DNA of 63,926 nt, counting the filler, from Dugesia japonica (Eukaryota): NCBI GenBank assembly GCA_001938525.1. It is 5 parts of 5 records of this genome, joined end to end, with 100 filler letters (N's around TTAATTAATTAA, not from the genome) between each part and the next. Parts side by side here need not be neighbours in the genome. Positions count along the whole stretch, not along the records: positions 32,685 to 53,337 come from MQRL01640044.1; 4 more parts are not named here. One strand, given 5' to 3'. Positions 1-63,926 of this stretch are shown one piece after another. Under the pieces are notes generated by a model. That model made no database searches. It was not told the origin of the DNA and saw nothing but the letters and a program-made list of their open reading frames with translations. Numbering within the stretch: position 1 is the first letter of the stretch; each line of letters starts with the position of its first letter. The position numbers and the translations under genes were made by a program.

Positions 1-2038
1 TGTATAAAGATGGACCCCCTAGAATTAATTACATAAATCATCTAAATAAAAAGGGTAAAACCCCAACAGATATAATAATTAAAGATAATCAATAATTAGA
101 TGCCTAAGGTAAAATATGCTCAGAAAATAAATCAAAGTATTTAAATAATCGAAAAGGAGAATGTAAAATAAAACCAGGAAAATATTATTATTTATAATTT
201 ATATAAATGTGCTGAAAGTATTCATGTATTAAAAATAAAATTATATTGATGAGAGAAAAATGGAAAGATTAAAACAAATAATTATATTAAAATATTTTGA
301 TATTTAAGAGAAATACTAGGAAAGGAAAAGCAGAATATATCATCATAATCATTATAAATATGAAAATAATAGATTATTAGTCAGGTTTAAGTACAAGAAT
401 TGTATTATAATTATAATTTTTTAGAAAACATAACAATGCNNNNNNNNNNNNNNNNNNNNNNNNNNNNNNNNNNNNTATTATTATTCAATAAATATTATTA
501 TTTATAATGAACAAGAAGGAATTATAAAAGAAAAGTTATATGTAGAAGAAGCTCTGATGATTTTTGTAAGAATTCAGGGTTGATATGTTCATATCTGCAT
601 GTGATTGTGTACTTATCTTTATTTCTAAAACCCATACAAGTTTTAGAAAATTATTATTTTTTAAGAAAAATATTATTTTTTTAAGCCTCTCCACTTGAGG
701 AAAAAAATATAGAAAATCTGTGAGCACATAATCCGCTACAGAATTAACAAAAAATAAAAATAATCACCCCATATTTGGGCATCTATGTAGAAACTACGGG
801 TGAACAGCGTACGATTTCTTGCATTAACAGAAATTTGTAGTGGACGCCAACTGTATCTGTCAAAATTTNACGATACAGTGAGGTATAAAATGAAATCAAA
901 ATCATTAGAAAAACACTCTTAAAAATTTGTAAAATCACGCTTGCTAATTTATTGTTAAAAATGGCGAGTCGTATTTTCCCATTAAAACCAAGTAACAGGA
1001 CACGAAAGTAAGATTTTATTTTATTTATTCTTATATGATCGAAAGACTGGGACGATGTTCATCGTTGACTGACAACGCCGGCAACGATGGACATCAGTGC
1101 TCAGAGATCCAAATTAATACGGGATTATCCACGTATGCTTATGTTTATGATATTGTGAGAGTCACGAAAGATAATTATAATATTGACGAGAGATGTAAGA
1201 TGTTATTACTACTTATGAAAGACAGAAAGGGTTAATACGTATGAGAGAATGAATGAGGTTATGAAAGATGAGAGACGTTAATGTTTATGAACGATATTAA
1301 AATCAAAGCGTATGAGTATGAAGTAGTAATTGGCAATGAAGCGTTACGTGTTAGGAATCGATAGTGAAATGATATGAACTGATTACAAAACCGTAGATAA
1401 TTGTGGAAGTGAAACGATTATGATTATGACATGTGAAACGTTTATGATAGGAAGTAGACGATCAGGGTGTGTTGAAACAGTGAAGTGAATAACTTNATTA
1501 TGTGGTGGTTGAATCTTATCGTATTTATTAACTTTGATTTTATTTTTTATGATTACCTGGTTGTAAATTTATATGAAAATATTATATCATTCGATTAACA
1601 TTTGTTAGTTCTTATACTAGACGATTACCAATATTCAATAATAAAGAATTGGAGTGCTTATATGATAAGCACTAGGAAGCTGGCTAATGGATCAATCGTC
1701 ATTCGGAGGATAATGGATCTCTCAAGATAACATATGAATATGATCATGATTATGAGATTGAAGTATAACTCAACAAAGATCGAAGTGGAAGTGATTAGCA
1801 TCAGGAAATGTATAATGATTTAATAAGAACGAAGATAAATATGAATTGGTTATGAAAGAGAATCCAACCTCATCCACAATGAAGAATGATCGCTGATTGG
1901 TCAAGGGCAACATTTAGTTCTTTTATTATGATAACATTAAATTATAATTAAATTATAAATAGATATTAGCAAAAATTATTAATTGTAAAATAAATTGTTA
2001 AATTTGCTAAATGCAATCCACTAATATTGATATCTAGA

Positions 2039-2572
2039 ATGTTTAAATCCAGTACCAATGGAGTGGCTAGCAAATCACTAAAACCAGAAGGATGTTTCAT
2101 TCAAACGAACGATGGGAATTTTATGCCAAATCTGTGGCATTCGATTGATAAATACGGAACGGATATAGATCCCTNGTAGATCACACAGGATCTTATTCGG
2201 CAAAAAGATCAGGAACTGTTAACCTTAAAGACGCAGTTGCATAAACAGGAGGAGGTGCTGCAGCAAAAGATCACGATACTTGATGATTTACAGAAACGAG
2301 TAGAACAACAGAAACGGACATATAATGATCAACTCACAGATATGATAAGCAAACAAGAACGACGAGAAAAAGAATTGATATTGATGCTTATCCGTTCTAA
2401 TGAATTGAATCAATATCAACAACAGCTTATGCAGAAATTGCGTTCCATTCAAACAGAACCAGACGAGTATATGAAAATGTCGGAGAGATTGATTGTGAAA
2501 ATAGACACAGCACTTCATCAAGTTCTCGTACCTTTTGATGAAACTTTAGAAATTTCAGAGACGTTCGTGTGA
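2039..2572 (+). CDS. Coiled-coil protein of unknown function (ORF 2237-2572 extends in frame to ATG 2039 across one TAG next to an ambiguous N)
   Basis: Heptad-rich Q/E/K/L sequence. ATG 2039 is preceded by an acceptor-like CTAG|A. It is in frame with a possible upstream micro-exon 961-1007 (ATG...AA|GTAAGA). Confidence 0.45.
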
Positions 2573-2819
2573 TTAGTGTGTTAACATCAATATAGTTTTC
2601 TAATTAGTATTTTCTTGTCTTGAAATGATCCAACACTAATGAAATGAATAATTCAATTGATAGAAAAGAGTTAAAGATAAATTCGTTTTGAAATTACCTT
2701 TCGATTTCTAAATAATATTGATAAATAATATGATGAATATTTTTACATTTTATAAAATAATTATATGAAGATAATTAAAGTTATAAAAAATTACATGTCC
2801 AGAGATTATATTTCCAGAG

Positions 2820-3128
2820 ATGGATGCAAAAAAATTAACAGACACATATATGGCAGACATTCGAGCTAAATGGTGCTCATTCCAGAAGAAGTTAAAGAAT
2901 GAGATCAAGAATTTGCAACATAAGAATACACAACTCAGAGGTAAAGTTGATAAATTGAAGGAACGAGATCTGGCACTATCTCAGTCGTGTCGAGTAATGG
3001 CTGACATTATTAAGACCTACGCGGATCGAGAAGAAGTACTGATAGCGACGGTTTATACACTGACCCAAGTGTCAAGGCCAGCCAAGGAAACCAGCAAAGA
3101 GAAAGAGATCATTAACATCGACGAATGA
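2820..3128 (+). CDS. Small coiled-coil protein (102 aa), unknown function
   Basis: LKNEIKNLQHKNTQLRGKVDKLKERD heptads. Acceptor-like TTTCCAG lies just before the ATG and AATAAA at ~3143 after the stop. Confidence 0.45.
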   Translation: MDAKKLTDTYMADIRAKWCSFQKKLKNEIKNLQHKNTQLRGKVDKLKERDLALSQSCRVMADIIKTYADREEVLIATVYTLTQVSRPAKETSKEKEIINIDE

Positions 3129-4728
3129 ACAGTTGTATTTGAAATAAAGTTTCTGTATAGATTGTTGTAATTGGAGAGGGTATTAATAATTAATAACAAT
3201 TAATGACATCAATAAGTTGAGAGCCAGATAAAACAGAAATTATATACCTAAGACTGGATACCGCGTAATCCCGCGTAATCCCGCTGAATCCGGGAATGGA
3301 GGATCGTGTTACCAGAGAGTGTAACACAAATTTCTGTTGTTACTAGGTATTATCCCCCAGACAGAAATGATGTTTAAAAAAGAAAATAATGGCAATCAAG
3401 AGAATATTAATAAAAAGATAAATCAACATCAAAACAAAAGCCTAGTAGCCCAACAATTTTATAGCAATTAAATACACTTATAAAGATTTTGTCTCTGGAT
3501 TGTTCAGCTATAGAAGTTGAAAATCCTGTTACGAGGTAAAATGGGTGAAATTTTCAAGTTTTACATTTATATTTATGTTAAATTTCTATAATGTGTGTGT
3601 ATCTTGTACATGACTAAAATTGTATATATTTAAATAAAATTAAAATAAACCACATATAATTCATAAAACTAACAGATCCGGCAATTAATTTCAGCGAAAT
3701 GGAATTTATTTACAATTATCCATACAAAATAGATAATGAATTTTTCACATAAATTTCTGATTACAATAAAATGAAAAATAAAGGAAAGATTTTTACAGTT
3801 TAAATAATTAATTAATATTAAAAATAGAATAAAAGTAGAAATCAAACATTAAGTGGTTTGTTACATCAAATCAAAATGTTAAAATTCAATGTTCAGAAAT
3901 AATAAAATTAACAATAATAATATTCTATAAAATTTGAAAATAATAGTCAAGATAGTCACATTGTATTGTCGCCGGCTGGTCTGATTCTTTGAGANNNNNN
4001 NNNNNNNNNNNNNNNNNNNNNNNNNNNNNNNNNNNNNNNNNNNNNNNNNNNNNNNNNNNNNNNNNNNNNNNNNNNNNNNNNNNNNNNNNNNNNNNNNNNN
4101 NNNNNNNNNNNNNNNNNNNNNNNNNNNNNNNNNNNNNNNNNNNNNNNNNNNNNNNNNNNNNNNNNNNNNNNNNNNNTTCATCATCAACTTAATTTTTATG
4201 TTTCTTCTTTATTATTCTCCTTTTTTAAATCTCATAATTTTCTACTAATTATATGTAAGTCCTTAATTTTTTTAAAAAATTTTCCTATAATGTTGCTGCT
4301 CTCATTTAGTTTTTCGGTCTTTAACCTGAATTCTCTAAGAAAGTGAAATAATAATGAAATAATTCAATTATTTTAGACTTTAAAGTTTTTCTTAATAGAT
4401 TTAAGAAATAAATATTTGTCTATGTCGGTCGAAATACAAAGTAATATGAAATAGTAAACATAAAGAAATTACATTTTTAAAATCTCATAATTAAATATTC
4501 TATAATTTTAATTTAATATAATTATTTATTTATTACATAATTTAATACAATATAATAAATTTAATTGATCACAAAATATTTTTTGTAAATTTTAAATTCA
4601 AATTTTTCAAATAAATGGGTGTCAAGAGAAATTATTTATAAGCGGAATAAAACTTGTTTTTTTGAACTTTGTTTAACTATTCATCACTTTTAAATTCTAT
4701 ATTATTAATCAAATAACATTTTGACGTT

Positions 4729-6195
<1,467 letters not shown>

Positions 6196-6980
6196 GTGGG
6201 TTGGGTTTTAATGTGAATTAATGATCCTGGTACTTCGCAAAAGGAGTATTGGTCAAGCTTGATCTTGTATGGGCGTATTGCCCTGAATCGACCGTGCAAT
6301 TGAAGATTTTCATTTGTAGATCGATAACTATAATTATCACATCAAGTTTAATCCTAGCCAGATTCTATAATTTTTTCTGGTTATTTTTATAGCTTTTCTA
6401 CATTGCCGTGAATTCAATTAATAGTTCTTTGTAGAACTGGATTATTCCCGGTTTGCAATATACGAATAGATCGGCAAGAATTGCTAGAAAAGCTGCGATA
6501 TCATGATCATAATTCTGGCTCAAAATGTTGACTAACTTAAACTAAATTAAANTTCAGTTAGTTGGCATCTTGTGGCCAATTTTCAGAGGCGGATGGAAGC
6601 TTTTTGCAAGTCTTTGCGATGATATATTTTATTTAATTTTTGCGAACTTAAAATATTCAATAAAATCTCTAAAAATCTAAATTGGATTCGACTGTTTGTT
6701 TCGATGGAAACAACCCAGTAAATTTAGGTTTTAGAAATATTTTCTTGAGTAATACAGAGGATTTTAATTGAAACATTTAATAAGACGTTATTTTACTAAA
6801 TAACCCCTTGTGGAACCGTTTTGTATTGATTAAAAATAATTCTATTTCTGTTAAATTTATAAATGGGCTTTGATTATTGCTTAATTTAGGATGTTTGGAC
6901 GTAAAATGAAAAGAAACCTAAGTATTGTATCTAATTTTGATTGATGGAGCATCAATTTATTACTTAAATAATGACGTTTA

Positions 6981-7170
6981 ATGGTTGTATTAATGAGATT
7001 TGGGGTACGCAGTAACGGGGAATGGTTGTATTTATGAGATTTGGGGTACGCAGTAAGGGGGGGGGCTGTTGTATTTATGAGATTTGGGGTACGCAGTAAG
7101 AGGGAATGGTTGGATTTATGGGATTTGGGGTACGCAGTAAGAGGGAATGGTTGGATTTATGGGATTTGAT
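6981..7170. repeat. Tandem repeat, ~41-bp unit (ATGGTTGTATTTATGAGATTTGGGGTACGCAGTAAGAGGGA), ~4.5 copies, inside the DDX5 intron
   Basis: Units visible directly; a partial extra copy lies near 7357-7400. Confidence 0.9.
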
Positions 7171-8204
7171 GTACAGAGAAAAAGAATGCTATCGACTAGA
7201 TGTATGTATGTATGCATAAGTTTATATATAGTCTACGTAACAATATAAGAGTCAGGATTATGAAAATATGAAAATATATATAAATGGATGAGCTCTAAAA
7301 ATCCAGCATTGATTCGCTTTTACATCTAAATTTCATTTATTATATTATATTATATTACGTACGCAGTGATGAGGAATGGTTGGATTTAAGAGATTTTGCG
7401 TATGGTGAAAGGAAATTGTGTCGAATGAATCGGTATTTATGCATTAGTGTTTATATAAAATCGACAGTTATAAATGGGATCCATAAAAATCGGGGTATTA
7501 AATAACCTGATTTGTATGTATGCATAGGGCGCAAAAAGTTAACGGAGTGCAACAGTTGTAAAGGATATGAAAATATGACTTGTGTGTATGTAATAAATGG
7601 ATGAGTCCTAAAACGGAAGAATTAAATTGCCTTTTCATCTAATTTTTATTAATGGGGTAATAAAGTCACATAATCCTGTTCCTGATCTCCGTAAATGTTT
7701 AGGTTCCCCTAACACGTATATACAAAGTAGGTTATTATTTAAAAACCCTATTTTTATAGGTCCTTGTTACGTAGGCTATATATAAATTTATGCAGCACGT
7801 ATGATTCGCTTGACTATCGGATTCTAATGTTTTTTGTACATTGTTTTCATTTTTCATTAGTCAAATAAGTTTTTTAATTCGATTTAATTATTTATTCCTT
7901 ATTTAATATTATTTATTTATTATTATCCTTTTTATTTAATCTAATGATTTATATTTATTAATTTTCCTTGAATTTCGCTATTTTTCTTTTAGATCCTCGT
8001 TCTTTAAATTTAATTCTCCAAGACAAACTTTAATACATTCATTTCGCTGTATTCCTTTCTAAATGAAATTTTCTTCTTCGATATTTTCAAAAATTTGATG
8101 TTTGCTTTTGGTTTAATTTATGAAAGTATGAATTTTTGAGGATACTTTCCCCACTCTATACTCAAAATCTTCTAAATCCAACTAGTCTATCCACATGAAC
8201 AGCC

Positions 8205-8340
8205 CTTTAAATCATATGGAATCCATCTATCGAGTTTTTTCACTTTGTTTATTTGAGGGAAATGGTCCAAAATCATTGGGATAGAAACATCAAATCTTGC
8301 AGCTAATTCGCTTATAATTTGATGTATCACTTTTAATGCA
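8205..8340 (-). mobile_element. Mariner transposase fragment (N-terminal HTH / WVPHEL region)
   Basis: The minus strand translates ELAARFDVSIPMILDHFPQINKVKKLDRWIPYDL, matching the mariner ...KKLDRWVPHEL motif. Confidence 0.8.
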
Positions 8341-9533
8341 GTTTTTAATTAACCTTTTTCAGTTCCCCTGATGCCACATGTAATCAGTGAATATTTTTTA
8401 ATGTTTTTTGTTCAGGAATGCAAATAATTATGCTCTTGCTTACAGCGCCCACTACAGGGCGGCAAGTGTGAGTAAAAATATTGATGTGTTAAACACCTAA
8501 TTAATAGAAAATTTCACATATCGATTTTTTCGTACTATAAAGAAAAACAGTCCGTAGCGTATTTATATTGTTTTTGTCTAAAAGCTAAAAATATTTACAA
8601 ATAAGATTTAAATAAATTTTATTTACAAAAAAATTAACGCAGAATTTTTAAAAATATTTATTCTTAAAGTGCGGTGATTTGTCTTGTATCTGGGGCAACG
8701 TAACCGTGGAGATGACGCTGTTGCTTGGTTTGTGTTGTGATTGGCCAAGTCATGATTGACACAATATCAATGCAGTCTAATGATTCTTACTTATTTAGTG
8801 ATTTATTTGGGGTTTAAAAGGTTTGAAAAATCTTACTATTAAAAATTTAATTTGGTAATGAAAGGGTTAATTTTGATAAAATTAGAATTATTTTTAATCA
8901 ATACAATGAGGCTGCGCTATTTGTTATTTAATAAAATAGGGTTTTATAAAATAAATTTCAAGGAAATTTAAATGAAACGATTTTGAAAATTACAAATTTT
9001 AGAATAATTATTAGACTTCATCATCTGTTTCATTTTTTTAAAATAAAATCAATATAGAATGGTGTTTTGTCCAGAGATACAAATATATGNTCATTGTTTG
9101 GTTTGTGTTGTGATCGGCCCAGTCGTAACACACCACATTTCCCCCCGATCTAATTTATTTTAGTAATGAAAGAGTTAAAGAATTTCCCTTATTAAAATTG
9201 TGCAATGTTTCAAATAAAGTTCGTATCGATAAATTTATGTATGTAAGATATCTAATATTTGCATATTACCAAATATAATTGCAATTTACACCAAGACCTC
9301 GAAGTTGCGTTGTTGATAATTCTTTTTGCGTTAATCAATTAACAAAAATAGGTATGTAAATATATAGGAAAAATTATTTCGATTTTTGTCATTTCAAATT
9401 TTGTCGTCATTCCTCGGTTCTAATTAACGACACAAATTGAGGTGTTGGTGTACACATTTTCGTTGTTTTTAATAAAAATTGTCTCGTAGTAACATATGGG
9501 TTAATTTCAATTTTTTTAGCAAACTTTTTATCA

Positions 9534-9633
9534 NNNNNNNNNNNNNNNNNNNNNNNNNNNNNNNNNNNNNNNNNNNNTTAATTAATTAANNNNNNNNNNN
9601 NNNNNNNNNNNNNNNNNNNNNNNNNNNNNNNNN
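9534..9633. other. Artificial contig linker N44-TTAATTAATTAA-N44
   Basis: 12-mer with stops in all six frames, centred in a 100-bp N block; identical at four places. Confidence 0.9.
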
Positions 9634-9685
9634 AAAAATTAGAAAACAAACGCCATTTAATATAATGTATAACTTAACGAGAAAT

Positions 9686-9760
9686 TTAAGGTAGATAGTG
9701 GCGCATTGCCCGCATTGATTTTTCATTAAAAAGACCCCTACTCCCACCCTGGGGCAGAAG
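9686..9760 (+). mobile_element. DNA-transposon terminus TTAA|GGTAGATAGTGGCGCA (Kolobok-like RR end after TTAA)
   Basis: The same terminus occurs in reverse at ~27087-27109 and ~28101-28124 (GGGCTGATGCGCCACTATCTACCT). Confidence 0.5.
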
Positions 9761-12049
9761 ACCAAAAATAAAAATTATAAAAAAATAAATAAAATAAAAA
9801 AATATAATTTTAAAAAAAACAAATTATAAATAAATAAAAAAGAAATTTAAAAACGGGCATAAAAATTTAAAAGAAATTTAAAAAGTGAATTAATTAAATG
9901 ATAATAAAAAAAATAATAAAATAAAATAATAAAAATATATATATATAAATAAAAGAAATTATTGGTATTGCCAATGTGGTAAAGATTCTAAAGAAATAAA
10001 TGCAGTATTTGCAGAAAACAAGAATAAATGCTCAGAAAATAAGAAATAAAAATCAAAAATTATTTTTTATCTGTATTATATTTTAAAACTGTCATAGCAT
10101 ATCTTTTGTATTTTGATTCTCTTAAAATTATAATCCTTTTGAAGCCAATGTCAATATTGAGTTTAATTTTGAAGTTTTATTTAAGTCATATATTTTTTCA
10201 AGTAGGTTATTTTCATAAAAAAAGTTTGATTGTGGGTTATTTTTGTAAAAAAAACTTAAATGCGGGTTATAAAATTTTTCAAGTGGGTTATTTTTGTAAT
10301 TATTGTGCTTTTCCGAAAATAACCCTAATCCGAAAAAATAATTCACGATGAATATATTTTGAAGTTTTTTTTGAAAGAAATCCTATATCGCAAATGAACA
10401 CCGGACAACAATTGATCATAAAATTGTGTCATCGATTCTTCGGAGAAACTTCTTGTTAATGCACTGTGTGAAAGAGTATTCAGACAAAGGTTTTTTCATT
10501 TGATGAATGTTATATTGAAAATCACGAACGAATAGGATCTGTANTTGTTGTTAATGCACTGTGTGAAAGAGTATTCAGACAAAGGTTTTTTTCATTTGAT
10601 GAATGTTATATTGAAAATCACGAACGAATAGGATCTGTAATTCAACAAGAAATGTCAATTTTGATAAAGAACTGGATCAACAGTAGTATAAAGACATTAC
10701 CGAAAGTGATAAAATGATTGATTTAGAATAAATAATTAAATTTATGGTTTTATTCACGTTTTTTTAAATTTCTGTCTCATTGTCAAGTGTTTTAATGTTG
10801 ATTGCATACTTTCTCCGAACGTACGTCTAGATTAGATTTTTGAAATAAGCCGTTTTACTTACAGAAAAACACAGTATCATAATTAATTATATTAAACTAA
10901 CTTTTAATTCCTAAATTAGTCGAAAAAAAAATATATTAATTGATTTTATATTTTCACCTTATTTATGCAAATTATATAAATCAGTGGTTCCCAAATTGTG
11001 CTGTGTTACAAAGACGCCAATTATTAGACCTATTAGTTTATGGATACATAGCTTCTGGCTCATATTATTGACAGGTCACGTCACACATACTATAAACAAC
11101 AAAAGTTTTGATGTTCAAAGCTTCGGTGCAAAATTTTAAACATTAATTGTATAAAATGGATTTTTATAACTATATTATTAATTTTTTTTTAAAAGTGTGA
11201 AACAAAAATTTTTATTGTTATTATTATTATTATTAAAAAACTATGAAATTTTAAAAATCCTTTTAAAACAATATTTAATTCATTTTATATAAATTAGTTT
11301 CGATATATTAAAGGTTCTGATTATTTAATCAATCTTACAATCTCTTTAGTTAAAAACATTCAATAAATATTTAGATAGACCAGTTTGAATATTAATTTTT
11401 GGATCAATTGATTTAATAATCAATACTTCACACATAAATCTCTCAAAATAATCTTTAAGAATATTGAAAAAAATTTTAAAGTTATTTATACTGATAACGG
11501 ATTTAATATTAATATTACAGATCATCATCATAAAATTTCTGAGAAGTGCTGGAAAATTATGCAGAAATTATTAGACTTTGATAACATATTTCATATTCTA
11601 TTTATCATATTCATTTGATTAAAACATTTTCATTCATTTGATTAAAAACTTCCACTCACTTAACCTAATTAATTACCCAAGCTTCCTTCAAACTAGTCTC
11701 TTAATCTATTGAATATACTTAATTTGGTTCATTAGACAAATAATTTTAGACATAAGTAATTTTAAGTAATTAAAACAAACACTAAACCAAGTCTAATGTT
11801 TAATGTGGATCAACATGATTTTATAGTCTACCATCATTACACATTGCATTCTGCAACTAATGATACGGTTAGTGATACAATGAATTTTCCTCATTATTTA
11901 TTAAGTCATATAACAATTTTGTCAAGTCAGTTACAATAAGTTAATCAATTAACCAAGTGATACATTGTGATACAGTTAAATCAATAGGATACAGTAAACT
12001 AATGAACACTGCATATTTCACGATAGTTAGTATTATATCACAGTACTCG

Positions 12050-13745
12050 ATTGAATCAAAGTAAAGTGTTCGAGGAAATGATGAAAACATCTTCTTTATT
12101 TCCAATTATTTGTAATAACCGTTCATCGTCTTTAATCTTCTGAAAACATAAAGATCATGTCAATCACTCTCCCTTTTTCATTTGAATACCAAATTTTTCT
12201 TCACTATTTCCAATGTAATTTTAAACGTTTTCATTACTCTTACTGTTCACTTTCCGTACAAGTTGGTATAAAAATGTCTTCTTCATATTTAATCTTCAAA
12301 TCAGATCTGGTGTCACTCTTTCTGCAACTAAGAGTGACCTCTTTGGAAATGTCATCAATTGTCACTGTAGTTCTTACTTTCTCAACAATTTTAAGTGTAC
12401 TATCATTTGCACACCGCAAGTTTTCGTTGCTTATTTTTAAATGTAGTTCTTGTAATTTATTTGAACAACTCAAACTCGTAACGTTAATCCAATTCCTCTT
12501 TGTCAAAAAGACATTCAAATTTATTTCCCTGAATTTTTACTGTAAAACTTGATCTGCCTTGCAGTTTATGGTACAAAATATGTGTTCTCTGTTCTGCTTT
12601 AATTGTTCCAACCCATACTATTTTTCTATCATCCCCAAAACTGTATATATTTTCTATAACTTTTCCGATATAATAATATTTTAAAACTCTTGAGAATAAT
12701 CAGTCGCTTCATTTAAGAATGGATGGCTCCAACCAACTCCTTTACTGCTGGAGCCCTGACTTTTGGATATTGTCTTTTAAAATCACTTTTCTATACTTCC
12801 TCATATCTATTGTGTTTATTGACTTCTTCATCTGTAATCTCATGAATTCGATTATATCGGTTTTCTGACCCCATATTTTCACAGATTTCTCAATTTTTCT
12901 TTTCATTTTTAAATTTGTGTATCACTCGTCTGCCCTATGTTCACTATTTCCACATATTTTATACCTCGCCTTTTAACATTATATTTTAATATAGCCCACC
13001 TTTCCACAACCAAAATATTTTGTTAGTTTTTTATCGTGTCGAACTTGACTTTTATGTCTTTTTAGGAAAATTTCAAGATTCTACTACTTTCTTTGTCGGA
13101 TAATTTGACTTAGTATGACCGATCTTATGGCATAATCAACATTCAATCCTACTCACTGTATGATTTACAGGTTTTTTATATTTTTGACTTTTAATTCTCG
13201 TGTAACTTCTAACTGCGTCAACTTGATCTATGTCTTTCTCTTCTTTATCAACTAACGTCATTGTTTATTCAATTTCTTCTATATTCTGTCATTTGTAACC
13301 TCTTCTTCAACTTTTTTTTATCTGAACAATAAACTAACATCTTTGCGAACATTCTTTCATCTGTAAAACTTTATTTTTAAATAATCCTTTTAATAAATCT
13401 TTTACATTCTTAAAATAAACTTGAACTTCTTCATTTCCATGCCTATAGTTAATGAAATTTTGAAAGGCTTTGATAACATTTTTCTCTTTTTCAAATGTCA
13501 AACGTAAACACGTCTGAAAACCATCATCTTTTTTATAACGTCTTCCCATATTTTTCCTACAAATCCTCATCTAACACACAAGAGACTAATCTCTTCTGTT
13601 GTTTTATCTGGGTCCTGATTTTAGTCTCAAAATATAATTCACACAGCTTGATGAAATTTTCAATATCATCTTTTCTGCAGAACACATTCGGTAATAATCT
13701 ATCTGTAATCGAATTGGTATTTCCGCTGCCACCTTATTAGGTACA
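12050..13745 (-). pseudogene. gag: Decayed Ty3/gypsy gag-protease region with PBS-like site
   Basis: Minus strand: C*LCHKIGHTKSNY and KICGNSEHRADE zinc-knuckle remnants; VKIQGNKFECLFD and LRCANDSTLKI protease remnants; GGTGGCAGCGG (tRNA-Leu-type PBS-like) at ~13722-13733. Confidence 0.7.
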
Positions 13746-13865
13746 TCTTCTAACGATAATTGATTTTACAAATCACAGCAATTAATTCCACACATTTTTA
13801 TTTGAACTAAAACTTTGAAAATATACTGTAAACTTTTCTAAAATAGATACTAAGAATTATTTTAA

Positions 13866-13929
<64 letters not shown>
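13866..13929. repeat. (AAT)n microsatellite running into an N gap
   Basis: Direct observation. Confidence 0.95.
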
Positions 13930-15205
13930 NNNNNNNNNNNNNNNNNNNNNNNNNNNNNNNNNNNNNNNNNNNNNNNNNNNNNNNNNNNNNNNNNNNNNNN
14001 NNNNNNNNNNNNNNNNNNNNNNNNNNNNNNNNNNNNNNNNNNNNNNNNNNNNNNNNNNNNNNNNNNNNNNNNNNNNNNNNNNNNNNNNNNNNNNNNNNNN
14101 NNNNNNNNNNNNNNNNNNNNNNNNNNNNNNNNNNNNNNNNNNNNNNNNNNNNNCACATGATAATAAAATAATATGAAAAGTTCATTTTAGATATAAAAAT
14201 TCACACGTTTAAAAAATAAAAAATATTTTAAGGCGTGAATTCATACTCCAATAAAAAATAATGAGATGTGAAAATTCTCATGTTTTGAAAACCAATAAAA
14301 CATCAATTGTTTACATTAATGTATAAAATTGCATACTGTTGAAAAATAAAATTGATAATATCTTAATATTGGTGAGCAGACAATTCGGCATATGACAAAT
14401 CAAGAACCGACATACCCCAAAATTAACCATTACTATTATTATTATTAAAATTCAAAATGTAAAAAACACTATCACACTCAATTGACAATATACTATACAA
14501 TTTTCCTAATATTTTTTACTACCGAAGCAATTTGACCATCCATAATATTGTCTGGGATAAATTCATACTATCCATATCGACCGTATCTAAATTATAATTT
14601 TCCTCATTATCGTCCACAACATACTCATCATAAAACGAATTTGATTAAAATTTACTTATTTCGACTTGTTCGTCATTACTAAATTACATAAAGGGCTAAA
14701 TGGATAGCGTGTTTATAACACAGCTGTTGCAAACAAAGAACCAGCTTTCCAAATTTCATCATATCAGTTGTTTTCTGCAGGTGTGGTAGTGATAAATTAA
14801 AAAATAAATTTTAAAGTATTTAAAGTTTGAATTAATAAGTGAAAAATTAAATATTAAAGTTTTTCTTTTATAACAATCAACTAGGTCTGTATAACTTTAA
14901 TAGTCAAATAATTTTCAATTAATTTAAAGTAATTCTAGCTAAAAAATAAGTGAGATAGGTGGTTCCACAAAAAAGAGAAGGAAGTGCAATTACAATGCAG
15001 ATTGACAAAAAAAATATTTCCTGCAACCATTCAATTTTATTATCTAAAGAATGGTTTGAGTTTTAAAGTATAAGATTTCTTACTAAAATGCTATCTTTAC
15101 TTAAAACAGTTGATCGATTGTTACTAAGCCGGAAGCCACTCAAATATTAATTTTTTTAATGTTGGCAAAATTGTTTATCTTCCTAATCAAGCTCTGACAC
15201 AAATG

Positions 15206-15282
15206 AAAATTATACCAAAAAAATTCATTTTTAAAAATTATACCAAAAAAATTCATTTTTAAAAATTATACCAAAAAAATTA
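15206..15282. repeat. Short tandem repeat AAAATTATACCAAAAAAATTCATTTTTA, ~2.7 copies
   Basis: Direct observation. Confidence 0.8.
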
Positions 15283-16493
15283 CCTGTAAAAGTTATTAAA
15301 AATAATGAAAAAATTGATAAATTTTAAAAAATATGTGTCGATTTATCACCCTTAATAATATGTGGTATCCCGTCTTGGGATTTTCAATTTTGGTTCTTGC
15401 GGCACTAATTGCTCTCACGTATCATTATTAATAAATGATTGAATCACCAAATTAACACGAATTTTTATACGAATATTTTATTTCATGTACTATTTGTTTT
15501 TCGTCTAGATCGATCTTCTAATTCCCTGCCTCTTTCTCCGATCTTCATACTTGTGTTAATGTTCGTATTGAAGTTATTAACACGCCTTCTCTGTCGGCGT
15601 ATGATTGGTTGATGTGAGCCATCGCACAACATGTTTGAGAGAGGGCAAGGTCTCTTTCTTTGAGGCGATTATTCTTTTAAGCGTATTCTTTTTTTTAGAT
15701 AAGGTATAAAATTGCAGTGTTGAAAAATAAAAGTGATAATATCTTAGGGAGTTGCATTAGTTTTAAAACTTTTAATATTTATTTTATGACAAATAGGTAA
15801 AGTAAAATCAATCAAAATATTTTCTTTCGTTGAGTATGACTTTCTACCACAAATTTGACAACATTGCTATTCTGTGACAATAAAATGATTTCTCTTTAGA
15901 ATCAATCCATTTGGACACCCTATTTTGAACATCTTGGTACTAAATCCCAGTTCACATATGCATATATGTATTATAAAATAAAATGTTTAAACAATTTGAA
16001 CTTTATTTTCGATTAGAACCAATTTTATTACTTATTTTGATAATGGACAAGAACTAATGCAATACCTTAATATATGTGAAAATCCATTGTTTACAATTAA
16101 CGTGTGAATTTTGGCGCCTAATGTGTGAAAATTCACACTTATTGTAGTTTATGTTCTGTGGTGTGAAGTGACCTGTCAACTACGTATCCACCTACTTGCT
16201 TTCTATAAAAAAGATGAAAAAAATTTCATTGATTTATGTTTGCAATAACACTAAACTTAATACAAGGAATGAATAACTCGAAAGATATAATTAATTTATA
16301 AATTAAAAACTTGTATAATTACAGATCGAAATTTTTATTTTGGATCCGTAGGAAAGATTTGATATACTATGAGGATTACGGACCAAAGAAAATTAGGGAA
16401 CCACTGATATAAATTATATTTCATTGGTTTTTTTCAGTTTCATCATGTCTATTTTATTTACAAATATGATTGATAATTCATATAATTGTTAAG

Positions 16494-19400
16494 TATGTTT
16501 TCCTCCACGTCAAGAGAAGAAATGCTTTCTTTCAAAGATAATTGTTTTAAGTTATTCATACACAAGAGTTAATGGAATTTGTAAACAGTTTATTCATCAA
16601 AAACAGATAAATATTCCATGTCCAACACAACCAATAATCAACCAATCAGAATGCAATAACAATATTTATACAATAACAACAACAAATTATTACTATGATA
16701 ATTGTCAATGTAAATCTAGAGTTGTAAAGAAAACTTGTGATTGTCNATGTGGTAAAGATTCTAAAGTAATAAAATGTTCAAGAAATTATTTCTTGAATGA
16801 AGTAACAACAAAATATTATAAACGAGATTGTAGATGCTTCAAAACTGTAAATGATAAACAAATGGAACCAAGTTCGTATCTAATTTATTTATTATTCACA
16901 TTTTAAATTATTTTTTAGGTTGTCCTCGATTTATACATCTAACCGTCGGAAAATGCGAAATACAAAAGCACCATTCAATTAATCGAAAAATAACTACTCG
17001 AAATCTTGATAAAGATATTAGAAATTGCAAGTGTAAAGTAATAAGCAATCACGTTGATGAAGTTTGTGGCTGTAAGAAAGAAATCACAAAAAATAATGTT
17101 TGTACTAATAATAACAATTTTGTTATTCAAACATGGGGATGGAGAATTAATGTAAAGGAAAACAAATGTGACAAAGAATTATTAAATAACATGTCTAAAC
17201 TTATTTTTTGTCCACCAACGAGAAAAGATGTTGTTTGTAATTATAACATTGGTAGAGGCAAAGAAATAACTACAAAATACAACTTGGTCAATTGCAAATG
17301 TATTGAAAATAAAACTGTTAGACCAATAGATTGTAGATGCGATACAAGACCGGTTCTTGAACATCGTGGTGAATGTAACAAGATTACTAGACAAAGAATT
17401 GATGTTTATTTGCGTAAAGAAGCTAGAGGGGAACATTGTGTTAAAATCAAGGAAAATAAACCAGTATTTTGTATATGTAATAAAAATACATATTCGAAAT
17501 CTTGTGTTAATAATAGATTTGTGCATGTTAGAACTTCGTTCGATTTAGCAAATAATTGCCGAGAAATGATAAATAGAACAAATGAGGATATCAAGTGTTC
17601 TACTGACACTGAAATTAAGATATCACAATGTTATGACTACGGCTACAAAATTATAGAATTTTACAAACTAGCTTTGAACAATTGTAAATGTATACGATCA
17701 AGAACTGAACTACAGTTTTGCAGATGTATATGTCCTTCAAGAAAACTAGTTACAGAATGTGATAAATCTGGAAAATCACTAATATATATCCACTATGACT
17801 ATGAACTTATTAATTGTAGTTGTAAAGAAAACAAGAGAATGGAAATAAAACCAATTTCATGTAATCAGAGTAGTAAACATGTCTCTGGATGTAATGAAGT
17901 ATTATATAATGTTTTCTGGTTTAATACGACAACAATTATCGATTATGAGATTCACTATTGTAAATGTATTCCAACTATTAGAACTTTTAAATCTATTTGT
18001 AAAAAGAACGATTCTTTGATTATAAAAACCACATGTAACACGGAAAATAAAACCTTAATTGAAGAAGAATTGAGAGTGAAATTCGAAGATAATAAATTTG
18101 TTAATACGACAACAATAAAGAAGACTCCAATTACATGCAATGATAAATGGGTTATTAATAACAAACCTATTTGTCTTCCTAATGGATTGTATGGAACAGA
18201 AGATCGAATTTATCAAAGATTGATTTTCAGTAATTGTAGCTGTCATTTGGAAATAAAACAGGAAGTATGTGATTGTATATGTACCGGTCCATCTATGTCA
18301 GAGAAATGTGATGGAAATATTTTTCGTACATACGGTTATGAATATAAATATGGCGGATGTAAATGTGAACAACGCATAATTAAAGAAAGAACTGAGCGAA
18401 TTTTTTGTAAAAGCAAGATACTAAATGTCGGCCCATGTTATCGGAAAGATAATTATTGTGTAAAAGATGTCGAACATCAAGATTCTGTTTTAATTAATTG
18501 TAAATGTATTGAGAAAAAAAGAATGTCCCAAGAAATTTGTCACAGTTGTTGTAATGGTCGGTCTTCAACGAAAACATATTGTAATAAATCATTAAATAAA
18601 TTTATTACTGAAGTTAACTCTTGTCGCATAAATTTACATGGACTCATTCACAATTCTTTTGAATCCAAGGAGCAAGATATTCCGTGTAAAATTGAAAGAA
18701 AATGCGTGTCGATTAATGTTTGTAACAAGAAAACAAATACTGAAATACTTGAATGCACAACAACAAATCTACAAAATTGCTCGTGTGTATCGAAAACTGA
18801 AAAAGAAACTCAGACTTGTGGTAAATATACTTCAATTTATTTTAATTTTTTTTAACGTTTTTTGTTTAAATATTATTTAAATTTAAAAAAATTTGAAATT
18901 ATTGTATAAAATAAGTTCTTTAAAATAAAGAAAAAGCTTATATCAAAATAAAATGTATTTGAATTTCTTTACAAATATATTTTATTTTGATCGAAGCTTT
19001 TTCTTTATTTTAAATAAATCTCAAATCCGATCAATGGTTAATTCCAAAAATTATTCTCACAATAATTCTAATTATAAAAATAAATTCTATAAATACTTTT
19101 AATTTTTGATTAGATTATTAGAATTATTTTATTCATGAATACTAATATTTGTTCTAACATTTTCTGCATGTAATGGAGTTCCGTTTACATTGATTTTTAT
19201 TATTTCCATTTTATTTTAATCTATTAATCGATGTTTCTTTTTGTCACCATTTGATTGCCTCTTATTTCTTCATTATAGATATATTTCATTTATTTATTAT
19301 TTCATTATNNNNNNNNNNNNNNNNNNNNNNNNNNNNNNNNNNNNNNNNNNNNNNNNNNNNNNNNTTATTTGACATAGAAGTTTTTTGTTTTAATTTAAAA

Positions 19401-22347
19401 AAACAATAACGTACGTTTTTAATTACATTTAAACAAATTTAAAAATTGTGTTTATTTATTATTTTTTCTACTTTAAAATTTTAAATTGACATTTAGAATG
19501 TGAACCACCAAAGCTCCAATTTGGTATATGTAATACGAATACGCTCACCCGAGAAGTTTATCAGATTGTTAGTAAACTTGTTACGATGTTAGTTAAATTC
19601 AGTTATTAACAATATGGATATTTGATGTGATTTGGTTATTGCAGAAATAACAAGAAAGTTTGTCAAAACGATACAAAGAAAATAAAAGATGAAATATGTG
19701 ATTGTCCTAAGTCAACTGTCACGGAGAACTGTCTAAGCAACAGATTGATTAAACAGACAATTGAATATACATTTAATCGAGAAAATAAAATATGTGACAA
19801 AAAGATTAGTGAAACAGATAAAACAGAAGCTTGTGTACCACCTATTGAAATATCCAAAGTCAGTTTAATCATTTGTTGTTGTTTTTTAATTTAATCGTCG
19901 AAAATTTGATCATTTTTTAGGGAATTTGTGATGAAAAAAATTGCAAACAAAATATCATAAATATCACGAAACAATTAGTAAATTGTAAATGTATAAGAAC
20001 AGAAAATACTGAAACAAAATTGTGTTGTTGTCTTAAAAAAAATCGAACCGAAACCAATTGCGTTAGAGGAAAATGGGAGACAATTAATTACAATTATACT
20101 CTGAATAATGAGAAGAACCAATGTATTGAGACTGTTAATAAAAACAGTGAAGAAATCAAATGTCCAATACCAGACACAGATTCCATTAAATATGATGTAA
20201 ATTATCTTGGTATATGTAAGAAAACCGAGTATCAACTGAATAATTGTAAGTGTATCGAAGTAACTACTCCTCACAAGTGTCGTTGTTTTCTAAGTAATTT
20301 TATGTTTTAACCTTATCAAATTTTATTGCTTATTTGTATTAGAATCATTATAATTACAGACTTATTTGGAATTAAAAATGATTTTTTTGCTATTCTAAAT
20401 AATTCATACAAGAATAATTTAAATAAATCAATTATGACCCTAACAACTATTATGTTAATTGTATTCAAGTCATTCGTTACTACTACAGACTTATTAAACT
20501 AATAATCTCATAAGTTGCCAAATGAAACGAAACTACTTAGGTTCTACTTAGGTCTGATCAAAGTTCTGTTAATGTTATCCTAAGATTATCTTGTTACTAA
20601 ACGAACGACTAAAGGAATTTAAACTAAATACTACTATATTATTAAAATGGAAAAAATGAGCCACTAAATTACATAATTCCTACCTTGAAGAAATGTGGTT
20701 ACTCTAGGCAGTTGTAATTTGTAATAAATTTTTTTGTCATTAAATTAATATTTAAAATTTTTTAATTATTTTTATACTGACAAAAAAAACATTGAATAAT
20801 ATGTCAAATATAAAGTTTTACTAATAAAATATATTTATTATTATTAATAGAAATGCATTTTTTTGTTTAAAATTTACATTTTATTTTGGAAAATATTATA
20901 TATTTGATAAAAAGACCTTGAGAATTTGTTGGGTAAAAATCCATGAAGGACGCAAGCAGAGCTCGCTATACACGTCAGAATTACTCAGCAGGCGATATCC
21001 TTTCGACTAAAACAGCTATTAAGGATTCAAAAAGCTTGCAGGTGGGTGCCTTATCATCTTACTACAGAGAACAAGGAAAGGGGATAATAGCTTTTAACAA
21101 TAAAATATGGCGCTGAATCTACTAAAAATTAAATAGTACAGTAATCTCTTGCTTTGTGGAAATAATTTTTAAATATTTCACCCGAAAAAGGCGGAATGAT
21201 ATAAAAAAAATACAAACTTTCTGGATAAATTTAATAAAATACTTCTTCAAATCGTTGAATATATTCATAACATTATTAGTATACAATTTTTCTCCCTAAT
21301 TTTAGATATGAGCTTTCTGTTTCAAACCACACCTCCCTTACGCAATCATATACAGTGGTGCAGTAAGCTCACATCCAGTTTATTAAGTAATCAACTGGGA
21401 TGGATTATGTCAGACATATATGACTATGTATTCGTAATATTATTGTGCAATATTTACGTAACAGTTCCGTAATAGCTCGGAGATTACGTCGCAGCGTTAT
21501 TATTTTATGATTACGTCAGCTGTTATGTAATCACTCTGAAAAATACATTTTTTACAGCAGTTTAGTGTAAAAGACCATTTATGTTTAAAATTTTTAAAAA
21601 AATTTTTGTTTTTAAATTATGAAAATTTTTTTACCAGTCTGCTGAGAATTTCTTTGGGATCATTTTTGGTAAAAATTTGATTTTTTCGAAGCACTTTTTC
21701 ACAAATTTTTATCACCAATATTTATTTGATAGAGAATTTTAAGCTGGTCAAGAATATCATATTTAAAAGTTAACAACATTATCCTTGATTAAATGAAATA
21801 AAAACAAGTATGCACGACGTGCATACGCAGTTAAGGGAGAAATTGCGCTTATAATTTTTTTTAAAAATATTTAACTTTGGCAAAAAATTAACAGCGAATA
21901 TTTTTAATGAATTCAAAATTATAAATAATATCCAATGAAAATTGAATTTAATCAAATGAATTTAATTTTAATTGCTATTTCAAAGTTTATAATTAGAATT
22001 TACTGAACAAATTGTTAATGAAGAAAGCATAGCAGAAATATTGAAAAAATGGAATAAAAAGAAGAGCAACAGTTCTGATCTTTTGCTTCTAAAACATTCT
22101 ATTTTAAATAAAAATTTTTATTCAGTTATTTTCACAGATCAGTGGTTAAAATTTTTAAATCTTTGTAAAAAAAAAGATTTATTATTCAATATATTCTTTT
22201 AAATTTTTTAAAATTTAGAATGTCCAGAAGAAAGTGATATTAAAACTTGTGAAAATGGAGTTTCCAGAATCAATAATACCAAATACAATTTCGATTATCA
22301 ACAGTGTAAATGTGTTGTAAATATCCTAATAAATGATACAGTAATAA
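16494..22347 (+). CDS. Large cysteine-rich repeat protein, probably extracellular, partial (exons ~16494-16871, 16919-18820, 19497-19587, 19645-19858, 19921-~20281/20293, 22219-22347)
   Basis: About 1000 aa are open across phase-compatible GT-AG introns. A ~45-50 aa module recurs with NCxC/CxC motifs (NCQC, NCKC, NCSC, GCKC, QCKC), plus several N-x-S/T sequons. No start codon or signal peptide seen. Confidence 0.8.
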
Positions 22348-24127
22348 GTAAGTTATATTTTTTTAATTGAAATTTGAAAATAATAAAAATTAATTAAAAA
22401 ATAACAAATATTGATTATGTCTTCAAAATATTGACTGTAATTTTCAGAAAAAGTAATTTTACCTTTTTACAAAAAACAATATTTATTAAGAATAAAAAAG
22501 ATAAGTCTGAGATGAAATTTTATATCAAAAGATCTTCACAATTATCTATTAAAATTATTATTTTAATTCTTTTAATATCGAATTAAAGTTCTAAATTAAA
22601 TAGTAAATTAAAAAATAATTAATTGTAAGAATAAGTTCAAGCCTTTGAAAGGTTTCCAATTAATTTTTAAAAATATTTTATTAAAATTCATATTAATTTA
22701 TAAATTATTGAAATTTTTAAAATATTGGAAATTATTTTGGTTTGTAGATTTTTATAAATTAACTTATGTTGATAATATTATAGTAAAATACATGTTTGTA
22801 AATTTTAATAAATAATAAAAACAGTATTTGAAATCTTTTCAAAATTTATTTTAATATTTAAAATGTTAATATTAAAATATTTTAAAACGTAAATAACTTG
22901 CTTAAATATCATGAAATTCAAACCAAACTTGTAATAATTAATAATTGTTTTATGAAAGACTTTGAAAATATTAATTTAACCGTTTATTTAAAATAAAAGC
23001 TTCGATCAAAAACTTTTATTTTGTTTTTTTGAAATTGATTCGATAATTCGACTTTGTCTTCATTAGGAATTGACTTTTTAACTATTAATTTAACTATTAT
23101 TATTATTACTATTATTATTGTTAATAGTAATGGTAACAATTGTGTGTTGTGTGTTTTGAGATTGTATTTTAGTGGTTAGAGTTTATGCAATTTTTTGTTT
23201 TTGTAAATTTAGTGAAAAGTGTTAAAAGATAAAGTTTAATCGTTGTTAATTTGTCGATAAATCAACAAATAATTGTTGAGTTTGTCTATAGTTAATAATT
23301 ATTTTGTTGCTTTATAAAATGGTTGCGTCGTTCAATATATTAAGTGAAATTAAATATCAAAATATTTTATTCGATAGAAAAAGTAATGAAATAAAATTTA
23401 AAAATCAATTAAAAATCTTAAAATTAGATAATTAAATAAAATGTTCGAATAGGTTTCCAAAGAAAAAAAATAAAAACTATATTCAAAAGAAATATATTTT
23501 GATCGAGAAAATATTGAATATGAATAAAATCAATACATAACCAAAATTAGTTCAACAATAGTTCCTGAAGTAGGCATTTCCGAAATATTGAACAATCTAT
23601 GAAAATAGAAGAACATCATTTTGATCTTTGCATTTTTGAAAATAAATTTTTAATGAAAATGATTTTTTTCAAAATATTCATTTAATGAAAATCATCGAAC
23701 ATTTAGTTATGAAAATATTGATACGAAAATAATAAATGACATTTTTCCGGATTAATTCTCAATCCTAATTCTTGAATTCTTTTGAAAACTTGGTCTAAAA
23801 TTCTATAGTTCTGCTCTAAATGTTCTGAAAATATCAATATATCAACCAAAATGCTGTTTATCCAACAAGAACCAAGGAATTCGTTGCATGTGCAATTAGT
23901 AAAGATAGTTCATCGTTTTATAAAGAACAAATCTTTGGTGATAGTCGATTACCTAGCTTTATTCTGGTTACATTTCAAAGTGGTGAAAGAAATTACGGTA
24001 GCTATAAAAACTTTAGTTCAACATTTAAAAATCTAGATCCTGTTTCCGTTTCATTGACGAAAAACACTGATTATCGATAAATATATACTCAAGATTTTAC
24101 AAACGATAATTATACCACAACATATAT

Positions 24128-24227
24128 NNNNNNNNNNNNNNNNNNNNNNNNNNNNNNNNNNNNNNNNNNNNTTAATTAATTAANNNNNNNNNNNNNNNNN
24201 NNNNNNNNNNNNNNNNNNNNNNNNNNN
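24128..24227. other. Artificial contig linker N44-TTAATTAATTAA-N44
   Basis: Same structure as 9534-9633. Confidence 0.9.
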
Positions 24228-24672
24228 AAGAGTATATTCAGAGAAATGTAAATTCATGTAAAAGGAGATCAAATTTGTGGGACATGTTATCAGTAAAGAA
24301 AGTGTCATAACAGATCAAACTAAAATAGAAGCAATTAAGAACTTTTGTTAACCAAAATGCATTCAAAAAATGAGAAGCTTCTTGGGATTTCGCCATTTCT
24401 ATCTCAAGTTTATTAAAGATTATTCAAAAAAAACTAGATTTGCGGAACAACTGTGTAGTGGACTGAGTATCAAGAAGATTGAATGTGCGAATGAATTAGA
24501 AGAAGTTTTTAATGGAATGAAAGAAGCACTAATGATGTCTCCAACATTATGTTCTCCAGAAATAAATAGAGGATTTATTTTAGACACGGATGCGAGTTTT
24601 GATACGATTGGGGCCGTACTTTCCCAAAGGGACAACAATGGACAAGAAAGAGTAATTGCATATGGGTCATGA
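24228..24672 (+). pseudogene. pol: Ty3/gypsy pol fragment (RT C-terminus, connection, start of RNase H)
   Basis: KFVGHVIS, MRSFLGF.HFY.KFIKDYS and FILDTDASFDTIGAVLSQ...ERVIAYGS. Confidence 0.9.
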
Positions 24673-26087
24673 GAAAGTCATAATTAAGTAAAATTTAAAT
24701 AATTTAAAAAGATAATCATCAATTAAAACATTGGATTTTAATTTGTTTGAATAAAAAAATATATTAGTTTTCTTTTTTTGTAATAAATTTTCTATGAAAT
24801 TAAGTTTTGATATTGATGATTCGATGAGTACTTCAAACTAATCTAAATATGTGCGAACTGACGCACTGTCATCTGCCGCAGTACCCTCCCAGTGAGAAAG
24901 CCAGTAAGTGTGACAGAAGACCAGTGAAGAGTGAGAGTAATGAAGAAGGTGTGAGAGAACACCTTTGAAAAGTAGTCGAAAGCTAGTAAGAATGAGAAAA
25001 GCGAGAAAAAGAAGTTAAGAAACTTAGACGACCTGTGAAGATCGCGGGAAAAGATAACAGTAAATGCTTATATTGTAGGGAGATCACATAATCATAATAT
25101 TGGTCAGTGGATATTAACATTGATATAATTCATGAGATGTTAACATTGTCATTGATATTATCATTATTATTGCCCGGTGGATGTTAACATCAATATTAAT
25201 TTTGTCTGGGAGATATTAACATTAACATTAATATTGCCCAGGGAGGTAAACCATAATATTAATATTGATATTGTTCAGGGGAACATCTAATATCATAGCA
25301 AAAGTAAGTCTTTATGTATATAATGTTAAGGATTTTCTCTGGTTTATAAGTGTTTTATCGTTAGTAATGTCTACATTTCTAGAATTATACATAATCTTTA
25401 GGGTTAATGTAAACTTTACATTAAAAAATATAAGTTTCAAAGCCAATACATAAAAAAACTATAATACCTCACATTAAAATTGAATTTAATCACACAAAAT
25501 GTCTAAGTTAACTCATGAAAAGTTCTAAATCAACACATAAAGGTATAATCCATTGCACAAATTATAATCCATCAAACAAAATCCTTAATTCATGAAAATT
25601 AAAAATCAACACATGAAAATCAGATAGACGTCATTCAAAAGTTTCATAAATTATTCAGAAGTAATCAATAACTTTCAAAATTATCAAAACATTACATAGA
25701 AGTCAATAAAAAATTTCAAAGATTTACTAGAAGGCAATTGATATTGAAAATAAAACAAGAAGAAGTAAGATCAAGTTGATTTTTAAAATTATTTAATAAA
25801 TTTAATACAGGTTGAAGCTTTACGTCGTCGCCAAACTATATTTAGTGCAAATACTTCAAAACACAGACAAGTGACAGTTCCTTCAAATAGTTATACCCCA
25901 GTGTAATGGCAAATAATTAGTTAAGTAGAACAGTTAATACCGGTTGATAGAAGGATTCTATATTTATTTCTTGATTAGGAATTCATTTTATTTGTTAAAA
26001 GAAATTTGTTGAACCCGGAAATGTTTCCTATCTCAATGTTGGGACAACCGGGGTGTATATTGTGTTAGATGTTTAAGTTAAATCACT

Positions 26088-26092
<5 letters not shown>

Positions 26093-26122
<30 letters not shown>
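26093..26122. repeat. (TA)n microsatellite
   Basis: Direct observation. Confidence 0.95.
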
Positions 26123-26123
<1 letters not shown>

Positions 26124-26309
26124 GTATGTGAATGCGTGTATGTATTATACAAAGAAGTACAATATTCCTATTGGTTGCTATTAAAATAATTATGTATGTT
26201 TGCATGATAATAATATTTGATTGGTTATCAAAAGACATAAATTGTTAAAGTAATAGAAATAAATTCATTATTTGAAACGATATGTGTAACTTTAAAAAAT
26301 TGTTAGAGG

Positions 26310-26745
26310 TTCAATAAAATGAACAAATTTCTCAAAATGAAGGAAATCATCAACACGAAGAGGATGAAGAAACAGATGAAGAATTTGTTGATGCGGAAAT
26401 GGATGCTAAGGAAATTCAACAAGATGGAAAAATAGTTGCAAAAGATATTCCGATCAAGAAAGGTATTGACCTTTTAGAAACATCTACCAAAGTTTTTGAC
26501 CTAGGTATTATTTAATTATTTTGAATTGAATTAATTAGTTTTAGAATTATTTATCGAATTGATTGAGAAAATGTACCCATCTCTTAGAGAGGAATTACTT
26601 TATTGCGCACCGGAATTGATTAATTTGAAAATAAAGTAACTAACTGGAGTCAACATAGACATTGTTATGGATATTGAATGTGAAGGTGATGCTGAAAAGA
26701 AGGAAACTTTGAAAAGAAAAATTAATGAAACCATTTATCCAGAAT
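26310..26745 (+). pseudogene. Degenerate acidic coding fragment with one short intron, family unknown
   Basis: HEEDEETDEEFVDAEMDAKEIQQDGKIVAKDIPIKKGIDLLETSTKVFDL, then a ~40-bp GT..AG intron, then sequence with several stops. Confidence 0.3.
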
Positions 26746-27079
26746 NNNNNNNNNNNNNNNNNTAATTATTTTGTAAAATAAATATTTGTGTTTATTCTTT
26801 GTTCAATTCATTTATTTATTTGTAATTAAAAAAAAACCTTCAAACTAAATTTTTACTAGGATCGAAATATTTTAATATATGAGTTCGTGTTATATTCCTA
26901 TTTTACTTTTTCATTTCCTATATTTTCAAAAAAAAAATTTAAAAAAAATAATAAAAAAAAATATATTGAAACATGATTTTCACCATGAAGGAAGCATTTT
27001 ACGGTACAAGTTCATGAAACATTCCTATCATACTTTTTAATTTCTTATCCAACAATACCTTTTGTCTTTCAATAAAATG

Positions 27080-28124
27080 AAAAGTGGGCTGATGCGCCAC
27101 TATCTACCTACTCTCACGTCCTTCTTTTTTCACCATNNNNGAAGCGTTTTTCGGTAATTATTCTTTAGACAATGTATAGACAGTTTTTAATTCTAAGATC
27201 AATGATATCATTTTCAAGTTAAAATATTCAAAGCTACCCCCCTAAAATTGAATTTCTTAAAATGTCAAATATCTCAAAACTAAAGCATTTTGTCTGATAA
27301 CAATGGATATATGAGATGTAGACAATTAAATTTTCTACCTTTTGTGTATAGGTTATTTGTGGCTATTTTTCAAAATGGCGGAGATAGACCGCTTTCAAAT
27401 CTTCAAAGGTTAATATGTGTGCCGCCGACACATAAATCGAAAATTTTGAGATTACAGAAGTTCTTAGAATTAAATTTTACATCTATATGTTTCAAAGTTG
27501 AATTTCCTAAAACCTTTCCTTCGACGGCTAGAGGGGGAGGGGCTGATGCGTCACAACCCTTATCTGCGAAACGAAGCACTTTTCGATAGTAGTCCTTTAA
27601 GTCATGTATAGGTAATTTTTGATTTTAGGAAGAATGAAATAGGTCTCAACTCAAAAAANNNNNNNNNNNNNNNNNNNNNNNNNNNNNNNNNNNNNNNNNN
27701 NNNNNNNNNNNNNNNNNNNNNNNNNNNNNNNNNNNNNNNNNNNNNNNNNNNNNNNNNNNNNNNNNNNNNNNNNNNNNNNNNNNNNNNNNNNNNNNNNNNN
27801 NNNNNNNNNCGTTGACGTGTCACTAAATTTTTAACGCAATAATCAGATTCGTCATCACTTTACAATTCCAACGATACCAAAATTTACTAAATTAAAACAA
27901 AAAATTACCACAAAAATTAAATTTAAAAAAAACAATTTTAAAAAAAAGATAAAAAAAATAAAAATAAAAATAAAAAGTAAAAAAAAATCTTCAGCCCAAA
28001 AAAATCTTCAGCCCTAAATTTTCTTTGCCCAGGGGGGGGGTTGGGCTAATGCGCCACTAAAAAAAATCTTCAGCCCAAAATTTTCTCTGACCATGGGGGT
28101 GGGCTGATGCGCCACTATCTACCT
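27080..28124 (-). mobile_element. Cluster of Kolobok-like non-autonomous DNA transposon ends
   Basis: GGGCTGATGCGCCACTATCTACCT at ~27087 and ~28101, with related GGGCTGATGCG motifs at 27540 and 28043. A second terminus reads TTAA|AGGACTACTATCGAAA on the minus strand, ending at 27600. Confidence 0.45.
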
Positions 28125-28128
28125 TTTT

Positions 28129-28680
28129 TCAAAGCCTTTTGTGAAAGGTTTTTTTTACCAGTGCGTAGTCCATTGTAAGCACAATTTTGTTCTGAGGTTG
28201 TATTTTATGTTCTTTTAAGATGCTCTTTAGCTTATTTCTTATTGTTTTATTATCGTTATGTTGTATTTTTTCTTTGATTTTTGTTGCTTTGTTTTCTTTC
28301 AAGTTAGAAATGACTGTTGGTTTTCCACATACCATTTGACTCGGGCTTTGGATTGTTTCGTAACCCTATTAATATTTGTGGCAATTTCTCGAGCCATGTC
28401 CTGTCGTTTGGGATTGTACGCAGGCTTTATTTTAATGTTCTGTAAACCTCTCTATTTTCCCATTACATTGCGGGTTATATGTAGTAGTTCTGTTCTTTTT
28501 AATTTCGTATTTGTTGCACAGATGTTTGAACAACTCAGATTCAAATTGTCTTCCTTGATCTGTTATTAGTGTTTTTGGTTGTCCATAGCGAGCGAACAAA
28601 TTTAATTCTATATTCTTGCAAATGTTTGCTGCGGATATTTCTTTCAGTGGGATAACGCTCAAAGTAGCATAAAACCCAGT
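28129..28680 (-). pseudogene. Ty3/gypsy integrase fragment
   Basis: ARYGQPKTLITDQGRQFESELFKHLCNKYEIKKNRTTTYNPQCNGKIERF (rve core). Confidence 0.9.
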
Positions 28681-28739
28681 TAGTGATAAATCAACACTTA
28701 AATCACACTCTAAACCGATTGAAGTCTTCAAAAGTTACA

Positions 28740-30300
28740 TAGAAGTCATTAAAATTATCATTCATCATACCAAAATTACATTCCGTCAAACAAAAATTAG
28801 CACTAAACATGGAATGACTTTGAGGCAAAATACAAAATTACATTTCATCACATAAAACTAAAATCCATTCCATTAAAATTAAATAGAAGTCATGAGAAAT
28901 AATAATCCATCAAGCTAAAACTGTAATCCAATATGTTAAAATCATATTTCATTGCACAAAATTCTAAGTTGACACATAAAAATTATAATCTATGCATCAA
29001 AATTACTTTTATCAAACAAAATTTTTAGACATCTCATAAAACTTCTTAGCCAACACATTTAATTTCTAAGTCATCACATAATTTCTAGTTTGTTACATAA
29101 ACTATTTAGTCAACACTTATAAACTCTAATCAACAAGTGAACTAATAATTTGTCACACTAAAAATATATTTCATAACATTGAAATTTCTAAGTTAACGGT
29201 TTAAAATTATAATCCATCTCACTAAAGTCTAATTTGATTCATAAAAATTAATACTGGACAAGTTAATTTCAAAGTCAACACATATAATTTCTAAGCCAAC
29301 ACTTAAAAATTATAATAATCTATCACACTTAAATTACAATCCATCACTCAGAATTGTAACACATTACACAAAAATTTCATCCAATCACAGTAAAATTCTA
29401 CGTAGATACATAAAATTTCCTAACCAGTACATTAAAATTATAATTCATCATGTTAAAGTTATATAGAAATCATTAAAATTATTTAAAAATACATATAATT
29501 CAATAAAAATTTCAAACATTGTATATTTCTATTAAAAGGTTTTATAAGTTATACAGAGTTATTCAATAATATCCAAAGATTACATAGAAAATAATAAAAT
29601 TTCNAAGTCAGCAGATAAAAATTNAAACCAACAAGTTTAAATTATAGTTCACTAAAATTATAGTTCATCACATTGAAATTTCTAAGTCAACGCTTTAAAA
29701 TTACATTTCATCACATAAAATTCTAAAACAACAAATAAAATTTCTAGTAAACATGTAAAATATAGGATTCATTATTGAAAATTAACACTTCAACATGAAA
29801 AATAATCACTTTGTCATATACAATTATAGTTTCATCACAAAACATAGAAACTTCTTCATAGAATATACAGGTATCATCATGGTAAATACAGAAGTCATCA
29901 TAGAAAATTAGAAACAACTACATAGAAAGTATATAATTTGTCATTTAAAATACAACTTTCATCATAAACCTTAAAATTTTAAGATAAGAATTTATCTGTT
30001 TAAATTAAATAAGAACCATTTTTATAAGCTTAAAATTCATAAGAATCAAATTAAACAGATTAAAATTAATACAAATTTAAATTTATCAGTTTGAAATTAA
30101 TATGAATCAAAGTTTAGCAGCTTTTAATTAATATGAATCAAAATTTATCAATTTAAATTTAATATGAATCAAATTTTATCTGCTTAAAATTAATACGTAT
30201 CAAAGTTTTAATACAATTTTAAAGTTATCAGTTTGAAATTAACGTGAATCTAATTTAACAGCCTGAAATTAATTTAAATTAAAATTTTAAATTGATCAGT
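28740..30300. repeat. Degenerate AT-rich minisatellite region (AAAATTATAATCCATCAC / AAATTTCTAAGTCAACAC and AAATTAATATGAATCAAA units)
   Basis: Recurrent short units; similar units at ~25440-25720. Confidence 0.65.
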
Positions 30301-31074
30301 TAGAATTAATGTTTTACAATTGATTTTGTTAAAGTATATTAATTAAAATATGTCAAACAATTATTTATTATTAAATAAGTTTGTTTAAACATATTAATTA
30401 AATATGGCCTGAATGAAATAATTTTATATTATTACATCATTTTAACAATATCAAATAAGATTTTTTATTTAATTTGTTATATTATTAATTTATTTTAGAT
30501 TATTTAGAGAAAATATATTATGATTTGTAATATATAAAATGGAAAAAATTTGAAGAACAAAAAATTTGAAGAACAAAAATTGAAAAACAAAAAATTGAAG
30601 AACAAGACCCCCCGACCAGCAAGTGTTCCAGTGCCTACGTATCTACCTTTTGACAAATTATGAAAATAAGTAAGAATTTATTTTATTTAAATTAAACGGT
30701 AATCATTTTCTTAAATTGTAATAATTTTCGTAATGATTTTATTTTAAGTTAACAATTTTTAAAATTAATAATTTTATTCTTTTTTATAATAATTGTTATG
30801 AATTCTTAATGATATGATTAAAGTTATTGTAGATATGGTAACTTATTGTGGATTATAATCATTATTATGAACTTCGACAGTAAGTAAGGATTTATTTTAT
30901 TAAAATTAAAATGTTAATAATTTTATTTAAATGTTAATGTTTTTCTTAAATGATTTAACTCAATGAAATTTTAGTAATGATTTTCCTTAATGATAATAAG
31001 TAATGATTTTCTGTAATGATTTAATTTAAAGATTTATTTAATAACAGTTTACTTTGAATTCTTTACCATTTTGC

Positions 31075-31350
31075 GGATCTAAGTCTAGCCAAATATTGGC
31101 ATTGACGACTAACTGTTTTTATCTTATAAAAGTTATACAGTAGTAACAATGTATACTTGAGACCGGATGTGAACGGTTGGAAGCAATGCTGCCAGAGATG
31201 CACATACAGTAATCGAGCTTAGTCTAGTAAAAACTACACAAGCTGATCAATAGGTTCAATTATAAATGGACTCAATTGGATGCTAACAGATCTTGATGGA
31301 TTCGCTCCGTCGGACTGTACATGTTGGAGGAGGTAATGTAATGGTATGAA
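31075..31350 (+). repeat. Dispersed repeat, homologous to 59190-59490 in the opposite orientation
   Basis: Shared GACCGGATGTGAACGGTT, TAATCGAGCTTAG, AAAACTAC.CAAGCTGATC and GAGGTAATGTAATGGTATG. Confidence 0.85.
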
Positions 31351-32433
31351 ATTCAATCAAAACATTTTTTGAAACAATGTATGAAAATAATTTTAAATGA
31401 TATTACTGATAATAATTTTACTTAGAATGCAAATAATATACTGATCAATTTAAACATATAAATATTAAGAGTGATTTTCCTTGGGATAGTAATCGTTTCT
31501 TTTGGTGAGCAGGTAATATTAATGAAACTGTAAACATCTAATGTCAGGAGCATTGCATAGTTTTGTTCAGGGATCATCTAATGTCGGTTACAGCCATGAG
31601 TGTGTAGCCATAGACATCTCATAGTTTTTACCCTGTAACAATTAATATTTTTAACTATCATCTCATAGTATGTACACTGAAACATCCATTAGTATGAAAC
31701 CTAAGCAACTACTGTAAATAACGCCCGGGGAACATTGAATATTAATGTTAATATTGTCCGGGGGAATATTTTATGTTAATATTGTCGGGGAAATATCACA
31801 TTCAATAAATTTTATTTAATTTAAACAAACATAAGCTTTTCAATAACTTTTCCATGAAGATACTCAAAATTAATAATTTCATTAAATTTAAACAAATAAT
31901 NNNNNNNNNNNNNNNNNNNNNNNNNNNNNNNNNNNNNNNACTTAATTTAAACAAAATAAATAATTTTACCTCATTAAAAACAAAAAAACCTTTAAAAAAT
32001 TATTGTTTAATCTTTACATAACCATGGCATCATCATTACGCAATCATCAACATACCGACTAAATTTCGACCAATTCAATTGAAGTGTTACTACCGCAATC
32101 ACGCAATCATCAAAAAAAGTCTGTCCAATCAAATCGCTGGAAACATGTGTTCAACCAATCAAATTTCTTCTGCAAAAAGGGGGGGTACTGCGGCAAATGA
32201 CAGTGCGTCAGTGCACACATACCCACCCTACTATCTAATATCCATAATTTCATTTAAATTATTATTAATATTTATTATTAACTATTATTATCTTATCGAC
32301 AAATAAATCAATTTCTGTAATAAGATTTTATAAATATTTCAAAAATTTGGTTTAAGATGAAATTTTGCCCAGTCANNNNNNNNNNNNNNNNNNNNNNNNN
32401 NNNNNNNNNNNNNNNNNNNNNNNNNNNNNNNNN

Positions 32434-32584
32434 CCGGTAAGGTGATGGCGTCTGTATTTTGGGAGGCGAACTGAATAATATTTATCAACTATCTCCAAAA
32501 ATGAACCACCATCAACAGCGACTATTACTATGCACTTTTGGATCGATTGAAGGCTGAAATCGCAAAGAAACGGCCACATTTGCA
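32434..32584 (+). mobile_element. Mariner transposase fragment, irritans (Himar1-like) subfamily
   Basis: GKVMASVFWEAN*IIFINYLQK*TTINSDYYYALLDRLKAEIAKKRPHL closely follows the Himar1 catalytic-domain sequence as I recall it. Confidence 0.88.
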
Positions 32585-32684
32585 NNNNNNNNNNNNNNNN
32601 NNNNNNNNNNNNNNNNNNNNNNNNNNNNTTAATTAATTAANNNNNNNNNNNNNNNNNNNNNNNNNNNNNNNNNNNNNNNNNNNN
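32585..32684. other. Artificial contig linker N44-TTAATTAATTAA-N44
   Basis: Same structure as 9534-9633. Confidence 0.9.
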
Positions 32685-33363
32685 TATATTTGTCTGGTTT
32701 TCTCTTTATGCTTAGTATTCGCCTCTATTCGTCTTGCTTTTGTTGTCAACTCTTCTAAGTTTTTATACTCTGCTGCTATCAGAGCATCTCGAATATGTTT
32801 ATGTGTCCCATTTAGAAACTGAAATTCTATAATATGACCCGTATTTTCTCCTTTTCCAAAAGCTTTTTCTGCTAACCTTGTTAGCTCATATATATATTCA
32901 CCCACTGTTTCATTTGCTGATTGTACTCTATCTCTAAATTTTTTTATACAAATTCGTTCTAATTCACTTGGGACTATTATCTTTTTCCTCAATTTTGGTA
33001 TTAACCCATCCCATTTATCCGATTTGTTGTCTAAGTTTTTATAGCATTTTAATACATGTTCTTTTAAGTAAAGTGGTAACCTTTTAACTAGTTCTGCTTC
33101 TGTCCATCCACAAGCCGTGGCACAAACCTGAATATGCTCGAAATACTCATCAAATTCCTCAGGTTTTCTTGCATAGAATTGTATGGGTAATATATTTAAA
33201 TAACCTTGGTGACTAAATCCACCTCCTACTTGACCATTCAATAGTAAATTTCTGAAAGGTGTATTTTCATCGTTTTTATTTCCCGTAGTCATTTTTTTAA
33301 TCTCTCTATTTCTCAAATTATATACTATATCTTCTTCAATGATTATTCCTTCGGTATCTTTTC
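32685..33363 (-). CDS. gag: Ty3/gypsy Gag, capsid region (partial)
   Basis: FYARKPEEFDEYFEHIQVCATACGWTEAELVKRLPLYLK...RVQSANETVGEYIYELTRLAEKAF...QFLNG, typical of retrotransposon capsid/MHR. Confidence 0.85.
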
Positions 33364-33725
33364 NNNNNNNNNNNNNNNNNNNNNNNNNNNNNNNNNNNNN
33401 NNNNNNNNNNNNNNNNNNNNNNNNNNNNNNNNNNNNNNNNNNNNNNNNNNNNNNNNNNNNNNNNNNNNNNNNNNNNNNNNNNNNNNNNNNNNNNNNNNNN
33501 NNNNNNNNNNTTATATTATCAGAACTTTGGTAAGAGATTGCGGCAGGAATTCAATCCAAATCTAATACCAAACTTAAGATAATACAAATTAATCAACCTT
33601 GATAAGAGACCGTAGTAGGATTTTCTCCAATGTCTGATATCAAACTGACCAATACACAGTATATTTTAATAAAGGTCTGAACACCCGCTTGATTTTAAAC
33701 TAATTTTAATAATTTTGGTACTTTT

Positions 33726-33818
33726 ATTCCCGGTTCGCTGCACCAAATTTGTTGGGTATTTAAACTCAACAAAAGATTTTACGGTTCGATTTATTTATAA
33801 CTATTGTTTCAATTAAAA
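33726..33818 (-). promoter_or_regulatory. End of 5' LTR (...CCCAACA at 33750) and primer-binding site (tRNA-Gly-like) of the minus-strand gypsy element
   Basis: The minus strand reads CCCAACA-AATT-TGGTGCAGCGAACCGGGAAT. This resembles the complement of a tRNA-Gly 3' end and lies upstream of gag. Confidence 0.7.
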
Positions 33819-34389
33819 NNNNNNNNNNNNNNNNNNNNNNNNNNNNNNNNNNNTTTTTATGTCAATACTATATTATATAAAGATATTTTACTGAAATTTA
33901 TAAATATAGTGATATATGGTATATGCCTTATATAAATGACTAAGCAATACCTTTTATAAAACTTTATTTTGAGTATATACACCTATCAGCAATATTTTAG
34001 ATATCAATCTAGTAATGCCGCCCTTAGAGGTTGAACTCTAGTTGAATCAAAATTGTCTGATGAACAACTGAAACTAATCAGTATATATACTGATTTAGCA
34101 TTCGTAGTTTCACATACATTAAAATTGAATCATTAAAACAACTGATTAGTATATACAATTTTTGCAAAATATTATTCATAAAAATAATTATTTACAATAA
34201 TATTTATAAAATAAAATTTTTATCATAAAAAATGAATGTTCCAATAAAATAAAAATTTTTACATAAAATAAATGTTCCAATAAAATAAATTAAATGTGCC
34301 AATAAATCACAAGGTCGATTATTAAATTAAATGTTCCAATAATTCACAAGGTCGATTATTATATAAAGTTTCTTTGATTGAATTGGATT

Positions 34390-35150
34390 GATTTGGTCGA
34401 ATTGGATTGATTGTGCTCGAATACTTCTTTGGTGTTTATTTGCTTTGGACTTGGTGTTTTTTATTTTTTTACATGTTATGTTTTATATATTTTGCCTGCG
34501 TGCTATGTTATGTTCAAATCTCAACATCATTGTCATGATTTTGCCGCATTCATTCCGTGGATTATCTATTTCTACAACTCATTCTTGATCAGTATCGGAG
34601 TTATCATTGATTTGCTCTATATATGTTTGTTTAAATAATTGGATTCTGGTTGCTATACTTACTAGAGATTTTATAATAGCGATCTTACTAAGTTTTGGGA
34701 AATTAAATTGTACATTTAAGTAAACTGTAGTAGAAACTTCTTCTTCTTTGAATGTATTATGCAAATGAGGCATAACCCCAGATAGTTCTGTTCGTCTTTC
34801 ATAAATCTGTTCCTTTAAATTAATTAAAAGTTCATTGCTTAGTGTTGAATTTATTTTGCTCAGCTCTTCAAATAAAAACTTAAAAGTGGTGTCTGCTGAA
34901 ATTAAATTTGAATCTTTCCAACACAAAGCTTTGACGGCAAGTATTGCTGGTTGAAGTGCGGAAATAGCTACATATATTGCTTCAAATTCTTCGTCACTTA
35001 AAGAATCTAATTTTAAATCTATAATAGATTTTGTATACAACTCTTTAGCTTATAAAATCGTTCTTACATTGAAAATAAACTATTCCAACGTGTTTTACAA
35101 TAAATATTAATATCAGTTCCTTACCGAATTCAGCTTTGACATAAAGTTGC
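34390..35150 (-). mobile_element. hAT transposase fragment
   Basis: CKTRWNSLFSM*ERFYKL (hAT TRWNS motif), followed by ...ALQPAILAVKALC..DSNLISADTTFKFLF. Confidence 0.85.
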
Positions 35151-35526
35151 AATATTTATTTATATTTATGATACATTATTTTATCCCAAGACAGATCGTA
35201 AGGTTAAGAATAGGTACTACCTTGTCATGAAACCATCATTTCATATCTACTTATGTATTTAACTGTATTTATAGGGTTCATTGTACCTTTTAACTAGTCT
35301 AATTGATGTATTTGTATGTACTTAATGTTATTAGTTTTATTGTGAGTGTATGTATTATATGAAATTATTAGATTTTTTATATGTATTATACGTCTATATT
35401 GAGTTAATTTTGTGTATTATACGACTTTATTGAGTTTATTATGTAATTATTACTCTATAGAAATTATTTTATGAAATAAAGAAACTCTATTGAGTTAAGT
35501 GAGTGTATTATATAAATCTATAAGGT

Positions 35527-36202
35527 TTAAAATATGCATACTTGATCATCTTCATAATTCTCCAACCATACAGATTTTAACAAAGGAACATCACCAACAA
35601 TTATAGGTTCAACAATATTACTATAGATGAACATTCGATGTAGATTAGTGATTAATTTCGGATATTTAGCACTAATGAATTTAGTATGGACTATATTTAT
35701 ATAATGGCGAGTATATGTTTTTCTGTCTAATCTCAATGATTTTGCCAAGAAATTATCGAATGTAACACTTTTAACATTTTCCAATAACGAAAATCGGAAT
35801 GGTTCATCATTTTTTATAGTAAATGTTTTGAAAACAGACTTACTCATTTTTGTGATGAAACGACTAAATTGGTCAAAATTCGATATGTAATATTCGTTTT
35901 GTAAAGATATGAATTTATTAGTTTCTATTGAAAACACTAATTTCATNNNNNNNNNNNNNNNNNNNNNNNNNNNNNNNNNNNNNNNNNNNNNNNNNNTTCG
36001 TTTTGTAAAGATATGAATTTATTAGTTTCTATTGAAAACACTAATTTCATTTTCATAACATCAATCGAATTATTCTTTTTTAAGTTTTGATATTGTATGG
36101 TAGAATCTGATTCTTTATTATTCCTTAAAGTATTAAATCCAAATCTTTTGGCATCTTATAAATTGTCAAATATTACAACATAATCATGATGTTTAAATAT
36201 AA
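35527..36202 (-). pseudogene. Maverick/Polinton minor capsid (penton) C-terminal fragment
   Basis: RMFIYSNIVEPIIVGDVPLLKSV motif. It is homologous to 54591-55103 (QLYIYSSIVDLILFGDVRVLLLRSI; DAKRFGFN versus DARLLGFN). Confidence 0.75.
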
Positions 36203-36601
36203 TTAGTCGGGGGATAGTAGCGCACGACCCCATTTTTTTAAAGCAGTTATCAAGGATTTAATACACCTTGAAAAAATTGGCAAAACAATCGAGATATACA
36301 ATGTAATACCTGTGGAAGACGGAGACATATAGCCTGCGACTGTAGGAGTAGAGGTAATAATAGCAACAACAATCGATTTTGTGCCTATTGTAAGAAGACT
36401 AACCACAACATAGAAACGTGTTTCTTGAAAAATCCAACCGTCTGCTATAAGTGTAACAGAAGAGGACATATGGCAAAAGAATGTCAAAACGGTAATAAAA
36501 CAAATTATAATCGGAATCCGAATACGAATTTGGATAATCTAATGCAAGAAAATGAGCGATTAAAGTAAAAAGTAAATCAAAACAAGGGACAAGTTAATTT
36601 A
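36203..36601 (+). pseudogene. gag: Gag nucleocapsid with three CCHC zinc knuckles (missed by the ORF track)
   Basis: From 36302: CNTCGRRRHIACDC, CAYCKKTNHNIETC, CYKCNRRGHMAKEC. Same frame as ORF 36602. Confidence 0.9.
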
Positions 36602-39309
36602 GTGCATCAAAGTACTTTCGACAATGTGTACTACAAGGTGCAACAGGAAAATGACTGGCTCAAGTGGCAAAACCAAGATTTGCAGGTACAGCAGGAGAGA
36701 CTAGCCAAAAGAAACCTATTAAATGAACCATACAAGAATCAGTGCAATATGGTTAGGACGCACAGGCAAATTTATAACCAGCATGACGAAAAAACGGAAG
36801 TTACCGAAATGGAAGATACTCGAAAAAGAATATTGATTACGTCGCAAGAATTTGACTGGACTAAAGAGATCATCTATAAAACAATAAAACCGTCAGTACC
36901 GACCACCGGAAGAAGGCCACTGATGAACCAGTTCCTCCGATCATATCAACACCCACAAGTACACGCAAAGGTAAGGGCTAACTGGCAGAAAACAATATCG
37001 GATTATATCACCGAGCTGTATAAAGAAACCCAGTTAGAAGACTATGAGTTAGAAATTCAATATGTATGGCATAACAACGTAGAGGTCATTCCAAAAGGAG
37101 TTAAGGTACCATTAAAAGGGTTGAATGTACGACATTTGAAAGAAGCTATGAACGAGATAAAATGGAGCAAAGTAAATGGTATCAAGGGATGACTGTAAAC
37201 TCGTTTCTCGAATTACCACCGTTTGACGCGCAGCAACGATGGAATGGAAAGTGGAGTGAGCACAGACTGCTATTAGGTAATATAGGAATCAATATTCTTC
37301 CAGATGATCGGAATCTAATATTTAACGGAGCACGACCCCATGAAACTACCATAATTAAATTTATAAATTGGGATTCGGTATTCCGACCACAAACAGTAAT
37401 TCAGGAAATAGAAACTGACGAACTATATCATAATCTTGAGGAAACATTCCTAAAGGAAATCGTTCCAATCCAGTCTCAAACATAAATACGGAAACGATTG
37501 GGGACGGTAAGGCTAATGGACTATCCAGAATTGGAATAAGCCAAAGCGTCACGATTATCCTTGGCACGAATTGATGAGATACTGATAGCGGCGCAGAAAT
37601 TACATGACACGATAAAGAAAGAAGTATACCTAAAGTTGACAAATCGATTGGTCGAACTATTGGAAGTGATACAACTAATTACCGAGTGCGAAAGCGATTG
37701 GACAGAATGGTTACCGGTGCATTACGAATGGGTAATATCCAACATGGGATTATCGGATTACCAAGTATGGCTATATAACCCGGAAGGAAATATGAAACTG
37801 ACGCTCATATGATTAATGGTAGAGGATCTGGAAGCTGCGCTTAAGCAAGCTGGTTATCCAAGCATAACCGATAAATATGTATGCACACCAAGTGCTATGG
37901 TAGATTTTACCGCCAGAAAGAAACATCTATAAGATTTTGGAGTAAAACCAGAAGAGGGCACTGAAATCGTAGTATTGGACAAACACCGTGGTATCGACTA
38001 TGACATCAGGATAACAAAAACCGGAAGATCAGCTTTAAAAATCATAGGAGAAATGGAATATCTATATAAACAAGGAGTAGAGCCAATTAAAATCAAGATA
38101 CTTTCCACGGTACTCGAAAAAAAAGATAAACTGACAAAGGAGGAGAGGAAACAGTTGTTAATGACGCGTAACGACTTCCTCACGCAGCGATTGGAGAGAA
38201 AAGAGAGGAAATGCAACATGATAAGAATGCGACAGATGCCATCGAGAGAGGTAGTAGCAATGCGTAAGGTGGAAGAAATGGTTAACCGAGTACAGATGAA
38301 GAAGGAGAACCTACCCCGAGAAACCTGTCGGATGATAATGAATAGAATCTATGACATATATGACGGACTAGAAATACCGGAGGAAATCGAGAACCAATGG
38401 CTCGTGATTAGGCAGAAAAAATATTGGCAAATACCAAAATTCAGGAATCTAAATTATATTTGAATAAAGGTTAAAATGAACAAGAACTGACTAAATACAG
38501 TCGATTAAAACCACAAGGAATAACCATGATAGATTTAATGGATGCCATTACCGATAAGTGGTGAGAACAAGAACTAAACATGGTACCTCTGTTCATAAAT
38601 GGCAAATTGGTCGAGACAGACGACGAGGATAAGCACATATTCCAATGCCACGTAAAGCCTGGAGAAATATGTGAGTTGGATGTAGATGAGGAGCCATAGG
38701 CGGGTCAATCACCGGATCTCGAGGAGTGAATGGAAGAGATAACAGAATTATACGTATCCGAGGTATTGTCTGGTATAAAGAAACAAGTAAAAGAAAATCA
38801 GCGAATACAGAATATTGATAACCTACCAATAACCACCACCAAATCAGTTGTATTTCCGGAAGGGACACCAACAATACGCGATATTCGGATGAAATATACA
38901 AAACCGATAACGGAAAAATCCGCTACGTTTCACGCTATCAACGATCTGTTAAAAGTAACCCGAGAAACTCGACCAGTTGTGAATATCAAAGTATATCGGA
39001 AAATGATGAATAATCTACGGGATTTGGCAATTTATGGACAGCTCAGCTTGTGGGCTCCAGCACAATGGTTGAAAGAGAAAAACCTATACAAAGAGGAAGT
39101 ACAGAATACATCCACTTTATCCGACTATTCTCTCAGAGTCAGCCTACTTAGTAAAGAGGGAAGCATAAAAAAGGTAGATATGAGAACGCTGAAAGGACTA
39201 ACGATCAACCATATCATAAAACCAATCAAGAAATGGCTATGGCCAAAATCACTCAAGTCCTATAAAATGCAAGCAGAAGCAACAAAGATTATATTAGCCG
39301 AGAAAGAGA
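36602..39309 (+). pseudogene. ~900-aa polyprotein region of unknown function between Gag NC and the glycoprotein (ORF pieces 36602, 37162, 37561, 37975, 38730)
   Basis: Near-continuous coding fragments on one strand, broken by stops and frameshifts; no motif recognised. Confidence 0.6.
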
Positions 39310-41615
39310 ACCACTACAATACTCTTATTATCCCTAATGATGGGCAGAAGTGAAGCCATATTAGCATACGACTGCGATGGAATGCAAGTTGGAAAGGAAG
39401 TATTCTCATTAATGGATACAAAAGAATGTACAGATGCAAACCCAGAGAAAATCTTACTCCGTAATAATTCCATTTATCATCTATATTAGGAGTCAGATTA
39501 TTATAAGGCCAAGTACGCGAATGTACAGTAACGGTAAAAACATTTATATTTTATTGTGGGTATTACAGTTAAACTTCGGTCATTGATCCAGGAACAGTAA
39601 GACATCCTGTAAATCTAACCGGACAACAAAGCGATGAAGGATTTTCCACAGGAAAGATCACCATCAAACATGGGACTCAGGTCATCGCCAAGAAAGGGCA
39701 TGTAATCGACCAACTCATAGAAGCAGCAGGAAGTATATCTTCACATAAAGGTCACTGCGAATACGGTACATACACTATACGAGGAAAGGTCTGGGAGTAT
39801 GCGGTAGCAATTGAAACCTATAACGTATAACTCAAGGAATACGAGGCATTCTTTGATGCCCAAGATTTGACTTTGTAAGGAAGGTTATATTGCAAAGCAG
39901 CAGATGGATCAGGTAATAAAGGTACATCAACATTAACATATAAAGTAGAGCACCAGGACTGTAAATTAGCACACTTAAAAGAAGCAATGTTCAATTAATA
40001 TCAAGGGCAACGAGCTATAACGCCTATCGATCAAGCACCAAAGGAGGGTAATCTAAACGATAGAATAGATAATCTCAAAGAAACGATAAGATCAGGGCAA
40101 AGATCATACGATCAACAATGGCACACAACTCCTAAAGTGTTAATGTCCTCAGAGCAAGATGAGACCATCCGGCTAATTAAAGGAAATGCAATGTCAAAGT
40201 GTGGGCAAATAGAGTATAAAACGAACTACAAAGGAATATTCGTTTCGGAACATCGTATAAAAACAGCTCAAGCCGCAGTGATGTCACAGGATATCAAATT
40301 GCATCTGTATGCCAATAATAAAATGGATAATTTATTTCATCGCATGTAAGATACCATCGGACATATGTACCACGATCTTATTCAAAATGACTGCACAATA
40401 AATAAAGAAATATTGAAGACAAAATTAGCAATGGCGGTTACAAACCCAGATAGTGTCACTCCTCTACTTCATTCGGTAGAGTAGTAGGAGAAGTAATTTA
40501 CCTGTACAAATGTAAGGCTATAGATGCAAAAGTTCTCTTCTAATCCAAAAAACTGATATAATGAAATAGAAATTATCCACAACAACGATAAACGGTACGT
40601 ACAACCATTTACGCGAATCATATCACCAATGGGTTATAGGCCAAATATCATAAATTGCTCTAACGTATTTTGGCCACAATACATAATGACAGATGGTTCA
40701 TGGATACGATTTCCGTAACGAATGGCAGTGAGAGTCGAACCACAAAAATTCTCCATGTTACGGTTGAATAGGGGTATGCAATTCACTCCAATTGACGTAA
40801 ATAAAGGAGGAATTTACAGCCGGGAAGATCTGGAGAAAGCCAGGGAATACATGCTGTTCCCAGTCCGAAGGATGCAAATTCTATCAAATATAGTACAATT
40901 AACCAGTGGAACTAACAAAGATGAACGAGTGAATTGCGATGCATTATTGTCAGCAGATCACTTTCAAAAAGTCACAGAAAACGTAATGCAAAAAATGTGG
41001 GGACGATTCATCATATTTGGACAAGCAATGGCAGGATTGTTGGGAGTTATGCTGATAATTTCGGTAACACGAGTAGTGATTACTCAATTGTTCGCATTTT
41101 TTTATATATACAAAAGAGAGAAAAAGGTGAATTGGAAAATGGTAATGGGATTATTTCCATTTTTAGCCAAGACTATGGTGCTTAATAGTCACTCCAAGGA
41201 TATTGACAGGGTAAAGAGATTCATTCCAAAACTCGGACAAATACGAGGATCAGNCAAGGAAGTTATAATGCAACTCAGACTATTATGCGAAGAAATGAGC
41301 AACGCTAAGAAGAAAATATCTTATTTCAACCAATTCAAAGAAAGATTTAAAAATAAAGGCGAAAGTAGTAGCAACAGTGACGACGTTAGAGGGGAAAGCA
41401 GTGGAACCCCTCATGTACCCAATTATAAAACTGCCATGGAATATGTCACAGAATTCAAAAGGCAGCAATACGAAAAGATCAGCAAAATGCAACGACTAAA
41501 AAACGCGTTAAAATTCGGAGGAGGAGAAAGCACACCAGCACCAGCGCAAATGTATTATTACGCCTATCCGCAACATGGTTGGCAACCCATGAACCAACCA
41601 CTCCAACAAGTATGA
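39310..41615 (+). pseudogene. env: Chuvirus (Jingchuvirales)-type envelope fusion glycoprotein, decayed
   Basis: Signal-like TILLLSLMMGRSEA|ILAYDC...FSLMDTKEC; REC.V.VKTFIFYCGYYS*TSV; GEVIYLYKC; QPFTRII..NCS..PQY...GSW; GGIYSREDLEKAREYMLFP; TM region WGRFIIFGQAMAGLLGVMLII. This motif series matches chuviral glycoproteins as I know them. Confidence 0.85.
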
Positions 41616-41809
41616 GCACCAGGTCCCATGTACAACAATCCGTATGTAAGCCCACTACAAGCCCAGAATATGGCGCTATTAACGGATAACAATGTATCAA
41701 CTATGGACCGAAGAATAATCGAACAAAACTTACGTACTCCAAATAACCAGATTAAGGAGGAGGATAAGTTAGAGACTCAAACCGTATGTATGATGATTTC
41801 TCAAAAAGC

Positions 41810-42100
41810 AAAATTATTACAGAAAAGGATACAAATCGACGGAAGATTGGTAATAGCTATTATTGATACAGGAACAAGTACGACGTTAGTCCATAAGAGG
41901 ATATTAGAAGATTATTGCCTACTTAGAATAACAATCAAAAAGGAGTTATCATCACGGCCTTTGGAAAAGAAAAATCTCACCCATTGGAGAAGCAATATGT
42001 GCGTTAGAAAGCGATGGAATCCGTTTCTGGCATAAACTGCAAATAATGAACGAATTAACGTTCGACTGTTTATTGGGGTTGGACCTCTTGCCACGCCTCT
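41810..42100 (+). pseudogene. Retropepsin aspartic protease domain 1
   Basis: IQIDGRLVIAIIDTGTSTTLV (DTG at 41865-41873), then after a frameshift ...FDCLLGLDLL. Confidence 0.85.
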
Positions 42101-42439
42101 GTCCCGAGGGAATATTGGATTTGAGAAAACTAACGATACGAGAAAACTACGATTAAGAGTATGCACTGGTAGGATATCAGAAAACTAGTATAATAACCCA
42201 ACAGAAACGACCACAACAATTGAATCAGCCAACACCCAACCGACTGAGACAGCGGCCAACTGGCCGAAATAAACAAAACAATTCGAATCAAGACCGTCAG
42301 AAAATCACCAATACAACTACCTTGATAAGGGGCGATTGGATAAGGTTTCAAGAACGAGAACCAAGATGGAAAAACAAAATACCAACAAACTGCAATCATA
42401 ACCCTTCAGATGTAGTATGCGCAAGTCTCAATGGCGGAC

Positions 42440-42723
42440 CAGTATTAACCATTATAGTTAAAATCAACGGCCGACCCATAACAGCCCTATTGGATACCCG
42501 AGCAACCATATCGTTGTTGTCAATAGATGAAATTGCGATAACCGAATACAAAAACACACTACCCACAAACACTATAGCAGATGTGGCAAATGGTAGTAGC
42601 CTCAAAATTTTTGGAGAATTGGCCTGTGAAGTCAAATATCAGGTTAAAAAAATTAAACACAATATGATCATAGTAGAAATGATGGGCCAGTGTATTCTAG
42701 GGACAGATATTCTTCGAGTCTAG
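42440..42723 (+). pseudogene. Retropepsin aspartic protease domain 2
   Basis: VKINGRPITALLDTRATISLL (DTR, one base from DTG), ADVANGSSLKIFG and CILGTDIL. Confidence 0.85.
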
Positions 42724-45700
42724 ATGAAAAATGGCATATTAAACTTCTCAACATTACGGTTACAATCATTGAAAGGTTATACCCGTGTGAAGGATCACGA
42801 AGAAGAAATTTTGGTACCCAGTAGATGCCAAGTATATTGTGTGGTCAGTACCAAAAGTGCCTATGAAGGAGATTGTTATTTCGAACCGTATGACGGATTT
42901 ACACACCAGTACGAGATACCCACGGCAGGAGGAATAAACATGGTCAACAAAAGTGGGGAAGTACCAGTTAACTTAGTTAATTTTACAGAAAAAGATATCA
43001 CAATTAAGCCAAACTCCAGGATGGGTACACTAACCCCCATCGAACCTGAACCCGAAGTGATAGAAGAAATAGCCCCTGAACCGGAAATTGATAGAACATT
43101 TAAAGTGGAAACGGAAACTTTATCAGAAGACCAGAAACAAGCAATACTACAATTGTTGGAAGAATTTCGAGATATTTTCGAATGGACCGATGAAGAGTTG
43201 GGTATGTGCACAGCAAAAATGCACGCAATTCCGTTAACAGACGAAACTCCATGCAAACAGAAGCCATATGCCATGACAGTGGAGAAAAAAGAGTTTGCAA
43301 ATAAAGAAACAGCTAAATTAGTGAAAATCGGTGTGATAGAACCATGGCAGTCGCCAGTAGTGTTAGTAGATAAAAAGGATGGGACGCAACGATTCTGCAT
43401 TTATTACAGACGGTTGAACGCTTAAACTAAGAAAGACACGTACCCATTGCCAGATATCAAGGAATTACTGCAATTACTTTGTAACGCTAAAATATTCACT
43501 ACGTTAGATTTGCGAAGCGGTTATTGGCAAATTTAGATCAAACCAGAAGATAGGGAAAAAACAGCCTTTTCCACAGGCAAGGACTTATACCAATTTATCC
43601 GTAGGCCATTTGGACTTACTTATGCACCAGCCTCTTTCCAACGAATGATGAATTACGTAACTCACGGCATATCTCAATGTATGGCCTATATCGATGATCT
43701 ACTTATCTATTCGCCAACCTTTGAAGGGCACCTTAATGACTTGTGTATTATGTTTGTACGACTACGTAAATGGAATTTAAAAGTGAAACCCACCAAATGC
43801 GAATAGGCCAAGAATAAAGTAACCTATTTAGGCGAACTAGTATCGGAAATTCATTAAGGATTTCGCTAAAATTGCGAAGTCAATGCAGGATTTGGTTAAA
43901 CAAGATACTGCCTTTAAATGGGGACCGGAACAACAAAAGTCGTTTGAAACATTACGAGATAAATTACTAACTGCACCAATTCTGGTACACCCAGATTTTA
44001 AGAAGCCATTTATATTAGCCACCGACGCTAGTGGATACGCGATGGGTGCAGTGTTAAGTTAATTAGACGAACAAGAAAGATAAAGAGTAATCGCATATTT
44101 TAGCAAGAAATTCCAAGGAGCAGAGTTAAGCTACAGTACTACAGAACAAGAAATAATGGCTATTGTAAAAGCCACCAAAGATTTTTGATCACTTATACAT
44201 GGTCATGAGGTATTAATCTATACAGATCATTTACCAATCACTTTCATGGCTCAGAAACCATTACGATGGAACCGGATGGCAAAATGGCAGTTAGCAATGC
44301 AGGATTATTGTCCATTATTAAAATTTAAAGCGGGAAAAGCAAACTCAAATGCCGACTGCCTGTCCAGAATTGGTGGACCAGAAACTACAGGAAATACACC
44401 AGAAGATTTCGAAACGTTTACAGGAATTATTAGAGAAAAAAGTAGGCATGGTTTACTTTATACTAGCTGAAGATAGGAATTTTGATGGATTTAAACAAGC
44501 GCAAGCTGACGATGAGGAAATCCAGGTAATCACAAAATATATGGAAAATTACAATTTAGAGAAGTTAGAATGTGAACCCAAGATGAAGGAACACCTAAAA
44601 AAGAATGAGGGTCGTTATGCAATTACCAAGGGTTGGTTGACAGCTCAGAATGGAGATAATACCGTGTTGGTTATCCCTAAGGCAAGACGGGATAAGCTAC
44701 TTGAACAGTATCATAATGGTGTATTAGGAGGACATTTGTCCCATAAGAAAACTGAGTCAAAATTAAGACAGAAATATTACTGGCCACATATGACAGAATC
44801 AGTGCTGCCAGAAGAGGAACAGGAAAAGGAGTAAAAGCGTTATTAAAGCCCATCGCTGTACCAACCGCTCCAATGGAAATCTTTGCTATGGATGTAGTTG
44901 GACTATTACCTCCAACCCTAAGCGGAAATATTTACATAGTTACCATAATGGACTACTTATTTAAATTCCCAGAAGCATTTCTAATGAAAAATCAAAAGGC
45001 AAAAACTATAGCCGATATTTTGGTACGAACATTTTTCAGCAGATACGGTGCACCAAAGAAAATACTGACGGATCAGGGAAAGAGCTTTATGAGTAACATC
45101 TTAGCAGAAATATCGAACTTCCTTAAAATCCACCAACTACGAACCTCACCTTATCATCCTCAAACAGATGGGTTAACAGAACGATTTAATAAAACTTTGA
45201 TCAATATGTTGTCCAGTCACGCTCAAAAGGAACAAAATAACTGGGATAAACCTATTCAACTATGCCTATTTGCATATCGAATGAGTGTGCACCCCGCAAC
45301 TAAATACACCTCATTTGGTCTTATGTATGGGAGAGAATGTAACATGCCTATTGACTTGGAATTCCAGCCACCGATAACCTAATATCAAGATGAAATGGAC
45401 TTTGCCGCAAATTTCAAAGAGACCATACAGAAAATATGGAAACAAGCCAAAGAGAATGTAGGATTTTACCAAGAAAGTTATAAAGATTTACACGATAAAA
45501 CAGCAGTGCAACATTCTTTTAAAAAAGGCGACATGGTATTAATCAATTTACCAGACATTTGTGTCGGTAGGACATCGAAATTAAAAAGACCATGGCAAGG
45601 ACCGTATGAGGTAATCGAAGTAACAGAAACTACCCTCAAGGTTCGAAAGAAGGGGAATCTACTAGAGAATCCAAAGATCTACCACGCCAACTTGTGTAAA

Positions 45701-45775
45701 AAGGCAGCAGTGACAGAAGAAGCTGCGCCAGTCACAAGCACTGAGCCCACCGCAACAAGCTATGATGGTACTTAG
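42724..45775 (+). pseudogene. pol: Pol: possible dUTPase-like linker, reverse transcriptase, RNase H, integrase (zinc finger, DDE core, GPY/F)
   Basis: SPVVLVDKKDG.QRFC, LDLRSGYWQ, PFGL..APASFQR, YIDD (43687), TDASGYAMGAVL, YTDH, H..GGH...YYWP, MDVVG, TDQGKSF, PYHPQTDGLTERFN and WQGPYEV. Several stops, frameshifts and small deletions. Confidence 0.95.
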
Positions 45776-47080
45776 TAAACCACTAATAAATCCTTCACCA
45801 TGGAGGAGTAAAGAAACAGTGGTAAAGAAAAACAGTCTCAGGGAGGACGCTGAGTTTGAAGAAAACGGGGAAGGATTAATAACGGGAAAAAAGAAAAAAG
45901 AAAAACAAGAAACGGGTCTACCTGCTGCGAATATAGAAAGACCAGAAACATAGTTACGAAGGATAACTAAGGTATTATAGATGGATGTTTCTGAACACGA
46001 CATCAACCAAGAAAAAGCTAAGGAGGGTAGTACAATCATAAATACCTCACCGAGTATTTCGGGGATAAAACAAACATGTAAAAGAGGTAGAATTAAACAT
46101 ACACTGAGCAATATTCAATCTCAGCAAACGCAGCAAAGTGCATCATTGATTAATAATAAAGAAATTGTTAAGAAACAAAGAGATAAAACATTGTCTTTCG
46201 ATTCAGGTAACCAAATGCGCCGACCACTCATGATAGAGGCTATGAGTGCCACCACAATCTATCCAATCACATATCAAGGAATGCAAACACCTAGAGCAGA
46301 GGAGAATTGTGCCCATATCGGAAAAATAACATGCCCACTGACAGTAATGCAGTTAGAAAGAAACTGTTCACAATGTATAAAGAAAACGCAAATTATACTA
46401 AAAACCACGTGGAAGGCTATTTACGATCAGAAAGCATGGTTATCAAGATGAGAAAATTGGTTCAAAAAAGAGTCTGAAGGATCACAAATTGAGCTACCAA
46501 TTGAAGCACCTATCCGGCAATCCACCCTAAAAAAAAGTTGGGTTTATCTTGTGCCGAAGTATATAGTGAAGAATTGTTAACATCTGTTCAACTATTTCAC
46601 CATATACTAGTGCAATGGAATTGGATTAGATTATACGAACCATTGGAGATCCAATTGCCAGGGAGCATGATTACACCAGCTATCCAAAATAAATTAACTT
46701 GGAAGAAATCGAAACCAATCAATATCGCAAATTTTCATGAAGAGTTTAAAAAGCAAAGGAATTTGACGAAAGAAGCATTTCAGAATCAAGGGGACGAAAG
46801 GAAGGAAAAAGAAAGACAACTAACCAGAATAACGTCGGGAGGAAGAATAAATTAGAAGCGACATTAATACCAAAAGAGGTGGATCAAAGAAAACCAAGAA
46901 AACAAGAATGGGATTACAATAATAGTAGTTAAATTATCTCTACTATTATGGGCAATAATCAACACAAGTTGGGATTACGGCATATTAGTGTGGTTAACTA
47001 CGAAACTTATCAGAAATACGGAGAAGGACAAACCCATATAAATTATAATATACGGAATCACATGGATAATTCTACTCTGA
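45762..47080 (+). pseudogene. Post-integrase coding region of unknown function
   Basis: Consecutive ORF pieces 45762, 45981, 46538 and 46948; charged and low-complexity, with one C/H-containing segment (CAHIGKITC...CSQC). Confidence 0.45.
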
Positions 47081-48648
47081 TTGATATCACCAGCACTGGC
47101 AACACAACAAGCACAAAAGTTCAGCCAAAATAAAATTCTTAGTATCAAAAGTATATTGATTATCTTAATAACGGCTATACAGGAAATACAAAGTCAGGAA
47201 TGCTGGGTGAATGAACCAGTATTGACAGAACATAGGATAGCCACGGGAAAAGACGTATCCATTAGTCGCTCGGGATTATTAAAAAAGTGGAAAACACAAC
47301 CAATGCATTATACCGGGAAAATGGCGCTAGTACCATTAATAAAAAGTCAAAAGAGCACAATGGTAAAAATAGATGAAACAAAAAGGAGAATAAAAGTACA
47401 CCTCTTAAGCCAATCGCCAATAGAAGGCCGAGTGATATAATTTGGTCTGGATAAATGGGTAATAAATTCCGTGGTGGATATAAAATGTGAAAATCCAGAC
47501 AATCCATTATTGTATGAAATNNNNNNNNNNNNNNNNNNNNNNNNNNNNNNNNNNNNNNNNNNNNNNNNNNAAATTCCGTGGTGGATATAAAATGTGAAAA
47601 TCCAGACAATCCATTATTGTATGAAATGAAAGCAGAATTTGAAATAGTGGGGAGTTGCAACATCCTGATATACTATATAGAAGACAACCTTTGAACTAAG
47701 AAGTGGGAAACGCGGAAAACCCAGAACCAAGAAATAAAAATATGCGCAAGAAGCGAGTTTAACTATCATACCATTATTTGACAGTTCCAGCGCTATCGAG
47801 TAAAAAAATTTGGAGAGGAGATAAAAAAGGAAGGGCAAACAAGTATAACCTTTAATCAAGGTAAAAGAGTGCATTCAATCATTGCATCATGAATTTAAAG
47901 ATTGGAAACCATATTGGCAAATGGGCCCATACTCATTCCAAGTAAAAAAGATCAAGAACAAATATTACCTAAAATTCGATAGAAAGATTGAGCAATTAAT
48001 ATTGCACCAATTCAACGATTTTTCTAACTGGTGGTGGAAAATGGATACCGGGTATTGGCCTGTGAAAGCAAACGCAGAAATACATTTTGGAGAATTAAAT
48101 AAAGATATACTGGGAATCGAATTTACGACTGTAATAAACCAAGATCGAGTAATTAAAAAGAACATAACAAAAGAACCAGAGTTAACTACCAAGAAAATCA
48201 CCACAACTTATCCATCAACGGTATCGATAACCACAGAAAAGGAAAAACTCAACACAGAGTGTAACCAAGGGAAAGGAGAAAAAAGATCTCAATTCCTTAA
48301 CAATTGGATGATGAATATACGCAAATTTGAATCTAGAGGAAACTATTGGGAAGTAATGGAAGGACTCTCGACTACATATCGTCCAATTACCAAGTTACAC
48401 AAGTAAGAAGTCAGGAAATGGGGTATGTTGTGGGAAAAGGAAGCGCCGTCATTACAATACTCTTAATCAGCATCGCATGCATATGCAAATCGCAACCTAA
48501 GAAAAAGAAATACCATCGTCATAAAAAAGAACGCCCTCTACCTTTAGCACCACCAAGTTATGAAGGGCTGATACAGAGAATGCCATTTGAAACATTACCA
48601 CCTTACATGCCTTGGGTGTACCTGGTACAAGGGGTAATGACGTGCTAA
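47081..48648 (+). pseudogene. Second type-I membrane (env-like) protein at the canonical env position
   Basis: Signal-like ILSIKSILIILITAIQEIQS|QEC, a Cys/Trp-containing ectodomain, a Thr-rich stalk (TTKKITTTYPSTVSITT), TM VVGKGSAVITILLISIACIC, basic KSQPKKKKYHRHKK, and a tail with PPSY (48550-48561) and LPPY. Confidence 0.65.
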
Positions 48649-48748
48649 GCAAATGTTGAATTTGTGTAAATATTGTAAATTAGAACATAATAAATATATA
48701 TAGATGTAATTAACATTATCATATTAACAAAAACCAATTATTCAGAAA

Positions 48749-49351
48749 ATGAATCAGATCGGAAATGAAAGTGATTATACAAGTATAAACGAAAATGAAT
48801 CAATGGACTCACAAAGTGGACTAAAGAATGCTAGTATGACAAGTTATATACGTAGTAATTCGGTCAGGAGCACTACTTCAATAAATAATAATAACGCCAT
48901 CTGTTCCCAAAGAACAATCAATGAAATATGGAGAGACCATAACGAAGCAATAAAAGAATTATGGAATAGTGCAAACACCCAAATGCAATGGACTCAACAA
49001 CGATTAGAAGAACTAGAATGCAATCAAATTCAACTAGTACAAACCCTAATAACAACGAAACCCTTAGATTGGTGCGAATTGGACTTTAAGAATAAAATCT
49101 TACAACTACAGAATGAAAATCTCTACTCAGAAACCCTTATGTGTCGGAAACAACTAATAGAAAATCGACGAATGCTGGAAATCGTCACAGAAAAGCAAAA
49201 CTACCCAATGGAGTTGGTAGCTAAGCAACACGACCTAATCCTCGATCAGTCAAAAGAACTTAAATACCTAAACAAATTAGTAAATTCACAAAGTAGGGAA
49301 ATCGAGACACTCAAGACCCTGAGTGTCCGCAACCAAGTCAGTTTTGTCTGA
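48749..49351 (+). CDS. Accessory coiled-coil protein (200 aa, intact ORF)
   Basis: S/N-rich N-terminus then heptad-rich helices; TTCAG|AAAATG context. Confidence 0.6.
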   Translation: MNQIGNESDYTSINENESMDSQSGLKNASMTSYIRSNSVRSTTSINNNNAICSQRTINEIWRDHNEAIKELWNSANTQMQWTQQRLEELECNQIQLVQTLITTKPLDWCELDFKNKILQLQNENLYSETLMCRKQLIENRRMLEIVTEKQNYPMELVAKQHDLILDQSKELKYLNKLVNSQSREIETLKTLSVRNQVSFV

Positions 49352-49598
49352 AATCTAAGAGAGAGGGGGAGTTTTTAAAAAAAATATATATATAAAATAA
49401 ATAATAAAATAAATAAAAATAAAGAAGTGATTAATAAAAAAATAAATAAGTAAATACTTATATTTATGTATATATATGCCTGTATTCGACACAAGTAAAC
49501 CTGTACTCGAAGTAATATAACATGATGTATAAGAGGAAATCAAAAAACAATATAATAGTATTATATAATCAGAAGTAATAATATATCTCTTGTAGATA

Positions 49599-50643
49599 AT
49601 GGAATTCAATTTCGAAATATCAATACATGAGGTTAGACTATTTTTGGAAGACCCAGATATCAAATCGTTGGACATGAGCAAAGGACGAGAGGAAATCAAG
49701 CAAACCCCAGTAACACAAAACATAATGCACTACCGTAACGTATTTGCAGCACCGGAAAATTTCATAAGTAAAAGGGTGTGTTACAGCACAATGACAGTTT
49801 TTGATGAGAAGTACACAAATGGGGCATGAATGAGCAACCCAATAGAGCACATAGAAAATGGTTTCCTACCTGTCCATTCCTGCTAAATGTAGATGTAAAC
49901 AACAAATCCCAACTAATTAAAGGAAGAAAGCCCGAAATCGAAGAATCAACAATGGAGACAAAAAAGTTATATTGTAAAATAATAAAAAATTTAGCGGAAG
50001 TAGCAGTCCCAGAGGATCTCGAATTGAATATCGAAGAAAGAGAAAAACCTTCCAGAAAATACCAAATCTGGAAGAAAAAACAATGGAAGGATTATATCTC
50101 GTCCAGCAAACCAGAGATAAAGTTATCAAATGCGCCACTTGCAAACGAGAAACTCTACTACTTCAAGGAATAGAGAAATTACCAAAGAAAATATTCCATC
50201 AACCGAATTGTTTAAGATTAACACCAATCAACAACGAAGAAACACAACCAACAGCATGTAGAATCGAATGAAATATGTCGAGTAAAAGAATAGAAATGGC
50301 AATGGAATTACAGACTAACCAGCTGGCTAATACCTTAAAGTTATATAGGATGAATATCAAACAGTTAATAAAACAAACGGTCGCAGAAAAAGGGTCTGGA
50401 CTAGTCACACCATATGAGTTATACCAAAGATCACTCAAATCGGTAAAACCACAGGTGAAATATGAGCAAGAATGGGTTTTGCTAGATCATGATTGCGTTA
50501 TCTGCCTTGGAGAGACCATTGAGGTCATATTTTTGTCATGTGGGCATTTCAAAACATGCTATAAGTGTGCTTTACACTTAAATGAATGCCCTATGTGCCG
50601 AAAGGTAATTAAACACAGGGTATGGGAAATAAAATTTCAATAA
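49599..50643 (+). pseudogene. iap: Inhibitor of apoptosis (BIR - BIR-like - RING) carried by the retroelement
   Basis: BIR1 end HKWGMNEQPNRAHRKWFPTCPFL has W-x9-H-x6-C spacing. BIR2-like GLYLVQQTRDKVIKCATCK...FHQPNC. C-terminal IAP-type RING CVICLGETIEVIFLSCGHFKTCYKCALHLNECPMCRKVI. Two frameshifts and one in-frame stop. Confidence 0.87.
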
Positions 50644-50741
50644 ATCAATAAACTGAATATGTAAATAATATATAATTATATATACTTATAACTGTCAAAA
50701 TGGTATTAAAATAAATTAATCACTCTCCCTGATTTTAGAAA

Positions 50742-51116
50742 ATGAACACTGAAAACTTGATAAACCATTTGCGTAACGAGATTCAAATATTGCAAATTCA
50801 AACCCAAACTCTTACCACTGTACCTGAAGTCCTAAAATGGAAATTGGAATCCAAAATCGATGCAATATCAAATTTGCAATTGCAAAAATATAATAGTGAG
50901 TTGGAAAGTCAAGTCGAAAGAGCGCACCTAGAGCTAGAAAATAAAAAACGATCCTGCAAGTCCCACAAAAAATAAATTAAAAGTAACATTGATGCAAACC
51001 GAGCAAAAGTAAACGCGATAAAACAGGCTCGCGAATGGAAAAGCAAATACGAAAACGTGGAACCCAAACGTAAAGAATCCGAAAGCAGTCAACATACCGA
51101 AGGAGAAGTAGACTGA
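50742..51116 (+). pseudogene. Accessory coiled-coil ORF (one internal stop at 50973-75, open again to 51116)
   Basis: TTTTAG|AAAATG context; heptad repeats. Confidence 0.5.
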
Positions 51117-51375
51117 TAATCATTAAAGTCGATGTAAATAAACTGTTATTAATACCTAGACTATAAATTACTTATTAATAATAATCGGATAAAGGAACTT
51201 TGAAAATATTGATGTATACAGTAATTAAATGTATAGTGTAGAAAGGTTTTATGTATGTGCTGAACAAATAACCTGTAATGACCTTAAACTCATATTGATC
51301 TGTCAGTTTTATTGGGAATAAAGGAGTTTCTGCAACGAGGATGGACTATGGCAAATTCCGGGACGGAATTTAAAC

Positions 51376-51391
51376 AAGACGGAGAGCGATT
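51376..51391 (+). promoter_or_regulatory. Polypurine-tract-like sequence before the 3' LTR
   Basis: CGGGACGGAATTTAAAC-AAGACGGAGAGCGATT, immediately followed by TGTTGGG. Confidence 0.65.
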
Positions 51392-53337
51392 TGTTGGGAT
51401 GAAACACCCGCTAAACGAGAATAAAGCCGAAAAGGCAGATCAACGAAAAGAATAGCAGAACCACTATAGTTCGTAATAATGAAATAAAACATATAATCAT
51501 CATTAGAGGGGAACAAATTAAAATCCAAGATAAATATGAAGAACCGGGTAACATAGAAGCAACTTATGTTTGGAAATTAAGAAAAATTATTAAATTAATA
51601 ATAAATAGCAAAGAAAAGTGGTTTTAAAATAATTAATTAACAAAAGAAAATTAATTAATTTGAAAATAAAAAAGAAGCGCAATTAGTCAAAAATCTGTTT
51701 TATCCAGATAACTTCGTTCAAGGAAGTCAGAAAGAAACCGGACAAGAAAAAATGAGAAGAACATCAAGATACAATTGAAATAACGAAGAAGAAAAACATA
51801 CCACCTTGCAGAAGGGTACTGCAAGGTTTCCAAGATCCAGCCAATAGAAAACCAATAAATAAAAATATAACAAAGACACAAATGTCAGGTGTCATGATAA
51901 AAATAGCTGCCAATTGCAGCACCAAAATTCTTAGAAAAATTTAGAAAATTGGCTCGGTAACCAATAATATCCAATAAAGGCTGATCCAAAAATAATTAGC
52001 AAATCTAAATCAAGTCGGGGTGTCTCAGAAATCATATAAAAAGACCCCTGAGTTTAACAGAAAAAAAACACAAAAAAACCAAAACTAAAACCACTAATTT
52101 TGTAGATTCATTGCTGTGAAATTATATCAATTACCGGTTAACCCAAGGTATTAACGGAATAATATTAGTTATCGCGTATCAGTCGTGATATATCAGAAAA
52201 TTAACGTAGTTTAAATTTTGCGGTGTGAATCGTGAATAAATTTATTATTTAGAAAACAGGGAATTACAAGAACTCTCAATTCAAGAATCGCATCCAGTAA
52301 TTATTCGAATATTATATATAAACCCGTTTCAGGAATCTTATTAGTTTATCCCAAAGGAGATTAATTCGAAGTAATTAATATTTTGATTGTATTAAATGTG
52401 TGTGCATATACAATTTATTATAATCTACTCTAATAAATTTGATTGTTTTAATCTGCTATTATAGAAAAAAAAATTCATTATAGTTTATCTAATAAATTTA
52501 GCTTTGATAAATTAGAATTTTGCTTTTGCTATAATTTCTTTTATGAAATTTAGTCATATTAAAATTCTTTACAATGCAGGAATATTAGTACATAAAATTA
52601 AGAAATAGGAACGATAGAGGATGAAAACCTCATTACAATGGTGATTCTTGAATTTAATATCGTTTCCCTGTATAAACTAAATTTAATTAATATTTTTCGG
52701 ATGAATATCAGAGAATGTTTTAAATAAACGGGAAATGGATTACAGTGAGTTACTACATTCTTATCTCTTACGCTACGGTTAAATAAACGAATATGTTTTT
52801 TTTATTTTATCAGATAATCAAACTACATGACTGATCCTTTAACGCAAACATTAAAATTTATCCGGTTTGAACGGCGTAAATCTCGGAGAAGACAGTTGTT
52901 GACTCACATCTTATCGTGTGGTGTAGTCGAGCACCCCGACGAAACAGATCTCCAGTATTTCGCCGAGATGTTTCCGTCCAAGAATCGAGTTGATATAGAC
53001 GAGGAATAACCCATTGCTCCACTCTAGGATGAAACACCAACGTGCCTCAGGTGGAGCGTCTGTGGCACGATGGACCTTCCTTAATCGGTGTTACCACAAA
53101 TCGATTGCCTTCCACTTCGCAATTATCCTCCTTTGTTCAAAACAATCTTTGGAGTGCACGAAATGAGGCTGCTAATAGCAACAATGAAAAAACCGAGGAA
53201 GAAATTACAGAAGTTTCCGTGTAATGTTATTAGGCAGAATAAACGTTGTTAACCAACTCTTCATTTTTTTGTATCAATTAACCCACTTATCTTCTTTTAC
53301 TAAATTATTTATAAGTTAAGATTCAGACTTTGTTCAT
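51392..53337 (+). repeat. Putative long 3' LTR (start TGTTGGG; end not seen before the linker)
   Basis: TG start after the PPT. TGTTGGG is the inverted complement of the CCCAACA LTR end at 33750. CCAAT-rich stretch at 51910-51975 and TATA-like CATATAAAAAG at ~52033. Confidence 0.55.
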
Positions 53338-53437
53338 NNNNNNNNNNNNNNNNNNNNNNNNNNNNNNNNNNNNNNNNNNNNTTAATTAATTAANNNNNNN
53401 NNNNNNNNNNNNNNNNNNNNNNNNNNNNNNNNNNNNN
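53338..53437. other. Artificial contig linker N44-TTAATTAATTAA-N44
   Basis: Same structure as 9534-9633. Confidence 0.9.
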
Positions 53438-53983
53438 AATTTAATTGTCACATTGACCCCCGGCAACAAATATTTTGGTTAGTCAAAGAAATCCAAATTA
53501 AGTGCACCACAAAGCGTTAGCTTTGCAAATGTTTTAATCGAACTCTTTCTCTTGTCATCTTCTTAATGATAACCAATGGCTTCAAGAAAAGTGTTTTTTG
53601 TATCCGATCTAAAATTCAACGCGGCTTCAATTAACGACCTTTGCATATATAGTCCTTTGTATCTTCAATCTTTACATTAGTTAGTGTTATTGATGTTTCT
53701 TTGAATAGAGTGTGAAGGAATAATTGGAAAGAATCATGTTGATAGTGTCAGTTGATGCAAAATCCATTCCATCATGTTCCACTGTCTTCATTTTAATAAG
53801 GAGCAATATATCATTCAAATCCAAGTAACCATTATCTGAAGCAATAATATTGAATTCAATTTGTTGTCTAGCATACCCAGTTAAAGAATTTTCAGGGTAG
53901 ATTTCTAAAAATGTTGAGCTTTCAACAACAACCTGTGGAATATTGTAGTCAAAAAGCGATAATTCAGTTTTTCCGATCTACAT
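53438..53983 (-). pseudogene. Maverick/Polinton major capsid protein (double jelly-roll, hexon-like), N-terminal part
   Basis: KTELSLFDYNIPQVVVESSTFLEIYPENSL...IEFNI...YLDL, NYFLHTLF, RSLIEAALNF and GALNLDFFD*PKYLLPGVNVTIK. Confidence 0.85.
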
Positions 53984-53985
53984 GC

Positions 53986-54348
53986 TTATTTTGCAAAGAT
54001 ATTTTCGTCTAATCGTCGTCTTTGGTTTATAGTTGATGCTATTTTATATTTTTGTTTACGTATTCTACTACCATGCTGTCCATCAACAACTTCATTTAGT
54101 GCATAAAGTGCATTTTCCTTCACATCTGGCAACATATTCATTGCTTGGTTTTTGATTGAATCTTTAAATGACTGTTTCTTGCTTATAACATCATCAACAG
54201 TTTTTAGTGCTGCTTGCCTTACCGACTTTGCAATTGGAAGTCCAAATTTCTGCAAAATTGAAATCGCAAAACGATCAATTTTCACCACCCTACTGTTGAC
54301 TACGATAAAATATGGCAAGTCCCCACCCATTTGTGGACGACTATACAT
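53986..54348 (-). CDS. Maverick/adintovirus small conserved protein between penton and major capsid
   Basis: QMGG...RFAISILQKFGLPIAKSVRQAALKTVDDVIS..SFKDSIK, amphipathic with a basic tail; position between penton and major capsid. Confidence 0.65.
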   Translation of the reverse strand: MYSRPQMGGDLPYFIVVNSRVVKIDRFAISILQKFGLPIAKSVRQAALKTVDDVISKKQSFKDSIKNQAMNMLPDVKENALYALNEVVDGQHGSRIRKQKYKIASTINQRRRLDENIFAK

Positions 54349-54404
54349 TATGATAATAGCACGATCAACCATTTCAATAATAAATCAAATTGTAATCAAA
54401 TTGT

Positions 54405-55756
54405 TTAAACTTGTCGAAAATTTAGAGTTAAACTTGTTTTTTATCTATATTGAAAATCAATCAATCTTCTCGCATCATCACGTATGTTTACTTCAATTTT
54501 GTTGATGGAAGATGGTGAAACAGGTAAAAACATTAAATTTTCAAGTCTTACATGTACAACATCATCAAATGAATGCCAATTTCTATTAACTCATATACTC
54601 CTCAAAAGTAGCACGCGTACATCACCAAACAGAATAAGATCGACTATTGATGAGTAAATATATAGTTGTCTGATACCACCGTGTAATAATGGTTTATGCA
54701 AACCCTTTACTTGTTCTGTAGACTTGTAGAATTTTGCAGAAGGAAGACCGTGTATTAGCGAAAGACTCTCGTCGAATGATACATATTCAAAATTATCAAG
54801 TAAATTAAACATGACCACTCAAAATTTTAAATCTATAACAAATTCTTTAAATATTTTGTGGTATAATTTTATAAATGACTTAACCAGATTATTCAGATTT
54901 GTAACCATTAAATCATTTTCAAATTCAAAATAATTTATTTCTGTTTTNATTTCAGTAAATTTTAATTTAACATTAGTTTTGGCAATATTATCCAACATTT
55001 GAGTATCTGATTCGATAAATGAGTTCATTGGTATATTTTTCGTCTTTTGCGAATTAAATCCTAGTAACCGAGCATCAAGCAATGATTTAAATTCCAATTC
55101 CATATTGCAATCAGATTTGATAATTATTTTCTTTTGACCATTAATACTGATTTCGCAATTCTTTTTATTTTTCTATCCAAAAACAACAGGTTTTCCATTT
55201 TTAATCTCAACATTTACTTTTTTTTGAATTTCTTTTATTCTAGCCTTTTCTTCCTCAATAGAATTACACTTTAATTTTAAAGATATTGATGGAATATTTT
55301 CCAGAATCAAATGCTCATCAGATTCAATAACTGAAACTAATGGCTTCTTTTTTTATTATTGATTAAATGGAATCCAAATTATTTAGCATCTGAGAACGTC
55401 TTAAACTCCATTTCTACTCAACAATCTGTTTTTAATATTACTTTCTTTTCATTGAAAAATATATACCAGTTATATTTATTGATAGGGACTGTATTATTAA
55501 GTTGAAGACTACCATTTACATTACTTAATTGAAATTTATCTTCAATTTCCAACACTTCTCTTATTTTATATTCAATTTTTTAACCTTTTCGTATAGTCAT
55601 TGGACAATAATTGAAAACAAATTCTGTCATGGCAACTTCCCAAGGGTCATCTTTTAAAATGATGGCATTCTCATAGTCAACGAAATACTTGCTTGAATTA
55701 TTATCAGTTCAAGTTTTTGGACAACTATTGCTTGGCAAAACCATATAGAAACTCAT
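54405..55756 (-). pseudogene. Maverick/Polinton minor capsid protein (penton)
   Basis: N-terminus MSFYMVLPSNS...NNSSKYFV....I.L.DDPWEVAMTE; C-terminus LYIYSSIV....GDVRVLLLR...IEVNIRDD...IDF...TSLTLNFR. Confidence 0.85.
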
Positions 55757-55759
55757 TAT

Positions 55760-56170
55760 TAGATTTGAGATGCTTGAATCCACGTAGGCTTTGAAAAGCC
55801 ATGTTATTCAACTAGATATTGTTTATAATAACATTTACCTTTGGTTTTGAGAATTGATTTTATTCCATATATACTTGGTTTTTCCAGCAAAACTTGTAAT
55901 TCCTGCTGATAAAATTTGCTAATAATAATTTACCATATTCATCAAATAAAACATGCATGACTGATGACTGCCTAGTGTTGATTTTCGAGATTTAAAAGAC
56001 TTCATCACTCCCGTTATTATCAAAGTTTTTAATGAGTGGCTTAGTACTAATTCGTGAAATCCGTACATGTTATCCAATTTTATATTTTGGTTTTGGCTTT
56101 TTATTGATGAAATAATGTGTATCATCATGATCTGTAACATAAACTGCGATTTTCCCTCCTTCACCTTTGT
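55760..56170 (-). pseudogene. Maverick/Polinton integrase, C-terminal part with chromodomain remnant
   Basis: KPKYKIG*HVRISR....KNFDNNGSDEVFKISKI...LFDEYG and ...KQYLVE*HGFS, directly upstream of the penton. Confidence 0.7.
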
Positions 56171-57464
56171 TCATGAACCTGTTCATGTTATCAAATAATA
56201 TATAATTATCATTTATGATTTTAATTTTTAAAAATTAATATTATTATTGATATTGAACTTATAATTACTAATTTCCAATGAACATCCATATAATTAAACT
56301 GATTTACTCTTACTAATGTACTGTTTTATAATAACGTTTGGGTTTTAGCTAGGTAAGTGCACAAATCTAGGGTAATTGTCATAATAAAACCCCGCGAAGA
56401 ATTTAATCTGGCATCCCCAAAAAATCCAGATCTTCGGAATGGAGCCGTTGACTCAAAATTCGAGTACAGCTTCGCATTCCTTTGGTTCGGGTTCCTACTA
56501 CGTGATACTCGCTCGATTCTTTAGATCTACTTATTCCTTATCAGATATCATTTATTAATTTATTATAAATTCTTTATTATATTTTTATTCAATTAAATTT
56601 TACTAAGTGGTGTTTTTTAAAGTTTGATGGTATTAGTTTATTCAAAAGTTCCATTTTAACATCCCATACTTTAAGTAAGTTCTAGAACTGAAGTTATTGG
56701 GGAAAACATAAAACAAAATAATTGAACTAGTGAAAAATATATTGAATATGGCAAATTTCATTTGTTAATATACACGCTTAGTAAATACTACAATTAATAA
56801 AACTAACATGACATAAATCCCGATCCGTAGCAAGCACAATAACTAGAGTTGGGCCTCTTCAGCGGCCATTATCGACTTTAGTGGTCCTCTATAGCTTTCC
56901 ATTTTTGAGTCGGAAAATCGTTGCACCTCCAAAATGAAAATCGTAATTACCTTGATTGAGAGTTTCTAATTGTCTTCAGTAAGGTTGATGGACAAGTGAT
57001 GATGATGATTTTTTTATGATTTTTTGCATCGGTATTTATACCGGTTTTTGCTACACCCTCGTTCTTTTCATTGGCTAATTTTCATTCTTTTACGTCCCTT
57101 TGGTTGGTTGTTTTAATTTCATCACATGATTTCTTTTGATTGGCCAGAATTTTGGAATTCCAAAATTACTTGAGTTCCAGTGGTCAACCTTTAGACCCTT
57201 ATAACTTCTTTCTGGGTCTTGTCACAACTTTCTATCTTGCATTTTTGAATTTCCTGATTTTTTCTGATCCGTGATTGTCTTATTTGATAATTTTGAATTG
57301 ACGAAAGGTCTCCACTTCCCTCACTTTTGTTGAAAAATTAATTTTCTTCTTTAAAATAAATCATTTTAATTTTATATGATTTATATTATTTAAATAAATA
57401 AATAATTTTATTTTATTTTCTTCATAAAATTAATTCGATGCTCATTTTTCTTTCTGATTTAAAC

Positions 57465-58040
57465 TAATTTTCTCGGTGAGATCGAATGTGGTCAATTTTT
57501 GACTAGTTTAGATCAAATTGATCTAATTTTTCCTAGGGATTGGGAATTTTTTAGATGATTGGGTTCAATTTTTTCCCCGGTTTTGGTCAGTTTGTGTACT
57601 TTTTGGGCGATTCGATCAATTTTTGGGTGGTTTAGGTGAAATTGGTCCAATATTTCCTCGGGATGGGTAATTTTTGGGTGATTAAGGTGGAATTGGTTGA
57701 ATGTTTTCTTGGTGAGGTCGAATGAGGTCAATTATTTGGCTGGTTCAGATAAATTTAGTTCAATATTTCCTCGGGATTGGTAATTTTTGGGAAATTAAGG
57801 TGAAATTGGTCAGATTTTTCCTCGGGATTGGTAATTTTTTGGGTGATTTAGGTGAAATTGGTTGATATGTGTTTCTCGGTGAGCTAGAATATGGTCAATA
57901 TTTGAATGGTTTAGAGTAAATTTTAGGTGATTTGGTCAAATAATTCCTCGGGATTGCTCGGATTCGGTAAAGTTTGGGTGACTTGGTCTAATATTTCCTC
58001 AAGATTGGTCAGTTGGGTTAATCTTTGGACAATCTTTGAC
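57465..58040. repeat. Left arm of a long inverted repeat, made of internal tandem units (GGTGAAATTGGTC...TTTCCTCGGGATTGGTAATTTTTG)
   Basis: Near-identical reverse complement of 62610-63135; it produces identical 72-aa pseudo-ORFs on opposite strands. Degenerate units continue to ~58520. Confidence 0.9.
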
Positions 58041-59189
58041 AATTATTTACTCAAATTGGTCAGTTTTGGATGATATGTCGAATATTTCCTCTGGATTATG
58101 AATTTTTGAGTGATTGGGTTGAATTTTTTCTCGGAATAGTCAAGTTGGTTCGGTTTTGTACAACTTGGTCAATTATTTACTCGGTTTAGTCAATATTGGT
58201 CAATTATTTCTTCGGGAACGGAAAGTATGGGTAATTTTTGGATGATTCAGTAAAGTTTTTTCTCGGGAAGGGAAAAATTTGGGTGATTTTTGGGTGAATT
58301 TGGTAAATTATTTCGTCGTGTTTTGTCAATTTGGGCCATTTTTCGATAATTTGGTCAATTATTTACTCAGTGCTTAGATTTTTGATCGATAGTGTTCATA
58401 GATTGGTTGATAGTGCTCAGAGTTTGGATGTTTATGATCCATTATTCATTCAAAAGGGTTATTTTTTGATGATTTGGAGTAATAATTTTCTTGGTAATGG
58501 TACTTTGGTCAATTATTTCATTTAAATTAGTTAATCTCATATGATAAAAATACAAGTCGCTGGCTGACAGTGGGTAGAAATTGGTTCACAATGGTCAGAG
58601 ATTGGTCGAAAGTGCTCAGACTTTAGTTGACAGGGCTCAGATTTCGGTTGACAGTGCTCAGACTTAAGATGGTTATGGTCAATTATTTTATTTAAATTAG
58701 TTAATCACATATGATAAAAATACAATTCGCTCCCGGGTACATTACTAATAAGTTGACCTTAATTAATGAAATGTAATAAATTTTATGTTTTAGAAAAAAC
58801 TTTAATGTTGATTGAAAATTTCATCTATGAAGTTGATAATAATGAATTAGGACAATTATTTTTTATTTTTTAGTATATTCAGCCAGTTTTCAATGATTTT
58901 AGTTGAATAATTTTCTCAATGAAATCAAATTGGATCAATTTTCAGTCAATTACGGCCTATTTGTTAGGGAATTTCTTAATAATGATCTATTTACTAAGGA
59001 ATTTCATTGGTCCAATATTAATTTTCAACAAATAATTAGTCGCTCCCATTGATTTTTAACATTTATAGTTATAAGATGATAAATAAAAGTAAATAAAGAA
59101 CAAATGTTTTAGATTATTAAATAAATAACAAATAATAAAATAATAGTTAATTATTTTCATGGATTATTTTCAATAATAGTTTGTTTTCT

Positions 59190-59490
59190 TTCCATACCAT
59201 TACATTACCTCATCCGGGTAGCACAGTCGAGCTATTATTCCAACTGTTTACATCCAGTCTCAAATTGTTAACGCTCAAGACCATTAGCTTTCAATCGAGT
59301 CTGTTCATATATGAACTTATCGATCAGCTTGCGTAGTTTTAACTATGCTAAGCTCGATTACGGTATGTACATCTCCAGTAGCAATGATTCTAACCGTTCA
59401 CATCCGGTCATGAATGCATACTGCTACAATTGTTTTAAAACCATCAGTCATCATCGTCAATAATTGACTAGACACGGATGAGCAAAATGA
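59190..59490 (-). repeat. Dispersed repeat, homologous to 31075-31350
   Basis: See 31075-31350. Confidence 0.85.
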
Positions 59491-60944
59491 TATGTAATTC
59501 CAACACGCAATTATCAAATCCAATGTATGTATGTATTTAATAAAATCGAAATATTAATTAAAGATGATAATAATCAAATAATCATAATTCAAATAATAAT
59601 ATTCATAAAAATTCAAAATATAATAATTCAAATAATTCAATTAATAATAATTCAAATAATATTTAAAATAATAAATCGTCAAAGAAAATTTAAAGNNNNN
59701 NNNNNNNNNNNAAAATGAATAAGTATAGTAAAATTTTAAATAAGGAAATTCTAAAAATTAAAACTGGTTATATACAATTAATTTATATTAAATAATTTAT
59801 ATATAATTAATAATTATTTTAATAATAATTCAAAAGAAAAAAAAATAATAAACAAGAGGCAATAAAAATTACTAAAAAGGATAAAAATTCAATCAACAAT
59901 AATCTAAAGAAAATTAAATCAATTAATAATAATAATCAAAATCTTAATATATTAATTAATTGAGATAACAGATAAAATAACAGAAGGGTCAATAAATTAA
60001 TTAAAAGAACATTATAAATTAATAAAATATTAAATTTATAAATAAATAGTAAATAAATTTGTAATAAATCTTACCACTAAGCATAATATATTTAAAAAAC
60101 ATTCATATTAACATAATCATCTTCATTTTTCTTGATTAAATTCCTTTTAGATTCTTCATTGGCTTCATATTTTGTCTAATTATTTAAATTAACATATAAG
60201 TTTAAAATAAGTCACTTAGTTGAAAATTTTTAAATAAAAAGTGAATGCATTAATCGAAATATATTAAAACAAATATAATTGAAATTAAATTGAATCAAAT
60301 ATAATACAATATTAATTTAAAATAGTAAATAAACTATAGATGCTACTTTATAAAATAAAAGCTTTAACCTTAAAGAAAATTTTTAATATTGGTTAAAATT
60401 AATTAGAAAGAGGAAAAATCTATTAAAATAAAAAATAAAGACCTTTTTTATTTTCAATTAGGATATTACAATATTTTATTCGTGTATTATAAATNNNNNN
60501 NNNNNNNNNNNNNNNNNNNNNNNNNNNNNNNNNNNNNNNNNNNNTACAATATTTTATTCGTGTATTATAAATACTTAATGTATTAAATATTTAAGATTTA
60601 TTTAAAATTTTGTATATAATGATTCTAAATTTTAATTGATCGAATAAAATTTCTTTGAAAATGTAATTAATTGTTTAATTTCAAAGGTAAATATTAGGTT
60701 CATGAATAATTCGTTAGAATTTCAACGAATAAAAGAATATAATTATGTTACAAGTTGATGATTAATTGGTTAATAAAGTACATTTGAAAGTCTATTGTCA
60801 AAGAAATTTTCTATATTAAGGGGAAAATATTTGAATAATTAACCGTATATTAATTGTAAACTATATATTCAGTGTTAATAATAGAGTTGACTTTATGAAA
60901 TAGACGATGAACAGATTAAACCATTAACTCAATAATGAATAGGT

Positions 60945-61295
60945 AAATGATGATGATATCGAGTATTGTGTATGTTAATACTTGATGATAGTGANNNNNN
61001 NNNNNNNNNNNNNNNNNNNNNNNNNNNNNNNNNNNNNNNNNNNNACTTGATGATAGTGAGAGTTGTGTATGTTAATACTTGATGATAGCGAGAGTTATTT
61101 TTGTTAAGAGCTGTTGGTAGCAAGTATTGTGTTGATATAACCATTGATAGTGAGTATTATACATATTAATATTTAATGATAACGAGTATTTTGTATGTTA
61201 AGACTTAATGAAAGTGAGTATTGTACATTTTAATACTTGTTGGTAACGAGTAATTATGTATGGTGAGACTTAATGATTGCGAGCATTGTGTATAT
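60945..61295. repeat. Degenerate ~33-bp tandem repeat (TGATGATAGTGAGTATTGTGTATGTTAATACT)
   Basis: Direct observation. Confidence 0.8.
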
Positions 61296-62609
61296 TTAGA
61301 TATTCTCCCTATAATTTTAACAATTGAAACCAATTTTTACCAAGTTATTATATGAAAGAATTAGTGGGTCATGAAACTTGTCAGTATTAGAATCAATAAT
61401 TTTCATTTATTCATTTCCTAGAGTAATATTAGAATGTCGGGTGAGTAGCATTCATATTGCACTATTCTTACACTTGTACTGGACTCATACTTTTATCAAC
61501 TACTGTGTAATTTTATAAAATATTTTGTGACTACTGTGCAATTTCAAAATATTTTTATCGACTGCTGTGCAATTTCAAATTATTTTTATCGACTACTAAA
61601 AACTTTCAGATTAAATCTCACGAGTTATAGTAAATTTGATCTATCTCACTCTTGTTCTTACCTATTATTTTTCTAACTTGAAGCAAAGAAACTTACTGAG
61701 AATGAAGCAAAACGTAATTTGAATAAGAAATTATTGAAAAGGTATTACTTGCTTGCTCTGTAATGGTCTTATTGTTGAAAATATCAATAAATCCTAATGT
61801 AGAGTATTGAATACATCTAATTTATTGGTCTTATATTCAATAATAAAACCAATATTTTTATGATAAAACTCTGTTTTATTGATGAAACCATAAATTTATC
61901 TATAGAAACTAAAATGTTTAATGTTGAGATCAATATTTATTAATGATAAGATCAGTATTTTCTATGTTGAACTATTATTTTCTGACATCTTATTTGAATA
62001 TTGGCTATCAACACGAAAAAAGAAACCCATAAAACTATAGAGCAAGCAGGATTGATAATGAGCAAACAGAGAACCTAGGAGCAAACAAAGAAGCAGAAGG
62101 ATTACGAGATGATTAAAATATACTGAAATAGTTATATTATTTTAAATAAAAAGCATATCATACTAGGTCTCANNNNNNNNNNNNNNNNNNNNNNNNNNNN
62201 NNNNNNNNNNNNNNNNNNNNNNNNNNNNNNNNNNNNNNNNNNNNNNNNNNNNNNNNNNNNNNNNNNNNNNNNNNNNNNNNNAAACCAAATAGAAAATAGT
62301 GAAAATATGTTAAATATAGCTAAATATAGCTAAATAGTGTTAAATGATGGGAAATTAGCGAAATATAGCTAAATGTGGATAAATAGGAGTAAATCCGGAA
62401 AATATAGGGTAAATGATAGTAAATGACTAAATTATGGGAAATGGTAGGAAAATAAGTGAGAATTGATAAAAAGTAGACAAATTAAGAATATTAAATGACT
62501 ATGTATAGAATAAATGCAGTATACTTAGTGACTAGATTTACTCTATTAAATATTTTTTATGTCCAAACTCAAGTTTTCTAATGGTAAAATTTATATTTTC
62601 TATAATAAG

Positions 62610-63316
62610 TCAATAATTTGTCTAAGATTGTCCAAAGATTAACCCAAGTGACCAATCTTAAGGAAATATTAGACCAAGTCACCAAAAATTACTCTAAACC
62701 ATTCAAATATTGACCTATTTTACCTCACCGAGAAACCTTTCAACCAATTTCACCTAAATCACCCAAAAAATTACCAATCCCGAGGAAAAATCTGACCAAT
62801 TTTACCTTAATTTCCCAAAAATTACCAATCCCGAGGAAATATTGAACTAAATTTATCTGAACCAGCCAAATAATTGACCTCATTCGACCTCACCAAGAAA
62901 ACATTCAACCAATTCCACCTTAATCACCCAAAAATTACCCATCCCGAGGAAATATTGGACCAATTTCACCTAAACCACCCAAAAATTGATCGAATCGCCC
63001 AAAAAGTACACAAACTGACCAAAACCGGGGAAAAAATTGAACCCAATCATCTAAAAAATTCCCAATCCCTAGGAAAAATTAGATCAATTTGATCTAAACT
63101 AGTCAAAAATTGACCTCATTCCACCACACCGAATAAATTCCCAACTAAATACACAGGGGAAAAGTAACACCAAATTAAGTAATATTACCTAATGATGCAA
63201 TTTATGATGCAATTTTTAAATTTCCAACTAAATACATTAGGAATAAATTTATTAAGTCACGGCGGGGGGAGGCTACTGAATGTGTGCGTGGTGCGGACTG
63301 CTTCTATCGATCTACT
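62610..63316. repeat. Right arm of the long inverted repeat, ending in a Maverick-like terminus (...GATCTACT at 63316)
   Basis: Reverse complement of 57465-58040. The minus strand starts AGTAGATCGATAGAAGC. Confidence 0.8.
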
Positions 63317-63812
63317 AGTTATTAATAGTAATATCAATTTTTTTATGAAAATTTATTATTGTTAAATATTGTTATATACTACAAAGCTTTATAATAATTT
63401 TAAATATTATTATTAATATTTTCAGCATATATCACCAATTCTGTAGTCTTGTTAAAAATATGAACAATAGATATTCATTATTATTAATAAAATTTTAATA
63501 AATTTGTATTTATTAATAATACTATTGAATTTTTCAAATTTTATATAAACAAAAAAAATCTTTAAAAATTTATTATTACTCTCTTAAATGAAGTTTGAAG
63601 ATTCACAAAAAAATTTAAATAAACTTCAATCATTAATGACGATGATGATAGGAAATGCTCTCTAGATGTTAATTTCAGGGAACCAAAATCATACTTTAGA
63701 TATTCAATCAATTTCTTAAGAAGACCAAATATTTTTTAATTTAAGCACTCTCTTATATTGAAAACATGCAAATTTGGAAATTTACTGAAGGAAATACATG
63801 AATATGATATTT

Positions 63813-63926
63813 AGTAGGGGGATAGAAGCGCATTGTCACTACTCACATGGCGCTGGGCGGACCCCCCCCGGGGGGGGGCTCGAAAACACATTACGATGGT
63901 GACATGATTTTTAGTGACATGATTTT
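63813..63926 (+). mobile_element. Start of another Maverick-like terminus
   Basis: AGTAGGGGGATAGAAGC shares AGTAG...GATAGAAGC with the 63316 end; contains a C8-G9 palindrome. Confidence 0.5.

Follow-up and report, generated by a model that had tools for sequence, protein, structure and literature searches.

Giant Ty3/gypsy elements that carry an envelope gene are already known from planarians. In the available part of PMC6431247, the Burro elements are described as more than 30 kb in total length, with long LTRs; env sits in the same frame as gag and pol, between the two, and gives mononegavirus-like matches. Burro ORF1 has 4,873 aa, and its domains include a dUTPase-like one between protease (PR) and reverse transcriptase (RT), SUMO-like and Bcl-2-like domains before env, as well as BIR, MATH and ankyrin domains. 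GAG-ENV-POL errantiviruses with an HSV/gB-type Env of cysteine-bridge class C1a are reported from flatworms, nematodes and bryozoans in PMC13524379, which argues that the pairing of gB-type env with Ty3/gypsy pol is ancient. Burro1 B-IAP (Lee et al. 2026, Dev Cell), as presented in PMC13465017, is a BIR-RING IAP, and in mosquitoes the Anakin elements of the BEL/Pao superfamily carry a chuvirus glycoprotein (passages of PMC12440569 and PMC10084718).

We analysed a stretch of 63,926 nt from Dugesia japonica (GCA_001938525.1; hereafter the window), in which an element was located between positions 36,203 and 53,337 (MQRL01640044.1). It very probably belongs to a giant Ty3/gypsy family, present in many copies, of the Burro or GAG-ENV-POL errantivirus kind; this copy is decayed and has lost its 5' end, and the host is likely a planarian. 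Working copies would encode one long polyprotein comprising Gag, cargo, a gB-type fusogen, proteases, RT, RNase H (RH), integrase (IN) and a second predicted membrane protein.

Organization and ends of the element

All modules were found on the plus strand and in the order initially annotated. Plus-strand ORFs of at least 80 aa cover 12,156 of 15,078 nt, which exceeds chance (a mean of 686 nt and a maximum of 1,926 nt in 100 base shuffles). A dUTPase-like domain that the initial annotation had overlooked was added. The GC content of the element is 38% versus 27-28% in the flanks, an A-rich skew is continuous across 36.5-52 kb, and pol shows the PR-RT-RH-IN order of Ty3/gypsy elements (Metaviridae). 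From the CCHC knuckles to the end of the second membrane protein, the element spans 4,125 codons. The copy is decayed, as had been proposed: its alignments with the related locus L002 contain at least 21 stops and several frame changes, and every pol module is broken. For a flanking DDX5 gene, nine of the ten best named matches are flatworm proteins, which take the first eight ranks. These matches point to a flatworm host, and a planarian is made likely by the env likeness described below and by the low GC content.

The 5' edge (36205..36271) is abrupt and is marked by a change in base composition, without LTR, primer site or capsid domain. Contigs and reads matching up to 36204-36205 continue with different letters, and the element meets another repeat there; a search of the window revealed no copy of a 5' LTR. 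Since the knuckles start about 70 nt after this junction, there is no room for a capsid domain. The module called gag thus consists of the nucleocapsid end (36272..36565), with three CCHC knuckles (zf-CCHC, E 7.5e-6; zf-CCHC_5, E 7.2e-7), the 5' end of the element being cut off. It is followed by a broken coding stretch of about 900 codons (36569..39350) with no Pfam match. Several relatives carry a ubiquitin-like or Bcl-2-like cassette that is missing from the window; profiles built from these relatives, with leave-one-out controls at E 8e-6 or better, gave no match in 36569..39300, a search whose sensitivity is reduced by the decay of this copy, though env was readily detected.

The 3' end (51372..53337) comprises a weak purine run (51372-51398), TGTTGGG at 51392 and a possible LTR extending into an assembly gap. 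The purine run, initially annotated as a PPT, is interrupted by C residues and fails the PPT filter, whereas 18 other sites between 36.2 and 53.4 kb pass it. The base skew persists to about 52,000, beyond TGTTGGG, and no second copy of the candidate LTR on that side was found in the window. The call of a PPT and an LTR at this end is weak.

Relatives, reading frames and phylogeny

The metagenome locus L001 contains a single frame of 3,655 aa with the module order of the window. This frame holds a capsid start, two CCHC knuckles, a ubiquitin-like domain, the fusion protein, two proteases, RT, RH and IN, besides two more hydrophobic segments. The fusion protein, pol and post-integrase hydrophobic segments also share one frame in L002, P0128, P0131, P0144 and P0278. 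Thus, a giant ORF that runs from gag through env into pol, broken in the window copy, is seen in L001 and L002. The window falls with such elements inside a 22-row integrase clade (support 99/97) and a 15-row RT group (support 91/94); its branch in the RT tree is long (1.13). Two further fusogen carriers, P0144 and P0162, fall outside the clade. Nested independent insertions had been considered as an alternative origin of the locus; with the same order in one frame of L001 and the window inside its clade, the locus is one element type.

Between about 20,000 and 26,000 contigs matched the stretch in each of three DNA runs, and no single contig spanning the whole element was present among the contigs listed. 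One RNA run yielded 76 reads, none at ≥99% and none over 46266-49688.

A second predicted membrane protein behind the integrase

The broken integrase (44673..45643) retains matches for the H2C2 motif (Integrase_H2C2, E 1e-12), the core (rve, E 1.5e-12) and the C-terminal domain (MLVIN_C, E 0.001). Behind it, a high-copy coding stretch with ORFs and no firm Pfam match (45644..46850) precedes a second predicted type I membrane protein (46868..48648), broken and with an assembly gap inside. Hydrophobic segments at 46910, 47042 and 48427 were found by hydropathy, and the predicted protein consists of hydrophobic leaders, an ectodomain, a Thr-rich stalk, an anchor (48427-48483) and a tail with PPSY (48550-48561). 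The second "glycoprotein" of the initial annotation is thus retained as a type I membrane protein predicted by hydropathy alone, its ectodomain matching nothing that was tested.

In the relatives, a post-integrase hydrophobic segment was found in 12 of 15 proteins and in all seven top loci (L007 being P0002 in the tree), and the membrane protein is present twice in L002 and P0010. The ectodomain model of L001 reached a pLDDT of 82.7, and its top Foldseek matches were all FN3 pairs (E 1e-7). A predicted post-integrase membrane protein is therefore common to the whole clade, as had been supposed for this lineage, and is FN3-folded in the L001 model. No link was detectable between the window ectodomain and the FN3 repeats of the relatives, so that placing both in the same slot is based on position and hydropathy. 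Sequencing depth was 6,500-16,500 in two bins of 45777-46754, and 200-1,430 over 46868-48648, approximately 10- to 100-fold below the rest of the repeat family. The low coverage and the lack of an ectodomain match suggest that the window ectodomain is a variable cassette.

The second protein might act in the host cell instead of in entry, as a decoy or adhesion receptor or as a block to superinfection, with PPxY serving ubiquitin-ligase trafficking and not budding; we hold this to be a genuine possibility, somewhat short of an even chance. PPxY follows the integrase in one of the 15 proteins and occurs in the tail of one of the seven loci (L005, sister of that protein), and, not being conserved in the clade, makes a weak case for the budding motif initially proposed. 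The FN3 repeats resemble those of host receptors, among them LAR, Tie2 and Dscam, and the other host-modulating cargo of the clade includes Bcl-2-like, ubiquitin-like, ankyrin, RING and exonuclease domains. Nevertheless, env, pol and this protein form a single chain, and the place of the protein is kept clade-wide, with the duplications in two relatives, which fits a role in the particle; the low coverage is in line with a variable surface protein.

It is improbable that the window copy is a mosaic, with 46.8-48.7 kb stemming from rare recombination, an insertion of its own or a misjoin of different copies during short-read assembly, within an otherwise real element. Such an origin would account for the drop in depth near 46,755 and its recovery near 48,710, seen in each of the three DNA runs, for the N gap inside the low-depth stretch and for an ectodomain without homology to those of the relatives, and the left edge is bridged by none of the contigs listed. 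However, strand and base skew are the same as in the rest of the element, terminal repeats were not found, a 57-nt exact overlap flanks the N gap and one contig bridges 48468-48727. Moreover, this stretch is multi-copy, its depth exceeding that of single contigs about 15- to 100-fold, and relatives carry a membrane protein at the same place.

Envelope fusogen, proteases and reverse transcriptase

The broken env (39298..41612) matches PF24664 (Monjiviricetes_fusion) in six collinear pieces covering profile positions 5 to 579, with E 1.9e-54 for 39573-41612 when stops are read as X. Hydropathy predicts a signal-like start, a membrane anchor (41010-41066) and a long tail. Its profile match and its position between the CCHC knuckles and the protease mark it as a chuvirus-like, predicted gB-type fusion glycoprotein. 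The nearest relatives share 31-40% identity, and those with further domains are retroelement polyproteins, whereas the cluster containing the Hubei chuvirus-like virus 1 glycoprotein matched at 25% (E 3e-21), so that nothing points to a recent donor among RNA viruses. The chuvirus-like character initially annotated was confirmed. A recent chuvirus capture by the lineage of the window, as in the mosquito Anakin elements, agrees with the Pfam family and with the Hubei match but is highly improbable given the closer retroelement matches and the ancient association argued in PMC13524379.

Downstream, the N-terminal part of a first retropepsin-like domain (41829..41921; PF13975, weak at E 0.015) also received weak tblastn matches from proteases of the relatives, and a second retropepsin domain (42454..42717) matched RVP (E 1.1e-6). 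The dUTPase-like stretch (42865..43026; PF00692, weak at E 0.016) lies between PR and RT, as in Burro. RT and RNase H (43369..44308; RVT_1, E 9e-28; RT_RNaseH_2, E 5e-17; tblastn with L002) contain stops, a frame change and an internal gap.

IAP and accessory ORFs

Three accessory ORFs follow the second membrane protein: an open one of 200 aa (48749..49351), an IAP gene remnant with half a BIR, a linker and a RING (49599..50643) and a small one with one internal stop (50742..51116), the first part of which has no Pfam match. In the IAP, the BIR (E 0.006 in Pfam) is a C-terminal half starting at 49808, all of whose best PDB matches are IAPs, and the RING (E 2.4e-13) is of the cIAP/XIAP type (E 3e-10 in the PDB comparison). 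The initial annotation of an IAP is thus supported, and the IAP of a planarian gypsy element that it mentioned corresponds to the Burro1 protein presented in PMC13465017; BIR cargo is likewise a Burro feature. The ATGs at 48749, 49599 and 50742 each lie 3 nt behind an acceptor-like AG (CAG, TAG, and a pyrimidine tract with TAG, respectively), and 12 of 23 accessory ORFs stand directly behind such sites (p ~1e-5). The IAP and the small ORFs are likely made from spliced RNAs.

Proposed biology

In working copies, two internal signal sequences would lead the polyprotein through the ER membrane, leaving env and the second ectodomain outward and Gag and Pol cytosolic, and signal peptidase and the retropepsins would cut it. 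Env may fuse membranes. Class III fusogens such as herpesvirus gB depend on separate attachment proteins, and the second protein would most likely serve as a partner for attachment or adhesion whose slot is variable, filled by FN3 in relatives and by an unrelated domain in the window. The IAP may keep host cells alive, as reported for Burro1.

A broader proposal, speculative and on balance unlikely, is that the Burro-type elements of flatworms are enveloped retroviruses whose entry relies on two proteins released from a single polyprotein: a gB-type fusogen, conserved and placed before pol, and an attachment protein that follows the integrase and can be exchanged. The window family would have swapped the FN3 ectodomain for an unrelated one and kept several versions, resembling tropism cassettes, and accessory genes would be spliced as in complex retroviruses. 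A second surface protein that is clade-wide, and is different and low-copy among the window elements, offers a concrete candidate for the means by which gB-type errantiviruses find cells, and the idea is testable in a model animal group whose stem cells are affected by such elements.

Comparison with known elements

The main layout is already in print, and the locus defines no new kind of element. The initial view that the architecture was undescribed is contradicted by env between gag and pol, dUTPase and BIR in Burro (available part of PMC6431247) and by the GAG-ENV-POL gB-type errantiviruses (PMC13524379). What was not found in print for such elements is the membrane protein fused behind the integrase, which in the window has an outer part unlike that of its relatives.

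Anakin, as described in passages of PMC12440569 and PMC10084718, shares the fusogen family inside an LTR retrotransposon but differs in superfamily (BEL/Pao) and host (mosquitoes), with no giant polyprotein cargo described there. Burro1 B-IAP, as presented in PMC13465017, is likewise a BIR and RING IAP on an element, whereas the window IAP is broken. Smed_errantivirus_1 to 6 share the gag-env-pol order and a gB-type env related to Chuviridae glycoproteins; the window env is identical to none of these six env sequences and is, by eye, closest to Smed_errantivirus_5 and _6, with 45 of 101 residues identical to _5 in one ungapped block. The words "fibronectin", "accessory", "single ORF" and "fused" do not occur in the main text of PMC13524379.

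Compared with Burro/GYPSM1, the SUMO-like domain, Bcl-2-like cassette, MATH and ankyrin were not detected in the window, so that the element works like Burro but is not filed as Burro1-4; the available text of PMC6431247 mentions neither two proteases nor a post-integrase membrane protein. By description, both have three CCHC knuckles, extra domains, a mononegavirus-like env between gag and pol, a dUTPase-like stretch between PR and RT, BIR cargo, high copy number and decayed copies; the published Burro ORF1 exceeds 4,000 codons, and the span in the window agrees with its length. Domain order, the integrase clade and these published features support the enveloped-type Ty3/gypsy lineage related to Burro that was initially proposed.

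Module order of the element

The stretch at 36.2-51.1 kb is A-skewed and has a GC content of 38%, compared with 27-28% in the surrounding AT-rich animal sequence. ORF pieces of at least 80 aa on its + strand (n = 28) cover 12,156 of 15,078 nt, whereas coverage did not exceed 1,926 nt in 100 base shuffles of the same stretch; the - strand holds 18 ORF pieces (5,661 nt). A Pfam search with 40 ORF pieces from the window revealed, from 5' to 3', CCHC knuckles, about 900 codons devoid of matches, the chuvirus-like fusogen (Monjiviricetes_fusion) as six collinear pieces, two proteases (the first weak, the second clear), a dUTPase-like stretch with a weak match, reverse transcriptase (RT), RNase H and integrase, followed by roughly 1,000 codons that gave no firm match and then by half of a BIR domain and a RING. 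Against the PDB, the best ten matches of the RING were IAPs (E 3e-10), and the BIR half also matched IAPs. By hydropathy, env is anchored at 41010; two leaders follow at 46910 and 47042, and another anchor lies at 48427. The copy is decayed, as the initial annotation held, with at least 21 stops and several frame changes in alignments to the related locus L002. The ubiquitin-like and Bcl-2-like cassette of relatives was not found before env in the window using profiles from relatives, although these profiles scored E 8e-6 or better on relatives left out of their construction.

With its stops read as X, the env query recovered 571 proteins. The 18 that reached E 1e-30 or better are 26-46% identical; downstream of the fusogen, the long ones among them contain proteases, RT, RNase H and integrase. 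The best matches in an integrase search (50-56%) read in frame on into hydrophobic segments; a segment of this kind follows the integrase in 12 of 15 scanned proteins, the remaining three ending early, and in all seven top loci of the 79 recovered by a metagenome scan. One of these loci, L001, encodes 3,655 aa in one uninterrupted frame with its own ATG and stop, matching two CCHC knuckles, ubiquitin-like, fusion, two protease, RT, RNase H and integrase domains, with two further hydrophobic segments and accessory ORFs after the frame. In the integrase tree (22 rows, support 99/97) the window clusters with these elements, as it does, on a long branch, in the RT tree (15 rows, support 91/94); P0144 and P0162, which carry the fusogen but are more distant, lie outside its clade. 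Since the modules form a single frame in L001, the layout is shared by relatives and the window falls inside their clade, the module order is a property of a lineage, and the initial proposal of a single co-oriented element, not several insertions, is upheld.

Up to seven retropepsin-like stretches per polyprotein, some after the integrase, were observed in the relatives P0278 (4,844 aa), P0134, L002 and P0010, and an FN3-like membrane module lies on both sides of pol in L002 and P0010. The clade members P0131 and P0005 were deposited as bacterial metagenome-bin proteins (Flavobacteriaceae and Turicibacter labels), which is likely bin contamination.

Element ends

Contigs and RNA reads matching up to 36204-36205 run on into different sequence, and the first CCHC knuckle starts within about 70 nt of this edge, indicating that the 5' LTR and the capsid domain are missing. 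At the 3' side, 18 other sites met the polypurine tract (PPT) filter, but the purine run ahead of TGTTGGG (51392) did not; the A skew continues beyond this motif to about 52,000, and no second copy of the putative LTR was found within the window. A strong G-rich purine tract (49357-49371), directly after the 200-aa accessory ORF and followed by an AT-rich spacer, is a better PPT look-alike than the run at 51372, but is internal to the element.

Host and abundance

A DDX5/p68-like helicase exon (4990-6153, + strand) was identified by Pfam, its best named hits being from flatworms, including the first eight named protein matches (56-59%). In three DNA runs of organism A, 20,075-26,466 contigs matched 35997-50640, the largest group being 90-95% alike. 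Summed depth was 3,300-64,000 over 35997-46754, 200-1,430 over 46755-48710 and 1,200-5,200 over 48711-50640, with single-contig depth near 4-20; these values are sums over contigs rather than copy numbers, and the window itself may derive from one of the runs. Contig counts and summed depth thus reveal an abundant repeat family, and the dip over 46755-48710 means that only some copies carry the second membrane protein, or that it is less than 85% alike in the remainder. In a quarter of one RNA run, 76 reads fell on the element, none at 99% identity or above and none over 46266-49688.

The second membrane protein and a proposed mechanism

Judging from topology and general knowledge of polyprotein processing, the two internal signal sequences would place env and the second ectodomain outside, Gag and Pol remaining inside. 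The polyprotein would be cut into parts by signal peptidase and the retropepsins, env would fuse membranes, and the IAP would protect the carrier cell, as reported for Burro1.

The second protein (46868-48648) is a predicted type I membrane protein. In relatives its ectodomain consists of a repeat in which one pair of cysteines is invariant. The L001 ectodomain was modelled (pLDDT 82.7) as two all-beta domains that best matched FN3 pairs in the PDB, from LAR, Tie2 and Dscam (E 1e-7), although whole-model TM scores were only about 0.3, the two domains sitting at a different angle. The window ectodomain matched neither the relatives' repeat profile nor anything in the other homology searches tried. 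A budding motif had been claimed for this protein, but its PPSY has a counterpart in only one of 15 proteins and one of seven loci, those two being sisters, so a conserved budding motif is not supported. Within the published passages covered, no description of a membrane protein after the integrase was found; Grohme 2018, Lee 2026, Jurka 2007, Sacco 2022 or their supplements may show one. The second surface protein of the window element is probably variable. Its most likely role would be to aid attachment, to which we give an about even chance; a somewhat less likely role is to modulate the host cell.

Accessory genes

The accessory starts at 48749, 49599 and 50742 each have their ATG 3 nt behind a YAG. 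Across the window and the seven top loci, a YAG lies within 4 nt of the ATG in 12 of 23 downstream ORFs of at least 70 aa, compared with 87 of the 629 ATGs that these regions contain (p 1.5e-5) and with 32 of 324 internal Met codons (p 2e-6), the rows not being independent because some loci are near relatives. This enrichment points to accessory genes that may be read from spliced or trans-spliced mRNAs; no splice junction reads were seen. An accessory gene for an RNase_T-family exonuclease is present in four of the seven top relatives (L001 12085-13470, L002 10617-12104, L006 8592-9920, L007 9043-10371), and none was detected among the window's ORF pieces.

Other features of the window

Pieces of other gypsy pol genes, with RNase H and integrase, lie at 24229-24669 (+) and 28435-28734 (-). 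Inverted repeats of 410 nt (57466-57875 and 62730-63139), 97% complementary, 4.85 kb apart and made up of 51-nt subrepeats, likely represent a foldback-type DNA transposon. A long cysteine-rich open frame of 665 aa with C-x-C repeats (16858-18852 and 19921-20307, +), lacking a Pfam match, is likely a host gene. By eye, an ORF at 34582-35049 (-), with no Pfam match, resembles a hAT transposase remnant, and ORF remnants at 53500-55200 (-), without Pfam or PDB support, resemble Polinton/Maverick capsid and core genes.

Comparison with known elements

Planarian Burro is described as having an ORF1 of 4,873 aa with three knuckles and SUMO-like, Bcl-2-like, dUTPase-like, BIR and ankyrin domains, its env lying in frame between gag and pol and matching mononegavirus glycoproteins (PMC6431247). 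Burro1 is reported to carry a BIR-RING IAP (Lee et al. 2026, as cited by PMC13465017). GAG-ENV-POL errantiviruses with a gB-type env, linked to Chuviridae, are known in nematodes, bryozoans and flatworms, including six in Schmidtea mediterranea (PMC13524379). The initial view that the architecture was undescribed therefore does not hold, env between gag and pol being already present in Burro, there with a BIR, and in gB-type errantiviruses (PMC6431247; PMC13524379). By eye, the window env is closest to S. mediterranea errantiviruses 5 and 6 of PMC13524379, with 45 of 101 residues identical to errantivirus 5 in one ungapped block (also counted by eye), and is identical to none of the six. The window element is real and decayed; it belongs to an already known kind and carries a variant set of cargo.

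Follow-up and report, generated by a model that had tools for sequence, protein, structure and literature searches.

The window analyzed here, a 63,926-nucleotide stretch of DNA, is AT-rich animal DNA with scaffold gaps, in which the region from about 36200 to 52000 has an A-rich plus strand and a higher GC content. Three-frame translation and Pfam searches resolve this region into a single decayed Ty3/gypsy LTR-retroelement body that spans at least 15 kb, and a codon score, trained on open stretches of the element itself, detects a coding-like signal in one frame at a time over most of 36200–51100. The env region of this copy (39301–41615) is a decayed class III fusion glycoprotein that lies between Gag zinc knuckles and a protease, reverse transcriptase (RT), RNase H, and integrase. 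The features that we recognize are as follows:

32690–33361, minus strand: Gag capsid-like fragment between N gaps (Retrotrans_gag, E 1.7e-4; tblastn with P0099, E 4e-15, and P0112, E 4e-18)
36302–36484, plus strand: three zinc knuckles of CCHC type (Gag nucleocapsid), with a truncation of the element just upstream (Pfam zf-CCHC, E 3.9e-5)
36485–39300, plus strand: decayed spacer of ~900 codons from the Gag knuckles to env (coding-like codon score, one frame at a time)
39301–39363, plus strand: internal signal-peptide-like segment before AYDC (KD11 1.9; position hydrophobic in 14 of 14 relatives)
39364–41009, plus strand: class III (Monjiviricetes/gB-type) ectodomain, interrupted by stops and frame changes (Pfam, HMMER, structural model)
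~41010–41102, plus strand: predicted env transmembrane anchor (KD19 up to 2.24; long helix in the model; kept in relatives)
41103–41615, plus strand: predicted cytoplasmic tail and linker, ending in the TGA at 41613–41615 (open-frame and translation scan)
41800–42035, plus strand: first aspartyl-protease-like segment, DTG at 41865, in the env-tail frame (gag-asp_proteas E 0.048, below the cut-off; tblastn with the P0252 protease unit, E 2e-4)
42454–42717, plus strand: second aspartyl protease with a degenerate active-site motif, the better Pfam match of the two (RVP, E 7.6e-6)
42865–43026, plus strand: possible remnant of a dUTPase-like domain, 3' of the second protease and 5' of RT (dUTPase family of Pfam, E 0.089, below the cut-off)
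43369–44308, plus strand: RT and RNase H (RVT_1, E 7.5e-31; RT_RNaseH_2, E 1.5e-34)
44673–45775, plus strand: integrase with H2C2, core, and C-terminal part (Integrase_H2C2, E 1e-12; rve, E 3.3e-12)
46910–48648, plus strand: predicted second membrane protein, decayed and with an N gap inside (hydrophobic segments at 46910–47185, Thr-rich stalk, transmembrane segment near 48448, PPxY-like tail)
48728–49351, plus strand: accessory ORF, coiled-coil-like by eye (ORF and translation scan)
49780–50643, plus strand: IAP-like accessory gene with a BIR remnant and a RING finger (BIR E 0.006, below the cut-off; zf-C3HC4_3, E 2.4e-13)

The copy thus runs from three CCHC knuckles through the spacer to env, two protease-like segments, the dUTPase-like signal, RT, RNase H, integrase, and the accessory ORFs. 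The initial annotation had placed env 5' of pol within a gypsy element, and Pfam indeed identifies a gypsy-type protease-RT-RNase H-integrase series 3' of env, whereas the Pao-type Pfam families that we take to be markers of that other group have no match in the copy. The spacer at 36485–39300 has no informative Pfam family at E ≤ 0.1, and comparison of the Gag–Env spacer with relatives gave no match beyond the zinc knuckles. A PDB sequence search returned only two dUTPase rows, which at E ~1 we take as chance. The capsid part is absent in place upstream of the three knuckles; a matching Gag fragment is found across gaps, on the minus strand (32690–33361), corresponds in type to the N-terminal parts of relatives that bear env, and is possibly the copy's own 5' part, inverted in the scaffold.

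Several other features of the window are recorded for completeness. A DDX5/p68-like helicase exon occupies 4990–6156 (plus strand); flatworms provide the best named matches to this gene, and in its tree the gene groups with 11 named flatworm rows, apart from 7 named non-flatworm rows (88/92), while lying outside those parasitic clades that are named, so that the host is likely a flatworm. Cysteine-rich, repetitive, host-like ORFs, including a 665 aa exon, lie at 16493–20310 (plus strand) and match no Pfam family. Other gypsy elements are represented by small pieces of RT/RNase H and integrase at 24229–24672 (plus strand) and 28414–28734 (minus strand), and inverted repeats of ~490 nt at 57466–57959 and 62650–63139 (95% identity, internal subrepeats, 4.7 kb apart) are likely the ends of a DNA transposon.

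The identity of env is carried by profile searches. With stops read as X, the repaired protein matches PF24664 (Monjiviricetes_fusion) over 39522–41246 with an E-value of 6e-61 (206.7 bits against a cut-off of 27) and over 39301–39522 with an E-value of 1.8e-5, which places the earlier identification of a chuvirus-type fusion glycoprotein far beyond chance. The motifs on which that identification was based are all located by translation: the signal-like segment is followed by AYDC at 39364 and then SLMDTKEC, YCG lies near 39552, GIYS..DL...MLFP begins at 40809, and the transmembrane segment follows. The tail was also said to share its frame with the protease ORF across a lone stop codon; accordingly, the open frame 40719–41615 closes with a single TGA at 41613–41615 and the same frame resumes as ORF 41616–42035, which contains the protease DTG. 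The copy itself is unable to make an env protein and is inactive. Apart from the TGA at 41613, eight stops interrupt the homology-supported frames (39487, 39570, 39828, 39876, 39996, 40347, 40554, and 40716), with a frame change near 39510 and a brief out-of-frame stretch at ~40480–40540. The signal-like segment has no ATG in frame upstream of its hydrophobic core, and the spacer ORF 38730–39353 is in a different frame from the segment, such that the gag-side join is closed in this copy.

How env is encoded in the family can be read from relatives with open frames. A HMMER search with env recovered 602 library proteins at E ≤ 0.001, the best of which are mostly 750–3,200 residues long; a domain scan was applied to 21 of the 150 env matches listed, and the following counts are given on the 14 long, top-ranked ones. 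Env runs into a protease in 11 of these 14 and continues into RT and RNase H in five, Gag or CCHC domains lie upstream of env in four, and Gag-side and protease domains both flank env in three. The 4,844-aa ORF of P0252 comprises env, proteases, ankyrin, RT, RNase H, and integrase, and in P0096 a Bcl-2 domain lies just before env (E 1e-3). In 14 of 14 relatives, the 30 residues before A/GYDC contain the most hydrophobic 11-mer of the entire upstream sequence, and this segment sits 118–1,334 residues into the ORF. A single-ORF layout with an internal signal-like segment is hence supported, at the family level, as a trait read from these protein sequences. The initial proposal that env lies inside the polyprotein holds for the family, where intact relatives join it to Gag and Pol in one ORF; for the joins of the copy itself, with its stops and frame changes, the evidence is indirect. 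A word-indexed protein search found one relative only, and IMG/VR held no locus for P0003. One of the relatives, P0095 (HBK71150.1), is a 2,627-aa env-pol polyprotein that NCBI labels as belonging to a Flavobacteriaceae MAG; the bacterial label is most likely due to eukaryotic contamination.

Read sets show that the element is a multi-copy family with many diverged copies. Across 36200–47500, 18,496 and 28,124 contigs of two runs align, mostly at 90–95% identity and with 30 of 30 bins covered; the runs were selected with env, so that cover of env follows from the choice of runs and depth is not a copy number. At four of the env stop codons, among the sites listed, 94–100% of the depth of run X2 differs from the copy. 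Two polyA runs, with about a quarter of each run covered, yielded 51 and 3 partly fitting reads, with none at ≥95% identity and hence nothing firm on expression.

Taken with the evidence on fold and origin given below, we consider that 39301–41615 is very probably what remains of an envelope region, encoding a class III fusogen, in a decayed copy of a giant Ty3/gypsy element that exists in many copies. The element is likely from a flatworm and likely Burro-like, and in its intact relatives a single ORF encodes Gag, Env, and Pol. The alternative that best survives is that the copy represents a subfamily in which expression of Env depends on splicing, or else on a programmed frameshift, at its Gag-side join and that of Pol on reading through the TGA, which would set the Gag:Env:Pol ratio. 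With a single ORF, Gag and Pol would be made in equal quantity, a situation that most retroelements avoid. Additionally, the TGA at 41613 is not among the 40 variant rows listed (there are 644 further rows) and is thus not shown to be private to this copy, and the gag-side join at ~39220–39300 requires a frame change for which no indel at a 20% share appears in other copies among the rows listed. Read cover just upstream of the signal segment is thin and variable, however, and an indel there could be missed; stops and frame changes are numerous elsewhere in the copy, RT and integrase included; and the relatives that pass from env into protease without a stop, together with the four that pass from the Gag side into env, count against this alternative. 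We regard this arrangement as improbable.

To characterize the env protein, we modeled it with AlphaFold2 on a 106-row alignment whose rows include chuvirus-like proteins; the model is a monomer without the first ~50 ectodomain residues (pLDDT 85, pTM 0.61). Among viral models, Foldseek placed chuvirus glycoproteins at the top (E 5e-25), with matches also to those of qin-, xinmo-, and rhabdo-like viruses; among solved structures, every PDB row listed is a herpesvirus gB (best E 5.6e-6). A second structure aligner gave Z ~6 to gB and also listed Bourbon virus GP and vesiculovirus G. Global superposition on gB is poor (TM 0.14–0.18, rmsd ~22 Å), as expected because the model is a hinged monomer. 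Env of the natural relative P0096 adjoins the PF24664, rhabdovirus G, and gB clusters in the Atlas (0.96–0.92). Since all structural matches fall in one class, env is assigned on the predicted structure as a class III, gB/G-like fusogen, in agreement with the fold that had been anticipated; its trimer and fusion activity are predictions.

The origin of env was addressed with a quick tree of 116 of 151 rows, from which 35 short hits were left out; it is midpoint-rooted without an outgroup, most of its rows are unnamed, and its label for polyproteins is a length rule by which P0136, P0222, and P0098 are mislabeled. Env groups with other polyprotein envs in a clade of 15 rows (SH-aLRT 94, or 99 with three sister rows added), and the opposite, 98-row side holds the two clusters that bear chuvirus names (Hubei chuvirus-like virus 1; Wufeng shrew chuvirus 6) together with beetle, wasp, and bee proteins; within the limits of an unrooted tree of largely unnamed rows, env is not nested among chuvirus glycoproteins. 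The three sister rows, P0157, P0186, and P0193, are unnamed stand-alone glycoproteins from Logan contigs and are candidates for the nearest viral or retroelement lineage. Across seven elements, identity in env rises with identity in RT (rho 0.75, Mantel 27/5,040), although kinship alone can yield such a correlation. Because env tracks RT and belongs to the polyprotein clade, an old association between env and the gypsy backbone fits these comparisons and a fresh capture does not. An ancient capture from a Monjiviricetes-like virus may still underlie it, in a direction that would be readable only from a rooted tree.

The alternative that a gypsy lineage captured a chuvirus glycoprotein recently and independently, in parallel with Anakin of mosquitoes, would accommodate the chuvirus glycoproteins that lead the viral structural matches, the named chuvirus proteins among the sequence matches, and the stand-alone sister rows. 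Yet env is ~17–29% identical to stand-alone and chuvirus glycoproteins over part of its length, against 24–37% over most of it to the long polyprotein envs, and the separation of its clade from the named chuviruses and its tracking of RT both point away from a recent event, leaving this origin very unlikely. That a non-retroviral endogenous viral fragment was inserted by chance in one gypsy copy is highly implausible and is refuted by the domain scan and tblastn: chuvirus-like glycoprotein fragments do often adjoin gypsy fragments in arthropods, with capture unproven, in the available text of PMC10084718, but the strand, GC, and A-skew of env match the rest of the element, diverged copies abound in the read sets, and env occupies the same position, in one ORF, in many diverged relatives.

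The association of env with the element is thus probably old, and the env-in-polyprotein layout is not new, having been in print since 2019. Nematode endogenous retroviruses known as NERV, an account of which is attributed to Sacco in 2022, are reportedly metaviruses in which gag-env-pro-pol forms one continuous ORF and the glycoprotein is RNA-virus-like; they differ from the present element in their nematode hosts. In planarians, the env of Burro elements is in frame with gag on one side and with pol on the other (Arkhipova and Yushenova 2019; PMC6431247, here and below as far as its available text goes), and decayed Burro copies with stops and frameshifts are mentioned there for Dugesia japonica. 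Burro/GYPSM1, giant gypsy-like elements of dugesiid planarians, resemble the copy in the place of Env between Gag and protease (in an open frame in the relatives and a broken one in the copy), in three CCHC knuckles (Burro has Retrotrans_gag with two or three knuckles behind it), and in a very long coding span, and their env matches mononegavirus fusion glycoproteins. The dUTPase-like domain between protease and RT and the BIR of Burro have possible counterparts in the right places in the copy, both below the cut-off (E 0.089 and 0.006), and the IAP-like gene at 49780–50643 is in line with the anti-apoptosis cargo of Burro (PMC6431247). In contrast, BCL2, SUMO-like, MATH, and ankyrin domains were not detected in the copy (Pfam at E ≤ 0.1, with a decayed spacer, where PMC6431247 used HHpred); neither LTRs nor the 5' end of the copy fall within the window (Burro itself exceeds 30 kb and has LTRs); and PMC6431247 links the Burro env with gypsy Env and with paramyxovirus F, a different assignment from the class III fold of the copy. 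The copy behaves as a Burro-type element, and strict membership of Burro is likely.

A second body of work, by Chary and Hayashi (PMC13524379, cited from its accessible portions), describes many animals in which gypsy pol is accompanied by gB-type env proteins similar to Chuviridae glycoproteins, reports that the order is GAG-ENV-POL in "errantiviruses" from Platyhelminthes, Nematoda, and Bryozoa, and makes the case that env was acquired in ancient times. These HSV/gB-type GAG-ENV-POL elements share with the copy a Ty3/gypsy pol preceded by a gB-type env; their gag, env, pol order is found in the copy, as is their gypsy-type series of protease, RT, RNase H, and integrase by Pfam. The env of six Schmidtea mediterranea elements in that study is plainly of the same family as that of the copy; indeed, residues 69–141 of P0001 (the read-through env) agree with the env of Smed_errantivirus_5 at 33 of 73 positions, compared by eye and ungapped (PMC13524379, supplement 2). 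The "errantiviruses" described there are intact, with complete ORFs and LTRs, whereas the copy is dead, its ORFs broken and no LTR pair found within the window by self-BLAST. The words "polyprotein," "Burro," and "accessory" do not occur in the main text of PMC13524379 as available, and the Burro literature is not linked there. Anakin comprises Pao elements with a chuvirus glycoprotein in mosquitoes and shares with the copy the glycoprotein superfamily and an LTR-element host (PMC7642597, as far as available); it differs in its BEL/Pao backbone and insect host, and the env of the copy lies outside the insect and chuvirus rows. In arthropods, the available text of PMC10084718 reports that no clear gypsy capture of chuvirus glycoproteins was found. 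The suggestion of an independent, novel capture by a gypsy element is consequently not supported, given the layout published in PMC6431247 and PMC13524379, the polyprotein-env clade, and the tracking of RT by env. Our search of the literature found no published demonstration of infectious particles from such elements in planarians.

Two further attributes of the element, a second membrane protein after the integrase and tandem proteases, are possibly undescribed; neither is mentioned in the available text of PMC6431247. Aspartyl-protease-like domains occur twice in the copy and in up to seven Pfam stretches in P0252, some of them after the integrase, and tandem protease-like domains are also present in P0092, P0094, P0097, P0098, and P0101. 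Hydrophobic signal-plus-transmembrane pairs, predictive of a type I membrane protein, follow the integrase in the same ORF in P0092, P0095, P0106, and P0252, the copy shows this arrangement at 46910–48648, and an FN3-like motif is visible by eye in the post-integrase segment of three relatives. The predicted second membrane protein of the copy has no Pfam family, the Atlas was blank for one open piece of it (best score 0.76), and its comparison with the post-integrase segments of relatives was not significant (best E 0.04 pairwise and 0.012 with a three-sequence profile in a tiny database). Read cover falls 30- to 100-fold over 46756–47500, and the post-integrase proteins are barely or not alignable with one another. 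We offer tentatively, as a rather unlikely extension drawn from sequence features, that these elements may be enveloped flatworm retroviruses with a two-part envelope, in which a class III fusogen before Pol and a fast-changing type I attachment protein after the integrase would both be threaded through the ER from one polyprotein and cut by signal peptidase and the tandem proteases.

For the single Gag-Env-Pol precursor itself, we hypothesize a membrane-threaded route. Gag would be made by the ribosome in the cytosol; the internal signal segment would open ER translocation, with a putative signal peptidase cut just before AYDC; and the ectodomain would fold in the lumen as a gB/G-like trimer. 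The transmembrane helix would then stop transfer and return the tail and Pol to the cytosol, where the aspartyl protease or proteases of the element may release Pol from the tail of Env and trim Gag. Budding of cores may take place through membrane that carries Env, followed by entry into further cells, for example those of the germline or stem cells. The single ER-threading route is proposed because of the anatomy of the polyprotein and the manner in which flavivirus and alphavirus polyproteins are processed. The initial annotation had likewise reasoned that an env in mid-polyprotein would need threading guided by a signal and a transmembrane segment, and the internal hydrophobic segment kept in 14 of 14 relatives speaks for this, the processing itself being presumptive.

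The added value of this locus is small: the Burro env of PMC6431247 is tied to the gB-type flatworm elements of PMC13524379, a class III fold is shown, and attention is drawn to the tandem proteases, the second membrane protein, and the IAP-like gene, which go unmentioned in the prior accounts as far as their available text extends. While the copy is a poor, broken example, an env drawn, in the style of a flavivirus, from the middle of a Gag-Env-Pol polyprotein would be unusual biology.

Follow-up and report, generated by a model that had tools for sequence, protein, structure and literature searches.

A membrane-protein module behind the integrase of a decayed Burro-like Gypsy element from Dugesia japonica

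To our knowledge, env-bearing Gypsy elements have been described with one envelope gene. We asked whether a Gypsy element of Dugesia japonica encodes a second membrane protein behind its integrase, whether such a protein is a gene of its own or part of Pol, and what it might do. The DNA analysed is a stretch of 63,926 nucleotides from assembly GCA_001938525.1 (five parts joined by filler; hereafter the window), in which the element lies on MQRL01640044.1 (positions 32,685 to 53,337). The original prediction had placed a type-I membrane protein at 47081-48648 and read its tail motifs as late domains of a two-glycoprotein envelope. The features discussed are collected in Table 1.

Table 1. Positions in the window of the element, its parts and the features of the second membrane protein.
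Feature	Position	Strand	Basis or remark
Decayed Burro-like Gypsy (Metaviridae) element	36200..52300	+	5'-truncated; ends approximate
Gag remnant, three CCHC knuckle-like motifs, N-terminal part missing	36272..36565	+	zf-CCHC E 2.9e-4
First envelope: internal signal, mononegavirus/chuvirus-type fusion ectodomain, TM 41001-41111	39298..41111	+	Pfam, hydropathy
Pol: two aspartyl-protease motifs, weak dUTPase-like stretch, RT, RNase H, integrase	41829..45772	+	Pfam
Hydrophilic linker, coding-like, integrase to signal, about 450 codons	45773..47131	+	frame ambiguous at 46844-47087
Signal-peptide-like segment, internal	47132..47194	+	signal-like stretch 47132-47191, KD 1.71 (19-window)
Ectodomain, beta-rich composition	47195..48169	+	holds three stops, one frame change, N gap
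50-N gap	47521..47570	.	flanks share 57-nt exact overlap
Thr/Ser-rich stalk	48170..48250	+	10/27 residues Ser/Thr
TM ending in CIC	48418..48486	+	KD 2.2
Cytoplasmic tail, 53 residues: polybasic run, PPSY, LPPY, stop	48487..48648	+	sequence
Accessory ORFs split by AT-rich spacers	48749..51116	+	spacers in base composition
BIR-like plus RING (IAP-like) unit	about 49599-50643	+	RING E 9.6e-13; BIR E 0.006, below cut-off

The element forms an A-rich block of about 16 kb with a GC content of about 0.37, compared with 0.2-0.3 in the AT-rich flanks, and its parts follow the order gag, env, pol, membrane module and accessory ORFs. Along the three forward frames, Pfam searches found first a CCHC knuckle, then a Monjiviricetes fusion domain, an aspartyl protease, RT, RNase H and integrase, and lastly a RING domain with a weak BIR. 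The Gypsy-type integrase, seen in both the Pfam and the integrase matches, and the PR-RT-RH-IN order place the pol region in Ty3/Gypsy (Metaviridae), whereas the position of the fusion envelope between the CCHC knuckles and the protease gives the element a GAG-ENV-POL order. This first envelope matched PF24664 (Monjiviricetes_fusion) with E-values of 1.6e-60 and 2.7e-5, and the dUTPase-like stretch between PR and RT scored E 0.016 (15.5 bits, below the cut-off of 22). The copy in the window is dead; it is truncated inside gag and carries stops and frame changes throughout. Coding-like DNA nevertheless runs continuously from 36200 to 48648 in this broken copy. An LTR pair or flanking long direct repeat was not found among the 20 largest repeat families, the element being cut at its 5' end. 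Both aspartyl-protease domains of the window (41829 and 42451) lie before RT, as do the two of relative P0010, and in P0004 and P0006 additional aspartyl-protease domains are located after the integrase. Downstream, window 48749-51900 contains four or five short ORFs, each preceded by an AT-rich spacer with AATAAA, and two of them look coiled-coil, beside the BIR/RING unit.

Much of this layout is known. Burro/GYPSM1 are giant Gypsy elements of planarians, described as one huge polyprotein plus accessory ORFs, and they share with the element in the window the Gag CCHC knuckles, a mononegavirus-like envelope between gag and pol, BIR cargo and possibly the dUTPase-like stretch between PR and RT, which scores below the cut-off in the window (PMC6431247). 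The likeness is one of layout. Pfam gave no match to MATH, BCL2, SUMO or ankyrin in the window's decayed copy and LTRs were not seen; ankyrin repeats, which Burro has, were found in relative P0006 (PMC6431247). GAG-ENV-POL errantiviruses with an HSV/gB-type envelope occur in Nematoda, Bryozoa and Platyhelminthes, with nine flatworm elements listed in Supplementary file 1 of the study, and the window shares their gene order and envelope type, the envelopes being likened by Pfam family (PMC13524379). Neither the first envelope nor its place in the element is therefore new, and the matter at issue is the second membrane protein behind the integrase.

In that region the parts claimed by the original prediction were found at their expected places, namely a signal-like stretch that is borne out though weak by hydropathy, a Thr-rich stalk, a TM ending in CIC, a polybasic run, and PPSY (48550) and LPPY (48595) after the TM, with the stop at 48646-48648. 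The cleavage site predicted before 47195 was judged by eye. The large ectodomain, proposed at about 400 residues, is present as well, with about 370 codons from cleavage site to TM, or 392 counted from the signal core. Only one N-glycosylation sequon was found in it, at 48161, and as the signal is also weak by hydropathy, the label 'glycoprotein' rests mostly on the stalk. The pieces of the protein fall in frames 2, 1, 2 and 1, and a codon model trained solely on the Pfam-supported parts of the element (48 of 53 windows correct in leave-one-out trials) chose the identical frame path. The analysis supports a single type-I membrane protein after the integrase that bears no relation to the fusion glycoprotein further upstream. 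Breaks on this path are the stops at 47438, 47692 and 47779 and frame changes near 47855 and at 48340-48400. Stop density on the path is 6.0 per 1000 codons, compared with 7.2 for pol and 72-80 for the remaining frames, a comparison that is partly circular because the path penalises stops. All four 50-N gaps in the window have exact flank overlaps (54, 57, 28 and 15 nt) whereas flank overlap is at most 4 nt in the other 20 gaps of at least 10 N, so that the gap inside the ectodomain, suspected of being spurious, is an assembly artefact.

An integrase search yielded 543 matches, and the following figures are taken from the 120 matches listed, among which there is no named Burro sequence. Ten relatives (P0001-P0010) stand apart among these listed matches with 44-50% identity and E-values of 1e-77 or better, the next being 2.7e-60. 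In an integrase tree of the window, the ten relatives and every fourth of the other 110 matches listed, the window and the ten relatives group as a clade (support 99/97), in which the window has a long branch. In eight of the ten relatives the frame stays open beyond the integrase as far as a strong TM close to the C-terminus. Such a TM was found in none of the other 110 matches listed, including the 78 with at least 200 residues past the integrase match, a control that is modest as the long C-terminal extensions of these distant matches appear to be other pol domains. The signal-core threshold is passed by seven relatives, and two more are signal-like by eye. The P0001 protein ends early and its contig runs on in the same frame to a TM, while P0008 has neither signal nor TM after the integrase. 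Seven relatives have 26-109 residues between integrase and signal, and two, which insert extra proteases or ankyrin repeats, have 264 and 668, compared with about 480 codons in the window; the distance from signal to TM is 132-402 residues compared with 392 in the window. The post-integrase membrane slot is thus a feature of the clade and a part of Pol in the relatives.

The slot is fixed within the clade and its content is exchangeable. Most relatives fill it with FN3 domains in tandem, one has a small domain rich in Cys, and the element in the window has an unmatched domain and shares the layout of signal, ectodomain, stalk, TM and tail after the integrase with the FN3-bearing sister clade. 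Some further observations were made on the relatives. Residues 45-237 of P0007 form a unit of a second signal, an FN3-like repeat and a TM directly upstream of the protease, and in P0007 such FN3-TM-type units thus flank Pol. Within 45 residues past the integrase, eight of the ten relatives have the motif Y-x-[L/F]-R (mostly RYPLRS), which is absent from the coding path of the window and may be reminiscent of the chromatin-binding motif of foamy-virus Gag. Two contigs filed under bacterial MAGs (L001 1-4655 and L002 1-1891) carry this Gypsy clade and are probably misbinned eukaryotic DNA.

The original prediction treated the protein as separate, which is doubtful given that no in-frame ATG was found upstream of the signal in the ATG list, that base composition revealed no AT-rich spacer between integrase and signal, unlike the ORFs after 48648, and that the relatives carry the module in the Pol frame. 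Most probably the module forms the C-terminal end of the Pol polyprotein, and its continuity with Pol in the window copy itself we consider likely. The linker has four stops (9.1 per 1000 codons on the path), a density that resembles pol, but with about 450 codons it exceeds the linkers of most relatives and one of the four stops could be a real terminator. An ORF of its own, starting shortly upstream of the signal and compatible with any function considered below, would be supported by two ATGs (46948 and 47062, the latter about 24 codons ahead of the signal core) in the frame that the codon model favours for 46844-47087 at a lower switch penalty, and by the length of the linker, whose sequence gave no match to the linkers of the relatives. 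Yet the missing spacer, which is present before the downstream ORFs, the pol-like stop density and the in-frame modules of the relatives make this arrangement unlikely. Within the linker, a Cys/His cluster at window 46227-46385 gave weak matches to zf-Nse (E 0.016) and zf-C2HC5 (E 0.05) and is possibly a RING-like finger.

No homologue of the ectodomain was found among 3298 candidates or among 1.84 billion representatives, and neither Pfam nor PDB sequences gave a match. A single-sequence structure model reached a pLDDT of 37.6, and fold searches with such a model carry no meaning. Against the FN3 repeat profile of the relatives, 128 of 500 and 286 of 500 shuffles scored equally high as the window ectodomain, and hhalign gave a probability of 0.2% or less. 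The FN3 fold of the relatives is therefore not transferable to the window ectodomain, which is possibly an FN3 domain more diverged than the repeat profile of the clade. One might suppose instead that no single protein is present, and that fragments with no relation to each other, or hydrophobic shadows read out of frame in A-rich DNA, only resemble one, an idea in keeping with the lack of homologue and fold, the weak signal hydropathy and the hydrophobic stretches off the path nearby (46904-46969 and 47030-47104). This is already largely refuted by the identical path of an independent codon model, a path stop density about one tenth of that off frame and the layout shared with the sister clade, and we regard it as very improbable.

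As for how such a protein may be made and used, the membrane protein would be the last module of the long Gag-Env-Pol polyprotein of the element. The TM of the first envelope would bring the chain back to the cytosol for PR-RT-RH-IN, and the second internal signal, behind the integrase, would return it to the ER, where signal peptidase would free a type-I protein that comprises ectodomain, stalk, TM and tail and is produced together with Gag and Env. Its likeliest task is an accessory one: exposed on the particle or where cells touch, it may bind extracellular matrix or target cells, with the class-III-type envelope performing fusion alongside it, and its PY motifs may set turnover or sorting through a Nedd4-type ligase. 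The architecture of the module, its position, its distribution in the clade and the FN3 fold of the relatives are established by the analysis; both processing and function we infer from sequence, and we would give the function roughly even odds.

We favour, at a probability of about 0.45, a polyprotein module that acts as an attachment or adhesion surface protein, which we rank first for two reasons: the module belongs to the structural polyprotein, and what it usually contains is an adhesion or receptor fold. Against this stand the facts that an FN3 fold by itself shows no function, that the window ectodomain has neither homologue nor FN3-profile match, and that the window integrase is on a long branch. 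An envelope of separate attachment and fusion proteins, as the original prediction had it, remains a plausible proposal. More speculatively, the clade may build a two-component envelope from one polyprotein, with a class-III-type fusogen before Pol and an exchangeable attachment protein after the integrase, usually a captured FN3, swapped between lineages to change the cells reached. We hold this extension to be rather doubtful. Against such a design of the clade, the slot before the protease in P0007 holds an FN3-TM unit and not a fusion envelope, and fusion envelope and second membrane protein were seen together in the window copy only, the sequences of the relatives ending short of the env region.

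The module could also be a protein that manipulates the host and is not a component of the particle, its captured receptor-like ectodomain serving as a decoy or bringing a Nedd4-type ligase to a host surface protein through PPxY and LPxY, as in Commissureless and PRRG proteins; superinfection exclusion or altered host-cell signalling could follow. PPxY plus LPxY in a single-pass tail is the signature of these adaptors, and PPSYEGLI in the window resembles their extended motif GLPSYDEAL/GLPSYEQAV (PMC5578492). These are short host proteins, likened here by motif, and in the clade of the window the motifs are not conserved. Two L/PPxY motifs arose in 0.9% of shuffles of the 53-residue tail, compared with 10% for a single PPxY, so that the pair is probably meaningful in the lineage of the window. 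The element carries further host-directed cargo in BIR/RING, the IAP of Burro1 protects stem cells as cited in PMC13465017, and the ectodomains of cytokine receptors and phosphatases are also built of FN3 tandems. However, the other cargo occupies ORFs of its own between spacers, whereas the module is joined to the structural polyprotein, and seven of the eight relatives' tails are without L/PPxY, so ligase recruitment is not the shared function of the clade. A host-manipulating role is a serious alternative, which we rate below attachment. The same motifs were read by the original prediction as late domains that would recruit Nedd4 and ESCRT and drive budding of a two-glycoprotein particle. 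The motifs exist as described, lie on the cytoplasmic side according to the topology and belong to a tail rich in Pro; neither PPxY nor PTAP occurs in what is retained of gag and of the env tail in the window element, though gag lacks its 5' part and the count covers the retained part only; and P0005, which like the window falls outside the FN3 subclade, carries PPSY 14 residues past its TM. Conservation of PPxY, to which the prediction itself had looked as a check, fails among the relatives: P0005 is the only one of eight tails with the motif, and one or more such motifs arise by chance in 26% of shuffling trials, which leaves the late-domain idea weak. Late domains are as a rule carried by Gag or matrix proteins. 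The PY motifs can be explained by sorting or turnover as well as by budding, for PPxY and LPxY also mark the Commissureless/PRRG adaptors, and budding through this tail appears improbable.

Among fusion systems, the envelopes of paramyxoviruses (H/F) and herpesviruses (gD/gB) combine a fusion protein with a second surface protein. The window proteins, in contrast, would be cut from one polyprotein and flank Pol, and the likeness would be one of arrangement. In MDG1-group LTR retrotransposons, sORF2 is reported to be a non-Env transmembrane protein for cell-to-cell spread; it is short, fusogen-like and replaces Env, whereas the window protein has a 370-residue ectodomain and coexists with an envelope (10.1101/2025.03.14.642691). 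The account of Burro/GYPSM1, in the portion available, mentions neither a post-integrase membrane protein nor FN3 (PMC6431247). For GAG-ENV-POL errantiviruses, the post-integrase domain discussed is a chromodomain, and the available text does not contain 'fibronectin', 'late domain', 'accessory' or 'two env' (PMC13524379). In the literature searched we found no membrane module or FN3 behind a Gypsy integrase, although Grohme 2018, Lee 2026 and Fig. 2A of PMC6431247 may already annotate the region. What appears to be new is the membrane-protein module that a Burro-like Gypsy clade carries behind the integrase, conserved as a slot and exchangeable in content, a design of fixed position and variable ectodomain unlike that of one-envelope Gypsy elements. 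A two-component envelope, if true, would separate fusion from targeting in a retrotransposon, and if the module is an attachment protein, the choice of target cell, for example stem or germ cells, becomes directly testable. A decoy or ligase adaptor would instead add a surface arm to the host manipulation reported for Burro1.

Finally, several other features were observed in the window. A DEAD-box helicase exon of a host gene occurs at 4990-6156 (E 1.1e-49), and at 16493-20310 there are ORFs very rich in Cys, one of 665 aa and its neighbours, that gave no Pfam match. Fragments of other LTR elements were found at 32633-33550 (-), 24400-24669 (+) and 28438-28647 (-), with a gag match of E 4.8e-4 and a pol-like match of E 1.9e-11. 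Spacers of the form 44 N, TTAATTAATTAA, 44 N stand at 9534, 24128, 32585 and 53338. Inverted repeats of 410 nt at 57466-57875 and 62730-63139 are 97% complementary, lie 4.9 kb apart and have internal subrepeats; no Pfam match was found between them in six frames, and the pair (57466-63139) is probably a non-autonomous foldback or TIR element.

Follow-up and report, generated by a model that had tools for sequence, protein, structure and literature searches.

A broken, many-copy BIR-BIR-RING gene behind pol of a decayed envelope-bearing gypsy element of Dugesia japonica, likely a Burro-type accessory gene

Does a gene resembling an inhibitor of apoptosis (IAP), at positions 49599-50643 of a planarian sequence, belong to a retroelement, and could it hold off the death of the cell that carries it? 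The question is raised by the window analyzed here, the whole of a 63,926-nucleotide stretch of Dugesia japonica DNA (GCA_001938525.1; five parts of five records joined by filler), for which an initial annotation proposed a retrotransposon-borne BIR-BIR-RING gene that protects the host cell. The reading favored here, which is considered likely, is that of a broken many-copy BIR-BIR-RING gene behind pol of a decayed envelope-bearing gypsy element, probably a Burro-type accessory gene, intact copies of which would act as a ubiquitin ligase holding off host-cell death.

The IAP gene and its relatives

Translation of 49480-50760 yields no single frame, and the gene, on the plus strand, is split over four pieces. 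The first (49599-49829, +) corresponds to the N-terminal region that precedes BIR1 in related sequences and aligns with residues 7-40 of one of them, P0036, at 35% identity (E 2.8e-6). The second (49826-50047, +) holds the C-terminal third of BIR1, with H-x6-C, and a linker (P0036 residues 91-164, E 1.7e-11), and the third (50035-50217, +, the frame running on to 50268) a degenerate BIR2. An in-frame stop (50269-50271, +) separates BIR2 from the helical region. The fourth piece, in a frame open from 50272, comprises a conserved helical region, possibly UBA-like, that aligns with the relatives (50275-50493, +) and a C3HC4 RING with a 14-residue tail and the stop codon (50494-50643, +).

Residues 7-40, 91-164 and 160-352 of P0036 are matched in the window, whereas nothing there corresponds to residues 41-90, where BIR1 begins and its CxxC lies; the alignment to the relatives contains no intron-sized gaps. 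The lesions of the window gene are the loss of approximately 50 codons of BIR1, including the CxxC, followed by two frame breaks and one stop. The gap in BIR1 includes no N, and one contig in each of two DNA runs diverges from the window at 49811-49837, which is compatible with a deletion private to the window copy without demonstrating one. The IAP gene of the window is a pseudogene; no protein can be made from it, and it is inert.

The terminal IAP-type RING that had been annotated is borne out: all eight ligands are kept, Pfam zf-C3HC4_3 is matched at 50.1 bits (E 2.4e-13), and the closest solved structures are those of cIAP1, cIAP2 and XIAP (E 3e-10 to 7e-9). Among the best 150 of 2603 matches of an HMMER search with the RING piece, P0036, P0021 (with its near-copy P0151) and P0011 also align to repeat 2. 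These three distinct relatives, which come from ENA assemblies, have E values of about 1.8e-26 to 2e-29, are approximately 30% identical to the window copy and are open frames in every case (3/3). The Pfam BIR cut-off of 22.9 bits is passed once each by P0021 and P0036 (27.0 and 29.3 bits), that is, by two of the three, and P0011 begins downstream of BIR1. A profile of the relatives retrieves the BIRs of cIAP1, NAIP, XIAP and DIAP1. The IAP-type RING and the BIRs of the relatives thus place the gene in the IAP family, as first proposed. With the RING piece as query, word-based protein searches gave no match among 37 and among 2 candidates, and such a search with P0036 returned only P0036 itself (1 of 1357); locus searches gave four loci with a RING match only, and none for the window RING piece. 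In a RING tree of 57 rows and 70 columns, in which 25 non-family context rows were drawn at random from the other matches and P0151 was excluded as a near-copy, the window and the three relatives cluster weakly (78/81), and no donor can be named.

BIR1 had been recognized by the spacing W-x9-H-x6-C. These letters exist in one frame (49820-49873), and the tail of BIR1 resembles Pfam BIR below threshold (20.8 bits against the cut-off of 22.9). Only the last third of the domain is present, however, and the CxxC is absent from the window copy. The W is probably an out-of-frame product of chance, because its codon (49820-49822) overlaps the upstream reading frame and because both relatives with a BIR1 (P0021 and P0036, 2/2) lack W at that position, although in 37 of 38 canonical BIRs a W lies ten residues N-terminal to the zinc His.

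The shortened BIR2 of the annotation is upheld as a BIR-like repeat, at approximately 50035-50217. Repeat 2 of the window, with C-x2-C-x18-H-x3-C at 50131, is a shortened BIR-like sequence, and the spacing C-x2-C-x18/19-H-x3-C is common to all four sequences (the window and 3/3 distinct relatives). The window repeat scores 8.4 bits against a profile built from 38 canonical BIRs, a value that none of 2000 shuffles attains; for the four sequences on this profile, 0, 0, 0 and 1 of 2000 shuffles score as high. By hhalign, repeat 2 is related to repeat 1 (probability 94, E 1.2e-7), and a weaker relation links it with the canonical BIRs (probability 43 over 39 columns). Repeat 2 has no Pfam BIR match in the window or the relatives, no BIR was found among solved structures for the window repeat, and pLDDT exceeds 60 only in the first half of the modelled repeat. 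Across these approximately 30%-identical sequences, no ligand of the RING and none of the four in repeat 2 has been lost. Judged by its sequences, the shortened repeat is a trait of the family and not a product of decay. A search of the Atlas with repeat 2 yielded zf-CW leads only, all below 0.9, and these were set aside.

Two structure models, of the relatives P0036 and P0021, are of low confidence (mean pLDDT 35 and 49) and lend weak support, limited to BIR1 and the helical bundle; canonical IAPs were included in the alignment for the second. Residues 238-295 of the P0036 model resemble UBA/CUE bundles, including the UBA of XIAP (Z 3.5-4.8, a weak likeness in a low-confidence model), and Pfam UBA has no match in the helical region of the window. 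The conserved region before the RING is likely to be a UBA-like helix bundle, and the predicted layout of the family has four parts: BIR1, a degenerate BIR2, the putative UBA-like bundle and the RING.

The carrier retroelement and its copies

The IAP gene lies on the same strand as a retroelement, 3.8 kb 3′ of its integrase. The carrier is a decayed envelope-bearing gypsy element with the order gag-env-PR-dUTPase-RT-RH-IN (the dUTPase a weak match), in which every gene is broken. It includes three CCHC zinc knuckles of gag (36272-36565, +; zf-CCHC_5 E 7e-7, zf-CCHC E 7.5e-6), a broken, envelope-like fusion glycoprotein that lies after gag and before the protease (39298-41612, +; Monjiviricetes_fusion, PF24664, five pieces, best E 4e-21), an aspartic protease (42157-42720, +; RVP E 1.1e-6), a dUTPase-like stretch with the start of RT (42724-43422, +; dUTPase E 0.016, 15.5 bits against a cut-off of 22), broken RT and RNase H (43537-44467, +; RVT_1 E 1.3e-16, RT_RNaseH_2 E 5e-17) and a broken integrase with its zinc finger, core and C-terminal part (44322-45772, +; Integrase_H2C2 E 1e-12, rve E 1.5e-12). 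No element parts were recognized to the left of the gag knuckles, and composition steps near 36250; the element looks 5′-truncated, with about 16-17 kb left. The AT skew of the IAP gene (0.29) is compared with 0.23-0.30 for the element, both being A-rich, and the DNA of the gene is modelled better by the element than by the right-hand neighbor in 200/200 subsamples. Strand, position and composition therefore bear out the proposed link of the IAP gene to the retroelement.

Further features were observed in the window. Tandem protease-like motifs, DTG and DTR, occur at 41616-42032 (+) and 42157-42720 (+), the first stretch matching gag-asp_proteas at E 0.015, and are possibly a duplicated protease. 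Broken pieces after the integrase (47081-48648, +) have no Pfam match; they contain what is presumably a hydrophobic signal-like stretch, a Thr-rich stalk, a transmembrane stretch and PPSY in the tail, and look like a second membrane protein. Elsewhere lie a DEAD-box helicase in a 388-codon open frame that is intronless there (4990-6156, +; Pfam E 1e-49), a 665-codon open frame with no Pfam match (16858-18855, +) and pieces of other LTR elements, namely RNase H (24352-24672, +), a G-rich purine tract (27530-27542, +), integrase (28444-28647, -) and gag (32633-33550, -). A 410-nt inverted repeat (57466-57875 and 62730-63139), 97% complementary and 4.9 kb apart, likely represents the ends of a DNA transposon.

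The IAP gene is multi-copy and not the single-copy host sequence that the initial annotation had named as its counter-case, each of the four listed IAP sites being covered by 11-35 different contigs in both DNA runs. The two runs placed 8774 and 9188 contigs on 43500-50650, mostly less than 95% alike. Among the listed contigs and reads, which are pieces of approximately 250-350 bp, none links IAP to pol in another copy. None of 87 RNA reads (81 and 6, from about a quarter of each of two runs) is at least 95% identical to the window copy, and no joints were seen.

BIR cargo of planarian Burro elements is already in print (PMC6431247), so the novelty implied by the initial annotation does not hold: an IAP gene in a Burro-type element is already known, and the window contains a further, dead member. 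Burro1/GYPSM1 of Schmidtea mediterranea is a giant gypsy element that shares with the window element its BIR and RING cargo, three CCHC knuckles, an env of mononegavirus type lying between gag and the protease and, as a match below cut-off in the window, a dUTPase-like stretch that follows the protease and precedes RT (PMC6431247). The domain order of the window element is the Burro order as described in that paper; the PR-RT-RH-IN order, the mononegavirus-type env between gag and PR and the three knuckles are all found. In contrast to Burro1, the window copy is broken and was not seen to be expressed. The MATH/TRAF, BCL2-like, SUMO-like and ankyrin domains that belong to Burro1 (PMC6431247) were likewise not detected by Pfam-type scans of 48 broken pieces of at least 38 aa outside env-pol, those published having been found in part by the more sensitive HHpred. 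A BCL2-like reading of 37540-37809 received no support. The comparison with the B-IAP of Burro1 is one of description and not of sequence; the window family shows a shortened second BIR and a putative UBA-like bundle, which B-IAP may share. BURRO1 has been called highly abundant and active (PMC8532177). The GAG-ENV-POL errantiviruses of Platyhelminthes share with the window element the gene order and a chuvirus/gB-type fusion protein; 'BIR' and 'apopto' are absent from the available part of that paper, in which IAP cargo is not discussed (PMC13524379).

The BIRs and their probable target

The annotated likeness to DIAP1 and baculovirus IAP3 stands for the layout, because the window family combines two BIR-type repeats with a RING at the end, and fails for the W and acidic residues of peptide-binding BIRs, which the family lacks. 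The family differs from these proteins in that its BIR2 is shortened and scores below the Pfam cut-off, the groove signature is missing, and a helical, UBA-like region stands before the RING. The D of the DDP stretch is present in 35 of 38 canonical BIRs, and neither it nor the W ten residues before the His occurs in the intact BIR1s of the family (0/2). Neither repeat qualifies as a type II (peptide-binding) BIR, as found in DIAP1; E or Q before the zinc His, which belongs to the definition of that type (PMC8917759), occurs in 0/3 BIR1 tails. A further type II feature, W at the third residue after the His, occurs in one of the three, that of the window. Baculovirus IAP-3 ranks first for the P0021 model in a viral library, at 13-25% identity over the listed rows, a ranking biased by the canonical IAPs in the alignment, and nothing points to a baculovirus as ancestor. 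The H-x3-C of repeat 2 may be compared with the type Y BIR of oyster host IAP genes, in which three residues of the last helix are lost (PMC8917759).

Intact copies would be translated from a spliced mRNA, with poly(A) signals at the stop codon and an acceptor 3 nt before the ATG. The target would then be bound by BIR1 together with the shortened BIR2, probably without the standard N-terminal peptide groove because the groove signature is missing; the UBA-like bundle would bind ubiquitin, and the RING would recruit E2-ubiquitin and tag caspases or their activators. The element would benefit because the stem cells that copy it and pass it on would stay alive. The protective role proposed in the initial annotation agrees with that of the B-IAP of Burro1, which is reported, at second hand, to protect stem cells and to counter caspase-mediated apoptosis (PMC13465017). 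The window copy itself cannot play this role, given its deletion, two frame breaks and stop, and none of the 87 RNA reads is at least 95% identical to it.

Because the groove signature is missing, a non-caspase signalling target is possible, and the same gene on the same carrier may encode a signalling or immune-dampening E3 ligase with a TRAF/TAB-type partner, as for type I BIRs, instead of a caspase inhibitor. The missing W, D and E/Q residues favor this alternative, as does the MATH/TRAF domain of Burro1 (PMC6431247). Against the anti-apoptotic reading itself stands the view of reviews that a type II BIR is essential for anti-apoptotic action (PMC3972657). The signalling alternative is nevertheless rather unlikely, since caspase-mediated apoptosis is what the B-IAP of Burro1 reportedly counters (PMC13465017, second-hand), the BIR1 tail of the window retains the W three residues after the His, and XIAP and DIAP1 are known to bind caspases outside the groove as well (PMC3972657). 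Protection from cell death is the likely role of intact copies.

Position of the gene behind pol

The initial annotation placed the IAP gene upstream of the PPT/LTR. This placement is not borne out: no LTR pair was found within the window, the gene has the best purine tract on its upstream side, and only a 9-nt run lies downstream. The longest G-rich purine tract after pol (49357-49371, +) is 227 nt before the IAP start codon, and is not significant alone, as 217 of 1000 simulations give one such; the best purine run downstream of the gene, of 9 nt, is near 51505. Since the best tract is upstream, the gene may sit in the LTR, a location proposed tentatively and with slightly less than even confidence, with a step in depth counted in its favor. 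Summed depth is 100-900 in most bins of 46.6-48.7 kb, 460-3600 over IAP and 7500-33000 over pol. Depth, which is not the same as copy number, rises several-fold to about tenfold near 48.76 kb, 600 bp before the purine tract, and this unevenness suggests that parts of the region may differ in history.

The rise of about tenfold could also be explained if the IAP gene belonged not to the gag-env-pol body but to another mobile unit next to it, either a Polinton or the long terminal unit of some other family. Broken ORFs at 53687-56234 (-) presumably resemble capsid-region genes of Polintons, which would favor such a unit, but searches gave no match in support of a Polinton reading of 53.7-56.2 kb. 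Moreover, these ORFs are on the other strand and beyond a gap, and differ in composition (GC 0.29 and skew 0.09 against 0.36 and 0.29), whereas 47.6-53.3 kb is free of gaps, and an LTR would also give a depth step; the separate unit is thus quite improbable. Very improbable indeed is a host IAP retrocopy picked up by passive capture and at no time of use to the element: the dead window copy and the lack of RNA reads of at least 95% identity would suit it, but the RING and four repeat-2 ligands are kept at approximately 30% identity, the three relatives are open frames (3/3), and the four sequences cluster, if weakly, in the RING tree (78/81).

On the preferred reading, that of an accessory gene of the element, the gene has similar neighbors behind pol. 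The region 48649-53166 (+) holds a series of small ORFs; the spacers are short and AT-rich, and acceptor-like sites stand immediately in front of the ATGs. Directly upstream of IAP is an open accessory ORF of 200 aa (48749-49351, +) with no Pfam match at cut-off, and the next one downstream (50742-51116, +) has one internal stop and a strong acceptor-like site before it; a 60-aa micro-ORF with an EHxDETD motif lies at 52827-53009 (+). The splice-acceptor-like site at 49581-49595 (+) ends 3 nt before the IAP start codon and is in the top 6% of 1192 AG sites. Acceptor-like AGs scoring at least 9.5 and at most 16 nt from an ATG precede 4/6 post-pol ORFs, compared with 26/362 ATGs of the element, the six ORFs having been chosen after the fact and the acceptor score being crude. 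Spacers between these ORFs are 98-247 nt long and AT-rich, and contain AATAAA in 4/4 cases, as is common in such DNA.

Cis-splicing, which is used by complex retroviruses, would be the plain reading of these sites in the post-pol ORFs. Resolution by a spliced leader is possible, because flatworms have operons with spacers of less than 300 bp (PMC12582326). A more elaborate proposal, which is unlikely as a whole, holds that the IAP gene lies in a 4-kb U3 of the LTR and heads an array of small genes, each with its own acceptor and poly(A) signal and approximately 100-250 nt apart, that would be resolved as operons are, perhaps through the spliced leader of flatworms. A solo LTR would then be an anti-death cassette, whose grooveless BIRs would restrain caspases while remaining deaf to antagonists of the Smac/Reaper type. 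In the literature searched, no paper was found that describes B-IAP as lying in an LTR, as having a second, shortened BIR or as being spliced, although primary Burro papers or their supplements may already show these.

The published phenomenon of an anti-apoptotic IAP in a retroelement is extended here to a further, decayed many-copy family of Burro type. This family helps to date the capture of the IAP gene and shows that its loss copy by copy is possible. Its layout without a groove signature raises the question of how caspases are restrained and whether host antagonists have been escaped. If the gene does lie in the LTR, solo LTRs would spread IAP independently of transposition, which bears on the upkeep of the mutualism between host and transposon.
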